DNA of 32,000 nt, from assembly GCA_964523265.1 (NCBI GenBank), contig CAZFXQ010000003.1:1-32000 (forward strand), in the 5' to 3' direction. The position numbers and the translations under genes were made by a program. The notes under the pieces are model-generated. The model searched no databases. It was given only the letters and a program-made list of their open reading frames with translations, and had not been told where the DNA came from. The first letter of the stretch is position 1, and each line of letters opens with the position of its first letter. Below are positions 1 through 32,000 of the stretch, one piece after another. This DNA is from an uncultured Muribaculaceae bacterium (GTDB lineage Bacteria > Bacillota_I > Bacilli_A > RF39 > UBA660).

Positions 1-2484
1 ACCAGATAATGTAGGAGCACTTTGTCCTAGTTTTATATAACCTAATCCTACGTCAATTAATATTTGAAGTTTTCTTTTTATTTTTGGATGATTTTCAAAA
101 AATACGCAAGCTTCTTCAACTCTCATTTGAAGCACATCATATATTGTTTTTTCTTTATATTTTACTTCTAGTGTTTCTTTATTAAAACGTGTCCCTCCAC
201 AAATTTCACACGGAACATATACATCTGGTAAAAAATTCATAGATATTTTCTTTACACCATCACCTAAGCAGGCTTCACATCTTCCACCTTTAACATTAAA
301 CGAAAATCTTCCTTTATCATAACCTCTTATTTTAGCTTCTTTTGTTTCAGAAAAAACATCTCTTATATCATCAAAAACCCCTACATATGTAGCAGGATTA
401 CTTCTTGGTGTTCTTCCTATCGGATCTTGAGTTATATTAATTACCTTATCAATATTTTCTAAACCTTTTATAGACTTATACTTACCAGGAACAACTTTTG
501 AACCATAAATATTTAATGCTAATACTTTATATAATATTTGATTTATTAAACTTGATTTACCAGAGCCTGACACACCAGTTACTAAAACCAGTTTACCAAG
601 TGGTATTTTTACATTAATGTTCTTTAAATTATTCTCACTTGCCCCCTTTAATTCAATGTATTTACCATTACCTTTTCTTCTTTTTTTTGGTATTTCTATT
701 TTCTTTCTACCACTTAAATAATCACCCGTTAAACTATTAGTGTTTTGCATAACCTCTTCAGGCGTTCCACAAGCCACAACTTTTCCACCATGTTCCCCTG
801 CACCAGGACCTATATCAACCAAATAATCAGATAAACGCATAGTATCTGTATCATGCTCAACAACTATTAACGTATTTCCTAAATCTCTCATTTTTAAAAG
901 TGAATCAATTAGTCTTTGATTATCTCTTTGATGAAGACCTATTGATGGTTCATCTAAAACGTATAACACACCTGTTAATTGTGAACCTATTTGTGTTGCA
1001 AGTCTTATTCTTTGTGATTCTCCACCAGATAATGTTCCAGCACTTCTAGATAATGTTAAATATCCAAGACCTACATTATGTAAAAAATTTAATCTTGATT
1101 TTATTTCTTTTATTAAAAGTTTTGCTATTTCTTCTTTTTCTTTACTTAACTTTAATGTATCAAAAAAATTATATAATTTATCTATGTTCATATCAGTTAA
1201 ATCTATAATATTTTTTTTATTAATTAATACAGATAATACACTTTCTTTTAATCTTCTTCCCTTACACAAAGGACATGTAAGTTCCACCATATATTTTCCA
1301 AGCCATTCTCTTATAAACTCACTTGTTGTTTCAAAATATCTTCTTTCTAAATTATTTAAAATTCCTTCAAATGGTTCGTATGAATTCATGTTATTACCAC
1401 TTCTTGTTGAAAACTTAAATTCAATTGGTTCTTCTGTTCCGTTCAATACAATATCTAATTCTTTTTTAGTTAGATCCTTTATTTTCTTATCCATATCTAT
1501 ATTGTATTTTTTACAAACAATTTCCAATTTCTTTATGTATATGTTATATTCATCCATTCCTGCATAGGGTTCTATTCCACCACGTCTTAATGTTTTTTCT
1601 TTATCAGGTATGATCAAATCAACACTTATTTTTTGTTTAAAACCAAGACCCTTACATTCTGGACACGAACCATAAGGTGCATTAAAACTAAACAATCTAG
1701 GCTCTAACTCCTCTAAAGAAAAATCACAATGAGGACAAGCAAAAGACTCACTCATGACAATTTCGCTCCGTCCAGGAATATCAACTACAACTTTTCCTTT
1801 TGATAATTTACAAGCATACTCTAGTGCCTCATAAATTCTACTTTTTGCTTCAGCTTTTTTGATTATTCTATCAATTATAACAAAAATGCTATGCTTTTTG
1901 TTTTTTTCTAATTTTATTTCATCACTCAAATCATAATCTCTGTTATCTATCTTGACCCTTACATAACCATCTTTTCTTAAACTATCTAACAAATCTTTAA
2001 ATGTACCCTTTTCACCATAAACTACAGGTGATTCAATAATTATTTTTGTTCCGTCTTCTTCATTCATTATTTGATTTGTCATTTCTTCTATAGATTGACT
2101 TGATATTGGTATATTATGGTTTGGACAATATGGAACACCAACTCTGGCATATAAAAGTCTTAAATAATCATATATTTCTGTTACAGTACCAACTGTTGAT
2201 CTTGGATTATTATTTGTTGTTTTTTGATCTATTGAAATAGATGGTGAAAGACCTTCTATCGAATCAACGTCCGGTTTTTTTGTTCCTCCTAAAAATTGTC
2301 TAGCATATGAAGACAAACTTTCCACATATCTTCTTTGACCTTCTGCATAAATTGTATCAAAAGCAAGGGAAGATTTACCGGAACCTGATACACCCGTCAT
2401 TACTGTTAATTTATTCTTTGGTATTTCTATATCAATATTTTTTAAATTATTTTCTCTTGCACCTTTAACTATTATTTTATCCAC
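1..2484 (-). CDS. uvrA: Excinuclease ABC subunit UvrA, 3'-truncated by the window edge (828 codons present)
   Basis: Absent from the ORF track because it runs off the window. Manual translation from GTG 2484..2482 (AAAGGTG RBS 8 nt upstream) gives VDKIIVKGARENNLKNIDIEIPKNKLTVMTGVSGSGKSSLAFDTIYAE, the canonical UvrA N-terminus with Walker A. The in-frame codons at 30..1 read LGQSAPTLSG (ABC signature of the second ATPase module). The frame is open throughout. Confidence 0.95.
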   Translation of the reverse strand, partial: MDKIIVKGARENNLKNIDIEIPKNKLTVMTGVSGSGKSSLAFDTIYAEGQRRYVESLSSYARQFLGGTKKPDVDSIEGLSPSISIDQKTTNNNPRSTVGTVTEIYDYLRLLYARVGVPYCPNHNIPISSQSIEEMTNQIMNEEDGTKIIIESPVVYGEKGTFKDLLDSLRKDGYVRVKIDNRDYDLSDEIKLEKNKKHSIFVIIDRIIKKAEAKSRIYEALEYACKLSKGKVVVDIPGRSEIVMSESFACPHCDFSLEELEPRLFSFNAPYGSCPECKGLGFKQKISVDLIIPDKEKTLRRGGIEPYAGMDEYNIYIKKLEIVCKKYNIDMDKKIKDLTKKELDIVLNGTEEPIEFKFSTRSGNNMNSYEPFEGILNNLERRYFETTSEFIREWLGKYMVELTCPLCKGRRLKESVLSVLINKKNIIDLTDMNIDKLYNFFDTLKLSKEKEEIAKLLIKEIKSRLNFLHNVGLGYLTLSRSAGTLSGGESQRIRLATQIGSQLTGVLYVLDEPSIGLHQRDNQRLIDSLLKMRDLGNTLIVVEHDTDTMRLSDYLVDIGPGAGEHGGKVVACGTPEEVMQNTNSLTGDYLSGRKKIEIPKKRRKGNGKYIELKGASENNLKNINVKIPLGKLVLVTGVSGSGKSSLINQILYKVLALNIYGSKVVPGKYKSIKGLENIDKVINITQDPIGRTPRSNPATYVGVFDDIRDVFSETKEAKIRGYDKGRFSFNVKGGRCEACLGDGVKKISMNFLPDVYVPCEICGGTRFNKETLEVKYKEKTIYDVLQMRVEEACVFFENHPKIKRKLQILIDVGLGYIKLGQSAPTLSG

Positions 2485-2653
2485 TTAAATCACACCTTTA
2501 AATACATTTTAACATATTTTAACATATAAATTAAAAAATGGTTATGTAAATTACAACCATTTTTTAATTATAATAAAACTCTACTATCTATTATGTATTG
2601 TTTATTATGTTCTATATAATCAACATAATTTTACAAAAAAATAGTATTAAACG

Positions 2654-2685
2654 AAAAAAACTCTTAAGATTTTTAATCTTAAGAG
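2654..2685 (-). terminator. Rho-independent terminator after the PfkB kinase gene
   Basis: Perfect 10-bp inverted repeat CTCTTAAGAT/ATCTTAAGAG (2661..2685). On the minus strand it is followed by a T7 run (2654..2660). Confidence 0.75.
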
Positions 2686-2697
2686 TAATATTTTATC

Positions 2698-3624
2698 TTA
2701 CATTCTTTTTCTTAAAACCTTTTCCACAGTATTAAGATCAGGGCAAGAATCTTTTCCACCAGATTTTGTAGTTGAAAGTGATGCTGTTATGTTTGCAAAG
2801 TCTAATGAATCATGATATTTATAACCATTTGCTATTGCATATGTAAAAGCTCCATGGAATATATCTCCAGCACAATTAGTATCTATTGCTTTAAGACCTG
2901 AATTATATGCTGGTATAATTTCTACTTGTGAATCTTTTTCACAAATATATCCTCTTGGACCAATTGTTATTGCAATACCTTTTGCTTTTGGATATATTTT
3001 TTTCATTTTCAAGAACACTTCTTTATTATTTTCGTAGCTATCATCTATTTTCATATTAGTTATACCATTTGCGAAATCTTCAGAACAAATAATATAATCT
3101 ATAAAATGACATAATACCCTTATTCCTTCTTTTGGTCTTCCGGCATCTATAATTGATTCTGCATTTTCATTGTTCTTAATTAATGCAATGGAATCATCAA
3201 TATATTTTCCATCGGTCAAAATGAAATCATAACCTGTTTTACATTTAAAATCAAATATTTGAGGATATATATAATCACTTAATGATCTTGCTGTATTTAT
3301 TGTTCTTGTTTTATCTTTTGTATTAATAATTATGTGACTAACAGGTGTCATAACCTTATCAGTTTTAAACAAATGATCTAAATTCATATTCTCTTTTTGT
3401 AATTGCTTATATACAAAATCGCCCGCAGGATCATTACCTATTTGTCCGTAAAAATCCACCTTACCCCCAAATCTTGATACAACACAGGCTGCGTTAGCAG
3501 CAGGCCCACCAGAATTATAGTTAATACCTATGAAATCATTTCTTCTGTCTTCTTCAATAAAACCTTCTCTACTTATGGTCTCATCTTGCGTACTATTACC
3601 AATTATTGCAATATTCTTCATCAT
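2698..3624 (-). CDS. PfkB/ribokinase-family carbohydrate kinase
   Basis: 308-aa ORF. The N-terminal GG dipeptide region (NYNSGGPAANAA) and the C-terminal DTNCAGDIFHGAF motif match PfkB signature 2 (DTxGAGD). Confidence 0.85.
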   Translation of the reverse strand: MMKNIAIIGNSTQDETISREGFIEEDRRNDFIGINYNSGGPAANAACVVSRFGGKVDFYGQIGNDPAGDFVYKQLQKENMNLDHLFKTDKVMTPVSHIIINTKDKTRTINTARSLSDYIYPQIFDFKCKTGYDFILTDGKYIDDSIALIKNNENAESIIDAGRPKEGIRVLCHFIDYIICSEDFANGITNMKIDDSYENNKEVFLKMKKIYPKAKGIAITIGPRGYICEKDSQVEIIPAYNSGLKAIDTNCAGDIFHGAFTYAIANGYKYHDSLDFANITASLSTTKSGGKDSCPDLNTVEKVLRKRM

Positions 3625-3681
3625 TTTCCCTCCTTTCTTGCCTTCATATTATCATGACGAGTATTTTTAATATATACTTTT

Positions 3682-3701
3682 TTATCAAAAAGTGTTATAA
3701 T
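3682..3701 (+). promoter_or_regulatory. Putative LysR-box (TTAT-N11-ATAA) overlapping an extended -10 (TGTTATAAT) in the divergent kinase/LysR intergenic region
   Basis: TTATCAAAAAGTGTTATAA at 3682..3700 fits the T-N11-A dyad typical of LysR-type regulators. TGtTATAAT lies at 3693..3701. Confidence 0.3.
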
Positions 3702-3744
3702 CAACATGAATATTTTTTATATTAAATATAACCAGGAGGAATAT

Positions 3745-4641
3745 ATGAATGTTAGTTTTGATCTCTTAAGAATATTTAAAACCGTGGCTTACCATAAAAA
3801 TGTTAGTAAGGCTGCTAAGGATTTATGTGTTACCCAACCATCAGTTACAAAAGCTATTAAAAAGTTAGAAAACGAACTTAACATAGTTCTTTTTGTAAGA
3901 GAGAAAAAAGGTATGGTTTTAACCGATATGGGAAAAACACTATATAGATACATTGTTGATTCGATTAATATCTTAGATAATGCTCCACTTATTGCAAAAA
4001 ACATAAGTGAAAGTGATGTTGGTAAACTAAAAATTGGTGCAGGAGAATCGGTTACACGAAACATATTAAAAAAGACAATTATTGAATTTAAAAAATTACA
4101 CCCGGGTATTACAATTGAAATTTATAATTCAAGTTCGGACAAACTATATAATGATTTAAGATATGGCAGATTAGATATAATCTTTATTAACTCAACAATT
4201 ATTATAAATGAAAGCAAGTACATTACTTTTAAATTAACAGATATAGAAGATTGTTTTTTTACGGCGCCACAAATGTATAAAAAATTACAAAACGTAACAA
4301 ACCTAAAAGAAATATTATCAGGTTCTTTAATTGTACAAAACGAAAATTATGATACAAGAACATTTCTAGAGACGATATGTATGAAAAATAATATTCAGCT
4401 TAAACCAACACTACAAATGGATAGGCATAGCTTGTTGGTTGAATTTGTTAAGGAAAACTTGGGTATTGGTTTTGCAACAAAACAGTATATAAAAGACTAT
4501 TTAGATACAGGGGAATTAATGGAACTTAACGTTTCATTTAAAATAGAAAAAAGGCATATTAACTGTGTATACAAAAACAACAAAAACGAAAAAGTAAACA
4601 AATTTATAGAATTATTAAAATTTAATCTAAAAAATCAATAA
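3745..4641 (+). CDS. LysR-family transcriptional regulator
   Basis: N-terminal wHTH (LRIFKTVAYHKNVSKAAKDLCVTQPSVTKAIKKLENEL) followed by a substrate-binding domain of typical length. The preferred start is ATG 3745, with a GGAGG RBS at 3735..3739. The track ORF begins at 3706. Confidence 0.9.
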   Translation: MNVSFDLLRIFKTVAYHKNVSKAAKDLCVTQPSVTKAIKKLENELNIVLFVREKKGMVLTDMGKTLYRYIVDSINILDNAPLIAKNISESDVGKLKIGAGESVTRNILKKTIIEFKKLHPGITIEIYNSSSDKLYNDLRYGRLDIIFINSTIIINESKYITFKLTDIEDCFFTAPQMYKKLQNVTNLKEILSGSLIVQNENYDTRTFLETICMKNNIQLKPTLQMDRHSLLVEFVKENLGIGFATKQYIKDYLDTGELMELNVSFKIEKRHINCVYKNNKNEKVNKFIELLKFNLKNQ

Positions 4642-4672
4642 AAAGCAATTAAATAAATTATAATTGCTTTTT
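4641..4672. terminator. Bidirectional terminator between convergent LysR and HipA-like genes
   Basis: AAAGCAATTA (4642..4651) pairs with TAATTGCTTT (4661..4670). It is flanked by an A-run and a T-run. Confidence 0.65.
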
Positions 4673-5483
4673 ATATTATTAATTTTTTTTCTTTAATTAT
4701 ATCTTTACGCTCATTTATTAGTTCACCATAAATAAACTTTTCTCCACTATTTAAATAAATTCCTTTTTTTATTAAATTTTTATCTATCATACCAATATTT
4801 AAATTCATTATTCTTTTTAATAATTGCTGAAATGTTTTATCTTCTCTTATATAAGACAAAACACTTTCTTTATCAAGGTCAAACTGAAAATAATTATCAT
4901 TTTCATGGAATTTAGTAAAAAAAGACAATTCATAATCATATAATGGTAATAATTTTGCATTTTTATCATTAAAAGAAAACAAAAAATTATTTTCATGGCG
5001 ATCTGTTTGAAGTGTAATAAAATCACATATTATCATTTTCTTTAAAGCTATTATTAGCTTTTCTTTACTTTCTTTATTAAGTACTACATAATCTTTTTCA
5101 TTAAAGCTATATCTATCTAATGTTTTTAAATTTTCAATATCAGAAGAAAAGCGAACATTAAAATTGGTTATATATCCTATCTTTTGGTTTTTATTCGTAA
5201 ATAGTTTTGATAATAAGACAATGTTTTTTGTATCATATGTTGCAGGAATACTATCAACCGTCTGTACTTTTAAATACTTGGCTACTTCTTGGCAAATAAG
5301 TTCATTTATTAAATAGTCTTCAATATTAGCAAACGCTTCTCTTACATGATATATAATATTGTCTTTTTTTATAAAATATTGTAAATAGTTATTTTGACAA
5401 AAAACATTTTTATAATCCTCTTCTGTTAAAGAATAATCTTCGTACTTATTTAAAAGCATTAATTTATTTTGATCAATATACAT
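4671..5483 (-). CDS. Small HipA-C-like / PI3-4-kinase-fold putative protein kinase (hypothetical)
   Basis: 270-aa ORF. It has a catalytic-loop-like QTDRHENNF motif followed by LLPLYDYELSF, resembling the DxHxxN loop plus the downstream aspartate motif of HipA-C family kinases. Its ATG lies 2 nt after the uvrB stop (GGAAAATAAATATG). Confidence 0.5.
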   Translation of the reverse strand: MYIDQNKLMLLNKYEDYSLTEEDYKNVFCQNNYLQYFIKKDNIIYHVREAFANIEDYLINELICQEVAKYLKVQTVDSIPATYDTKNIVLLSKLFTNKNQKIGYITNFNVRFSSDIENLKTLDRYSFNEKDYVVLNKESKEKLIIALKKMIICDFITLQTDRHENNFLFSFNDKNAKLLPLYDYELSFFTKFHENDNYFQFDLDKESVLSYIREDKTFQQLLKRIMNLNIGMIDKNLIKKGIYLNSGEKFIYGELINERKDIIKEKKLII

Positions 5484-5485
5484 AT

Positions 5486-7435
5486 TTATTTTCCAACCTT
5501 AAGTTCAAATATTATATCACGAAGTTCCATAGCTCTTTCAAAGTCAAGTTTACTTGCTGCATCTTTCATTTCTTGTTCTAATTCTTTTAATAATTTATCA
5601 TTATTTGCTTTATCTTTTACATTTTTCTTTTTACTGTCTTCTATGTTAGCACTTACTATTTCTGTTATCTTTTTATTTATTGTCTTAGGAATAATATTGT
5701 GTTCTTCATTATATTTTTCTTGGACACTTCTTCTTCTTTTTGTTTCTTCAATAGCTGTTTTCATGGAATCACTAATAATATCACCATACATTATTACTCT
5801 TCCATCTTTGTTTCTTGCACATCTTCCTATTGTTTGAATTAAACTTCTGTGACTTCTTAAAAATCCTTGTTTATCAGCATCTAAAATTGCAACCAAACTA
5901 ACTTCAGGAATATCAAGGCCTTCACGAAGTAAATTAATACCAACTAAAACATCATATTTTCCTTTTCTTAAATCATGTATTATTCTAAGTCTTTCTAAAG
6001 TTTTTACTTCGCTATGTAAGTAAGCTACTTTTATGTTTATATTTTTTAAATATGAAGTTAATTCTTCTGCCATTCTAATCGTAAGTGTCGTAACAAGCGT
6101 TCTTTCCTTTTTAAGTATTTGTTTTTGTATTTCATCAATTAAATCATCAACTTGATTAGTCGACTTTCTAACATCAATTTTAGGATCAAGCAATCCTGTT
6201 GGTCTTATTATTTGTTCAACAACATGATTATTAACTTTTTTAAGTTCTTCATCGCCTGGTGTTGCCGAAACATATATAACCTGATTAATTTTAGATTCAA
6301 ATTCCTCATACATAAGTGGTCTATTATCAAGTGCAGAAGGTAATCTAAAGCCATAATCAACAAGCATTTGCTTCCTATTTCTATCTCCGTTATACATTGC
6401 TTTAACTTGCGGCAATGTTACATGAGATTCATCAATTACCATTAAAAAATCATCAGGAAAAAAGTCAATTAAACAGGTTGGTGTTTCTCCTTCTTTTTTT
6501 AATGCTAAATGTCTAGAATAATTTTCAACACCTGAACAAAAACCTGTTTCTGAAAGCATTTCAATATCGTACTTGCATCTTTGTTCCAAGCGTTCAGCTT
6601 CTAACAATTTATTATTTTCTTTGAAATATTTTAATCTCTCATCCAACTCTTCTTTTATATTTATTATTGCTTTTTTTAATTTTTCTTCACTTGTAACAAA
6701 GTGTGATGCCGGCATAATTGATATAAATTTTTTTTCTATAATTAATGCTCCTGTCAAACAATCAAATTCACAAATTCTATCTATTTCATCACCAAATAAT
6801 TCTATTCTAATTCCATGACTTTTCTCATATATTGGAATTATTTCTATAACATCTCCTTTTGCTCTAAAGGTTCCTCTTGCTAAATCCATAGTGTTTCTTT
6901 CATACATCATATTAATTAATTTTTCCAATATTTTATTTCTGTCTATTATGTCCCCAACTTTTAAAGTTAGCATGTGATTTTCATATTCTTCCTTATCACC
7001 AATACCATATATACAAGATACCGAAGCAACAACTATAACATCTTTATTATTTATAAGTGATGATGTTGCATAGTGCCTTAATTCATCTATTTCATCATTT
7101 ATTGATGCATCTTTCTCAATATATGTATCACTTGATGGAACATACGCTTCTGGCTGATAATAATCATAATAAGATACAAAATAGCAAACATGGTTATTAG
7201 GAAACAATTCCTTAAATTCAGCATATAATTGTCCTGCTAATGTCTTATTATGCGCTAAAACAAGTGTAGGCTTATTAACTTTACTTATTACATTTGCAAT
7301 AGTAAATGTTTTTCCTGTACCAGTTGCACCTAATAAAACTTGATACTTTTTGTTTTCTTCTATACCATCAACTAATTCTTTTATTGCTTCTGGTTGGTCT
7401 CCTGTAGGTTTATAAGATGATTTTAATTCAAACAT
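5486..7435 (-). CDS. uvrB: Excinuclease ABC subunit UvrB
   Basis: 649 aa. Begins [21 protein letters not shown], has Walker A GATGTGKT, a DESH box, helicase motifs, and a C-terminal UVR domain ([17 protein letters not shown]). Confidence 0.97.
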
Positions 7436-7533
7436 AAAATCCCTCCATAAGAAAAATACTATTTATTTTTAATATATTAATAATTTGTTACATTCTATCA
7501 TTTTTATTTAAAAAAAACAATAAATTATAGAAA

Positions 7534-8613
7534 CTAACTATCTTTTTTTATTGTTTTTATCTTTTCTTTTTTTATTACTTTATCAATAATCCCATTTTCA
7601 ACTGTGTATATTGCCATTTTATATAATAATTTATTTATAATTCTAATTTTATTAGCCATCTCTGATGTACTCAATTGTTTATTTAATTTTATTTTATTAC
7701 TAACCAAAGAGATAAAATTTCTTTCTTCATAAGATAAAAAAGTAATAATTGAATAGTCAATAAATTCTTCATTGTAATTATCAATAATATTGTAAAAACT
7801 ATCTTTAGAATGATACTTTCTAACGTTAGTTGGTTTATTATATTCAACTTTATTATAATCATAGCTTTCACTTAAATCTTTTTTAAATTTATTTAAAATA
7901 CGGCTTATTTGAGCTTGTGTAATGTCATATTTTTCACCAATAATCCGCTGATTTGTCTCTCCGTTTATATAATCTAGTATTATGTTTTTATTCCTAATAC
8001 TATAGCTCTCTAATATCCCTTTTATTACAATTATTAATTCACATTCTTTTATATCATCTACAAAATCAGGTACTTTTATAAAATCTATACCATCATCATC
8101 TTTTATATAAATGCTTTCAACATTTATACCTGCATTCAACATATTTATTTCATCTTCAGCAATATTCAATAAAATTGATAATTCACTGATACTAATCTTT
8201 CTATTATACTTTTTTTCATATGTTTCACTTATATTACTAATAATGTTTAATAAATCTAGTTCTTTTCTTCCATAACTAATAACTCTGCATTTTGTTCTTA
8301 AATATGTTTTTATATATCCATCAATAATTGAGACTGCATATGATGAAAATTTAACATTTTTACTAATATCATAATTGTTAACTGCATATACAAGACCCAC
8401 TATTCCTTCTTGAAACACATCATCATACTTATCAACACTATTAATTCTACCAGCAAAATATTTATTAATCGCATGTTTAACAAGACTTATATTAGCTTTA
8501 ATTATTTTTTCCCTAGCTTCTTTTGTATTAATTTTAAATAGTTCTAATGTTTCTTTTTCATCCAATGGACTAAATTCATCAGATTTTATATTTTGTAATA
8601 CAAAACTGTTCAT
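7534..8613 (-). CDS. Sigma-70-family (group-3, SigF/SigG-like) sigma factor paralog 3 with a ~90-aa C-terminal extension
   Basis: Region 2 reads DVFQEGIVGLVYAVNNYD...FSSYAVSIIDGYIKTYLR. The region 4 HTH reads NQRIIGEKYDITQAQISRILNKFKKDL. The extension corresponds to nt 7588..7866. The preferred start is ATG 8613 (AGGTGGTG RBS), giving the MNSFVLQNIKSDEF N-terminus that aligns with the two paralogs. Confidence 0.8.
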   Translation of the reverse strand: MNSFVLQNIKSDEFSPLDEKETLELFKINTKEAREKIIKANISLVKHAINKYFAGRINSVDKYDDVFQEGIVGLVYAVNNYDISKNVKFSSYAVSIIDGYIKTYLRTKCRVISYGRKELDLLNIISNISETYEKKYNRKISISELSILLNIAEDEINMLNAGINVESIYIKDDDGIDFIKVPDFVDDIKECELIIVIKGILESYSIRNKNIILDYINGETNQRIIGEKYDITQAQISRILNKFKKDLSESYDYNKVEYNKPTNVRKYHSKDSFYNIIDNYNEEFIDYSIITFLSYEERNFISLVSNKIKLNKQLSTSEMANKIRIINKLLYKMAIYTVENGIIDKVIKKEKIKTIKKDS

Positions 8614-8680
8614 AATTATCACCACCTAAACAAAATTATTATGCTTATTATTATTTATCTTAGCAAGTATAATTAAATAT

Positions 8681-9739
8681 TCATTTGTTTTTTACTAATT
8701 CTTTTATTATAATTTTGTTGCTTTCTATTACTTTTGTTGCCAATCTTAATATTAATTTTTCTAATAATGGTTTTGCACGTGCACATAAGGTTCTACTAGA
8801 TTTTCTTTTGCCATATTTAGGATAGTAAGCTAATAAGATTTCTTTTTCTTTATCACTAAATATTTCATCTATTGTTTCATCTACTAAATTTCTATCATAA
8901 TTATTTGTAACATCATAAATTGTATCGTTTGTCTTAAACATTTTGCTTGAATCAACAAACTTTGGATTATAATTCAATTCTTCTTTTAACTTGTTTTTAA
9001 ATTTTATAATTGTGCGTGAAACATGTGCTTGACTCATATTGCATATTTTTGCTATCTTTGTTTGTTCATACTCATCAATATAATATAATTTTATTGCTTG
9101 TTTCTTATCATCATTAAATTCATTTAATACTTTTTCAATAATCATTTTAATTTCAACAGATAAAATTTCATCTTTTGTTTCACTAATCATAGCTTTCAAA
9201 GAAACTGGCTTTTCATTATTAATTACCATATTTTCTAAACTTATAGTATTTAGACCCAACAATTTTTTATTAATATCATCAACTGAAATATTAAGTAAAT
9301 TTGATATGGTGTCTTCACTTATTGGTAATCCTTTATTTTTATAATATATCTCTGATATATAATTAATACTATTTTGAAGGTTTATTGCTGATCTTGAAGG
9401 CCTAATAATCTTCTTTTTTTCTCTTGAAAAAATTCTTATTTTTCCTTCAATAATTGGTATTGCATATGTCGAAAACGAAGTTCCGTAATTAGAATCATAA
9501 TTATTTATTGCTTCAATAAGACCCAGTGCACCTTCTTGAAATGCATCTTCATAATCTTCTTCTTTAACTAACGTATTTAAATTAATTTTTGATAATACAT
9601 ACTTAATAAGTTTTAAATTAGCCTTAAATATTTTTTCTTTAGCTTCCTTCGTTCCTTCTAAAAATAGTATTTTTATCTCTTCATTTGTAATCTGATTAAA
9701 CTCTTCTGACTTTATATCTTTTAGTATAAATCTATCCAT
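8681..9739 (-). CDS. Sigma-70-family (group-3-like) sigma factor paralog 2 with a ~90-aa C-terminal extension
   Basis: Region 2 reads DAFQEGALGLIEAINNYD...FSTYAIPIIEGKIRIF. The region 4 HTH reads QTKIAKICNMSQAHVSRTIIKFKNKL. The extension (nt 8714..8980) aligns with the paralogs. The start lies 4 nt after the stop of the upstream giant sigma gene. Confidence 0.85.
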   Translation of the reverse strand: MDRFILKDIKSEEFNQITNEEIKILFLEGTKEAKEKIFKANLKLIKYVLSKINLNTLVKEEDYEDAFQEGALGLIEAINNYDSNYGTSFSTYAIPIIEGKIRIFSREKKKIIRPSRSAINLQNSINYISEIYYKNKGLPISEDTISNLLNISVDDINKKLLGLNTISLENMVINNEKPVSLKAMISETKDEILSVEIKMIIEKVLNEFNDDKKQAIKLYYIDEYEQTKIAKICNMSQAHVSRTIIKFKNKLKEELNYNPKFVDSSKMFKTNDTIYDVTNNYDRNLVDETIDEIFSDKEKEILLAYYPKYGKRKSSRTLCARAKPLLEKLILRLATKVIESNKIIIKELVKNK

Positions 9740-9743
9740 ATTA

Positions 9744-12700
9744 CTATCTATTAACGTTTCTTTTATTTATCATCAGTTTTTTAGAAAGCTCACCAGTACT
9801 ATTTAATATATTTGATGCAAATTTAGTTATCATATCTAATCCACTATTTAAATATTTTGTAATTATATTAGAATCAACTTTAAACATTTCTGATAATTCT
9901 TCAATCGTATACATCTTATCATCAACATATCCTAAAGCTAATAATAACAAAACTTGAGTTTTACTATCTGTCAAATTATTAATTAATAATCTAACACTAT
10001 CTTTATTTTGTTTAAAGACTTCATAATGAAAATCATTATAACTTTTATTTGCTTTAGTCTTTTTATCAAAATCATCTTTGTCTACATAATATAAATTATC
10101 TTTATTAATAATTTGTTCTTCACTTTCGTTTTCTTCTGTTATTGAATTATTTTGCTTTCTAATTTCATCAATACTCATTGGTTTACTGCATTTGTTTTTT
10201 AATTCAAAATCCGGATATGCCATCATTATTTTTTTAGTAAAAGGTAAAGTAAATATTGAAATATAATCTAAATCAATTTTTTCACCACTAGGATTCATAT
10301 ATCCTATGTTTGGCCATTTAATTTGATAAACATCATAAAGTATTCTTACATCAGTTTTTTCAATATTTGAAATTAATTTATCTAATTCTTCTATTGTAAT
10401 ATCTTCATTAAAAACTGAATGCATATCATCTAAATCTAGCTCTTGTTTATGTTTAATGAAATGATCATTAATTTCTTCGCGTGTTAATGACACCCATTTT
10501 TCAAATCTTGGTACCTGCAGATAATATTTATAAGCCAAATCTTTTTCACCTAATTCATGAAAAAATAAACCTATTCTTCGTATATTATAACTACTGTTAT
10601 GTTCAATATCTTGAGCTACCATAAAATCAAATTCTTTAATAGCTTCATCTTTTTTACCAAGTAAATAAAGAGCCTTCCCTTCCAATGACATTTTCCTTAA
10701 AATATTAGGTGTAATCTTATTCCCTTCAATATTTTTAAGTTCTTCTAAACATTCTAAATAATTACCACTGTCGAAAAAGATTAAGGCCTTAGTATAAAAA
10801 GCATCATAGTCTTTTTCATTTTTATCAATCGATTCATTTAAAAGACTAAATGCCATGTCATCCTTGCCAAGAAAGTGATAACACAAGGCTATTTTACTTT
10901 TATGATAATTTTTTTTATAATCAACTTTCCCACACTCAGAAAAAGTCTTAAGAGCTTCTTCATATCTTTCTTGAATAATGTAATTTTCACCTAATTCACA
11001 TAAAACATTATAATCTGAATTATATTTTAAAGTTTCTTTATAATACTTTTCAGCAAGCTGTAATTTACCACGCTTTTGATATATTGAAGCTATATTATAA
11101 TTAGCACAATATAATAAATAATTATCTTGCGTCATATTTAATAACTTTTTATATATTTCTAGTGATTCCTTAAGTTGAAATGGTGTTCCATTTTGTAATT
11201 CTGCTGCTTGTTTAAATAAATTATTAATGTATGAATTTAATGATTCATTTTTAATATCAGTTTTCTTTTCTTCAAAATTTTCTATTTCTTTTTCGTCCGT
11301 TATTTCATAACATACTATTTCATCATTTTCAATATTAGTAAAATCATATCTACCATTTTCATCTTTTTTAACGCAATTATAAAATTTCTTAATATTAGTA
11401 TCTCTTACTAATATTTTTTCATCAATAATATTATTATCTTTATCTATCTCAGTAATTCTATAAACATAACACTTTTTTGTAATTGAACCTTTTTCATATA
11501 TATTACCAAAGAAAACATCAGCATTTGATAACTTACATTTTGAAACAGTTTTTGATACAACTAAAAATCTACTATTATTTAAAATATATTTTGTATTTAA
11601 GATTTCTTTATTATTATCTTTTATTAAATCATAAATTTCACCTATATCATTAATACACTTTTCTTTTTTTATTTCTTTTTTAGTAATAGTTATTTTTTTA
11701 TTTTCTAATTGTTTATTAGCTTCTTCATTTTTCTCTTCACTAATTTGTTTTAAATATTTTTTTATTTCTGATTGGCACATTGATATATAATTTTTTGTTG
11801 TGTTTACTGTTATATTTAACTTTAATGCAATTTCTTCGATTGTTAATTTATTATAGTAGTAATCTTTAAATGCTATTATTTGTTTTTCTGATAAATTACT
11901 AATAATTAAATCTAAGGCACACTCATCTAAACTATCTAGCATTTCTTTAAAATTTATACTTTTCGTTTTTTTATTTACATATTTATTTTCTTTTTTTAAT
12001 TTTAATTTTTTTTCACCATTAAGTATACCTTTAATTTGCTTTTTTATATTATAATTAGTTGTATACATACTACTTGATTTTATACCTGTTGATGCTGCAA
12101 TTTCATCAATTGACTTTTTTTCTTTACCATTTAAACCATAATAACACTCTATAATTAATTTGTTTTTACAAGATAATTCATCAATAGCTTTTAAAACTTC
12201 TTCTTTAGTATAACCTTCAAATTCATTAAAAAAATTATCTTTCTTATCTTGGTTTATTTTTGTTCCCTTCTGTAATTTTAGTGTCTTCTTACCACTTAAA
12301 ATATCAATCACAAATTTTTTTGTATTAACTGCTGCCTGATAAACATTAGAATAATTTAAATTAAGTACTTCTGCTATTTCCTTTATAGAAATTTGACTTT
12401 TTCCATTTACACCATATAAGTATTCCATAATTTCTTTCTTTTTTTGGGGTAAAACATTAATAATACTTAACACACTTTCCTTACTATATCCTACAAAATC
12501 ATCTTCAATGTTGTAATTATTTTTTCTTTTTGTTTTATTTTCTCTTTCCATATTTTCACCATTTTCTATCACTTTTAATGCCATTTTCTCAACTAATTTT
12601 TCTATCAAAATATATGCTTTCCATTTTATATTTTCACTTTGTATAGTTTTTTTTAATTCTTTTATTGATTTTGGATAAAAACAGAATAATATTTCCTTTT

Positions 12701-13601
12701 CATCATCTGTAAATATTTCATCTATCGTTTCATCTATCATTTTTTTATCATAAAAACTTATTTTATCGTATATTGTTTGTTTAACTCTTTTTATTTTGCT
12801 ATTTTCTTCTACATACATTGGATTATATTCCAACTCTTTTAATAATTCTCGTTTAAACCCTCTTAATATTCTACTTACTTGTGCCTGGCTTAAAGATAAC
12901 TTTTCTGCTAATTCTGTTTGCGTTATAAAACCTGTGTAATACTGTATTATCGCTTCTTTTCGTTCGTTTGGATATTTATTTAATACCTTTTCAACAACTA
13001 ACTTTGTTTCTACTAGTGACATATCATCATAATCATAACTAATTAAATTTTCTAATCCACATTTATTATCAGCACTCAAACTAGATGAGTTCATATTAAC
13101 ATCAAAACTTAAAATATCATTACTAGAAATTGCTTGCGCAATTTCACTTTCTGATGTATTAAGTAGCGTTGATAACATTTTTGTGCTAATTTGTTTCCCA
13201 TACTTTTTTTCATATGCATCAATTAATAATGCAACTCTATATTTTAAATATGTTGCTTTTCTTGATGGTTTTATTAAATAAGATTTATCTCTTAAATATC
13301 TTTGTATTTCACCTTTAATCATTGGAACAGCATAAGTTGAAAATTCCACATTATAATCTAAATTAAACTCTTTTATTGCCTTTAGAAGACCAACTAATGC
13401 TTCTTGAAACATATCTTCATAATTTTGATTAGTAATTTTTTGTGAAAATTCTCCTAATACATACTTAACAAGTGGAATATTACTTTTAAATATTTTTTCT
13501 TTTGCCTCTTTTGTTCCCTCTAAAAACAATTTTTTTATTTCTTCGCTTGAAATTGTTTGAAATTCTTCTGATTTAATATTTTGTAAGCTAAATGTCTTCA
13601 T
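9744..13601 (-). CDS. 1285-aa sigma-70-family fusion protein: sigma core, shared extension, 3 sigma-4-like HTH repeats, unknown domain, TPR array, terminal HTH
   Basis: Uninterrupted 3858-nt ORF in a very AT-rich genome. aa 1-255 form a complete sigma core (EALVGLLKAIKEFNLDYNVEFSTYAVPMIKGEIQRYLRD; HTH TQTELAEKLSLSQAQVSRILRGFKREL). An AGGTGA RBS precedes the ATG. Domain coordinates are given in the findings. Confidence 0.9.
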   Translation of the reverse strand: MKTFSLQNIKSEEFQTISSEEIKKLFLEGTKEAKEKIFKSNIPLVKYVLGEFSQKITNQNYEDMFQEALVGLLKAIKEFNLDYNVEFSTYAVPMIKGEIQRYLRDKSYLIKPSRKATYLKYRVALLIDAYEKKYGKQISTKMLSTLLNTSESEIAQAISSNDILSFDVNMNSSSLSADNKCGLENLISYDYDDMSLVETKLVVEKVLNKYPNERKEAIIQYYTGFITQTELAEKLSLSQAQVSRILRGFKRELLKELEYNPMYVEENSKIKRVKQTIYDKISFYDKKMIDETIDEIFTDDEKEILFCFYPKSIKELKKTIQSENIKWKAYILIEKLVEKMALKVIENGENMERENKTKRKNNYNIEDDFVGYSKESVLSIINVLPQKKKEIMEYLYGVNGKSQISIKEIAEVLNLNYSNVYQAAVNTKKFVIDILSGKKTLKLQKGTKINQDKKDNFFNEFEGYTKEEVLKAIDELSCKNKLIIECYYGLNGKEKKSIDEIAASTGIKSSSMYTTNYNIKKQIKGILNGEKKLKLKKENKYVNKKTKSINFKEMLDSLDECALDLIISNLSEKQIIAFKDYYYNKLTIEEIALKLNITVNTTKNYISMCQSEIKKYLKQISEEKNEEANKQLENKKITITKKEIKKEKCINDIGEIYDLIKDNNKEILNTKYILNNSRFLVVSKTVSKCKLSNADVFFGNIYEKGSITKKCYVYRITEIDKDNNIIDEKILVRDTNIKKFYNCVKKDENGRYDFTNIENDEIVCYEITDEKEIENFEEKKTDIKNESLNSYINNLFKQAAELQNGTPFQLKESLEIYKKLLNMTQDNYLLYCANYNIASIYQKRGKLQLAEKYYKETLKYNSDYNVLCELGENYIIQERYEEALKTFSECGKVDYKKNYHKSKIALCYHFLGKDDMAFSLLNESIDKNEKDYDAFYTKALIFFDSGNYLECLEELKNIEGNKITPNILRKMSLEGKALYLLGKKDEAIKEFDFMVAQDIEHNSSYNIRRIGLFFHELGEKDLAYKYYLQVPRFEKWVSLTREEINDHFIKHKQELDLDDMHSVFNEDITIEELDKLISNIEKTDVRILYDVYQIKWPNIGYMNPSGEKIDLDYISIFTLPFTKKIMMAYPDFELKNKCSKPMSIDEIRKQNNSITEENESEEQIINKDNLYYVDKDDFDKKTKANKSYNDFHYEVFKQNKDSVRLLINNLTDSKTQVLLLLALGYVDDKMYTIEELSEMFKVDSNIITKYLNSGLDMITKFASNILNSTGELSKKLMINKRNVNR

Positions 13602-13637
13602 GGTATCACCTATTTACTTATTTATATAAGCAAAGAT

Positions 13638-13665
13638 ATTATACTTATAATTATTCATATGTCAA
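13638..13665 (-). promoter_or_regulatory. Near-consensus housekeeping-type promoter for the sigma cluster
   Basis: The minus strand reads TTGACA (13665..13660), a 16-nt spacer, then TATAAT (13643..13638). This is about 35 nt upstream of the giant sigma ATG and immediately downstream of a terminator. Confidence 0.55.
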
Positions 13666-13681
13666 AAATATTTAATTAATT

Positions 13682-13709
13682 AAAAAACCTTTTCTATACT
13701 TAGAAAAGG
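13682..13709 (-). terminator. Rho-independent terminator after the FAD-dependent oxidoreductase gene
   Basis: CCTTTTCT (13688..13695) pairs with AGAAAAGG (13702..13709). On the minus strand it is followed by T6 (13682..13687). Confidence 0.7.
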
Positions 13710-13720
13710 GCTTTTTAATA

Positions 13721-15109
13721 CTATTTTTTTGATATATCATCTGCTGCTATAATACCTGTTGCTGCTGCTGTTACAATATTTCCTGCCTTACCACTACCAT
13801 CACCAATAAAATAAATATCATAATCTTCTAACTTAAATTTGTTATTCGTTGTTATTTCATTTGAAAAGAATTTTATTTCAGGTCCATAAAGAAGTGTTTC
13901 ATCATTATTTACTCCTGGTATTATTTTATCTAATTTTTCTAAACCTTCTAATATATTTGTAATTATTCTATGTGGTAATACTAATGCTAAATCACCTGCT
14001 ACACAATCCTTTAATGTCGGTGATATGAATCCTTTATTTATTCTATGCATCTTACTTCTTCTTCCACTTCTTAGATCTTTAAGTGTTTGAATAATTGGTT
14101 TTGAATCACCCAAAACATTTGCTATTCTTGCTATTGACTCACCATACAACCTAGTGTTCGTAACTGGTTCTGTTAAGTTTACTTTGCTTATAAAAGCAAA
14201 ATTGGAGTTAGCTGACTTCTTTTCTTTTAAAGCATGTCCATTTACACATATATATCCATAATAATTTTCTTTTGTTACATACCCTCCTGGATTTGTACAA
14301 AAGGTTCTTATCTCATCTTGATAAGTATCAGTTTTAATAAATATTGTTGGATCATAAATTACGTTTGTTAAATCCTCAAGAATTTCTTTTCTTACTTCTA
14401 CTCTTACACCGATTTCAATGCTTTGTGATGTATATTTAATATTATACTTATCTGCTAATTCCTGGACCCATTTAGCGCCTGTTCTACCAGGTGCAATAAT
14501 AACATTTTTAGCATTTACATTATATTCTTTATTTCCTTTTTTATAAATTACTTGATGATTAATTTTTGATTTTGAACAAATATCTATAACATTTGTTTTT
14601 TCTTTTAATTCACAACCTGCTTCTTTTAAATATTCCGTGAAATTTTTAATATAAATTGGTAATTTATCACTACCTAAGTGTTTTTGTTTAATAAGCATTA
14701 ATCTTGCTCCAGTTAAAGCTACCTGTTTTGATATTTCCTGCGCTTTTTTATTATCACTAGGATATATTTTACTATCCATACCAAACTTATTAAATATTTT
14801 TTCTGTTTCATCTATTACTTCGTATGCTTCTTCCTCGCTCATATACTTAAACAAATCACTTTTTCCTAATTTTGGAATAAAATTAAGTTTCCCATCAGAA
14901 AAAGTACCTGCCCCTCCATAACCTGATAATATATTACAAGGATTACAATTAGCACAAGCTGTTTTTTTAACATTCATTGGACAAATCCTTTTTTCAGCAA
15001 AATTACCTTGATCCAATAATAATATTTTTAATTTTTTATTATTTTCTAATAATCTATATGCACTAAATAATCCGGCAGGCCCTGCACCTATTATAACTAC
15101 ATCATACAT
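13721..15109 (-). CDS. FAD-dependent oxidoreductase (uncharacterised COG2509-like family)
   Basis: N-terminal Rossmann dinucleotide motif YDVVIIGAGPAGLFSAY, a second GD motif near the C-terminus (YFIGDGSGKAGNIVTAAATG), 462 aa. Confidence 0.75.
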   Translation of the reverse strand: MYDVVIIGAGPAGLFSAYRLLENNKKLKILLLDQGNFAEKRICPMNVKKTACANCNPCNILSGYGGAGTFSDGKLNFIPKLGKSDLFKYMSEEEAYEVIDETEKIFNKFGMDSKIYPSDNKKAQEISKQVALTGARLMLIKQKHLGSDKLPIYIKNFTEYLKEAGCELKEKTNVIDICSKSKINHQVIYKKGNKEYNVNAKNVIIAPGRTGAKWVQELADKYNIKYTSQSIEIGVRVEVRKEILEDLTNVIYDPTIFIKTDTYQDEIRTFCTNPGGYVTKENYYGYICVNGHALKEKKSANSNFAFISKVNLTEPVTNTRLYGESIARIANVLGDSKPIIQTLKDLRSGRRSKMHRINKGFISPTLKDCVAGDLALVLPHRIITNILEGLEKLDKIIPGVNNDETLLYGPEIKFFSNEITTNNKFKLEDYDIYFIGDGSGKAGNIVTAAATGIIAADDISKK

Positions 15110-15163
15110 AATTATCCTCCTACATTAATTTTAACACCTTATAGAAAAAATAACAACAAAGTG

Positions 15164-15190
15164 AAAACAAAGGTATAATACCTTTGTTTT
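15164..15190. terminator. Hairpin terminator after the M23 peptidase gene
   Basis: ACAAAGGTAT/ATACCTTTGT inverted repeat flanked by an A-run and a T-run. Confidence 0.6.
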
Positions 15191-15193
15191 TTT

Positions 15194-16402
15194 CTATCTA
15201 TTATAGAAGCTTGAACCAAGTGGTGGAAATACAATTACTTCTCTTGGGTCAAACACGTGTCCCATAAAACCATCGCTTCCATAATAACTATAATAGTCTG
15301 TATACCACCTACCAGTTGCTAAACTAAGATGTAAGTGTGGCCCAGTTGAATTTCCTGTATTTCCAGATTTTGCTATTACTGTATCTTTTGTTACAATTTG
15401 CCCTACTGAAACAAGAATTTGATCCAAATGACAATAATGTGATGTATAATATCTTCCATTTATTTCATGATGCAATATTATTTGATTTCCACAACTTGAA
15501 TATGGTTGTGGTACTGTTTTTGCAACACGACCGGTTGCAACAGCATATACATTAGAACCTGTCGGTGTTGCTATATCAATTGCTGGGTGATTATCTGCAC
15601 TTCCATATAAAGTGCGCCATCCATAATTGCTTGATATTCTTCCGCTTACTAAAGGCCTATAAAATGTTGTTCCACTTGGCAAATAACCTCCAGATGATGA
15701 ACTAGATGCATAAATTCTATTTAAACAAGTTGTCTGTGTCTCATTGTTTTTACATCCTAATTTCTTTAAATATGAAATTGTGTTTTGCATTTCTTTTATT
15801 GATTCAGAAAGAGATATACCCTCATTATTTAAATAGTTTTTAGTTTTGTTAAGTTCTGCTATTTGGTTATTTAAATCCTTTTCAAGTGCCGCTAATTCAT
15901 CCTTTCTTTTTGATAATTCTTTCTTTATTTCTTCATTTTGTCTTATCATTTCATTCATTTCTTCAATGGTTTTTTTATTATATTTACTTATTTGCTCTGT
16001 AACTGATAATCTATATATTAAATCAGTAATATCCTCTGCACCCATTATGTATTCAAGTATTGCTATACCACTTGAAGATACTTCATAATATCTCATTAAC
16101 TCTTTTATTTGTTCGTTTTTTTTCTTTATTTCCTCTTCTAACATTTCACTTTCTTTTGTTTTGGCATCTATTTCTTCATTTATTTTTGCTACTTGTGAAT
16201 ATATATCATTGATTTTTGATTTTATATTATTAATTTCCGCTTCAGTTTTTTGTTTTTGAGCATTATTACTTTCTAATTCAGTTTGTGTTCTACTAAGTTC
16301 TGCTTCCCATTCTGATATTGTTTTTTCTTTTGCTATTACAGTTGTTACTGGTATTATTAAAATTAGTAATAGTGTTATTAATACTATTTTCTTATTTATC
16401 AT
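15194..16402 (-). CDS. Secreted coiled-coil M23 (LytM-type) metallopeptidase, probable FtsEX partner
   Basis: Signal/anchor segment (KKIVLITLLLILIIPVTTVIA), about 200 aa of heptad-rich coiled coil, then an M23 domain with intact HxxxD (HPAIDIA) and HxH (GPHLHLS) motifs. Its start overlaps the ftsX stop (ATGA). Confidence 0.85.
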   Translation of the reverse strand: MINKKIVLITLLLILIIPVTTVIAKEKTISEWEAELSRTQTELESNNAQKQKTEAEINNIKSKINDIYSQVAKINEEIDAKTKESEMLEEEIKKKNEQIKELMRYYEVSSSGIAILEYIMGAEDITDLIYRLSVTEQISKYNKKTIEEMNEMIRQNEEIKKELSKRKDELAALEKDLNNQIAELNKTKNYLNNEGISLSESIKEMQNTISYLKKLGCKNNETQTTCLNRIYASSSSSGGYLPSGTTFYRPLVSGRISSNYGWRTLYGSADNHPAIDIATPTGSNVYAVATGRVAKTVPQPYSSCGNQIILHHEINGRYYTSHYCHLDQILVSVGQIVTKDTVIAKSGNTGNSTGPHLHLSLATGRWYTDYYSYYGSDGFMGHVFDPREVIVFPPLGSSFYNR

Positions 16403-17298
16403 ATTTTTAAATACTTCCTAACAGCTCTATAACTACCAAACATACCAACAACAATTCCAAGGCCTAACAAAATAAGTGAAATAATATAAATAAAAGGTTC
16501 TACTTTTACTAGTTTGAATAATTCTGAAAAAATTTGACCATTAAAATGCTTATAAATTGCTGTATAACCATATAATGTTGCAACAATGGGTATTATCGAT
16601 CCTATAAAACCAAGTATTAAACCTTCTATTACAAATGGTTGTTTAATTGAAAAATTAGAAGCCCCTACTAATCGCATTATTTCTATTTCTCTTTTTCTTG
16701 AAAATATTGTTATTTTAATTGTGTTAGTTATCAAAAATAATGAAACCAACACAAGCGCAATCATTGCTACAATCATTCCTTTTTCAACAACTTTAAATGC
16801 CGAAAGAAGAGAATCAACTATACCTTGCCCATAATTTGTCTTTTCAATTAGTTTTAATTGTTGAATTTTTTTTGCAGAACTAGAAATTTTTTCGGCATCT
16901 TTTACTTTAATTAAAAATGTGTCATATAAAGGATTTGTATCATCTGACCACGTATCTATTATCGCTGCAAGATCATCTGATGAACTTTTCATTTCCTGTG
17001 CTATTTCTTTTCTTGTTTGATAAGTAACAGATTCAACATTCGAAATCTTTTTAATTTTATTTTCCAATTCATTTTTTTCTTCTTCTGTTGCTTCTAAATT
17101 AATAAATGCTACAATTGTAAAATCATCTCTTACTACTTTAGTAATATTTTCAATATTACTTGATGCTATTAATGCAATTGCTACAATAAGAAGAGTTATT
17201 GTTATACATGATATTGATGCAATTGATAAACTAAGATTTCTACCTACGCTTTTGAAACCATCTCTTATATTTCTTTTAAATATTCTTATCGCTCTCAT
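16399..17298 (-). CDS. ftsX: Cell-division ABC transporter permease-like protein FtsX
   Basis: Four-TM FtsX topology with a large first extracellular loop. It lies directly downstream of ftsE. The preferred start is ATG 17298 (MRAIRIFKRNIRDGFKS, AGAAAGGAAG RBS). The track ORF starts at 17322. Confidence 0.85.
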   Translation of the reverse strand: MRAIRIFKRNIRDGFKSVGRNLSLSIASISCITITLLIVAIALIASSNIENITKVVRDDFTIVAFINLEATEEEKNELENKIKKISNVESVTYQTRKEIAQEMKSSSDDLAAIIDTWSDDTNPLYDTFLIKVKDAEKISSSAKKIQQLKLIEKTNYGQGIVDSLLSAFKVVEKGMIVAMIALVLVSLFLITNTIKITIFSRKREIEIMRLVGASNFSIKQPFVIEGLILGFIGSIIPIVATLYGYTAIYKHFNGQIFSELFKLVKVEPFIYIISLILLGLGIVVGMFGSYRAVRKYLKI

Positions 17299-17983
17299 AA
17301 TTAATATAACTTCCTTTCTCATAGTCCTTGATTAGTTTACCTTTATCAAGTAGAATAACTCTTTTTTTCATCTTATCAACTATAACTCTATCATGAGTAG
17401 CCATAACAACTGTTGTTCCTAAGTCATTTATTTTTTCAATTAATTTCATTATTTCTAAACTTGTATCCGGATCCAAATTACCTGTTGGTTCATCACATAT
17501 CAATAACTTTGGCGAATTTACTATAGCACGAGCTATTGCAACCCTTTGTTGCTCACCACCAGACATTTGATCAGGATAACTTTTTGCTTTTGATTTTAAT
17601 CCAACAAGTTCTAAAGCTTTTAATACTTTTTTTCTTACCTCTGTATTAGGAAGACCATACATCTCAAGTGCAAACGCCACATTTTCATATGCTGTTAATT
17701 TAGTTAATAATTTATAGTCTTGGAACACTATTCCTATTTTTCTTCTTAATTTATATACTTTACTATTTTTTACCTTAGCAACATTTATACCACCAACATA
17801 TATTTCTCCTGCTGTTGGTTTTTCCTGTCTATAAAGCATTTTAATTAATGTTGATTTCCCAGATGCTGTTGCACCTATTACAAATACAAATTCTCCTTTT
17901 TTAATCTCCAAATTAAGATCATACAGAGCATTTACACCATTTTTGTATGTTTTTTCAATATCTTTAAATTTTATAAACTCCAT
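17276..17983 (-). CDS. ftsE: Cell-division ATP-binding protein FtsE
   Basis: Walker A GATASGKST, ABC signature MSGGEQQR, Walker B LLICDEPTGNLD. Confidence 0.9.
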   Translation of the reverse strand: MEFIKFKDIEKTYKNGVNALYDLNLEIKKGEFVFVIGATASGKSTLIKMLYRQEKPTAGEIYVGGINVAKVKNSKVYKLRRKIGIVFQDYKLLTKLTAYENVAFALEMYGLPNTEVRKKVLKALELVGLKSKAKSYPDQMSGGEQQRVAIARAIVNSPKLLICDEPTGNLDPDTSLEIMKLIEKINDLGTTVVMATHDRVIVDKMKKRVILLDKGKLIKDYEKGSYINYESDKNI

Positions 17984-17998
17984 TTATTTCACTTCCTT

Positions 17999-18898
17999 CT
18001 AAAACTTCTTAATTCCATAAACTCCTATTGATTGATAAGCATCTGTAGTTAAAACAACAGCTTTTGGATCGATTTCATAAACCCCATCTTTAACTTTAAA
18101 ATAATCACTGTTAGATACAATACACATAATCATTTCGTCTTTTTTATATGTGTAGCCACCTTTTGTCTCAATAAGGGTAACTCCTAATTTCAATTCATTT
18201 AATAAGTAATTACATATTTCATTATCTTTATTAGTTGTTATATAAACAGCTTTATTTCTTGATATACCAAGCATTACTTTATCAACTATGACATTCATTA
18301 TATAAAGTATTATTAGTGCATATAAAACCCTTGTTACACCAAAGAAAAAACCACCTAGAATAACAATAATACCATCTACTATTAAAAGTGATGTGCCTAT
18401 TGATACTTTAAAATATTTTGAAATAATTTGGTTTAATATGTCTGTTCCACCCGTTGTATAGCCGCTTCGAAAAATAATTCCAGCAGCAAAACCAACACAT
18501 ACGCCACCAACTATTGATATTAATAACAAATTATCATTTTGAATAACAATATAATTTCCTACACCACTCGTTAACTTAATAAACAAAGGATATAAAATTG
18601 ATCCTACTACTGATTTTATAGTCATCTTCTTTCCTAAAAGGATTAAACTTAATATCAAAAGAAAAATGTTTACTATAAAAACAAATGTTGATGGATTAAT
18701 CTTATTTTTTAGTAGAATTGAAATTCCTGTAACTCCACCATACACCAAATCATTTTCTATAAATAATAAATTATATGCTAAAGAATATATTAAAACACCT
18801 AAAATAAGATAAAAATAATTTCTTATAACATGTTCACTTTCTATCCTTTTTAATATATCTTGACTACCTATTAATTTCATTTTTCCAAATAGCCTCAT
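17999..18898 (-). CDS. YitT-family membrane protein (DUF2179 C-terminal domain)
   Basis: 299 aa with five or six TM helices and a C-terminal soluble domain (VTLIETKGGYTYKKDEMIMCIVS), typical of the YitT family. Confidence 0.7.
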   Translation of the reverse strand: MRLFGKMKLIGSQDILKRIESEHVIRNYFYLILGVLIYSLAYNLLFIENDLVYGGVTGISILLKNKINPSTFVFIVNIFLLILSLILLGKKMTIKSVVGSILYPLFIKLTSGVGNYIVIQNDNLLLISIVGGVCVGFAAGIIFRSGYTTGGTDILNQIISKYFKVSIGTSLLIVDGIIVILGGFFFGVTRVLYALIILYIMNVIVDKVMLGISRNKAVYITTNKDNEICNYLLNELKLGVTLIETKGGYTYKKDEMIMCIVSNSDYFKVKDGVYEIDPKAVVLTTDAYQSIGVYGIKKF

Positions 18899-18902
18899 TA
18901 AA

Positions 18903-19983
18903 TCACCCCTTTAAATTAGCTTCTATAAACTCATCAATATTACCATCTAAAATTTTATTAACATTTGATGACTCAAAATTTGTCCTATGATCTTTTATTA
19001 ATGAGTAAGGATGCATAACATAACTCCTAATTTGTGAACCAAATTCAACTTTATTATGGTCACTTTTTATATTTTTAATATTATCTTCTTGTTCTTTCAA
19101 TCTTATTTGATATAACTTACTTTTTAATACTTCAAGAGCAATTTCTTTATTTTTTATTTGACTTCTTTCGTTTTGACAAGTAACTACTATACCAGTTGGG
19201 ATATGTGTTATACGTACAGCACTATCTGTTGTATTAACACCTTGTCCACCTGCTCCACTACTTCTATAAACATCTATCTTAAGTTCATTTTCTTTTATAT
19301 CAATATTTATATTATTATCTATTTCAGGTATTACATCAACTGCTGCAAAAGAAGTATGTCTTTTATGATTTGAATCAAATGGTGATAATCTAACTAACCT
19401 ATGAACACCCTTTTCATTTTTTAAATATCCATATGCATATTTCCCTTTTACAATATATGATACACTCTTTATCCCAACTTCCTCACCTGGTTGTTCATCT
19501 ATTTTTTCATATTTATATCCCTTTTTATCAAAATATTTTAAATACATTCTATTAAGCATCATAGCCCAATCACAACTTTCCGTTCCACCTGCTCCGGCAT
19601 GAAGTTCAAATATAACATTATTATTATCATACTCACCAGATAAATATGTATCTATTTCTTTCTCCTTTAAAGAATTTAAAACTTCTTCATATAATTTTTG
19701 AAATTCAATTTTAATTTCTTCATCTATGTCATCATTAAATTCTACATATTGATTAAGAACATCTATATCTTTTTTTAATTTATGCATAGAATTACATATA
19801 TCATCTATATCATTTAATTTCTTTGTAATTTCTTCTGCATTTTTCACATCATTCCATATATCTTTTTTTTCAATCTCTTTTTTTAAATTTTCTCTTTCTT
19901 TTTCTAGCTTTTCTAACTCAAAGTCCCCTCCATATTTGGTTATATAATTTATTTAAATTTTCTATATCTTTATTGCTAAACAT
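18903..19983 (-). CDS. prfB: Peptide chain release factor 2, expressed via programmed +1 frameshift
   Basis: ORF0 is ATG 19983 .. CTT 19923-19921 (MFSNKDIENLNKLYNQIWRGL) followed by an in-frame TGA (19920..19918). The +1 frame continues as ELEKLEKERENLKKEIEKKDIWNDVKNAEEI and joins the track ORF. The SPF tripeptide (RLSPFDS) and GGQ motif (SGAGGQGVN) are present. Confidence 0.95.
19918..19929 (-). promoter_or_regulatory. RF2 autoregulatory +1 frameshift site (SD-like AGGGGA followed by CTT TGA)
   Basis: The minus strand reads TGG AGG GGA CTT TGA G, the classical prfB recoding cassette. Confidence 0.9.
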
Positions 19984-20031
19984 AATACTCACCCATTATC
20001 CAGTATAACATATTTTCTGCTTTATTTAAAC

Positions 20032-20063
20032 AAAAAAAAAGATAAATACAACAACTATTTATC
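20032..20063 (-). terminator. Rho-independent terminator after alr
   Basis: GATAAATA (20041..20048) pairs with TATTTATC (20056..20063). On the minus strand it is followed by T9 (20032..20040). Confidence 0.7.
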
Positions 20064-20071
20064 CTTTTGTA

Positions 20072-21151
20072 TTAATATGTATTTTTTCTTGATATTCTTG
20101 ACGAAATTGTACATAATATTTCATAATTTATTGTCCCACATTTACTAGATAATTCTTCCAATGTTATTCTCTCATTATCCCAAATTATCACTTCATCACC
20201 AATTTTTACACCATCTATATTTGTTACATCAACCATAAAACTATCCATACAAATATTACCAATTATGTTTGCTTTTTCTCCGTTTATAATTACATAGAAA
20301 TTATTAGATAGACTTCTTCTAAAACCATCTGCATAACCAATTGGAACCGTTGCTATCTTTGTTTTCTTATTTGTTATATATGTTCCACCATAACTTATTT
20401 TTTTACCCTTTTCAATTTCTTTTAAGAATATAATTTTTGATTTTAATTTTGCTATTGGTTTTATTTTTATTTTATCATAAGTATCAAAAGATGCCTTGTA
20501 TCCATATAAAATAATACCCGGTCTTACTAAATTATAATATGCTTCAGGAAAGTTTAAGATCCCATTAGATGCACATGCATGTACATACTTTATTTCTTTT
20601 AAAACTTCCTTGGCAAAATTTAATCCAATATCGAATAGTTTTATCTGCTTTTTTGTATACTCATAATCAGTATCTGCGCAAGAAAAATGAGTATAAATTC
20701 CTTCAACTATAATATTTTTAGGTAACATACTTAAAAACTCTTTCACTTCATATGGGCTTATGCCTGTTCTACCCATACCTGTTTCAAGTTCTAAATGAAT
20801 CTTTAAATTTCTTTTTTTTACTTTGTTTATAAATTCTTTTGAACACACACCTATTGTTATATTATTTTTAATTATTTTATCTATCTCGGTTTCATAGGGT
20901 TGGTTTAAAACAAATATTTCTTTCTTATATCCAATATTTCTTATTTCTACAGCTTCATCAACGGTTGCCACAGCAACTATTTTAAATTCATTTAATATAT
21001 CTAAATTATTATTTATATATGTTCCATAGGCATTAGCCTTCACAACTGGCATTATATCAACTTTTGAACCAATCATTTTTTTTATTTGTTCAATATTAAT
21101 TTTTAAATCATTTAAACTAACTTCCATACACGCAGGTCTTGTTATGTTCAT
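20072..21151 (-). CDS. alr: Alanine racemase
   Basis: PLP-lysine motif MPVVKANAYG near the N-terminus, 359 aa, typical two-domain length, conserved C-terminal region (PIGYADGFRR...GNICMD). Confidence 0.9.
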   Translation of the reverse strand: MNITRPACMEVSLNDLKINIEQIKKMIGSKVDIMPVVKANAYGTYINNNLDILNEFKIVAVATVDEAVEIRNIGYKKEIFVLNQPYETEIDKIIKNNITIGVCSKEFINKVKKRNLKIHLELETGMGRTGISPYEVKEFLSMLPKNIIVEGIYTHFSCADTDYEYTKKQIKLFDIGLNFAKEVLKEIKYVHACASNGILNFPEAYYNLVRPGIILYGYKASFDTYDKIKIKPIAKLKSKIIFLKEIEKGKKISYGGTYITNKKTKIATVPIGYADGFRRSLSNNFYVIINGEKANIIGNICMDSFMVDVTNIDGVKIGDEVIIWDNERITLEELSSKCGTINYEILCTISSRISRKNTY

Positions 21152-21196
21152 AAATTCACCCTTTACTATATAATATAGTATTCAACTTAAATTTTA

Positions 21197-22048
21197 TTAC
21201 ATATTATCCAAACTAATTTTGGCATCCGCCCTATCTTCTAAAAGATTAGGATTTTCAATTATATACTCTAATATTTTAAATGCTTTAATCATATAAAAAC
21301 CATCTGCTATACGCTCATCAAAATTAATGCCGAATTTTACGGTTTTAATTATCTTTTCTTTTCCGTTTATAACTTTTATATTATCTTTTATTTCACCAAT
21401 AGAAGTTATTGAAGAGCAAGTGCCAAAATTTGTATTATTGTGATAAATGGAATCAGATTTTAATGAACCTATATCAGTTACTATAGCTGATGAAAAATAT
21501 AAATTATCTTCTTGTAAACTCTTTGGTAAAACGCCTACTTTATCTGTCCACTTTAACACACCTACCAAAGGAACTCTTATAATATTAGGTAATTTACCAA
21601 TAACATCAATCGCAGAATTTGCACCCTTCCTTTGCATTTTTTTTGCTCTTAATTCTTTTACTTTATCTCCTATCTTTTTTGAGATAATATCTATATTATC
21701 ATCTGGTTTTATATCTACTAACATCATTACTTCTTCAGAATCATCTTCAAATTCTACTTTTGCAACAAATGATATAATAACGTTTGTATGTTCATACATA
21801 TGTCTATTAGCTACATATCTATTTAGTTTTGGCCTATTATATAGTGTTTTTGCGAGCGCCATAACAAATGCATGAAAATATGTGATTTTTTCACCATTTT
21901 GTCTTTTTTTATCCACATAATTGACTAAATTAGTGGCATTAATATCTGTGTTTAAAAACACATCTGCATCACATCTTCTTGGTTTTAAATCAATCAATAT
22001 CTGACTCATACCACCTATCTTTATTCTTTTACTTTCTTTTCTCGACAT
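21197..22048 (-). CDS. Stand-alone 2-oxoacid-dehydrogenase E2/CAT-like acyltransferase-fold protein with an altered active-site motif
   Basis: The C-terminal motif INFDERIADGFYMIKAF aligns with the E2 catalytic DHRxxDG motif, but Glu replaces His (nt 21299..21319). There is no lipoyl domain. Confidence 0.55.
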   Translation of the reverse strand: MSRKESKRIKIGGMSQILIDLKPRRCDADVFLNTDINATNLVNYVDKKRQNGEKITYFHAFVMALAKTLYNRPKLNRYVANRHMYEHTNVIISFVAKVEFEDDSEEVMMLVDIKPDDNIDIISKKIGDKVKELRAKKMQRKGANSAIDVIGKLPNIIRVPLVGVLKWTDKVGVLPKSLQEDNLYFSSAIVTDIGSLKSDSIYHNNTNFGTCSSITSIGEIKDNIKVINGKEKIIKTVKFGINFDERIADGFYMIKAFKILEYIIENPNLLEDRADAKISLDNM

Positions 22049-22077
22049 TTGACTATACTCCTTATACCTAATATTAG

Positions 22078-22653
22078 TTAAAATTTTAACTCTTTTCTCA
22101 AAATTTCCTTAACTTCTTCCAATGGTTTATCATTTGCTATATTAATAACATTAATAGTTTCGTATTTTTCTTTAACCTCTTCAGCCATTTTTAAGTACAT
22201 ATTCTGTTGAGCAATACTGTTATCTAAAGAGTATTTTGAAGCCGCAAAAACAGCTTTACCATCTCTTTTTAATCTTTCTACATACAAATTTGTATTTTCT
22301 AAATACAATGTAATATAATATATTTCAAAATCTAGTTTGCTAAAGTCATACAACAATTTTTCATATACATCTGTAAAATCATATTCCTTTTTACCCAAAC
22401 GGCAATAGTTTTCCTCTGTAAAAAAAGTTCTATCAAAAAGTAAATTAATACTACAATTCTCTAATTTTTTAATATAATCTAGCAAATTAATATACATATC
22501 ATGTGCTTTTTTCTTGCCAGAAAACGATGTGTCCTTGGTACCACTTAATCTATATAAATTTGTACATGGTAGTGAATTTCTTAAAAAATCAGTAATTGTT
22601 GTCTTACCAACACCTTGTGGTCCTTCTACCACTATTAATTTTGAATTTGCCAT
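22078..22653 (-). CDS. P-loop kinase (thymidylate/deoxynucleoside-kinase-like)
   Basis: N-terminal Walker A LIVVEGPQGVGKTT, about 190 aa, a size typical of NMP/dNK-fold kinases. Confidence 0.55.
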   Translation of the reverse strand: MANSKLIVVEGPQGVGKTTITDFLRNSLPCTNLYRLSGTKDTSFSGKKKAHDMYINLLDYIKKLENCSINLLFDRTFFTEENYCRLGKKEYDFTDVYEKLLYDFSKLDFEIYYITLYLENTNLYVERLKRDGKAVFAASKYSLDNSIAQQNMYLKMAEEVKEKYETINVINIANDKPLEEVKEILRKELKF

Positions 22654-22778
22654 AAAAAATCTCCTTTATCATTTTATATAATTATAACACAATTAACAGA
22701 GCATTTTCTTATTTTTTTAAATAAAAGAATAATAAATATGATATAATAAATAGGAAAAAGAGATAAAAAGGTGATAAA

Positions 22779-23483
22779 ATGATAAGTTTTATAATATGTG
22801 AAGATAACAAAGGAGCAACAGAGATATATAAAAGAATAATAAATAAAGCGTTGATAAAATATGACATAGAATATAAAATTTATACATTTGAAAAATATAA
22901 TGAGAAATTAAAAAAAATAATAGAAGAGCCACAAGAATTAAAAATATATATAATGGATCTTGCAATGCCAGTAAAAAGTGGTATAGAAATAACAAAGCAA
23001 ATAAGAAAACAAGATTGGGATAGTCAAGTAATAATACTAACAGCACACGAAGAATTAGAATTAAGAATGTTAAAACAAAAACTATTGATAATAGATTTTA
23101 TATCAAAATTTGAAGATTATGAGAAGAGATTAACAGAGACAATAAAATTAATAATAAAACAAAGAAAAAGTATGAATACAATAATAGTGAAATCAGAAAA
23201 GATAATTCACAAAATAAAACTAGAAGACATATTGTACATATATAAAGAAAATGGAAGTGCAAACACAAATATAGTAACCAAAACAAAAGAATATAAAGTA
23301 AGAGAAAGTTTAATTAAATTAGAACAAAAATTAGATAATAGATTCTGTAAAACACACAGAAGTTGTATAGTAAACAAAGATAAAATAAAAAAAATAAATT
23401 TTAAAGAAAAAGAAATAAGCATGGAAGGGAATAAAAAAGTAGATTATTTATCACGAAATTACAAGAAGAATCTGAAGGTGTAA
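22779..23483 (+). CDS. LytTR-family response regulator (AgrA-like)
   Basis: Receiver domain with the phospho-acceptor context IYIMDLAMP. The C-terminal LytTR DNA-binding domain reads LEDILYIYKENGSANTNIVTKTKEYKVRESLIKLEQKL...FCKTHRSCIVN. Confidence 0.88.
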   Translation: MISFIICEDNKGATEIYKRIINKALIKYDIEYKIYTFEKYNEKLKKIIEEPQELKIYIMDLAMPVKSGIEITKQIRKQDWDSQVIILTAHEELELRMLKQKLLIIDFISKFEDYEKRLTETIKLIIKQRKSMNTIIVKSEKIIHKIKLEDILYIYKENGSANTNIVTKTKEYKVRESLIKLEQKLDNRFCKTHRSCIVNKDKIKKINFKEKEISMEGNKKVDYLSRNYKKNLKV

Positions 23484-23485
23484 CA

Positions 23486-24802
23486 ATGGAAATAGAAAAA
23501 ATATTATATAGTATAATAGGAGGAATATTTCAAGGATTAGGGACAAGTATAATAATAAAACGCCAAATACCAGAAATAAGTACCAAAAGATTTATAATAA
23601 TAAACATAATATTAATGATATATGGATCAATATCAATTTTATATATAGATAATGAATTTAGATTTTTAAGTTTTTTGATGGTTGTAACAATAACAATATA
23701 TTTTATAGTAAAAATAAGAGATAAAAGAGCAATATTATATGCATTTATAACAGAAATAATAAATTCAATATCAGAAATAGTAATATCAATAGTATTGCTA
23801 TTAATAATAGGAATAGATTCAAAATTAATGATAACAGATTATAAAATCAATTTAATAGCAAATATAAGTATGTCAATGTTTGGGATCATACTAATAATGT
23901 TTAAAAAAACGAAAGAGATAGCAAAGAAGATAATAGGATTATTTGAAAAAAATAAAAAATTAATAAATTATTTTTATGTGTTTATAGTAGTATTGTATTT
24001 ATTGGTATTAAAAAATGGATTTGAGTTTTTAGTAAAAACAAATTACTATATAAATGTGTTATTTATACTAGGATTATTTGTTATTTTAGTAATGATGATA
24101 AGTAATGAGAGAAAAAAAGAAAGTTTAAAAGAGCAATATAAACAAATGTTAAGTTATGTAACCAAATATGAAAAAATAATAACAGAACAAGGCAAAGCAA
24201 ATCATGAATATAAAAATCAATTAATGGTAATAAGAGGATATGCTCAAATGAATAATATACCGAAGTTAACTGCATATTTAGATTCAATAATAAAGGATTA
24301 TAAGAAAACACAAAGTAGTTACTTAATAAAAGAATTAAATAAGTTTCCAGAAGGAGGAATAAAGGGATTATTATATTATAAGTTATCAATGATGGAAGAT
24401 GAAAAGATAAAATATATAATAGATGTTGAAAGTGGTATAAAAACAAAGTTAAAAGGATTAAAAGTAGAAGAATATAAAAACATAACAAAAATATTAGGCG
24501 TATTATTAGATAATGCAATAGAATCAAGTAAGAAATCAAAAAAGAAGAATGTAATAATAAACGTAGAAAAAAGTAAAAACGAAGTAATATTTAGTGTTTC
24601 AAACACGTACAAAGGAAAGATAAAAATAGAAAAGATAGGTACAGGATACACAAGTAAAGGAACAAAGCACGGATACGGACTTAAGTTAGTAAAAGACATA
24701 ATAGAAAACAATAAAGGATATGGTATGAATAATTATTTAGAAGATGATTATTATGTTTGTAAATTAAAAGTTAATATTAATAGGAAAACAAAAAGAAGTT
24801 AA
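23486..24802 (+). CDS. AgrC-like (HPK10-type) membrane histidine kinase
   Basis: About 200 aa polytopic N-terminus (6 or more TM helices), H-box NHEYKNQLMVI, N-box LLDNAIESS, G-box HGYGLKLV. It starts 3 nt after the regulator gene's stop codon. Confidence 0.85.
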   Translation: MEIEKILYSIIGGIFQGLGTSIIIKRQIPEISTKRFIIINIILMIYGSISILYIDNEFRFLSFLMVVTITIYFIVKIRDKRAILYAFITEIINSISEIVISIVLLLIIGIDSKLMITDYKINLIANISMSMFGIILIMFKKTKEIAKKIIGLFEKNKKLINYFYVFIVVLYLLVLKNGFEFLVKTNYYINVLFILGLFVILVMMISNERKKESLKEQYKQMLSYVTKYEKIITEQGKANHEYKNQLMVIRGYAQMNNIPKLTAYLDSIIKDYKKTQSSYLIKELNKFPEGGIKGLLYYKLSMMEDEKIKYIIDVESGIKTKLKGLKVEEYKNITKILGVLLDNAIESSKKSKKKNVIINVEKSKNEVIFSVSNTYKGKIKIEKIGTGYTSKGTKHGYGLKLVKDIIENNKGYGMNNYLEDDYYVCKLKVNINRKTKRS

Positions 24803-24821
24803 TCTATAATGATTAACTTCT
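24794..24821. terminator. Bidirectional hairpin between the convergent kinase and agrD-like genes
   Basis: Perfect 11-bp stem AGAAGTTAATC/GATTAACTTCT with loop TATAAT. It overlaps the kinase stop and is flanked by an A-run and a T-run. Confidence 0.7.
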
Positions 24822-24825
24822 CTTT

Positions 24826-24951
24826 TTATCTTTCTATCATTGATTTAGGCATTTGTGGTTCATCAATGAAAACAAATGCACATCCTGCTGTAGCAGCACT
24901 TGCTACTAAAGCCCCTAATGCTGAAACTACTGAAATAACTATAGCTTTCAT
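24826..24951 (-). CDS. agrD: AgrD-like autoinducing-peptide precursor (41 aa), not in the ORF track
   Basis: Manual translation gives MKAIVISVVSALGALVASAATAGCAFVFIDEPQMPKSMIER. A perfect AAGGAGG RBS lies 7 nt upstream, and the gene sits 36 nt downstream of agrB. The sequence has an amphipathic leader, a single Cys plus 4 hydrophobic residues, and an acidic proline-rich tail. Confidence 0.8.
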   Translation of the reverse strand: MKAIVISVVSALGALVASAATAGCAFVFIDEPQMPKSMIER

Positions 24952-24987
24952 GTTTTTACCTCCTTATAATTAATTTATCTAAACACT

Positions 24988-25596
24988 TTAATTTGTGTTT
25001 AAACCATATGTTTTGTAATTATTATAAGGCATTTTAAAAGCCTTATATGTTAATGGCAATATTAATATACATTCTATTACAACACCTATTGTTAAACAAT
25101 TAATTATTAAGTTGTTTTTGATTATTAATGAAAAAACTAAATATATTAGTAAAACCATTATTGATAGAAGTTTATATTTTAATCTACGCTGTTTTTTTAT
25201 TAATGGTCGTTTTTCTGTATCTGCAGGTGCATAAATTAAAAATAATACTAGCATTGATATGTAAATAATAGTTATAATCAACTTTGGTATTATTAGAATG
25301 CTACATAAGTAAGCTCCAAGAATAAAAATCAATAAAGAAAAGGTAAGACAGTGCCAACTTTTTGATGCATGCATTCCAAATGCAAATAAACGAATAAAAT
25401 TATAAGTTAATAATAGTAAAATTAATTCCTTGAAGATATTAAATATAATTGCGACTAAAAATATTACAATAGCTTTAGTAATAGTTAAATATAAACCTTC
25501 AATACCATACATTATTTCATCTATTTTCTCTTTGCTATAATTCTTGTTTTTATTTGTAATTTCTTTTTTTATATATTTTAAAAAACGTTTTTTCAT
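24988..25596 (-). CDS. agrB: AgrB-family accessory gene regulator protein (AIP-processing membrane peptidase)
   Basis: 202 aa, polytopic. The conserved AgrB-type segment RLFAFGMHASKSWHC contains the catalytic-type His and Cys. It lies directly upstream of the agrD-like ORF. Confidence 0.85.
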   Translation of the reverse strand: MKKRFLKYIKKEITNKNKNYSKEKIDEIMYGIEGLYLTITKAIVIFLVAIIFNIFKELILLLLTYNFIRLFAFGMHASKSWHCLTFSLLIFILGAYLCSILIIPKLIITIIYISMLVLFLIYAPADTEKRPLIKKQRRLKYKLLSIMVLLIYLVFSLIIKNNLIINCLTIGVVIECILILPLTYKAFKMPYNNYKTYGLNTN

Positions 25597-25894
25597 ACAG
25601 CACCTCGTCTTTTATAACGCAATTATATATTATAAAAATTTCTTTTTAATATTTCTTTTATCTAAATTCAAATTAATTACTGTAAAAGGAAAACAAATGA
25701 TTTTTTTTGAAATAAAATGCACTTTATAACAAAAAAACTACCTTTTAAATCAAAAATATAAAATCAGATTATATTTTTGATAATATTATATTTGGGTATT
25801 TTTTGTCGAATTTTGACGTATCATTATTATTGAAAAATCAAGCCCACAAGCGTTATATTATTTATGTAATAAGAAGGGAAGCGAGGTGTAATAA

Positions 25895-26113
25895 ATGAAG
25901 TTAGGAAGAATCAAATGGTTTAATAACGAAAAAGGTTATGGCTTTATTGAATTAGAAAATAGCGAAGATATTTTTGTTCATTATTCTGCAATAAAACAAG
26001 ATGGTTATAAAACTCTTTCTGAAGGCCAAATAGTTGAATATGAGCTTATTAAAACCGAAAAAGGTTTACAAGCTATTAATGTAAAAGAAGTATCAAATGC
26101 TACTGTTTGTTAG
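25895..26113 (+). CDS. Cold-shock protein (CspA family)
   Basis: RNP1/RNP2 motifs [12 protein letters not shown] and DIFVHYSAI, 72 aa, with a GAGGTG RBS. Confidence 0.93.
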
Positions 26114-26127
26114 TAGCATTTATTTTT
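26095..26127 (+). terminator. Terminator overlapping the csp stop codon
   Basis: 10-bp stem AAATGCTACT/AGTAGCATTT followed by ATTTTT. Confidence 0.7.
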
Positions 26128-26162
26128 ATAATATGTTATAATTATGTCAAGGAGGATTTGAT

Positions 26163-26693
26163 ATGAAATATAATATTCGTGGTGAAAATACAGAAATAAC
26201 TTCATCAATAAGAAAATATATCGAAGAAAAAATAGGAAAGTTAGGCAAGTATTTTGAAGATTCTGATTTGTTAAATGTTAATGTTTTAATTAAAATACGT
26301 GGTAAAGAACAAAAAATTGAAATTACTATACCTGCTTCCCATTTTACATTAAGGAGCGAGGAGTCACATGAAGATTTATATGCCGCAATTGATCTTACAG
26401 TTGATAAATTAGAAAGACAAATTAGAAAAAATAAAACAAAATTAAATTCTAAAATAAAGAAAAATATAATTAGTAATTTTGAATTGGATTTAGAAGATAG
26501 TTTTGATTTTGATGATTCGAAAGTTTTAAAAAGAAAAAAATTAGATATGAAACCTATGGATGAAGAAGAAGCTATTCTTCAAATGAATATGTTAGGTCAT
26601 TCGTTCTTTGTTTTTAAAAATACTGATACTGATTCTGTTTGTGTTCTTTATATTAGAAAAGACGGTAATTATGGTATTATTGAAACAAAATAA
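26163..26693 (+). CDS. hpf: Ribosome hibernation promoting factor (long HPF)
   Basis: N-terminal sigma-54-modulation/RaiA domain (MKYNIRGENTEITSSIRKYIEEKIGKL) and the C-terminal dimerisation domain of long HPFs (MDEEEAILQMNMLGHSFFVFKN). It is in the conserved position upstream of secA. Confidence 0.9.
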   Translation: MKYNIRGENTEITSSIRKYIEEKIGKLGKYFEDSDLLNVNVLIKIRGKEQKIEITIPASHFTLRSEESHEDLYAAIDLTVDKLERQIRKNKTKLNSKIKKNIISNFELDLEDSFDFDDSKVLKRKKLDMKPMDEEEAILQMNMLGHSFFVFKNTDTDSVCVLYIRKDGNYGIIETK

Positions 26694-26703
26694 TAGTGTT
26701 ATT

Positions 26704-26743
26704 AGAAAATAATTAAATTATCTTTAATTATTTTCTTTTTTTT
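26704..26743 (+). terminator. Strong hairpin terminator or attenuator between hpf and secA
   Basis: Perfect 14-bp stem AGAAAATAATTAAA/TTTAATTATTTTCT followed by T7. An extended -10 (TGTTAAAAT) follows immediately, before secA. Confidence 0.75.
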
Positions 26744-26772
26744 GTTAAAATATTTATTAGGGAGATGATAAC

Positions 26773-29268
26773 ATGTTAGGAATATTCAAAAAAATATTTG
26801 ATCATGAATATAAAGAATTAAATAAATTCAAGGTAATAGCTGATAAAGTTATGGATTTAGATAATAAATATAGTAAACTATCTGATGATAAACTTAAAGC
26901 TATGACTGATAAACTAAAAAAAAGATTAAACAGCGGAGAAAGTATAGATGAGCTAATTCCAGATGCGTTTGCATTAGTTAGAGAATCTGCTTATAGAGTA
27001 ATAGGAGAGAAACCTTTTTATACACAGGTGTTGGGTGCACTTGCAATTCACTTTGGAAACATTTCTGAAATGAAAACAGGTGAGGGTAAAACCCTTACTT
27101 GTGTTATGCCTGCTTATTTAAATGCTTTAACTGGAAAAGGAGTTCATATTGTAACTGTAAACGAATATTTAGCAACTCGTGATGCTAATTGGATGGGTAA
27201 AATTTTTGAATTTTTAGGTATGAATGTTGCAGTAAATTTGAGAGAAATGTCTCCACAAGAAAAAAAAGAAGCATATCTTTGTGATATCTTATATTCAACA
27301 AATAACGAATTAGGATTCGACTACTTAAGAGATAACATGGTTGTAAAAAAAGAAAATAAGGTACAAAGACCACTTAATTTTGCTATCATAGATGAAGTTG
27401 ACTCTGTTTTAATAGATGAAGCTAGAACACCACTTATAATATCTGGTGGTTCTATGAAATCAAAAAATTTATATATTGATTCTGATAAATATGTTAAAAC
27501 TTTAAAAGAAAATGAAGATTATACAATTGATGAAAAAACGAAAGATATTACATTAACAGATGAAGGAACAACAAAAGCAGAAAAATTCTTTAGAATTTCT
27601 AATCTTTATGACATATCAAATTCTGCACTAGTTCATCATATTAATCAAGCTTTAAAGGCTAATTATACAATGAAAAATGATGTTGATTACGTTGTTCAAG
27701 ATGGAAAAGTAATTATAGTTGATCAATTTACAGGAAGACTAATGCCGGGAAGAGCATTTTCTGAAGGATTACATCAAGCTATTGAAGCTAAAGAAAATGT
27801 TAAAGTAGAAGAGGAAACAAAAACACTTGCAACGATTACATTTCAAAATTACTTTAGAATGTATGAAAAACTAGCAGGTATGACTGGTACAGCAAAAACA
27901 GAAGAAGAAGAATTTAGAAACATATATAATATGTTTGTTATTCAAATACCAACAAATTTACCTGTAATAAGAGTAGATGCAGCAGATCTAATATATTCTA
28001 CAAAAAATGAAAAATACAAAGCTATTATTTCTGAAATAAAAGAAAGACACAAAACAGGACAACCAGTGCTGGTAGGTACTATTGCAATTGAAACAAGTGA
28101 AATTATTTCTAGTTTATTAAAAAAAGAAGGATTAAAACACGAAATTTTAAACGCTAAAAATCATGCTAGAGAGGCTGAAATTATTGCTAAAGCTGGAGAA
28201 AAAGGATCAATTACCATTGCAACTAATATGGCTGGGCGTGGTACTGATATTAAACTTGGTAAAGGAGTTAAAGAACTTGGTGGTCTATGTGTTATTGGTA
28301 CTGAAAGACATGAATCAAGACGTATTGATAATCAGTTAAGAGGTCGTTCTGGACGTCAAGGTGATCCTGGATATAGTCAGTTTTATGTTTCATTTGAAGA
28401 TGATTTAATGGTTAGATTTGGAACAGATAGATTTAAGGGGATACTTGAGATGGCTGGACTAGACAGCGAAAGAAACATGAGAAGTAAAACTATTACACGT
28501 TCCGTTGAAACTGCTCAAAAAAGGGTAGAAGGTAATAACTTTGACGCCCGCAAACACTTACTACAATATGATGATGTTATGGGAAAACACCGTGAAATAA
28601 TGTATGCTAAAAGAAATGAAATATTAGATAATGATGATATACATGAATTAATAATAAATATAATTAAAGATCATATTGATTTATTAGTAAAAAGACATAT
28701 TAATGAACATAATGTAATCTCTGAAAAAGATTGTAATGAAATAATTGAATATGTAAACGAAAATTTGTTAAAGCATGACAATTTAAAACTTTCCGAAATA
28801 TTAAATAAAGATATTGACAATACAAAAGATTTAATAATTAATAAAGTCATTAAAGAATATGAAGATAAAATTAGTATGTTACCTAATGAAATCAAAAATG
28901 ATTTTGAAAAGGCAATAAGCTTACAAGTTATTGATAATTATTGGATGGAGCACATAAATACTATGGATCATTTAAGGGAAGGTGTCTCTTTAAGAGGATA
29001 CGCTAATGAAGATCCATTACAAGCATACATTAGAGAAGGTTTTCAATTGTTTGATAACATGATGGATTCTATTAATAAAGATATAACTTTATATTTATTA
29101 AAAGCAGAAATAAGACAAAATTTAAGCGCTAAAGAAGTCAAAGGAACCACTAATACAGGAAGTGAAAAAACTGTTAAAAATACTCCAAAAAAAGTTAAAA
29201 AAGTTGGTAGAAATGATTTGTGTCCATGTGGGTCAGGGAAGAAATATAAACAATGTTGCGGAAAATAA
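26773..29268 (+). CDS. secA: Preprotein translocase ATPase SecA
   Basis: 831 aa. Walker A MKTGEGKT, DEAD-like IIDEVDSVLIDEARTPLIISG, TNMAGRGTDIKLG, and a C-terminal SEC-C zinc motif CPCGSGKKYKQCCGK. Confidence 0.97.
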   Translation: MLGIFKKIFDHEYKELNKFKVIADKVMDLDNKYSKLSDDKLKAMTDKLKKRLNSGESIDELIPDAFALVRESAYRVIGEKPFYTQVLGALAIHFGNISEMKTGEGKTLTCVMPAYLNALTGKGVHIVTVNEYLATRDANWMGKIFEFLGMNVAVNLREMSPQEKKEAYLCDILYSTNNELGFDYLRDNMVVKKENKVQRPLNFAIIDEVDSVLIDEARTPLIISGGSMKSKNLYIDSDKYVKTLKENEDYTIDEKTKDITLTDEGTTKAEKFFRISNLYDISNSALVHHINQALKANYTMKNDVDYVVQDGKVIIVDQFTGRLMPGRAFSEGLHQAIEAKENVKVEEETKTLATITFQNYFRMYEKLAGMTGTAKTEEEEFRNIYNMFVIQIPTNLPVIRVDAADLIYSTKNEKYKAIISEIKERHKTGQPVLVGTIAIETSEIISSLLKKEGLKHEILNAKNHAREAEIIAKAGEKGSITIATNMAGRGTDIKLGKGVKELGGLCVIGTERHESRRIDNQLRGRSGRQGDPGYSQFYVSFEDDLMVRFGTDRFKGILEMAGLDSERNMRSKTITRSVETAQKRVEGNNFDARKHLLQYDDVMGKHREIMYAKRNEILDNDDIHELIINIIKDHIDLLVKRHINEHNVISEKDCNEIIEYVNENLLKHDNLKLSEILNKDIDNTKDLIINKVIKEYEDKISMLPNEIKNDFEKAISLQVIDNYWMEHINTMDHLREGVSLRGYANEDPLQAYIREGFQLFDNMMDSINKDITLYLLKAEIRQNLSAKEVKGTTNTGSEKTVKNTPKKVKKVGRNDLCPCGSGKKYKQCCGK

Positions 29269-29325
29269 GGAAAAATAAGCAATTATAAAGTTAAAAAATA
29301 ACAATTTGACATCCATTTGTCATCC
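29224..29325 (+). repeat. Direct repeat copy A: secA 3' end (SEC-C codons), about 40 bp downstream, and the GACATCC-ATTT-GTCATCC motif
   Basis: 29224..29308 aligns with 31916..32000 at high identity (a few third-position and intergenic mismatches). The CATCCATTTGTCATCC part (29310..29325) recurs at 30824..30839. Confidence 0.85.
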
Positions 29326-29348
29326 TAAACAAAAAATGGATGACAAAT
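29315..29348 (+). promoter_or_regulatory. 11-bp inverted repeat (ATTTGTCATCC-N12-GGATGACAAAT) between secA and the GNAT gene; possible terminator or operator
   Basis: Perfect dyad seen directly in the sequence. It sits 20 nt before the GNAT start codon and overlaps the repeated GTCATCC motif. Confidence 0.4.
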
Positions 29349-29368
29349 TTGTGTTGGAGGATTATATA

Positions 29369-29818
29369 ATGAACGCAGAATTAAAGAAAGTAAATTTTGA
29401 TAATACTGATTTTATAAAATTATGTCTGTTTTTAGAGCAAGAGCACATTGATATAGTAAAAGAGCAAAGAAGTCCTAAAGGTAATTGCTTAAATAATTCA
29501 GATAAATTTACCACTGTGTTTATTCAATATATTGATAATAAACCTGTTGGATGTTTAGCAATGAAGGACTGCATAAATAAAACTATTGAAGTTGGAAGAT
29601 TATATGTACTGCCTGAATATAGGCAAAATAAAATAGCAACAAAATTATTTCAAAAGGTTGAAGAATATGCTAAGAAATTAGGTGCAAATAGAATAATTTT
29701 AGATACTTATAAGAGATTTACTTCAGCGGTGGCATTATATAAAAAATTAGGTTTTTATGAAATAGAAAATTATTTAGATTATTCTCCGTATTCAATATGT
29801 ATGGAAAAGAAAATATAA
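29369..29818 (+). CDS. GNAT-family N-acetyltransferase
   Basis: Motif A region LYVLPEYRQNKIATKLFQKVEEYAKKLGANRIILDT. The preferred start is ATG 29369, behind a GGAGG RBS. The track ORF starts at a TTG at 29306, inside the repeat. Confidence 0.8.
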   Translation: MNAELKKVNFDNTDFIKLCLFLEQEHIDIVKEQRSPKGNCLNNSDKFTTVFIQYIDNKPVGCLAMKDCINKTIEVGRLYVLPEYRQNKIATKLFQKVEEYAKKLGANRIILDTYKRFTSAVALYKKLGFYEIENYLDYSPYSICMEKKI

Positions 29819-29865
29819 TTAAAATCATTATAAAGTTTAAAAAAGCAAAGGAGGGATTTTGGAAA

Positions 29866-30756
29866 ATGAAAAATGAATTAGTGACAACAGAATTAAATGT
29901 AATTAATAATAAGATAGGCATTATTAGAGTTGGTAATGTAAATTATATATCAATAACTGATTTGGCACGATATAAAGATAAAGATAGAACTGATTATATA
30001 ATTCAAAACTGGATGAGAAATACAAATAGTATATTATTCTTGGGCACTTGGGAATCTATTCATAATGATAATTTTAATTCCATCGAATTCGATGGGTTTA
30101 AAAATGAGTCCGGTACAAATGCTTTTGTTATGACTCCTAAAAAATGGATCAAAACTACAAATGCTATTGGAATAATATCTAGACAAGGTAGATATAATAG
30201 TGGCACATTTGCACATCCTGATATAGCATTTGAATTTGCTAGTTGGCTTTCACCTGAATTCAAATTATATTTAATAAAAGAGTTCGAAAGATTAAAAACT
30301 AATGAAGCATATCAATATAAAATTGAATGGAGTGCAACTCGTCTTTTATCAAAAGTCAATTATGTTGTTCATACCGATGCTATAAAAGAATGTATAGTGC
30401 CTAATTTAACAGAAAAGCAAAAACAGCATATCTATTCTGATGAAGCAGATATTATTAATGTAGCCTTATTTGGTATGACAGCAAAAGAGTGGAGAAAACA
30501 AAATCCTGAATTAGCTAAAAATGGTAATATTAGAGACTATACAGATTTATTACATTTAGTAATCTTAAATAATCTCCAAAACACAAGTGCTGAATTAATA
30601 GAAGATGGTCTATCACAAAGAGATAGATTAATAAAATTAAATGAATCAGCAAAACGGCAAATGAAATCTTTGCAACATAGTAAAAGTATGAAAGATTTAG
30701 AATTGTTACAAAATGAGATTAAAGAGAATAGTTTAATTGCAATAGATAGTAAATGA
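29866..30756 (+). CDS. KilA-N domain-containing protein (phage/mobile-element-associated DNA-binding protein)
   Basis: The KilA-N-type core reads NYISITDLARYKD...QNWMRN...GTFAHPDIAFEFASWLSPEFKLYLIKEF. The preferred start is ATG 29866, with an AAGGAGGG RBS. Confidence 0.75.
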   Translation: MKNELVTTELNVINNKIGIIRVGNVNYISITDLARYKDKDRTDYIIQNWMRNTNSILFLGTWESIHNDNFNSIEFDGFKNESGTNAFVMTPKKWIKTTNAIGIISRQGRYNSGTFAHPDIAFEFASWLSPEFKLYLIKEFERLKTNEAYQYKIEWSATRLLSKVNYVVHTDAIKECIVPNLTEKQKQHIYSDEADIINVALFGMTAKEWRKQNPELAKNGNIRDYTDLLHLVILNNLQNTSAELIEDGLSQRDRLIKLNESAKRQMKSLQHSKSMKDLELLQNEIKENSLIAIDSK

Positions 30757-30813
30757 TTCATACAATTTGTAAATACAATATAATTTTATATAATATTTAT
30801 GGTAAATAGAATG

Positions 30814-30839
30814 TTGACAATGTCATCCATTTGTCATCC
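30814..30839 (+). repeat. Second copy of the TGTCATCC-ATT-TGTCATCC motif
   Basis: TTGACAATGTCATCCATTTGTCATCC shares 16 identical nt with 29310..29325. Confidence 0.7.
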
Positions 30840-30845
30840 GATGAT

Positions 30846-30958
30846 AAATACTATATGTACTATAAATACCACAAATACTATATATACCAAATCTGCGTTG
30901 TCTAATAAAATAAGCAAATACTATAAGTACCATAAATACTATAAATAACGATAATACT
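30846..30958 (+). repeat. Iteron-like cluster: four perfect AAATACTATA 10-mers plus degenerate copies
   Basis: Perfect copies start at 30846, 30873, 30916 and 30934. Related ACTATAAATACC and ATAATACT variants lie between and after them. Confidence 0.8.
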
Positions 30959-31015
30959 GAGTGTCATTGTACATGTGGTAGTGGACGCAAGTATAAAATG
31001 TGCCATGGCAAATAA
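30914..31015 (+). pseudogene. Orphan SEC-C zinc-motif remnant with no usable start codon
   Basis: This frame reads ANTISTINTINNDNTECHCTCGSGRKYKMCHGK-stop and is preceded by an in-frame TAA. The CxCGSGxKYKxCxGK pattern matches the SEC-C motif at the secA C-terminus but is divergent at the nucleotide level. Confidence 0.6.
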
Positions 31016-31058
31016 GCCTGCAAGCCCATATAAATAAAGGGATTGTGAGCTTTTTCTT

Positions 31059-31114
31059 TGCTAAAAAATTGCGAAAAATCATAAAAAATTCACTTTAGAT
31101 ACCTTTTAGATACC
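31059..31114 (+). repeat. Direct repeat R2a (contains tandem TAGATACC)
   Basis: TGCTAAAAAATTGCGAAAAATCATAAAAAATTCACTTTAGATACCTTTTAGATACC aligns with 31754..31810. Confidence 0.8.
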
Positions 31115-31171
31115 TTTTTCCGGTATTTTTAAAAGATAATAAATATGGTATAATTAGCTTAGGAGATTATT

Positions 31172-31747
31172 ATGATAGATTTTTACATACACCAAATTGG
31201 AAATATTCAAAATGAAAAGACTTATGAAAGATTGATAAGTATATTAAAAAGTCAAACTATAAGTTCTAGAGATTTTTTAGAGAAGCAAGGAATAAAATTT
31301 GAATACGATAATGCATCATTCAAATTGGATATACCAGAAAATAAAAAGTGGATGTACTATGAAGAAGATATTCATAAAGATAGAGTATCGTTATCTGATC
31401 CACAAAATAGATTTATAAAAAAAGCCATTGAAAAGAAAGACCATCAAATGTTTACTTGCTTTGATTACGATTATATTGCTTTTGCTGTTTCTAGAGATGT
31501 TCCATTAGTACCACAAGAAGAAACTCATGGACTAGCTTTAGGCGAAGTACAAGTTAAAGATAAAGTGGATTCCCAATACATTGTTGGTTTAATATTACCA
31601 ATTACTGAAGAGCAAATGCAAGATGAAAAAAATATGCAAATAGTTGAAGCGTTTGCAAGTCTATGTGAAAAAAATGGATTTCCATTAGATATTTATAATT
31701 ACGAAGGTGTTTTATTAGATAAAAAGAAACAAATCAAATCAATATAA
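31172..31747 (+). CDS. Hypothetical 191-aa soluble protein (no recognisable motifs)
   Basis: Clean ORF with a GGAGA RBS, flanked by the R2a/R2b direct repeats. I recognise no TM segments or catalytic motifs. Confidence 0.6.
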   Translation: MIDFYIHQIGNIQNEKTYERLISILKSQTISSRDFLEKQGIKFEYDNASFKLDIPENKKWMYYEEDIHKDRVSLSDPQNRFIKKAIEKKDHQMFTCFDYDYIAFAVSRDVPLVPQEETHGLALGEVQVKDKVDSQYIVGLILPITEEQMQDEKNMQIVEAFASLCEKNGFPLDIYNYEGVLLDKKKQIKSI

Positions 31748-31753
31748 TGTTAT

Positions 31754-31810
31754 TGCTAAAATTTTTCGAAAAATCGTTAAAAACATATTTTAGATACCTT
31801 TTTAGATACC
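31754..31810 (+). repeat. Direct repeat R2b
   Basis: TGCTAAAATTTTTCGAAAAATCGTTAAAAACATATTTTAGATACCTTTTTAGATACC is the partner of R2a. Confidence 0.8.
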
Positions 31811-31915
31811 CTGGGAGTAAATTCTCGGGTGCTGTAGGAAGTCCCCAAGTGCATTCAATAGCTCAAAAGAGCCACAAAATGCTCTTAAGAACTCCCAAAA
31901 ACCCAAAATTACAAG

Positions 31916-32000
31916 CCATGTGGAAGCGGGAAGAAGTACAAACAATGTTGCGGAAAATAAGGAAAAACAAGCAATTATAGATTAAAAAAATAACAAATTG
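31916..32000 (+). repeat. Direct repeat copy C: duplicated secA 3' end (PCGSGKKYKQCCGK-stop at 31916..31960) plus downstream sequence, running off the window
   Basis: This frame reads ELPKTQNYKPCGSGKKYKQCCGK-stop after an in-frame TAA, so it is a non-functional fragment. It aligns colinearly with 29224..29308, offset by 2692 bp. Confidence 0.85.

Follow-up and report, generated by a model that had tools for sequence, protein, structure and literature searches.

A giant group-3 sigma factor with a conserved multidomain extension and two short paralogs ahead of uvrB

The window (the whole 32,000-nucleotide stretch of DNA analysed here) carries three consecutive sigma-factor genes on its minus strand: gene 1 (9744..13601), which encodes a giant sigma factor of 1285 aa, gene 2 (8681..9739), a short paralog of 352 aa, and gene 3 (7534..8613), a short and most divergent paralog of 359 aa. 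As described in the earlier note, the flanking genes are those of an FAD-dependent protein upstream and uvrB (5486..7435, minus strand) downstream, the latter 98 nt from gene 3. The gaps of 4 nt (genes 1 and 2) and 67 nt (genes 2 and 3) reported there are also correct, and no terminator-like hairpin lies between the genes. Ahead of the cluster we recovered both reported signals: an intrinsic terminator of the FAD-dependent gene (13688..13709, minus strand; 9-bp stem, 4-nt loop and T-run), which insulates the cluster from that gene, followed by a sigmaA-type promoter, TTGACA-N16-TATAAT (13638..13665, minus strand), with 12 of 12 consensus bases. This single promoter ahead of three tandem sigma paralogs, with no internal terminator, agrees with the housekeeping-type drive proposed earlier.

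The translation starts of the two short genes differ in their signals. Gene 2 begins 4 nt past the stop codon of gene 1 and has no visible Shine-Dalgarno sequence; the ATG of gene 3 at 8613 is preceded by a Shine-Dalgarno sequence of its own, GGTGGTG, and the GTG at 8625 falls within that motif. No predicted terminator was found in the gap between gene 3 and uvrB, and uvrB is possibly co-transcribed with the sigma cluster. The G+C content of the cluster (0.19-0.25) is slightly under that of the housekeeping flanks (0.27-0.30) and is like that of other accessory stretches of the window. Also in the window are an agr locus (peptide quorum sensing) and, downstream of the cluster, a 270-aa gene with a weak match to the candidate defence family PDC-M03A.

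Each gene encodes a complete sigma core, as had been claimed. TIGR02980 (SigB/F/G) was spanned over its whole length every time, at 149.5, 128 and 112.9 bits for genes 1, 2 and 3 respectively, and all three are over the curated cut-off of 42.9 bits for TIGR02937 (sigma-70 superfamily; 118.3, 99.3 and 76.2 bits). None reaches the TIGR02980 cut-off of 234.35 bits that is curated for the SigB/SigF/SigG subfamily. Pfam Sigma70_r2 was detected in all three genes, and no Pfam region-4 match was found in gene 3. Alignment of the paralogs bears out the shared N-terminal motif M-x-x-F-x-L-(Q/K)-(N/D)-I-K-S-(E/D)-E-F, and all columns that are invariant across 16 sigma sequences are kept in each of them. 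The AF2 model of gene 2, with helices at 19-108, 116-161 and 189-255, has the three-domain group-3 architecture (sigma2, sigma3, sigma4); in Foldseek it comes closest to SigB and sigmaS, and the best match of gene 2 to a solved structure is SigF (1L0O_C, E 1.8e-20, residues 20-246 aligned). At the region 2.4 positions equivalent to sigma70 A438/T440/R441, gene 1 has E/Q/R, gene 2 K/R/I and gene 3 Y/K/T, and the aligned region 4.2 helices read QAQVSR, QAHVSR and QAQISR. We take the promoter-reading roles of these positions to be those established for sigma70. Since the residues presumed to read the -10 element differ and the SigF-like residues presumed to read the -35 element are kept, the short paralogs probably serve other promoters.

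A feature that the earlier note missed is that the sigma core (12831..13601, aa 1-257; TIGR02980 at 31-253, Sigma70_r2 at 38-107) accounts for just the N-terminal ~20% of the gene 1 product; the rest is a conserved multidomain extension of about 1,000 residues. All features of gene 1 given here lie on the minus strand. The core is followed by a helical, degenerate sigma4-like unit that has lost its HTH (12567..12794, aa 270-345). Alignments place such a unit of ~90 aa C-terminal to the core in all three paralogs; it has no Pfam match, and the gene 2 model shows it as helices at 283-293, 296-305 and 316-340 (pLDDT ~90). Next come three sigma4-like HTH repeats (11751..12497, aa 369-617; R1 369-440, R2 458-527, R3 550-617), located by a repeat HMM built from P0004. 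Their best Pfam match is Sigma70_r4_2 or Sigma70_r4, with 31.4 bits for R3 (cut-off 25.7), 23.8 for R1 and 16.1 for R2.

The AF2 model of the extension is confident, with a mean pLDDT of 80.8. Behind the repeats lies a beta-rich domain (11286..11591, aa 671-772; strands at model residues 23-124, pLDDT 84-91) that matches no Pfam entry or known family and has two invariant cysteines, 689 and 764, and a third, 711, conserved in at least 90% of sequences. A TPR superhelix of about eight repeats follows (10443..11240, aa 788-1053), supported by Pfam TPR_1 and TPR_2, by PDB profile matches to consensus TPR and OGT, by Foldseek TPR matches and by modelled helices at 140-405 (pLDDT ~90). It leads into a small alpha/beta domain (10209..10442, aa 1054-1131) which is a conserved block with the motif MHSVF...YDVYQ...TLPFTKK...YPD and modelled strands at residues 436-483, again with no Pfam match. 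Conserved histidines lie around its start (H1047 in at least 90%; H1051 and H1061 invariant). After an acidic, disordered linker (aa 1132-1185, pLDDT <50), the protein ends in an HTH-like helical domain (9750..10046, aa 1186-1284; helices 538-636) with a conserved 'LIN.L..P.EQ..LLL.LGY' block and a weak repeat-HMM match (E 0.11). Foldseek returned only generic TPR matches for the extension; the beta and alpha/beta domains resemble nothing known.

The family is rare. Of 1.84 billion representatives searched, about 17 clusters have the C-terminal module of gene 1, and all of these come from uncultured low-GC gut-type Bacilli. P0002-P0005 and P0014-P0019 share the architecture at 30-38% identity, as do three species-representative MAGs (L008-L010); gene 1 itself is identical or near-identical in the independent assemblies L001, L002 and L036, and gene 3 has the same sequence as P0160, the protein called in public assemblies. 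The short form, a sigma core with the unit, is present in the window and in the sister species L013, and there are sigma-less forms (P0020, P0023) in which the unit is joined to beta, TPR and alpha/beta domains. At the loci inspected (L004, L005, L008, L009, L013 and the window), a terminator and a sigmaA-like promoter precede the family genes, and no known anti-sigma domain was found beside them.

The duplications are old. The earlier note had suggested a relatively recent one, yet pairwise identities among the paralogs are 43%, 34% and 32% for the proteins and 64-68% for the DNA, and their longest common exact word is a 17-nt A-rich stretch. Nor does the idea of an insertion into a sigma-free ftsEX-uvrB block hold: L013, whose flanking proteins are 85-93% identical, already carries one short sigma in the slot between the FAD-dependent gene and uvrB. 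This sigma belongs to the clade of the window sigmas and shows the same 12/12 promoter design and the same sigma-uvrB arrangement.

The explanation we prefer, with belief and doubt in about equal measure, is that the locus is one sigmaA-driven unit of three old, divergent group-3 paralogs, in which gene 1 would be a one-component sigma factor regulated by its fused extension. The extra repeats and probable sensor domains of gene 1 may stand in for the apparently missing anti-sigma partner; genes 2 and 3 are truncated copies consisting of the core and the degenerate unit, and the sigma family is lineage-specific and SigF/G/B-like. We infer the regulatory steps as follows. Transcription would be constitutive from the consensus housekeeping promoter, and the activity of gene 1 would be set post-translationally by the fused extension. 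Its TPR, beta and alpha/beta module could act as a sensor, whether of a protein, a peptide, a metal or the redox state, a role proposed by analogy because TPRs are generic scaffolds and the other two domains match nothing known. The sensed cue would shift the extension's hold on the sigma core or on the extra sigma4-like domains, an arrangement that would take the place of a stand-alone anti-sigma factor. Translation of gene 2 is probably coupled to that of gene 1. As for the short paralogs, which from their sequences appear to be sensor-less and to differ in their -10-reading residues, they may be controlled in trans via the shared degenerate unit. Several observations count against this reading: the short paralogs are without the extension and yet show no regulator, all three genes score under the SigB/F/G cut-off, gene 3 has a nonsense allele in one strain, and the four strain SNPs of gene 1 are all non-synonymous where the FAD-dependent gene has four synonymous ones. 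The allele and the SNPs point to relaxed constraint, if on low numbers.

A bolder reading, which we consider unlikely, is that the locus represents an undescribed class of giant group-3 sigmas with 2-11 extra sigma4 domains in tandem and an on-board sensor of beta, TPR and alpha/beta domains, forming a sigma/'anti-sigma-in-cis' network. If this were true, the sigma4 array would read composite multi-site promoters or, alternatively, would serve in cis as a decoy or anti-sigma until the sensed cue released it. Control of the short paralogs would be exerted in trans, by docking through the degenerate unit. The three genes evolve 5-10 times faster than their flanks, and an arms race or selection of the recognition type could lie behind this rate.

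The earlier note had proposed a self-contained sigma module that has no regulator and is driven by the housekeeping sigma alone, working as a cascade, through hetero-oligomers or as a set of decoys, and this we now regard as quite unlikely. It is consistent with the single consensus promoter and the uninterrupted transcription unit, and the different -10-reading residues of the paralogs are compatible with a cascade. The reported absence of adjacent anti-sigma genes also stands: no neighbour has a SpoIIAB/RsbW, SpoIIAA/RsbV or other known anti-sigma domain, the cluster neighbours include no STAS or GHKL anti-sigma genes, and no anti-sigma or anti-anti-sigma genes are recognisable beside the sister locus L013 either. 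However, a module without any regulator ignores the ~1,000 conserved extra-domain residues of gene 1, which are an obvious candidate for built-in regulation. Furthermore, the giant sigma is solitary in most genomes (L005-L010), which means that the family does not have the set of three as its unit of function, and the sister species has one short sigma only.

It is similarly improbable that the three genes are extra sporulation-type sigmas, derived from SigF/G and serving a developmental programme under spoIIA/rsb partner-switching control in trans. The best family and structure matches are to SigF, SigG and SigB, and the tandem partner in L004 is SigK/E-like. Related loci adjoin SpoIIIAH, GerM, GerE-like, YlbD-coat and YlbF genes, and their hosts are therefore spore-formers. 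On the other hand, all three genes fall far short of the equivalog cut-offs for SigF (TIGR02885, at most 128 bits vs 321) and SigG (TIGR02850, at most 100 vs 457), whereas P0161, an ordinary SigF-like protein of similar organisms, reaches 285 in the SigF comparison and 238.9 with TIGR02980. The promoter is sigmaA-consensus rather than developmental, and in place of a spoIIAA-spoIIAB-sigF operon the neighbours are the FAD-dependent protein, M23/PcsB, FtsX, FtsE and uvrB.

We think it very unlikely that genes 2 and 3, as partial duplicates of gene 1, are in decay and have lost their function. One co-occurring strain (contig L001) carries a G>T change in gene 3 (8262..8262, minus strand) that creates E118*, a change not present in the window, L003 or L036. 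This allele and the missing Pfam region-4 match of gene 3 fit decay, as does a dN of 0.44-0.64 between the paralogs and their L013 ortholog, against 0.04-0.09 in the flanking genes. Decay would nevertheless have left frames of 352 and 359 codons intact in a stretch of 23% G+C in several assemblies, with every sigma-invariant column preserved, a confident gene 2 model that includes its extension, and a short form kept in the same slot of the sister species. Just as doubtful is a fast-evolving conflict or defence regulator, either MzaA-like or a sigma that came from a phage or mobile element, occupying a variable slot of the chromosome: slot content and sequence do differ sharply between species with ~90% identical flanking proteins, and there are weak matches to MzaA and of the downstream gene to PDC-M03A, but the former cover the sigma domain only, at no more than 52 bits against a cut-off of 800, Mza partners, integrase and phage genes are all absent, and 2.9 million viral contigs gave generic region-2 matches and no further relatives.

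Several known systems share parts of this arrangement. MzaA of the MZA anti-phage system is likewise a large protein with a sigma-70 module, but the matches to it are weak (48-52 bits with NCBIfam NF041931, 29-34 with PADLOC PDLC02203), its domains are ordered differently from those of gene 1, and Mza partners are not encoded nearby. Like RRNPP regulators, gene 1 joins a DNA-binding module to TPRs in a Firmicute with peptide quorum sensing (agr); however, its TPRs find their matches among canonical TPRs and not among RRNPP structures, its DNA-binding part is a full sigma factor, and no pro-peptide gene is adjacent, the gaps of 4, 67 and 98 nt being too short to hold a small ORF. Sigma-70 family proteins of cyanobacteria, catalogued bioinformatically, also have accessory domains (NB-ARC, TPR_MalT, WD40) joined at one terminus, but they belong to another phylum and sigma class and carry other accessory domains, and extra sigma4-like arrays are not mentioned in the portion of the catalogue considered here (PMC11119718). 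SigF, SigG and SigB of Firmicutes are the closest in sequence, profile and fold, and their region 4.2 recognition helix is similar (QAQVSR in the window vs SQVQVSR). They differ in that the window sigmas score under all curated cut-offs, stand outside a spoIIA/rsb operon, and bear a ~90-aa C-terminal unit on all three genes and a giant extension on gene 1. A regulatory parallel is offered by ECF sigmas that have no anti-sigma factor and are regulated by C-terminal extensions, which in ECF42 consist of ~200 aa of TPRs (PMC8999054). Gene 1 shares a TPR-containing extension (aa 788-1053) and the lack of an anti-sigma neighbour, genes 2 and 3 being without TPRs. Unlike a two-domain ECF core, its core is a three-domain group-3 one with a sigma3 equivalent, and unlike that of ECF42, its extension is ~1,000 aa long and adds a sigma4-like array, two domains of no known family and a terminal helical domain. 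Gene 1 would be, by analogy, a counterpart of the ECF sigmas with C-terminal extensions, but one built on a group-3 sigma factor.

The central interest of this locus lies in its giant group-3 sigma factor with a probable fused sensor, which belongs to a rare family without a name and is accompanied here by two truncated paralogs. Three sigma genes lie in tandem on the minus strand: gene 1 (9744..13601) encodes a giant of 1285 aa, gene 2 (8681..9739) a protein of 352 aa and gene 3 (7534..8613) one of 359 aa, counted from an ATG that follows GGTGGTG; a GTG at 8625 falls within this ribosome-binding site. The set was described in an earlier note as standing behind a terminator and a promoter, and both elements are indeed found on the minus strand, a terminator at 13709..13688 and a TTGACA-16-TATAAT promoter at 13665..13638, which matches at 12 of 12 positions and is the only such promoter in the region. 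No terminator-like hairpin was seen between the three genes or between gene 3 and uvrB, which begins 98 nt further downstream. A gap of 4 nt separates the stop of gene 1 from gene 2, which has no visible Shine-Dalgarno sequence, and this suggests that the two are translationally coupled; genes 2 and 3 are 67 nt apart. The cluster has a G+C content of 19-25%, the window one of about 25%, and an Rfam search of the window returned no RNA elements.

The cluster lies among genes for an FAD-dependent protein (PF21688), an M23/PcsB-type hydrolase, FtsX, FtsE, a YitT-family protein, prfB, alanine racemase, uvrB, a 270-aa protein without known family, a LysR regulator, a PfkB kinase and uvrA. No STAS, GHKL anti-sigma or other anti-sigma domain occurs among these neighbours, in agreement with the reported lack of an anti-sigma partner alongside the cluster, and no known anti-sigma gene adjoins a family gene in any locus examined. 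Some of these neighbours deserve mention in their own right. The uvrB and uvrA genes (within 1..7435) are not adjacent, being separated by the 270-aa gene, the opposite-strand LysR regulator and the PfkB kinase, as they are in the sister species (locus L013). The 270-aa protein (4671..5483, minus strand), encoded directly after uvrB and 73% identical to its copy in the sister species, has no Pfam or NCBIfam match; it carries the motif TDRHENNF, which recalls the catalytic loops of kinases, and shows weak similarity to PDC-M03A (E 1e-10), a candidate defence family, and to phrog_3162. The prfB gene (RF2; 18903 to about 19990, minus strand) has a classical programmed +1 frameshift site at 19923, where the short upstream frame closes with WRGL* (AGGGGA-CTT-TGA-G) and the +1 frame carries on as the main ORF.

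Each of the three genes had been credited with a full sigma-70 core, and the profile searches bear this out: all three proteins pass the sigma-70 superfamily model and align end-to-end with TIGR02980, the SigB/F/G subfamily model, with scores of 149.5, 128 and 112.9 bits for genes 1, 2 and 3, all below its cut-off of 234.35 bits. They retain every column that is invariant in a 16-sequence sigma alignment. The best solved-structure match of gene 2 is SigF in complex with SpoIIAB (1L0O_C, E 1.8e-20), followed by Staphylococcus aureus SigB; its AF2 model (mean pLDDT 79.9) shows the sigma2, sigma3 and sigma4 helices, and in Foldseek the model comes closest to SigB and sigmaS from holoenzyme structures. 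In architecture, the window cores belong to group 3, with SigF, SigG and SigB as relatives. Since they fall below the subfamily cut-off, miss the SigF, SigG and SigB equivalog cut-offs by a wide margin and lack the corresponding operon context, we do not file them as any of the three. The N-terminal motif said to be common to the paralogs is real, and a looser F-x-L version of it is present in more distant giants. Region 4.2 is SigF-like in all cores (QAQVSR, QAHVSR and QAQISR in genes 1, 2 and 3), and the region 2.4 equivalents of sigma70 A438, T440 and R441 are E/Q/R, K/R/I and Y/K/T, respectively. These residues have established promoter-reading roles in sigma70, and given the shared region 4.2 and the differing region 2.4, the three cores probably read similar -35 elements and different -10 elements.

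What the earlier note did not record lies beyond the core. About 90 residues past region 4 form a helical unit common to all three proteins (pLDDT of about 90 in the gene 2 model), which by position and sequence corresponds to the first member of the repeat array of their relatives, with the helix-turn-helix lost. Beyond this degenerate unit, gene 1 runs for another 930 residues or so. Three sigma4-like repeats (aa 369-440, 458-527 and 550-617) were located with an HMM trained on those of P0004, a relative of the same architecture; the best Pfam match of each is Sigma70_r4_2 or Sigma70_r4, with the third repeat above the cut-off, and the recognition helix of the second is well conserved in distant orthologs. 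They are followed by a beta-rich domain with conserved Cys residues (aa 671-772), about eight TPRs (aa 788-1053) and a small alpha/beta domain (aa 1054-1131) that bears the motifs MHSVF, YDVYQ, TLPFTKK and YPD and has conserved His residues around its start. An acidic disordered linker then leads to the terminal domain (aa 1186-1284), which is helical and HTH-like. An AF2 model of the extension, with 13 family sequences as input, reached a mean pLDDT of 80.8; because TPRs dominate this model, Foldseek returned only generic TPR proteins. Pfam searches with the isolated beta, alpha/beta and terminal domains and the degenerate unit gave nothing below E 0.05.

The family is sparse. A word-indexed search of 5.8 billion proteins recovered as full-architecture relatives only P0002-P0005 (1275-2067 aa, about 32% identity), none of them named, and HMMER with the extension profile against 1.84 billion cluster representatives found about 17 true members, the remaining matches being generic TPR proteins. 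Just 3 of 185,579 species-representative genomes carry the family, all of them MAGs (Bacilli bacterium HGM10826, an uncultured Clostridium sp. and bacterium S32M_St_metabat_59), and it is confined to uncultured low-G+C gut Bacilli. In its common design, a SigF/G-like core with the degenerate unit is followed by 2-11 sigma4-like repeats and then by the beta, TPR, alpha/beta and terminal domains; several variants occur. P0003 (2067 aa) holds two sigma cores and about nine well-scoring repeats; P0013 has a duplicated TPR/alpha-beta module; and P0020 and P0023 are sigma-less, starting at the first repeat unit, continuing through the beta domain, TPRs and alpha/beta domain, and having no terminal domain. 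Looser relatives, P0006 (1145 aa) and P0007 (1457 aa), contain sigma cores amid 12-15 sigma4-like repeats without the TPR module.

Gene surroundings vary as well. In three loci (L005-L007) the giant stands by itself, immediately following a GATase/SIS (GlmS-type) gene of 607 aa, and in three others (L008-L010) alone after an ORF of 603-604 aa in the same position, which we infer to be GlmS-type too. In locus L004 (8017..13828) family paralogs are in tandem: a 649-aa protein with a SigK/E-like core, three sigma4-like repeats and the giant's terminal domain precedes a giant of 1275 aa, and the C-terminal domains of the two are nearly identical, which suggests gene conversion or recent partial duplication. 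The P0007 gene (contig L037, 425..4798) adjoins ylbD (coat), ylbE, ylbF and a gene for a 347-aa protein of further repeats, and the P0020 gene (contig L011, 6695..8605) has genes for SpoIIIAH, a GerE-like protein and GerM, as well as a tRNA, upstream of it; such neighbours indicate that the hosts are spore-formers. Every family gene whose upstream region was examined has its own terminator and sigmaA-like promoter.

Overall, the earlier observation is largely right and its interpretation partly right. It had proposed a relatively recent duplication, which the divergence of the paralogs contradicts: protein identity is 43% between the gene 1 N-terminus and gene 2, 34-35% between genes 1 and 3 and 32% between genes 2 and 3, DNA identity is 64-68%, and the longest common exact word is an A-rich stretch of 17 nt. 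With protein and DNA identity this low, the duplications are old. It had also pictured the cluster as inserted into the conserved ftsEX-uvrBA neighbourhood, a view that the comparison with the sister species overturns. There, flanking proteins are 85-93% identical to those of the window and gene order is the same (YitT-family gene, ftsE, ftsX, PcsB, FAD, uvrB, a 276-aa gene, LysR, PfkB, uvrA), and the FAD-uvrB slot holds a single short sigma, P0010 (364 aa), with a 12/12 TTGACA-16-TATAAT upstream and no terminator before uvrB. The slot was thus ancestrally occupied, and the window species has an expanded set. No further genome with the same slot was found, the 90% clusters of the window FtsE, UvrB and FAD proteins having 1-2 members.

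A neighbour-joining tree of the cores (50 bootstraps) unites the three window cores and P0010 in a clade with 78% support, within which gene 3 branches deepest and P0010 pairs with gene 2 (88%). Even so, the identity of P0010 to gene 2 and to the core of gene 1 reaches only 41-42%, and dN is 0.44-0.64 in the sigma comparisons with P0010 versus 0.04-0.09 in the flanking genes; pS is at a plateau (about 0.53-0.6) in flanking genes and paralogs alike, so that only dN is informative and dN/dS is unusable for orthology. Owing to this saturation, the data fit either very rapid evolution or the differential loss of old paralogs. The slot upstream of uvrB is fast-changing. Between near-identical co-occurring strains (99.93% DNA identity), gene 1 carries four non-synonymous and no synonymous SNPs and the FAD gene four synonymous ones, while codon 118 of gene 3 is a stop (window position 8262, G>T, GAA>TAA, E118*) in contig L001 and intact in the window and in contigs L003 and L036. 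This pattern, in small counts, hints at relaxed or diversifying selection. A metagenome scan and a profile word search for further relatives of the short sigmas yielded no proteins other than P0010 and those of the window itself, the next-best matches being ordinary 238-aa sigmas of about 30% identity.

Two other readings of the cluster were rejected. As a defence system it produced only weak PADLOC matches to MzaA, through the sigma domain alone. A phage or mobile-element origin fares no better: viral contigs give only generic region-2 matches to the extension or the short sigmas, PHROGs yields a generic sigma family with scores similar to those of cellular models, and neither an integrase nor a tRNA is present.

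Elsewhere, the window contains an apparently complete agr-type peptide quorum-sensing locus, with AgrB (24988..25596, minus strand), a 41-aa AgrD-like ORF just downstream of it (24829..24954, minus strand; MKAIV...TAGCAFVFIDEPQMPKSMIER) in which a Cys-x4 thiolactone-type core is followed by a DEP motif, a LytTR response regulator (22779..23483, plus strand) and a histidine kinase (23486..24802, plus strand). A 319-aa KilA-N domain protein (29797..30756, plus strand) is encoded beside a GNAT acetyltransferase, with hpf and secA upstream; a KilA-N gene is also found in contigs L011 and L012, and the window copy may be a mobile-element remnant.

We propose that the cluster would be transcribed constitutively from its one consensus housekeeping promoter and that sigma activity would be controlled post-translationally by the fused extension. 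The model has its precedent in ECF sigmas without anti-sigmas, which are under the control of their C-terminal extensions. The built-in regulatory module of gene 1 is a candidate replacement for the missing anti-sigma partner. As the family includes separate genes for a core plus unit and for a unit plus sensor, the degenerate unit is a candidate docking element that, more speculatively, could allow control of the short sigmas in trans. DNA binding is one possible role of the extra sigma4-like repeats; another is to serve as decoys within the same molecule.

To our knowledge, regulation of sigmas by fused extensions has been described experimentally only for the ECF class (group 4), and almost nothing is known about transcriptional control in uncultured low-G+C gut Bacilli. 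A conserved group-3, sporulation-type family of 1,100-2,070 residues would extend the principle of the one-component sigma to another sigma class, and it would raise the question of what role additional sigma4 domains play in a holoenzyme. In the literature searched, neither sigmas with tandem arrays of region 4 nor giant SigF-like proteins are described, an absence that is weak evidence. Accessory domains on cyanobacterial sigma-70 proteins have been catalogued (PMC11119718). The nearest functional parallel is the extension-regulated ECF sigma, which dispenses with an anti-sigma and relies on a C-terminal extension, such as the TPR extension of about 200 aa in ECF42 (PMC8999054); the window sigmas, however, fall outside the ECF core definition, and they belong neither to MzaA nor to the RRNPP regulators.

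Follow-up and report, generated by a model that had tools for sequence, protein, structure and literature searches.

Does the 3,858-nt open reading frame at positions 9744..13601 (minus strand) encode one genuine protein, and if so, what kind of sigma factor continues for about 1030 residues past its own sigma core? The gene lies in a 32,000-nt stretch of contig CAZFXQ010000003.1 (assembly GCA_964523265.1, uncultured Muribaculaceae bacterium), referred to here as the window. The initial annotation described a giant 1285-aa protein in which a complete group-3-like sigma-70 core is followed by an extension shared with two paralogs, three sigma-4-like helix-turn-helix (HTH) modules, a beta-rich segment, about six TPR-like repeats, a further segment of no known identity and a terminal HTH, and suggested that it may be a one-component sigma factor belonging to no described family.

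In order to establish whether the reading frame is intact, which the initial annotation had made a condition of its claim, the frame was examined in the window and in related assemblies. The frame begins with ATG and contains no internal stop; in a window of 25% GC, stop codons make up roughly 9% of random triplets, so 1285 open codons cannot arise by chance. The gene recurs at full length in at least four strain variants (homologs designated P0001, P0015, P0016 and P0017), which are all 1285 aa and differ by 1-4 substitutions. An independent assembly (ENA ERZ28018966) has the same gene order, YitT-ftsE-ftsX-pcsB-FAD-giant-par2, where par2 and par3 are the two short paralogs that follow the giant gene. 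Beyond these, about 10 diverged lineages keep the architecture, with invariant residues in every domain. Although the data come entirely from metagenome assemblies, an assembly chimera or a decaying fusion without function is refuted as far as sequence data can show, and is considered very improbable. The observation made in the initial annotation is confirmed, and its coordinates hold within a few residues.

Table 1. Features of the giant sigma factor locus (window coordinates, with residues of the encoded protein and the supporting analysis)
Position	Strand	Residues	Feature	Support
9744..13601	-	1-1285	Whole gene for the giant sigma factor, stop codon included	Strain variants and independent assembly
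13638..13665	-		Sigma-A-type promoter match upstream of the gene, TTGACA-16-TATAAT; an AGGTGA ribosome-binding site lies 4 nt before the ATG	12 of 12 consensus match
13688..13709	-		Terminator-like hairpin plus T-run ending the upstream FAD-dependent oxidoreductase gene; makes the sigma cluster its own transcription unit	
12837..13601	-	1-255	Complete SigB/F/G-like sigma core: sigma-2 (aa 38-107), sigma-3, sigma-4 (aa ~196-255)	Pfam and NCBIfam profiles, SigF structure alignment
12558..12836	-	256-348	Extension shared with par2 and par3 and with homologs P0002, P0021, P0022 and P0025; its first half weakly resembles the first half of a sigma-4 repeat	Paralog alignment; hhalign over 38 columns, E 1e-3, probability 20%
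12282..12518	-	362-440	Sigma-4-derived repeat R1	Repeat HMM, 3e-14 (aa 362-422)
12018..12254	-	450-528	Sigma-4-derived repeat R2	Repeat HMM, 5e-21
11742..11984	-	540-620	Sigma-4-derived repeat R3, divergent	Pfam Sigma70_r4, best stretch aa 567-603; repeat HMM, 2e-4 (aa 584-620)
11277..11654	-	650-775	Orphan domain, predicted as one helix plus a six-strand antiparallel sheet; C689 and C764 invariant and C711 nearly invariant in a 14-sequence alignment (14-15 of 15 in a further conservation count)	AF2 pLDDT 80-89; no Pfam or PDB match
10521..11240	-	788-1027	About 7 TPR-like repeats (14 helices)	Pfam TPR_1, TPR_2 and TPR_12; AF2 pLDDT about 90; Foldseek matches to TPR proteins down to 3.5e-9
10209..10511	-	1031-1131	Orphan acidic alpha/beta domain X (predicted fold), net charge -9; H1051, H1061, D1090, Y1092, G1100, T1118, P1120, F1121 and K1123 invariant	AF2 pLDDT 86, pTM 0.78; no Pfam, PDB or Foldseek relative
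10020..10208	-	1132-1194	Acidic linker, variable in length and low in complexity	Family alignment; pLDDT below 50
9807..10019	-	1195-1265	Conserved C-terminal sigma-4/LuxR-like HTH (LLLxLG[YF]V motif); the same module ends a TPR-less 649-aa sigma next to P0002	Repeat HMM, family alignment and profile comparison
8681..9739	-		par2: 352-aa paralog (sigma core plus extension) starting 4 nt after the stop of the giant gene; probably co-transcribed and translationally coupled	Profiles and paralog alignment
7534..8625	-		par3: second paralog (sigma core plus extension); the real start is probably the ATG at 8613, behind an AGGTGGTGA ribosome-binding site	Profiles and paralog alignment

We next asked whether the N-terminus is a sigma factor, failure to detect regions 2 and 4 by profile having been set in advance as grounds for rejecting the proposal. 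Both regions were detected. Pfam Sigma70_r2 matched aa 38-107 (6e-13; 48.8 bits against a cut-off of 24), Sigma70_r4 also gave hits, and TIGR02937 scored 118 bits against a cut-off of 42.9, while several HTH models matched aa 214-252, and the SigB/F/G and SigF alignments run through aa 247-253, including TQTELAEKLSLSQAQVSRIL. The SigB/F/G model (TIGR02980) aligned at positions 2-222 of 227 to aa 31-253 (1e-43), and the SigF structure (PDB 1L0O_C) aligned contiguously over aa 19-247 (1e-23), so that region 3 is included. The region 2 sequence FSTYAVPMIKGEIQRYLRD compares with FSTYAVPMIIGEIQRFLRD in SigF, region 2.3/2.4 being nearly identical, and identity to SigF/SigG genes is 29-36%. However, the core scores 149.5 bits, below the curated TIGR02980 cut-off of 234.35 bits, and is also far below the cut-offs of the SigF, SigG and SigB equivalog models; it is therefore called SigF-like rather than a member of SigF, SigG or SigB, a divergent offshoot whose binding to RNA polymerase is assumed, as neither core binding nor promoter-specific initiation was assayed. 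The core differs from group-4 sigma factors in having region 3, and Pfam Sigma70_ECF gave only E 0.017, below its cut-off. An FSTYA[VI]PMI-type motif is kept in most of the full-length homologs that were read (L for F in P0021 and in the ORF of a further locus, L005; FSSYATSMI in P0022).

The residues downstream of the core were then examined by profile searches, AF2 modelling and Foldseek, as had been suggested for the two segments of no known identity. Both paralogs align with the giant protein over aa 1-348, at 43% and 35% identity. The spare HTH modules derive from sigma-4 itself, aligning in register with the genuine sigma-4 of the protein. There are about 7 TPRs, rather than the about six first counted, and these match only generic TPR folds (CTPR, OGT, MamA, APC) with no ligand-binding relative. 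The segment containing WPNIGYM is predicted to be a compact domain, X. The beta-rich segment and X are well-folded orphan domains in the AF2 models. The C-terminal HTH is only weakly sigma-4-like, giving E 0.054 with the repeat HMM, whereas the family profile of this region matches the sigma-4 of the first sigma core of P0003 at 4e-6. There is no transmembrane segment, indicating a soluble protein.

The protein is not unique. It belongs to a small, rare family of about 15 clusters at 50% identity, found in uncultured low-GC spore-forming bacteria. The architecture is kept at 30-35% identity in P0002-P0005, P0021-P0023, P0025 and the L005 ORF, although the number of repeats varies from 2 to 9 between homologs. 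The conserved minimal unit is [sigma-4 repeat]-beta-TPR-X, which also exists without any sigma core as a complete stand-alone gene (P0027, P0031), beside sporulation genes, showing that HTH plus putative sensor is an autonomous unit. Relatives with a sigma-like region plus arrays of the same about 77-aa sigma-4-derived repeat but without the beta-TPR-X module (P0006, P0007 and the 649-aa protein next to P0002) come from the same kind of low-GC genomes, the P0007 locus having ylbD/ylbE/ylbF neighbours; these are also undescribed, so they do not explain the function. No curated family in Pfam, NCBIfam or PADLOC, and no paper found, covers the architecture, a prior description having been named as a point that would count against the claim of novelty.

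The behaviour of the repeats bears on a first alternative, that the protein is a multivalent DNA reader in which the tandem sigma-4-derived domains and the C-terminal HTH each bind a -35-like element, anchoring RNA polymerase, or the protein itself as a regulator or nucleoid organiser, on arrays of repeated sites, with the TPR and X domains serving oligomerisation or partner recruitment rather than autoinhibition. In addition to the in-register alignment and the Pfam Sigma70_r4 match, copy number expands to 8-9 in P0004 and P0003 and reaches 11-14 in the TPR-less P0006 and P0007, an expansion typical of avidity-type binding; some repeats are basic (+5 and +6 in P0004), and the minimal conserved unit always includes one HTH. 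However, most repeats are near-neutral (about +1) and less basic than real sigma-4, so it is uncertain whether they bind DNA or protein. No matching tandem DNA repeat arrays were seen in the window, although the regulon need not be local, and the model does not explain the conserved Cys/His residues of the beta and X domains. This alternative is possible but considered unlikely.

A second alternative is that the giant protein acts in trans on its neighbours, its spare sigma-4 domains, TPR and X domain sequestering or scaffolding par2 and par3, or competing with them for core RNA polymerase, with its own sigma core secondary. The three paralogs lie in one apparent operon, the 93-aa extension is shared by exactly these proteins, P0002 is likewise preceded by the 649-aa sigma whose C-terminal HTH is nearly identical to that of P0002, and P0003 fuses two sigma cores in one chain. 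Against this, most homolog loci (P0004, P0021, P0022, L005) show no adjacent sigma paralog, and the sigma core of the giant protein is as well conserved as the rest of it. This reading is regarded as improbable.

Genomic context was used to look for known modes of control. No SpoIIAB/RsbW-like anti-sigma kinase, STAS antagonist, other partner-switching gene of the spoIIAA/spoIIAB or rsbV/rsbW type, other anti-sigma gene or conserved neighbour was found in the window or in any homolog locus (about 9 loci), the rest of the genome not having been examined; contexts differ between loci (uvrB, glmS, PFOR, ATP_bind_3). A role in an anti-phage or other conflict system, with the TPR sensing an invader and X acting as an effector or immunity-like module, was also considered; this would resemble MzaA, the large sigma-70-family protein of the MZA system (NF041931 / PDLC02203), which contains a sigma-70-type core plus extra domains and was the only "big sigma" model to give a hit. 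The match is weak (NCBIfam 52 bits against a cut-off of 800; PADLOC 29 bits, on the sigma-2 region only) and covers only the generic sigma part; in MzaA the extra part is N-terminal, and no mzaB-E partner genes are present. The best Foldseek match of X is a chain of a CdiA-CT/CdiI toxin-immunity complex (5E3E_B, E 8e-3, TM 0.41), which is not significant by TM-score. The sigma core is 36% identical to phage SigF-like sigmas, but the family is absent from 50,697 phage records, 72,556 plasmid records and IMG/VR, and no defence genes or mobile elements flank any locus, the contexts being housekeeping. This possibility is highly unlikely.

The closest precedents for fused regulation are the ECF sigma factors with C-terminal extensions, TPR in ECF42 and SnoaL-like in ECF41/56/294/295, which typically lack anti-sigma factors (PMC7826278), and the comparison with ECF41 and ECF42 drawn in the initial annotation is apt. 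The giant protein shares with these a fused C-terminal domain and the absence of a co-encoded anti-sigma factor, and with ECF42 the use of TPRs, an analogy of principle only; those are group-4 proteins (sigma-2 and sigma-4 only) with a single extension domain of about 100-200 aa, whereas here a group-3 core is followed by seven or more domains, including duplicated sigma-4 modules and two orphan folds. The minimal unit also resembles the RRNPP-type one-component regulators of Firmicutes (PlcR, NprR, Rap, RstA) in placing one HTH before a TPR array in a soluble cytoplasmic protein of a low-GC Gram-positive, and would work like an HTH+TPR sensor-regulator; the TPR protein RapF is reported to bind the DNA-binding domain of the response regulator ComA by DNA mimicry (PMC3246441). 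However, the HTH is sigma-4-type rather than XRE-type, a beta domain lies between HTH and TPR and an X domain follows, no RRNPP structure appeared among the top Foldseek hits, and no cognate peptide gene was identified.

The explanation we favour, with no more than even confidence, is that this is a cytoplasmic alternative sigma factor of the SigB/SigF/SigG (group 3) lineage that carries its own regulatory and sensory apparatus in cis. In this view the N-terminal 255 residues would bind core RNA polymerase and recognise promoters like any SigF-type sigma, and, because the gene would be transcribed from a consensus housekeeping promoter, control would probably be post-translational; the promoter match is, however, a consensus scan in AT-rich DNA, and its function was not examined. 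The C-terminal unit, [sigma-4-like repeat(s)]-[Cys-bearing beta domain]-[TPR]-[acidic X domain]-[sigma-4-like HTH], would replace the separately encoded anti-sigma or partner-switching proteins that control canonical SigF and SigB. We propose that the TPR and X domain hold one of the basic sigma-4-type HTH domains, either the real sigma-4 or a repeat that competes with it, and that a ligand, peptide, redox or metal signal sensed by the beta, TPR or X domains would change that contact and switch sigma activity, with par2 and par3 likely partners or targets of the same control. The charge of X, set against +4 for sigma-4 and +3 for the C-terminal HTH, is complementary, and the invariant residues and confident AF2 folds of both orphan domains indicate that the appendage is functional, not junk. 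The sequence analysis itself demonstrates the sigma core, the domain architecture and its conservation, the absence of neighbouring anti-sigma genes and the promoter match, while RNA polymerase binding, the intramolecular switch and the nature of the signal are inferred. The interpretation in the initial annotation is accordingly supported only in part: the complete group-3 core, the domain order and the lack of a described family hold, but its suggestion that the TPR and spare sigma-4 copies act as intramolecular decoys or an anti-sigma-like module is still inference, as there are no experimental data, the alignments are shallow and intramolecular contacts were not modelled, and a repeat number varying from 2 to 9 fits a simple one-to-one decoy model poorly. 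Fusion of a sigma factor to a regulatory domain is already known, and what differs here is the lineage of the core and the number and kind of the appended domains.

More tentatively, the family may represent a previously unrecognised class of one-component group-3 sigma factors, in which duplicated sigma-4 domains, a TPR array and two new sensor folds, the Cys-bearing beta domain and the acidic His/Asp-bearing X domain, would form a built-in switch, the X/TPR module mimicking DNA or the RNA polymerase flap to capture a sigma-4 domain until a cytoplasmic signal (redox, metal or peptide) releases it. This would extend the ECF-only paradigm of fused sigma regulation to the sporulation and stress sigma lineage, and would also define two new domain families.

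The giant gene is an uninterrupted frame of 1285 codons with an ATG start, in a window of about 25% GC where roughly one random triplet in eleven is a stop, so an open frame of this length cannot arise by chance, and the feature described in the initial annotation is real. A chimeric assembly or a frameshifted, split ORF had been singled out beforehand as what would overturn it, and neither was seen. The protein collection holds four full-length 1285-aa versions (P0001, P0015, P0016 and P0017) that differ from each other by 1-4 substitutions, and an independent ENA assembly (ERZ28018966, locus L015) shows the same gene order of YitT, ftsE, ftsX, pcsB-like, FAD-dependent oxidoreductase, giant gene and par2, leaving an assembly artefact highly improbable.

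The window is ordinary chromosome of a low-GC Firmicute, carrying pfkB, a LysR regulator, uvrB, ftsEX, an M23/PcsB-like hydrolase, a YitT-family gene, prfB, alr, an agr-type locus, hpf, secA and a KilA-N gene. The giant gene follows a terminator-like hairpin that ends the upstream oxidoreductase gene, a 12-of-12 match to TTGACA-16-TATAAT, and an AGGTGA ribosome-binding site. Two paralogous sigma genes, par2 and par3, follow on the same strand, with par2 starting 4 nt after the stop of the giant gene. The mechanical par3 ORF starts at a GTG at 8625, but an in-frame ATG at 8613, preceded by AGGTGGTGA, is the more likely start, and a weaker sigma-A-like promoter match (TTGCTA-17-CATAAT) in the 55-nt gap before it indicates that par3 may also have its own promoter. 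There is no room for another gene between these genes, and nothing in the window resembles SpoIIAB/RsbW or a STAS protein. A trans-acting role for the giant protein, as a scaffold or sequestering partner of the two short paralogs, was considered and is regarded as unlikely. Rfam and tRNA scans found nothing. A search for tandem DNA repeats, as possible binding arrays for the sigma-4 repeats of the protein, found only AT-rich low-complexity rows; the rival reading of the protein as a multivalent DNA reader that uses its sigma-4 array is likewise held to be unlikely.

Elsewhere in the window, the classic RF2 programmed +1 frameshift site (GGAGGGGACTTTGA, a Shine-Dalgarno-like element followed by CTT TGA) lies upstream of the 314-aa RF2 ORF, and prfB here is therefore frameshift-regulated as in most bacteria. 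An agr-type quorum-sensing locus lies 9-12 kb from the sigma cluster, with no link between them shown; it comprises agrB, a 41-aa AgrD-like ORF (MKAIVISVVSALGALVASAATAGCAFVFIDEPQMPKSMIER) with a Cys-containing AIP core and a DEP tail, and a divergent LytTR response regulator and GHKL histidine kinase. Downstream of the KilA-N gene is an array of 9-bp AAATACTAT-like units, and a duplicated ~50-nt element ending TTTAGATACCTTTT flanks an unannotated 191-aa ORF, an arrangement that looks like iterons or operators of a small mobile or prophage-derived module; KilA-N genes also sit near the stand-alone TPR-X genes in loci L010 and L011. A gene for an FAD-dependent protein (PF21688 C-terminal domain) lies within 0-9 kb of the giant or multi-sigma-4 genes in three different lineages (the window and loci L002 and L006), which probably reflects residual synteny among related genomes rather than a functional link. 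Three ORFs of 191-283 aa have no NCBIfam match, and one of them has only a weak partial Pfam hit to the 2-oxoacid_dh catalytic domain.

Positions of the giant sigma gene, its protein domains and the other features observed in the window and in related loci
Feature	Sequence	Position	Strand	Detail
Giant gene	window	9744..13601	-	1285 codons
Sigma core	giant protein	aa 1-255
Extension	giant protein	aa 256-348
Repeat R1	giant protein	aa 362-422		repeat HMM, E 3e-14
Repeat R2	giant protein	aa 450-528		repeat HMM, E 5e-21
Repeat R3 (divergent)	giant protein	aa 584-620		repeat HMM, E 2e-4; best Pfam Sigma70_r4 stretch at aa 567-603
Beta domain	giant protein	aa ~650-775		AF2 pLDDT 80-89
TPR array	giant protein	aa 788-1027		14 helices, about 7 TPRs; AF2 pLDDT about 90
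X domain, stretch modelled	giant protein	aa 1023-1135		AF2 pLDDT 86, pTM 0.78
C-terminal HTH	giant protein	aa 1195-1265		motif LLLxLG[YF]V
Terminator-like hairpin	window	13709..13688		ends the upstream oxidoreductase gene
TTGACA-16-TATAAT match	window	13665..13638		12 of 12
par2	window	8681..9739	-	sigma paralog
par3	window	7534..8625	-	sigma paralog; probable ATG start at 8613
Weaker sigma-A-like match before par3	window	8666..8638		TTGCTA-17-CATAAT
FAD-dependent protein gene	window	13721-15109		PF21688 C-terminal domain
FAD-dependent protein gene	L002	1-1065		PF21688 C-terminal domain
FAD-dependent protein gene	L006	10710-12110		PF21688 C-terminal domain
prfB	window	18903..~20000
RF2 frameshift site	window	19918-19932	-	within prfB
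agr-type locus	window	22779-25596
agrB	window	24988..25596	-
AgrD-like ORF	window	24826..24951	-	41 aa
LytTR response regulator	window	22779..23483		divergent
GHKL histidine kinase	window	23486..24802
KilA-N gene	window	29797..30756
9-bp unit array and duplicated ~50-nt element	window	30846-30956, 31058-31118 and 31753-31802
Unannotated ORF	window	31172..31747		191 aa
ORF without NCBIfam match	window	4671-5483	-
ORF without NCBIfam match	window	21197-22048	-
ORF without NCBIfam match	window	22078-22653	-
649-aa SigE/K-like sigma gene and 1275-aa giant gene	L001 (P0002 locus)	8017-9966 and 10001-13828

The N-terminus was examined against profile libraries; a failure to detect sigma-70 regions 2 and 4 there would have refuted the assignment. 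Pfam found Sigma70_r2 at aa 38-107 and region-4-type HTH hits at aa 214-252, and the NCBIfam SigB/F/G model aligned positions 2-222 of 227 to aa 31-253 (E 1e-43). The score of 149.5 bits is below the curated cut-off of 234.35, and all SigF, SigG and SigB equivalog models are also below threshold. The closest solved structure is Geobacillus SigF (1L0O_C), with E 1e-23 and a contiguous alignment over aa 19-247, in which region 2 reads FSTYAVPMIKGEIQRYLRD against FSTYAVPMIIGEIQRFLRD in SigF, and region 4.2 reads TQTELAEKLSLSQAQVSRIL against TQSEVASRLGISQVQMSRL. A tblastn search against plasmids and phages matched only aa 8-260, at 29-36% identity, the targets being sigF and sigG genes and Bacillus-phage SigF-like sigmas. 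The initial annotation, which had placed region 2 very close to the SigF/SigG/SigB-type consensus, was correct in that the core is a complete group-3, SigF-like sigma, although a divergent one. MzaA is matched only through this generic sigma core, and the possibility that the protein is a component of a defence system is considered very unlikely.

The extension that follows the core is shared with par2 (43% identity over aa 1-348) and par3 (35%), and with homologs P0002, P0021, P0022 and P0025. Its first half weakly resembles the first half of a sigma-4 repeat (hhalign, 38 columns, E 1e-3, probability 20%), which is treated only as a hint. The repeats, of about 77 aa in homolog P0004, align in register with that protein's own genuine sigma-4, and an HMM built from them found three copies in the giant protein, the third divergent. 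Strong copies numbered 2 in P0002, 3 in the giant protein of this window, 4 in P0005, 4 in the L005 ORF, 8 in P0004, 9 in P0003, and 11-14 in P0006 and P0007, which have no TPR. A profile search of protein databases with the repeat alignment returned nothing, not even the family's own members, as did the same search with the X-domain alignment, and both are uninformative, for reasons that look technical.

AF2 modelling of aa 649-1285 with a 5-sequence alignment gave a confident domain of one helix plus six strands (the beta domain), a confident array of TPR helices, an unresolved stretch, and a moderately confident C-terminal helical domain. Foldseek on this model was swamped by generic TPR proteins (designed CTPR, OGT, MamA, PilF and APC subunits) and says nothing about the beta domain, which was not searched by fold on its own; no Pfam or PDB-sequence relative of the beta domain was found, and a weak cystatin hit (E 0.35) is noted only as a fold hint. 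With a 17-sequence alignment, drawing on homologs from an exhaustive HMM search of 1.84 billion representative proteins, the unresolved stretch folded confidently as a helical N-terminal part followed by an antiparallel sheet, here called the X domain. No relative of X could be found by a Pfam scan of all members, by a profile search against PDB sequences, or by Foldseek against BFVD, and the best Foldseek hit in PDB, a CdiA-CT/CdiI complex chain (5E3E_B, E 8e-3, TM 0.41), is not convincing and was rejected as evidence of homology. Readings of the X motifs as PD-(D/E)xK, 2H-phosphoesterase or DUF4258-like were considered and dropped because the residue spacing does not fit or no profile supports them.

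Across the family alignments, the invariant or near-invariant residues are C689, C711 and C764 in the beta domain, C890 and H900 in the TPR array, and H1047, H1051, H1061, D1090, Y1092, Q1093, G1100, T1118, P1120, F1121, K1123 and P1130 in the X domain. X is strongly acidic (net -9, pI 4.6), whereas the true sigma-4 is +4, the C-terminal HTH is +3 and the repeats are about +1, and the protein has no transmembrane segment. The C-terminal HTH is sigma-4-like only weakly, with an E of 0.054 to the repeat HMM, while the family profile of this region matches the sigma-4 of a SigE/K-like core in P0003 at 4e-6.

A word-indexed search of 5.8 billion proteins found only four full-architecture homologs at about 32% identity (P0002-P0005), plus two repeat-only relatives. 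The exhaustive HMM search added P0021, P0022, P0023 and P0025 with the full architecture, P0020 with two consecutive TPR-X units in 1107 aa, P0024 and P0026, which start at a repeat, P0027 and P0031, and several fragments. Scans for the C-terminal module gave one locus in GTDB species representatives, a MAG with a 1363-aa homolog, one more in JGI metagenomes, and none in IMG/VR. The family is rare, although the patterns used were narrow and these counts are lower bounds; in total there are about 15 clusters at 50% identity, all very AT-rich and all from metagenomes or MAGs. Based on gene content only, this and related loci (agr, ftsEX/pcsB, gerE, gerM-like, spoIIIAH-like, ylbD, yabP) point to an endospore-forming Firmicute.

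Variants within the family shed light on the design. P0027 and P0031 are complete stand-alone genes encoding one sigma-4-like repeat followed by beta, TPR and X, with no sigma core and no C-terminal HTH, and they sit beside SpoIIIAH-like, gerE and Germane/GerM-like genes in both loci, with yabP also in the P0031 locus. The gene upstream of P0002 encodes a 649-aa SigE/K-like sigma with three repeats but no TPR, and it shares with the 1275-aa giant of the P0002 locus an almost identical ~110-aa C-terminal tail (linker plus HTH), which implies recent duplication or gene conversion of that module between neighbouring sigma genes. The modules also duplicate as blocks, as in P0020 and in P0003 (2067 aa), where a second sigma core is fused in front, giving a SigE/K-like and then a SigF-like core in one chain with 9 repeats. 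The repeat-only relative P0007 lies next to ylbD/ylbE/ylbF. Every protein that has the beta-TPR-X unit and a preserved N-terminus has a sigma-4-type repeat directly N-terminal to it. Neighbouring genes are otherwise not conserved, with uvrB, glmS, PFOR and ATP_bind_3 appearing in different loci, and no anti-sigma-like gene is nearby in any locus.

The sequence analysis thus establishes a conserved, soluble, multi-domain protein with an intact SigF-like sigma at its N-terminus and an appendage built from sigma-4 duplicates, a TPR array and two well-folded orphan domains with invariant Cys, His, Asp and Lys residues, the modules being reshuffled between relatives. That it is a working alternative sigma factor whose activity is gated in cis by its appendage is an inference, held with moderate confidence, and rests on the consensus housekeeping promoter in front of the gene, the lack of the partner-switching genes that control canonical SigF and SigB, and the precedent that ECF sigmas with fused TPR or SnoaL extensions typically lack anti-sigma factors (PMC7826278). 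The interpretation in the initial annotation is partly supported; its proposal of sigma activity combined with a built-in sensor or anti-sigma-like module, in which the TPR and spare sigma-4 copies act as intramolecular decoys or oligomerisation surfaces, remains inference, the mechanism is entirely inferred and intramolecular contacts were not modelled. The charge pattern suggests that X and the TPR dock onto a sigma-4-type HTH, with acidic X against basic sigma-4 and C-terminal HTH, resembling the way in which the TPR protein RapF blocks the ComA DNA-binding domain by DNA mimicry (PMC3246441), and the conserved cysteines and histidines hint at a metal or redox input; neither suggestion was put to a test.

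In this view the protein would work like an ECF42-type fused sigma, and partly like an RRNPP HTH+TPR regulator, but it is a member of neither, as the core has region 3 and aligns with group 3, the HTHs are sigma-4-type and no RRNPP fold is recovered. It also fails the curated cut-off for the SigB/F/G subfamily. Prior description of this architecture as a curated family of known function would likewise, as stated at the outset, have counted against the proposal, and no Pfam, NCBIfam or PADLOC model and no paper in the library searched describes it. It is classed here as a sigma factor with a fused regulatory extension in a lineage where this was not known, with an unusual tandem sigma-4 array and two new domains.

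Group-3 sigma factors (SigF, SigG, SigB) are textbook examples of control by separate anti-sigma and anti-anti-sigma proteins, and fused, self-contained regulation has so far been documented essentially only for ECF (group 4) sigmas. A conserved family with a SigF-like core joined to spare sigma-4 domains, a TPR array and two orphan domains suggests an alternative way to gate such a sigma. Natural tandem sigma-4 arrays of 2-14 copies are useful for asking what sigma-4 can do beyond -35 recognition, and the beta and X domains, which fold confidently in the predicted models, deserve definition as two new domain families. If the protein is a single-chain signal-to-transcription device, it could serve as a minimal part in synthetic biology. 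As the stand-alone form sits beside gerE, gerM-like and spoIIIAH-like genes, the family may point to unexplored developmental regulation, possibly linked to sporulation, in uncultured low-GC spore formers.

Follow-up and report, generated by a model that had tools for sequence, protein, structure and literature searches.

What is the origin of the secA ends that recur downstream of secA at this locus, and of the small gene units that lie between them? A first-pass annotation of the window (the whole 32,000-nt stretch of DNA analysed) had read the secA 3′ end as an integration hotspot that carries one or two small cargo units, with any recombinase lying past position 32000. We examined the repeats, extended the array beyond the window, and compared it with related loci.

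Copies of the secA end and the units between them

Window positions 29224–29308 and 31916–32000 form an 85-nt direct repeat of 87% identity that reaches the window edge. Its offset of 2692 is the top ungapped direct repeat in 28500–32000, with a score of 52 (+1/−2 scoring); in first-order Markov simulations (n = 100) the corresponding score was 14.2 ± 1.3 with a maximum of 19, and the repeat is thus far above chance expectation. It is a single pair inside a larger array of SEC-C core copies, seven of which (45 nt each) are found in the window together with metagenome contig L001. This contig is 100% identical to window 30393–32000 (the last 1608 nt) and adds 8.4 kb, so that the array past 32000 is known through metagenome contigs whose overlap with the window is identical, rather than through the record of the window itself. 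The features of the window are collected in Table 1.

Most of what the first-pass annotation had noticed here holds. The 85-nt repeat is real and continues beyond 32000, similarity to window 29224–29350 extending for 128 nt at 88% in L001. The second copy lies outside any gene, with a stop in frame upstream (...KCS*ELPKTQNYKPCGSGKKYKQCCGK*, where * is a stop), and the third, more diverged SEC-C copy is located at 30971–31015. A second GTCATCC motif is present as a pair at 30822–30839 that matches 29308–29325, the iteron-like short repeats are 9-nt repeats at 30844–30956, and the further direct-repeat pair lies at 31058–31107 and 31753–31802; the GNAT and KilA-N genes are both backed by Pfam. 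The non-coding part of the 85-nt repeat had been misread: it is not duplicated DNA from downstream of secA but the homologous left arm of the related units 1 and 3.

Table 1. Features of the secA array within the window.
Feature	Position	Strand	Basis
secA (831 aa), intact, ending in SEC-C zinc-finger motif CPCGSGKKYKQCCGK	26773..29268	+	ORF list; Pfam domains of identical protein from other contigs
Core copy 1, putative att core at secA-proximal junction; last 14 codons and stop of functional secA	29224..29268	+	nhmmer core model 42.9 bits; direct repeat
Unit 1 left arm (type A): GACATCC 29308-29314, GTCATCC 29319-29325, inverted GGATGAC 29338-29344; hairpin formed	29269..29368	+	sequence; fold -16 kcal/mol, z -3.75
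Unit 1 cargo: GNAT acetyltransferase, 149 aa	29369..29818	+	Pfam Acetyltransf_1, E 1.8e-18
Unit 1 second gene: KilA-N domain protein, 296 aa	29866..30756	+	Pfam KilA-N, E 3e-18; PHROG 2657 'transcriptional regulator'
Unit 1 right arm (type A): GTCATCC pair 30822-30828, 30833-30839; then ~10 9-nt repeats (AAATACTAT-like) 30844-30956	30757..30970	+	repeat search
Core copy 2, SEC-C mimic (CTCGSGRKYKMCHGK*), outside any gene	30971..31015	+	translation; nhmmer core model 38.4 bits
Hairpin after core 2, then T-run; terminator-like	31014..31052	+	fold -10.7 kcal/mol
Unit 2 left arm (type B): TAGATACC pair 31096-31103, 31107-31114; extended -10 box TATGGTATAAT 31144-31154; ribosome-binding site	31053..31171	+	repeats; alignment
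Unit 2 cargo: 191-aa protein	31172..31747	+	ORF list
Unit 2 right arm (type B): TAGATACC pair 31791-31798, 31803-31810; conserved spacer 31811-31915	31748..31915	+	repeat search
Core copy 3, second copy of the first-pass annotation; in-frame stop upstream	31916..31960	+	repeat search; translation; nhmmer core model 46.1 bits
Unit 3 left arm start (type A)	31961..32000	+	continues in L001: GTCATCC / ATCATCC / GGATGAC, then NUDIX-HD and RhuM genes

Seven units, all co-oriented, follow secA in the window and L001. Both arms are retained in the six complete units, and the seventh, truncated unit has a left arm only and lacks a distal core. All share one layout, in which a core copy is followed by a hairpin, two short repeats in tandem and a promoter-like −10 box; one or two genes come next, then the repeat pair once more and finally a 38-nt SEC-C mimic. 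Most units have a −10 box of their own. The repeat motif is the same within a unit and differs between units, five different arm motifs being found in the window's array. Units 1 and 3 have right arms that are 83% identical over 437 nt, and the slot occupied by the KilA-N gene in unit 1 is taken by RhuM in unit 3. Other type B cassettes can be aligned with the left arm of unit 2, as can the arm next to the integrase in prophages L445 and L446; a right arm of the unit 2 type precedes the right-hand core of the tailed prophage L099. Its 191-aa protein had no Pfam or PHROG match, and the cassette recurs at 95% identity in another sample (L004) beside a different downstream neighbour. The post-core hairpin is weak in unit 2 and strong in unit 5 (−20 kcal/mol) and unit 6 (−18 kcal/mol), where z is about −5. 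By inspection, its stem after core 2 may be half of a core-type inverted repeat with core TTGCG.

An independent assembly (L433) contains the same array at 99.9% identity, and in all four contigs that carry the exact window secA the GNAT unit adjoins it. Pfam and PHROG revealed no recombinase domain (Phage_integrase or other) in the units of the window or L001, where several cargo ORFs lack any match. Neither the 29 kb that precede the array nor its distal end, where an inverted copy of the agr-like kinase gene lies, contained a recombinase. The expectation of integrase-less units thus stands; extension past 32000 brought five further units and further core copies (seven in all), but no recombinase up to the inverted kinase copy. 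For the window's own organism, no excised circle, empty site or integrase turned up.

Similar arrays are found at 43 other loci (42 metagenome, one MAG), and at least two co-oriented cores occur in 44 of 128 scanned sequences, the window's own composite included. Across loci, the units have a median of 1466 nt; of their 120 ORFs, 113 run in the direction of secA, and only 3 of 118 scanned unit ORFs match Phage_integrase. Cargo includes GNAT, NUDIX, RhuM and methyltransferase genes. Left and right motifs within units agree in 26 of 37 cases, against 11.7 ± 2.0 expected (10000 permutations, none reaching 26), and agreement between neighbouring units across a core is only 4/15. The motif pairs belong to units, as expected of attP arms.

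Integrase-bearing elements at the same site

In relatives, prophages and islands with tyrosine integrases are inserted at exactly this core, which bears out the inferred hotspot, and the units resemble these elements in layout. Locus L147 has, in order, the secA end, a cassette, a core, a hairpin, three copies of TAGATAAG, an integrase, cI and cro. A 40-kb viral contig (L445 plus L099) carries the secA end, a hairpin, a TAGATACC pair and an integrase at its first end, and tail, holin and endolysin genes, a TAGATACC pair and a core at the other. A 9.2-kb island (L342) has TAGAACC pairs at each end. The integrases of L342, L356, L320, L385 and P0001–P0016 contain Arm-DNA-bind_4 and Phage_integrase domains (PF14657, PF00589). 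Because the same cores and motifs flank integrase-bearing prophages and islands, it appears that the SEC-C codons constitute an att core and that the repeat pairs are arm-type sites.

Integrases that share a motif group together in two multi-member clades (92–100% for TAGATACC, 90–100% for TAGATACG; 50–59% between clades). The suggested specificity of arm motif for integrase draws mainly on close relatives within these clades, because the similarity between the two integrases of TAGAACC type (57%) does not exceed their similarity to other clades. The core is used by two unrelated integrase families. In MAG L040, GTCATCC repeats lie between secA and a truncated family-2 integrase, and intact second-family integrases of 402–413 aa directly follow secA in relatives that share the window's gene order (RR-HK-agrD-agrB-csp-hpf-secA). 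The right arms of these intact elements share the layout of the unit 1 right arm; type A arms appear to pair with the second family. The closest integrases in deposited phage genomes, those of Clostridium phages phi3626, phiMMP02 and phiCD24-1, are 29–34% identical. A poly-A tract in one integrase family may be an on/off switch for integrase expression.

Arrays vary between strains. In one species the site is seen with and without an extra element, the kind of strain comparison that the first-pass annotation had proposed: in L466 a 5.1-kb element with an integrase separates secA from the element that lies directly against it in L464, and all three junctions share an identical block of 38 nt.

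Cassette movement and its explanation

Cassettes have also been transferred between hosts, with cargo 85–93% identical where secA DNA is 72–79% identical, and identical cassettes recur in different arrays. A 3278-nt integrase-less cassette (99.6%) adjoins secA in L326 and stands third or later among the units of L332, with identity stopping inside the cores on both sides. This cleanest pair places the exchange point at core nt 36–39, ~7–9 nt before the stop-codon end; other pairs give bounds of ≥30 and ≥12, and L466/L464 yields only the 38-nt identity block. If this tentative mapping is right, the SEC-C copies that had been taken for secA remnants are real copies but would be mostly secA mimics carried by the elements, not displaced pieces of secA. 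In the L004 copy of unit 2, similarity is lost at about core nt 12 and the left arm is mosaic; homologous exchange between cassettes of the same type is therefore also indicated.

We consider it probable that the locus reflects a secA att core, tandem accretion, and integrase-less cassettes flanked by att sites. The last 45 nt of secA (SEC-C codons and stop), together with the DNA that follows, would serve arm-binding tyrosine integrases as their attachment core; temperate phages and small islands carry these enzymes in a clade of uncultured, AT-rich gut Bacilli. The attP of an element would comprise a SEC-C codon mimic, a few terminal nt by which the secA stop is restored, a hairpin and, on both sides, 7–9-nt motifs in tandem pairs, which would serve as arm-type sites and vary in sequence with integrase clade. 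Integration would leave secA intact with a second core downstream, and the next element would enter the secA-proximal core and push the older one outward. On this reading, the outcome is what the window shows: two complete units, unit 1 (GNAT and KilA-N, GTCATCC arms) and unit 2 (191-aa gene, TAGATACC arms), with unit 3 starting at the edge.

The cassettes would derive from integrase-bearing elements through loss of integrase and backbone, and the chances seem evenly balanced that they can still be excised and inserted in trans by a cognate integrase from a visiting phage or island. Only tentatively do we suggest a working, integron-like gene capture in gut Bacillota, in which self-promoted cassettes with a full attP are routinely excised as circles and re-inserted at secA by a passing phage or island integrase of matching arm type. 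If so, cassettes that benefit the host would form a pool, and phage integrases would recombine them as a common and interchangeable machinery. Gut Bacillota are not known to have native chromosomal integrons.

Some cassettes may be plain relics, because integrase decay clearly occurs (L040 truncated, L385 multiply frameshifted). It is possible, though we doubt it, that the units are dead prophage or island remnants at secA that retain a useful gene, with no site-specific movement and with variation generated by deletion and by homologous recombination through cores and hairpins. Most units retain both arms with matching motifs, and the left ends of type B cassettes form one shared module in which the spacing of −10 box and repeats is similar, neither of which fits this reading easily; the module is unexpected from independent random deletions. 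Truncated or frameshifted integrases beside secA in L040, L385 and L320 speak for it, as do the early core break and mosaic arm of the L004 copy and the occurrence of the same MetRS-like cargo between different arm types, and no circular contigs were found among 120 metagenome loci. The integrase-less cassette shared by two arrays, with breaks within cores, also argues against dead remnants.

Capture and shuffling of all secA cassettes by one chromosomal integrase elsewhere in the genome, as by IntI at attI, is improbable. Like chromosomal integrons, the arrays consist of small co-oriented cassettes of one or two genes with a recombination site at each boundary, are rich in acetyltransferases (GNAT) and defence or toxin genes, and contain no integrase of their own. 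However, five arm motifs occur in one array and follow different integrase clades on phages and islands, implying several integrase specificities, and neither the 29 kb upstream nor the far end holds an integrase. The array is headed by secA without an adjacent intI, attI or Pc. Its boundaries appear to be double-stranded att cores (a 45-nt coding-sequence mimic) with arms, and no folded, single-stranded attC-like sites replace the core; promoter-like extended −10 boxes distinguish the cassettes from the mostly promoterless integron cassettes.

Duplication of a local segment comprising the secA 3′ end and the DNA downstream of it, the intervening genes being unrelated, is very unlikely: although the 85-nt repeat covers coding and non-coding DNA, this reading is contradicted by seven cores with unit-specific arms, by motif agreement within units, by non-coding similarity only among units of the same arm type, and by the same ends with other cargo in other species. 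That the core copies are independent small SEC-C domain protein genes, as one gene caller's 41-aa SEC-C ORF at such a copy in L460 would have it, is hardly credible, being contradicted by the ORF list and translations: a stop lies in frame 9 codons before core copy 3, core copy 2 is preceded in frame only by a translated 9-nt repeat tract, and both lie outside any ORF of ≥30 aa in the core reading frame.

Comparison with known systems

CIMEs and tandem accretion have been described for the ICESt1/ICESt3 family at the fda 3′ end of Streptococcus thermophilus (PMC5704250). As in CIMEs, the secA units occupy the 3′ end of a housekeeping gene, lack integration and transfer genes (no recombinase domain in window or L001 units), and keep putative attL and attR, every complete unit lying between two SEC-C cores with matching arm motifs. 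They are stacked in tandem with integrase-bearing relatives, prophages and islands that share core and arm motifs, and for both, the presumed source is a complete element that decayed. Unlike CIMEs, which in the original family are excised or transferred with or by an ICE, they target secA, and their candidate helpers are temperate phages and small islands, with no conjugation genes noted. At a median of 1.5 kb and 1–2 genes the units are far shorter, and many have a common left-end module bearing a −10 box. Runs of up to seven units occur, with five or more arm specificities and two unrelated integrase families on one core. The process is thus of a known kind; the site and form seem to be undescribed.

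Lambda-type recombination relies on heterobivalent tyrosine integrases that have arm-type and core-type sites. The features shared with it are integrases with N-terminal arm-DNA-binding and catalytic domains, and repeated arm motifs that flank the core, the same motif lying by the integrase and at the far end in L342 and the L445/L099 prophage. The core TTGCG and the hairpin-stem CGCAA can be read, by inspection, as an inverted repeat. Unlike the lambda case, arm-binding integrases are found in related loci and not in the window, and binding and the overlap region are predicted here from sequence.

Tycheposon islands have been reported at tRNA genes in Prochlorococcus (bioRxiv 10.1101/2020.12.28.424599). 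There, as here, repeated integration at one site drives older elements outward, and partial target copies and degraded elements are scattered. The secA arrays differ in having a protein-coding target, a Bacillota host, and regular integrase-less units with both arms.

SCCmec and pseudo-SCC composites of staphylococci lie at the 3′ end of rlmH (orfX). They resemble the secA arrays in having cassettes stacked at a conserved gene's 3′ end, with direct repeats that include its last codons and with some members lacking a recombinase, but SCC elements have large serine recombinases (Ccr), no arm-type sites, and cassettes of many kilobases.

A cassette array behind secA

The first-pass annotation had described a duplication of the secA 3′ end and read the site as an integration hotspot; the feature is real, and that reading was right in outline. 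The last 14 codons of secA, its stop codon and ~40 nt of 3′ sequence (29224–29308) recur at 31916–32000 as an 85-nt repeat with 87% identity. The repeat scores 52 (+1/−2 scoring), compared with 14.2 ± 1.3 and a maximum of 19 in simulations that preserved the dinucleotide composition. The second copy lies outside any gene and has an in-frame stop upstream. A third, more divergent SEC-C copy is present at 30971–31015, and the remaining repeats that had been named (a second GTCATCC pair, iteron-like repeats and a direct-repeat pair) are all real. The proposed colinear duplication of coding and non-coding sequence stands for the conserved core only: the non-coding part belongs to the left arms of units 1 and 3, which are both of type A and are homologous there. 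The motif is unit-specific, and both of these units carry GTCATCC; the repeat is thus a composite of core and arms. An Rfam scan of 26000–32000 and a tRNA scan of the whole window returned no match, so the repeats are neither a catalogued RNA nor an att site of tRNA type.

Other metagenome contigs also carry the gene for the 191-aa protein of this region. Among them, L001 (L-numbers denote metagenome or MAG loci compared with the window) is 100% identical to window positions 30393–32000 and extends 8.4 kb further; L433, assembled independently, spans this sequence with 99.9% identity. The composite of window and L001 holds seven 45-nt SEC-C cores, which are copies of the terminal secA codons and stop, and seven units, every one on the secA strand. 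A recombinase had been expected beyond position 32000, if one existed. None was recognisable in the units of the L001 continuation or in any of the seven units, several cargo ORFs of which have no Pfam or PHROG match, and the 29 kb upstream of the array contain ordinary chromosomal genes and no recombinase. The array ends 10 nt past its last gene, where it abuts the terminator hairpin belonging to an inverted second copy of the agr-like kinase gene. This join is real, because a 99.4%-identical second inverted copy of the regulator-kinase pair accounts for it; misassembly at the reversed kinase join in L001 was ruled out by its presence in independent assemblies (L432/L001, L433 and L435).

All units have a common plan in which core, hairpin with T-run, motif pair, extended −10 box and ribosome-binding site precede the gene or genes, and a repeat of the motif pair, a spacer and the next core follow. 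Motifs are 7–9 nt each and stand in tandem, spaced by about one helical turn. Hairpins, assessed by folding, are strong in units 5 and 6 and weaker in the others. Folding took the place of a simple promoter/terminator scan, which found no terminators, the loops here being larger than its limit, and which was uninformative for promoter-like sites (26 versus 20.6 expected in this 26% GC DNA). The arm motif differs from unit to unit, with five motifs in the seven-unit array. Left and right motifs agree inside a unit in 26 of 37 cases, compared with 11.7 ± 2.0 by permutation, and between neighbouring units across a core in 4 of 15; units are therefore bounded by cores. Judged by sequence, the motif pairs appear to behave as two arms of one attP. 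Cassettes with type B arms have one common module at the left end, in which repeats and −10 box are similarly spaced, and since independent random deletions would not give such a module, this suggests a lineage that swaps cargo.

Between the motif triplet and the core of the type A right arm, the window carries about ten 9-nt repeats (AAATACTAT-like), and similar repeats occupy the same invariant position in the right arms of L320, L456, L460 and L466. They may be further protein-binding sites, with an integrase, an excisionase or a unit-borne KilA-N or RhuM protein as candidate ligands.

Features of the window, the array and related secA loci
Feature	Sequence	Position (strand)	Content
secA	window	26773-29268	831 aa; window ends with secA and start of array
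Unit 1	composite		GNAT + KilA-N; GTCATCC (type A)
Unit 2	composite		191-aa gene; TAGATACC (type B)
Unit 3	composite		NUDIX-HD + RhuM; GTCATCC (type A)
Unit 4	composite		Ser hydrolase + 151-aa gene; TAGATACC (type B)
Unit 5	composite		460-aa gene; TAGATAAG
Unit 6	composite		150-aa + 272-aa genes; TCTACAC
Unit 7	composite		GNAT-YoaP; TAGAACC
9-nt repeats	window	30844-30956	type A right arm
Family 1 integrase	L147		TAGATAAG repeats, then cI and cro
Family 1 integrase	L445, L446, L448		TAGATACC
Family 1 integrase	L441, L444		TAGATACG
Family 1 integrase	L342		9.2-kb island, TAGAACC at both ends
Family 2 integrase, split	L320	10744-11978 (-)	
Family 2 integrase, split	L385	7573-8684	
Family 2 integrase, split	L464/L465	8465-9687	
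Family 2 integrase, split	L466	2992-4220; 8466-9687	
Family 2 integrase, intact	L456	8001-9242	
secA, other lineage	L464/L465/L466	4310-7066	918 aa
MetRS-like gene	L320	6877-8508 (-)	GTTTGCA-type arms
MetRS-like gene	L342	2182-3816 (-)	TAGATAAG-type arms
Element cargo	L342	5889-9703	DpnII restriction-modification system + OLD-family nuclease
Element cargo	L320	9236-10642	SMODS + SLATT pair (CBASS-like)
Element cargo	L456	11309-12606	MqsR-like toxin with SocA/Panacea antitoxin
Regulator-kinase copy	window	22677-24819	inverted
Regulator-kinase copy	L001	9989-11355	inverted; far end of array; also in L432, L433, L435, L437
AgrD-like precursor ORF	window	24826-24951 (-)	41 aa; agr-like quorum-sensing locus
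AgrB	window	24988-25596 (-)	agr-like quorum-sensing locus
Sigma-70-like paralogues	window	7534-13601 (-)	three, adjacent; 363, 352, 1285 aa

Integrases and insertion at the core

Integrases of two families are found at the secA core. Family 1 proteins (~375 aa, Arm-DNA-bind_4 and Phage_integrase domains) are encoded on the strand opposite secA, directly after core, hairpin and motif pair. L445 and L099 are the two ends of one 40-kb viral contig, with secA, core, hairpin, TAGATACC and integrase at the first and tail, holin, endolysin, accessory genes, TAGATACC and core at the second. Motif-only scans of viral contigs for repeat pairs gave mostly chance matches, only L099 and L147 being relevant. 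Same-motif integrases are 90–100% identical in the two multi-member clades, and identity between clades is 50–59%. Family 2 integrases (about 402–413 aa) lie on the secA strand, and intact copies occur one gene after secA in relatives with the window's gene order (RR-HK-agrD-agrB-csp-hpf-secA), whose right arms have the type A layout of motif triplet, 9-nt repeats and core. In the MAG L040, secA is followed by GTCATCC repeats and a truncated family 2 integrase, which ties the window's type A arms to this family. Both families show at most 34% identity to integrases of deposited phage genomes.

Several family 2 integrases are split at a poly-A tract, GAATT(A7 or A8)CAATATAGG, into N-terminal (170–175 aa) and C-terminal (228–230 aa) ORFs. 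An A9 tract would restore the frame, and the intact L456 gene has one in a slightly different context; tract length varies between assemblies of one locus, and the index of the protein collection lists the 228-aa C-terminal ORF in 408 blocks. A likelier reading than simple decay is that phase variation or transcriptional slippage controls the integrase. Genetic code 4 is not the cause, since the split is a frameshift at the poly-A tract and secA and other genes are intact under code 11. In L464, L465 and L466, such elements follow the secA of a different lineage, very widespread in the gut ('Clostidia bacterium' in one source), and use of the secA core therefore extends beyond the window's clade.

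L464 and L466 represent one species, with flanks 99.2–99.97% identical, and differ by an additional 5.1-kb integrase-bearing element that, in L466, separates secA from the resident element. All three junctions, the unoccupied one in L464 and attL and attR in L466, contain an identical block of 38 nt. An integrase-less cassette of 3278 nt (99.6% identical) adjoins secA in L326 and stands in third place or further out in L332; on the left its similarity begins at core nt 37, and on the right it stops at nt 38. Two further pairs give lower bounds compatible with this candidate crossover position. Cargo genes are 85–93% identical between hosts whose secA DNA is 72–79% identical.

Repeated integrase-mediated insertion at the core would best explain the array, with the newest element supplying the last nucleotides of secA and the terminator. 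We infer that cassettes derive from integrase-bearing elements via loss of integrase and backbone; in prophages, accessory genes adjoin the right arm, mostly in cassette orientation. The chances appear even, from these comparisons, that cassettes are still moved in trans. The main rival sees the units as relics in a graveyard, which homologous recombination has reshuffled, and decayed integrases do occur. Homologous exchange between like cassettes also takes place, as L004 carries a 95%-identical copy of window unit 2 with a different downstream neighbour, in which similarity is lost at about core nt 12 and the left arm is a mosaic. No circular contigs were found among the metagenome loci tested.

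Spread, cargo and relation to known systems

The closest genomes are uncultured gut Bacilli or 'Tenericutes' MAGs (secA 62–70% identical in amino acids). The nearest, L008, has a small array of its own, including one cassette with ends homologous to unit 5 and different cargo; secA loci of more distant genomes have a single core. A metagenome scan for core end and hairpin matched at least 120 loci, and metagenomes from human gut and rumen commonly contain arrays. With a core model, at least 44 of 128 sequences scanned, the window composite included, proved to have two or more co-oriented cores. Among the matches listed, 69 units have a median length of 1466 nt and 113 of 120 ORFs oriented as secA; only 3 of 118 ORFs scanned match Phage_integrase, and the cargo is led by GNAT acetyltransferases, followed by RhuM, NUDIX/HD, methyltransferase, MetRS-like, PvuRts1I/SRA and KilA-N genes. 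Array cargo also includes defence genes (restriction and CBASS-like), toxin-antitoxin pairs and additional tRNA synthetases, and the element cargo of L342, L320 and L456 in the table serves defence or addiction. The MetRS-like genes of L320 and L342 (543–544 aa; ~90% identical over 2084 nt) sit in cassettes with different arm motifs, so cargo passes from one cassette framework to another; a mobile, supernumerary methionyl-tRNA synthetase could confer resistance.

The process at secA matches tandem accretion and CIMEs, integrase-less cis-mobilizable elements as defined from streptococcal ICEs (PMC5704250), and the array resembles the stacked remnants of tycheposon islands (bioRxiv 10.1101/2020.12.28.424599). 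It differs in its target and phage-type helpers, in its very small, regular, self-promoted cassettes (promoter-like −10 boxes), in the number of arm specificities per array, and in the use of a single core by two integrase families. Nor is it an integron, because intI, attI and attC are all absent and the cassettes carry −10 boxes. In the literature searched, we came across no description of secA as an att site and nothing relevant on integron-like cassette arrays in Firmicutes. It appears that the process is a known one, and that the secA site and the cassette form would be new.

secA is essential and nearly universal, and its SEC-C codons are a highly conserved landing pad that would allow elements to move between fairly distant hosts. 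If integrase-less cassettes are still mobilised, genes would flow in uncultured gut Bacilli by a route that integrase-keyed element finders miss, and the site would be a natural example of several integrase specificities on one attB. For annotation, the array accounts for the SEC-C 'fragments' and short SEC-C ORFs that are annotated behind secA, and it may be the reason that, among the closest MAG contigs, two stop at secA.

Other features of the window

secA and the array lie on a ~17 kb segment between inverted LytTR response regulator/histidine kinase pairs that are 99.4% identical, and both orientations of the segment are present in rumen metagenomes. In the window and L437 the alr-side copy connects to agrD; in L432 and L433 it connects to the array end. 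In L435 it is the MreB-side copy that meets the array end. The segment looks like an invertible one that flips by homologous recombination. In the agr-like locus, agrD and agrB are directed towards the kinase gene rather than running parallel to it, an arrangement common to L456 and L460. Further upstream, the 1285-aa sigma-70-like paralogue has TPR repeats and several HTH matches besides sigma regions 2 and 4, which makes its architecture unusual among sigma factors.
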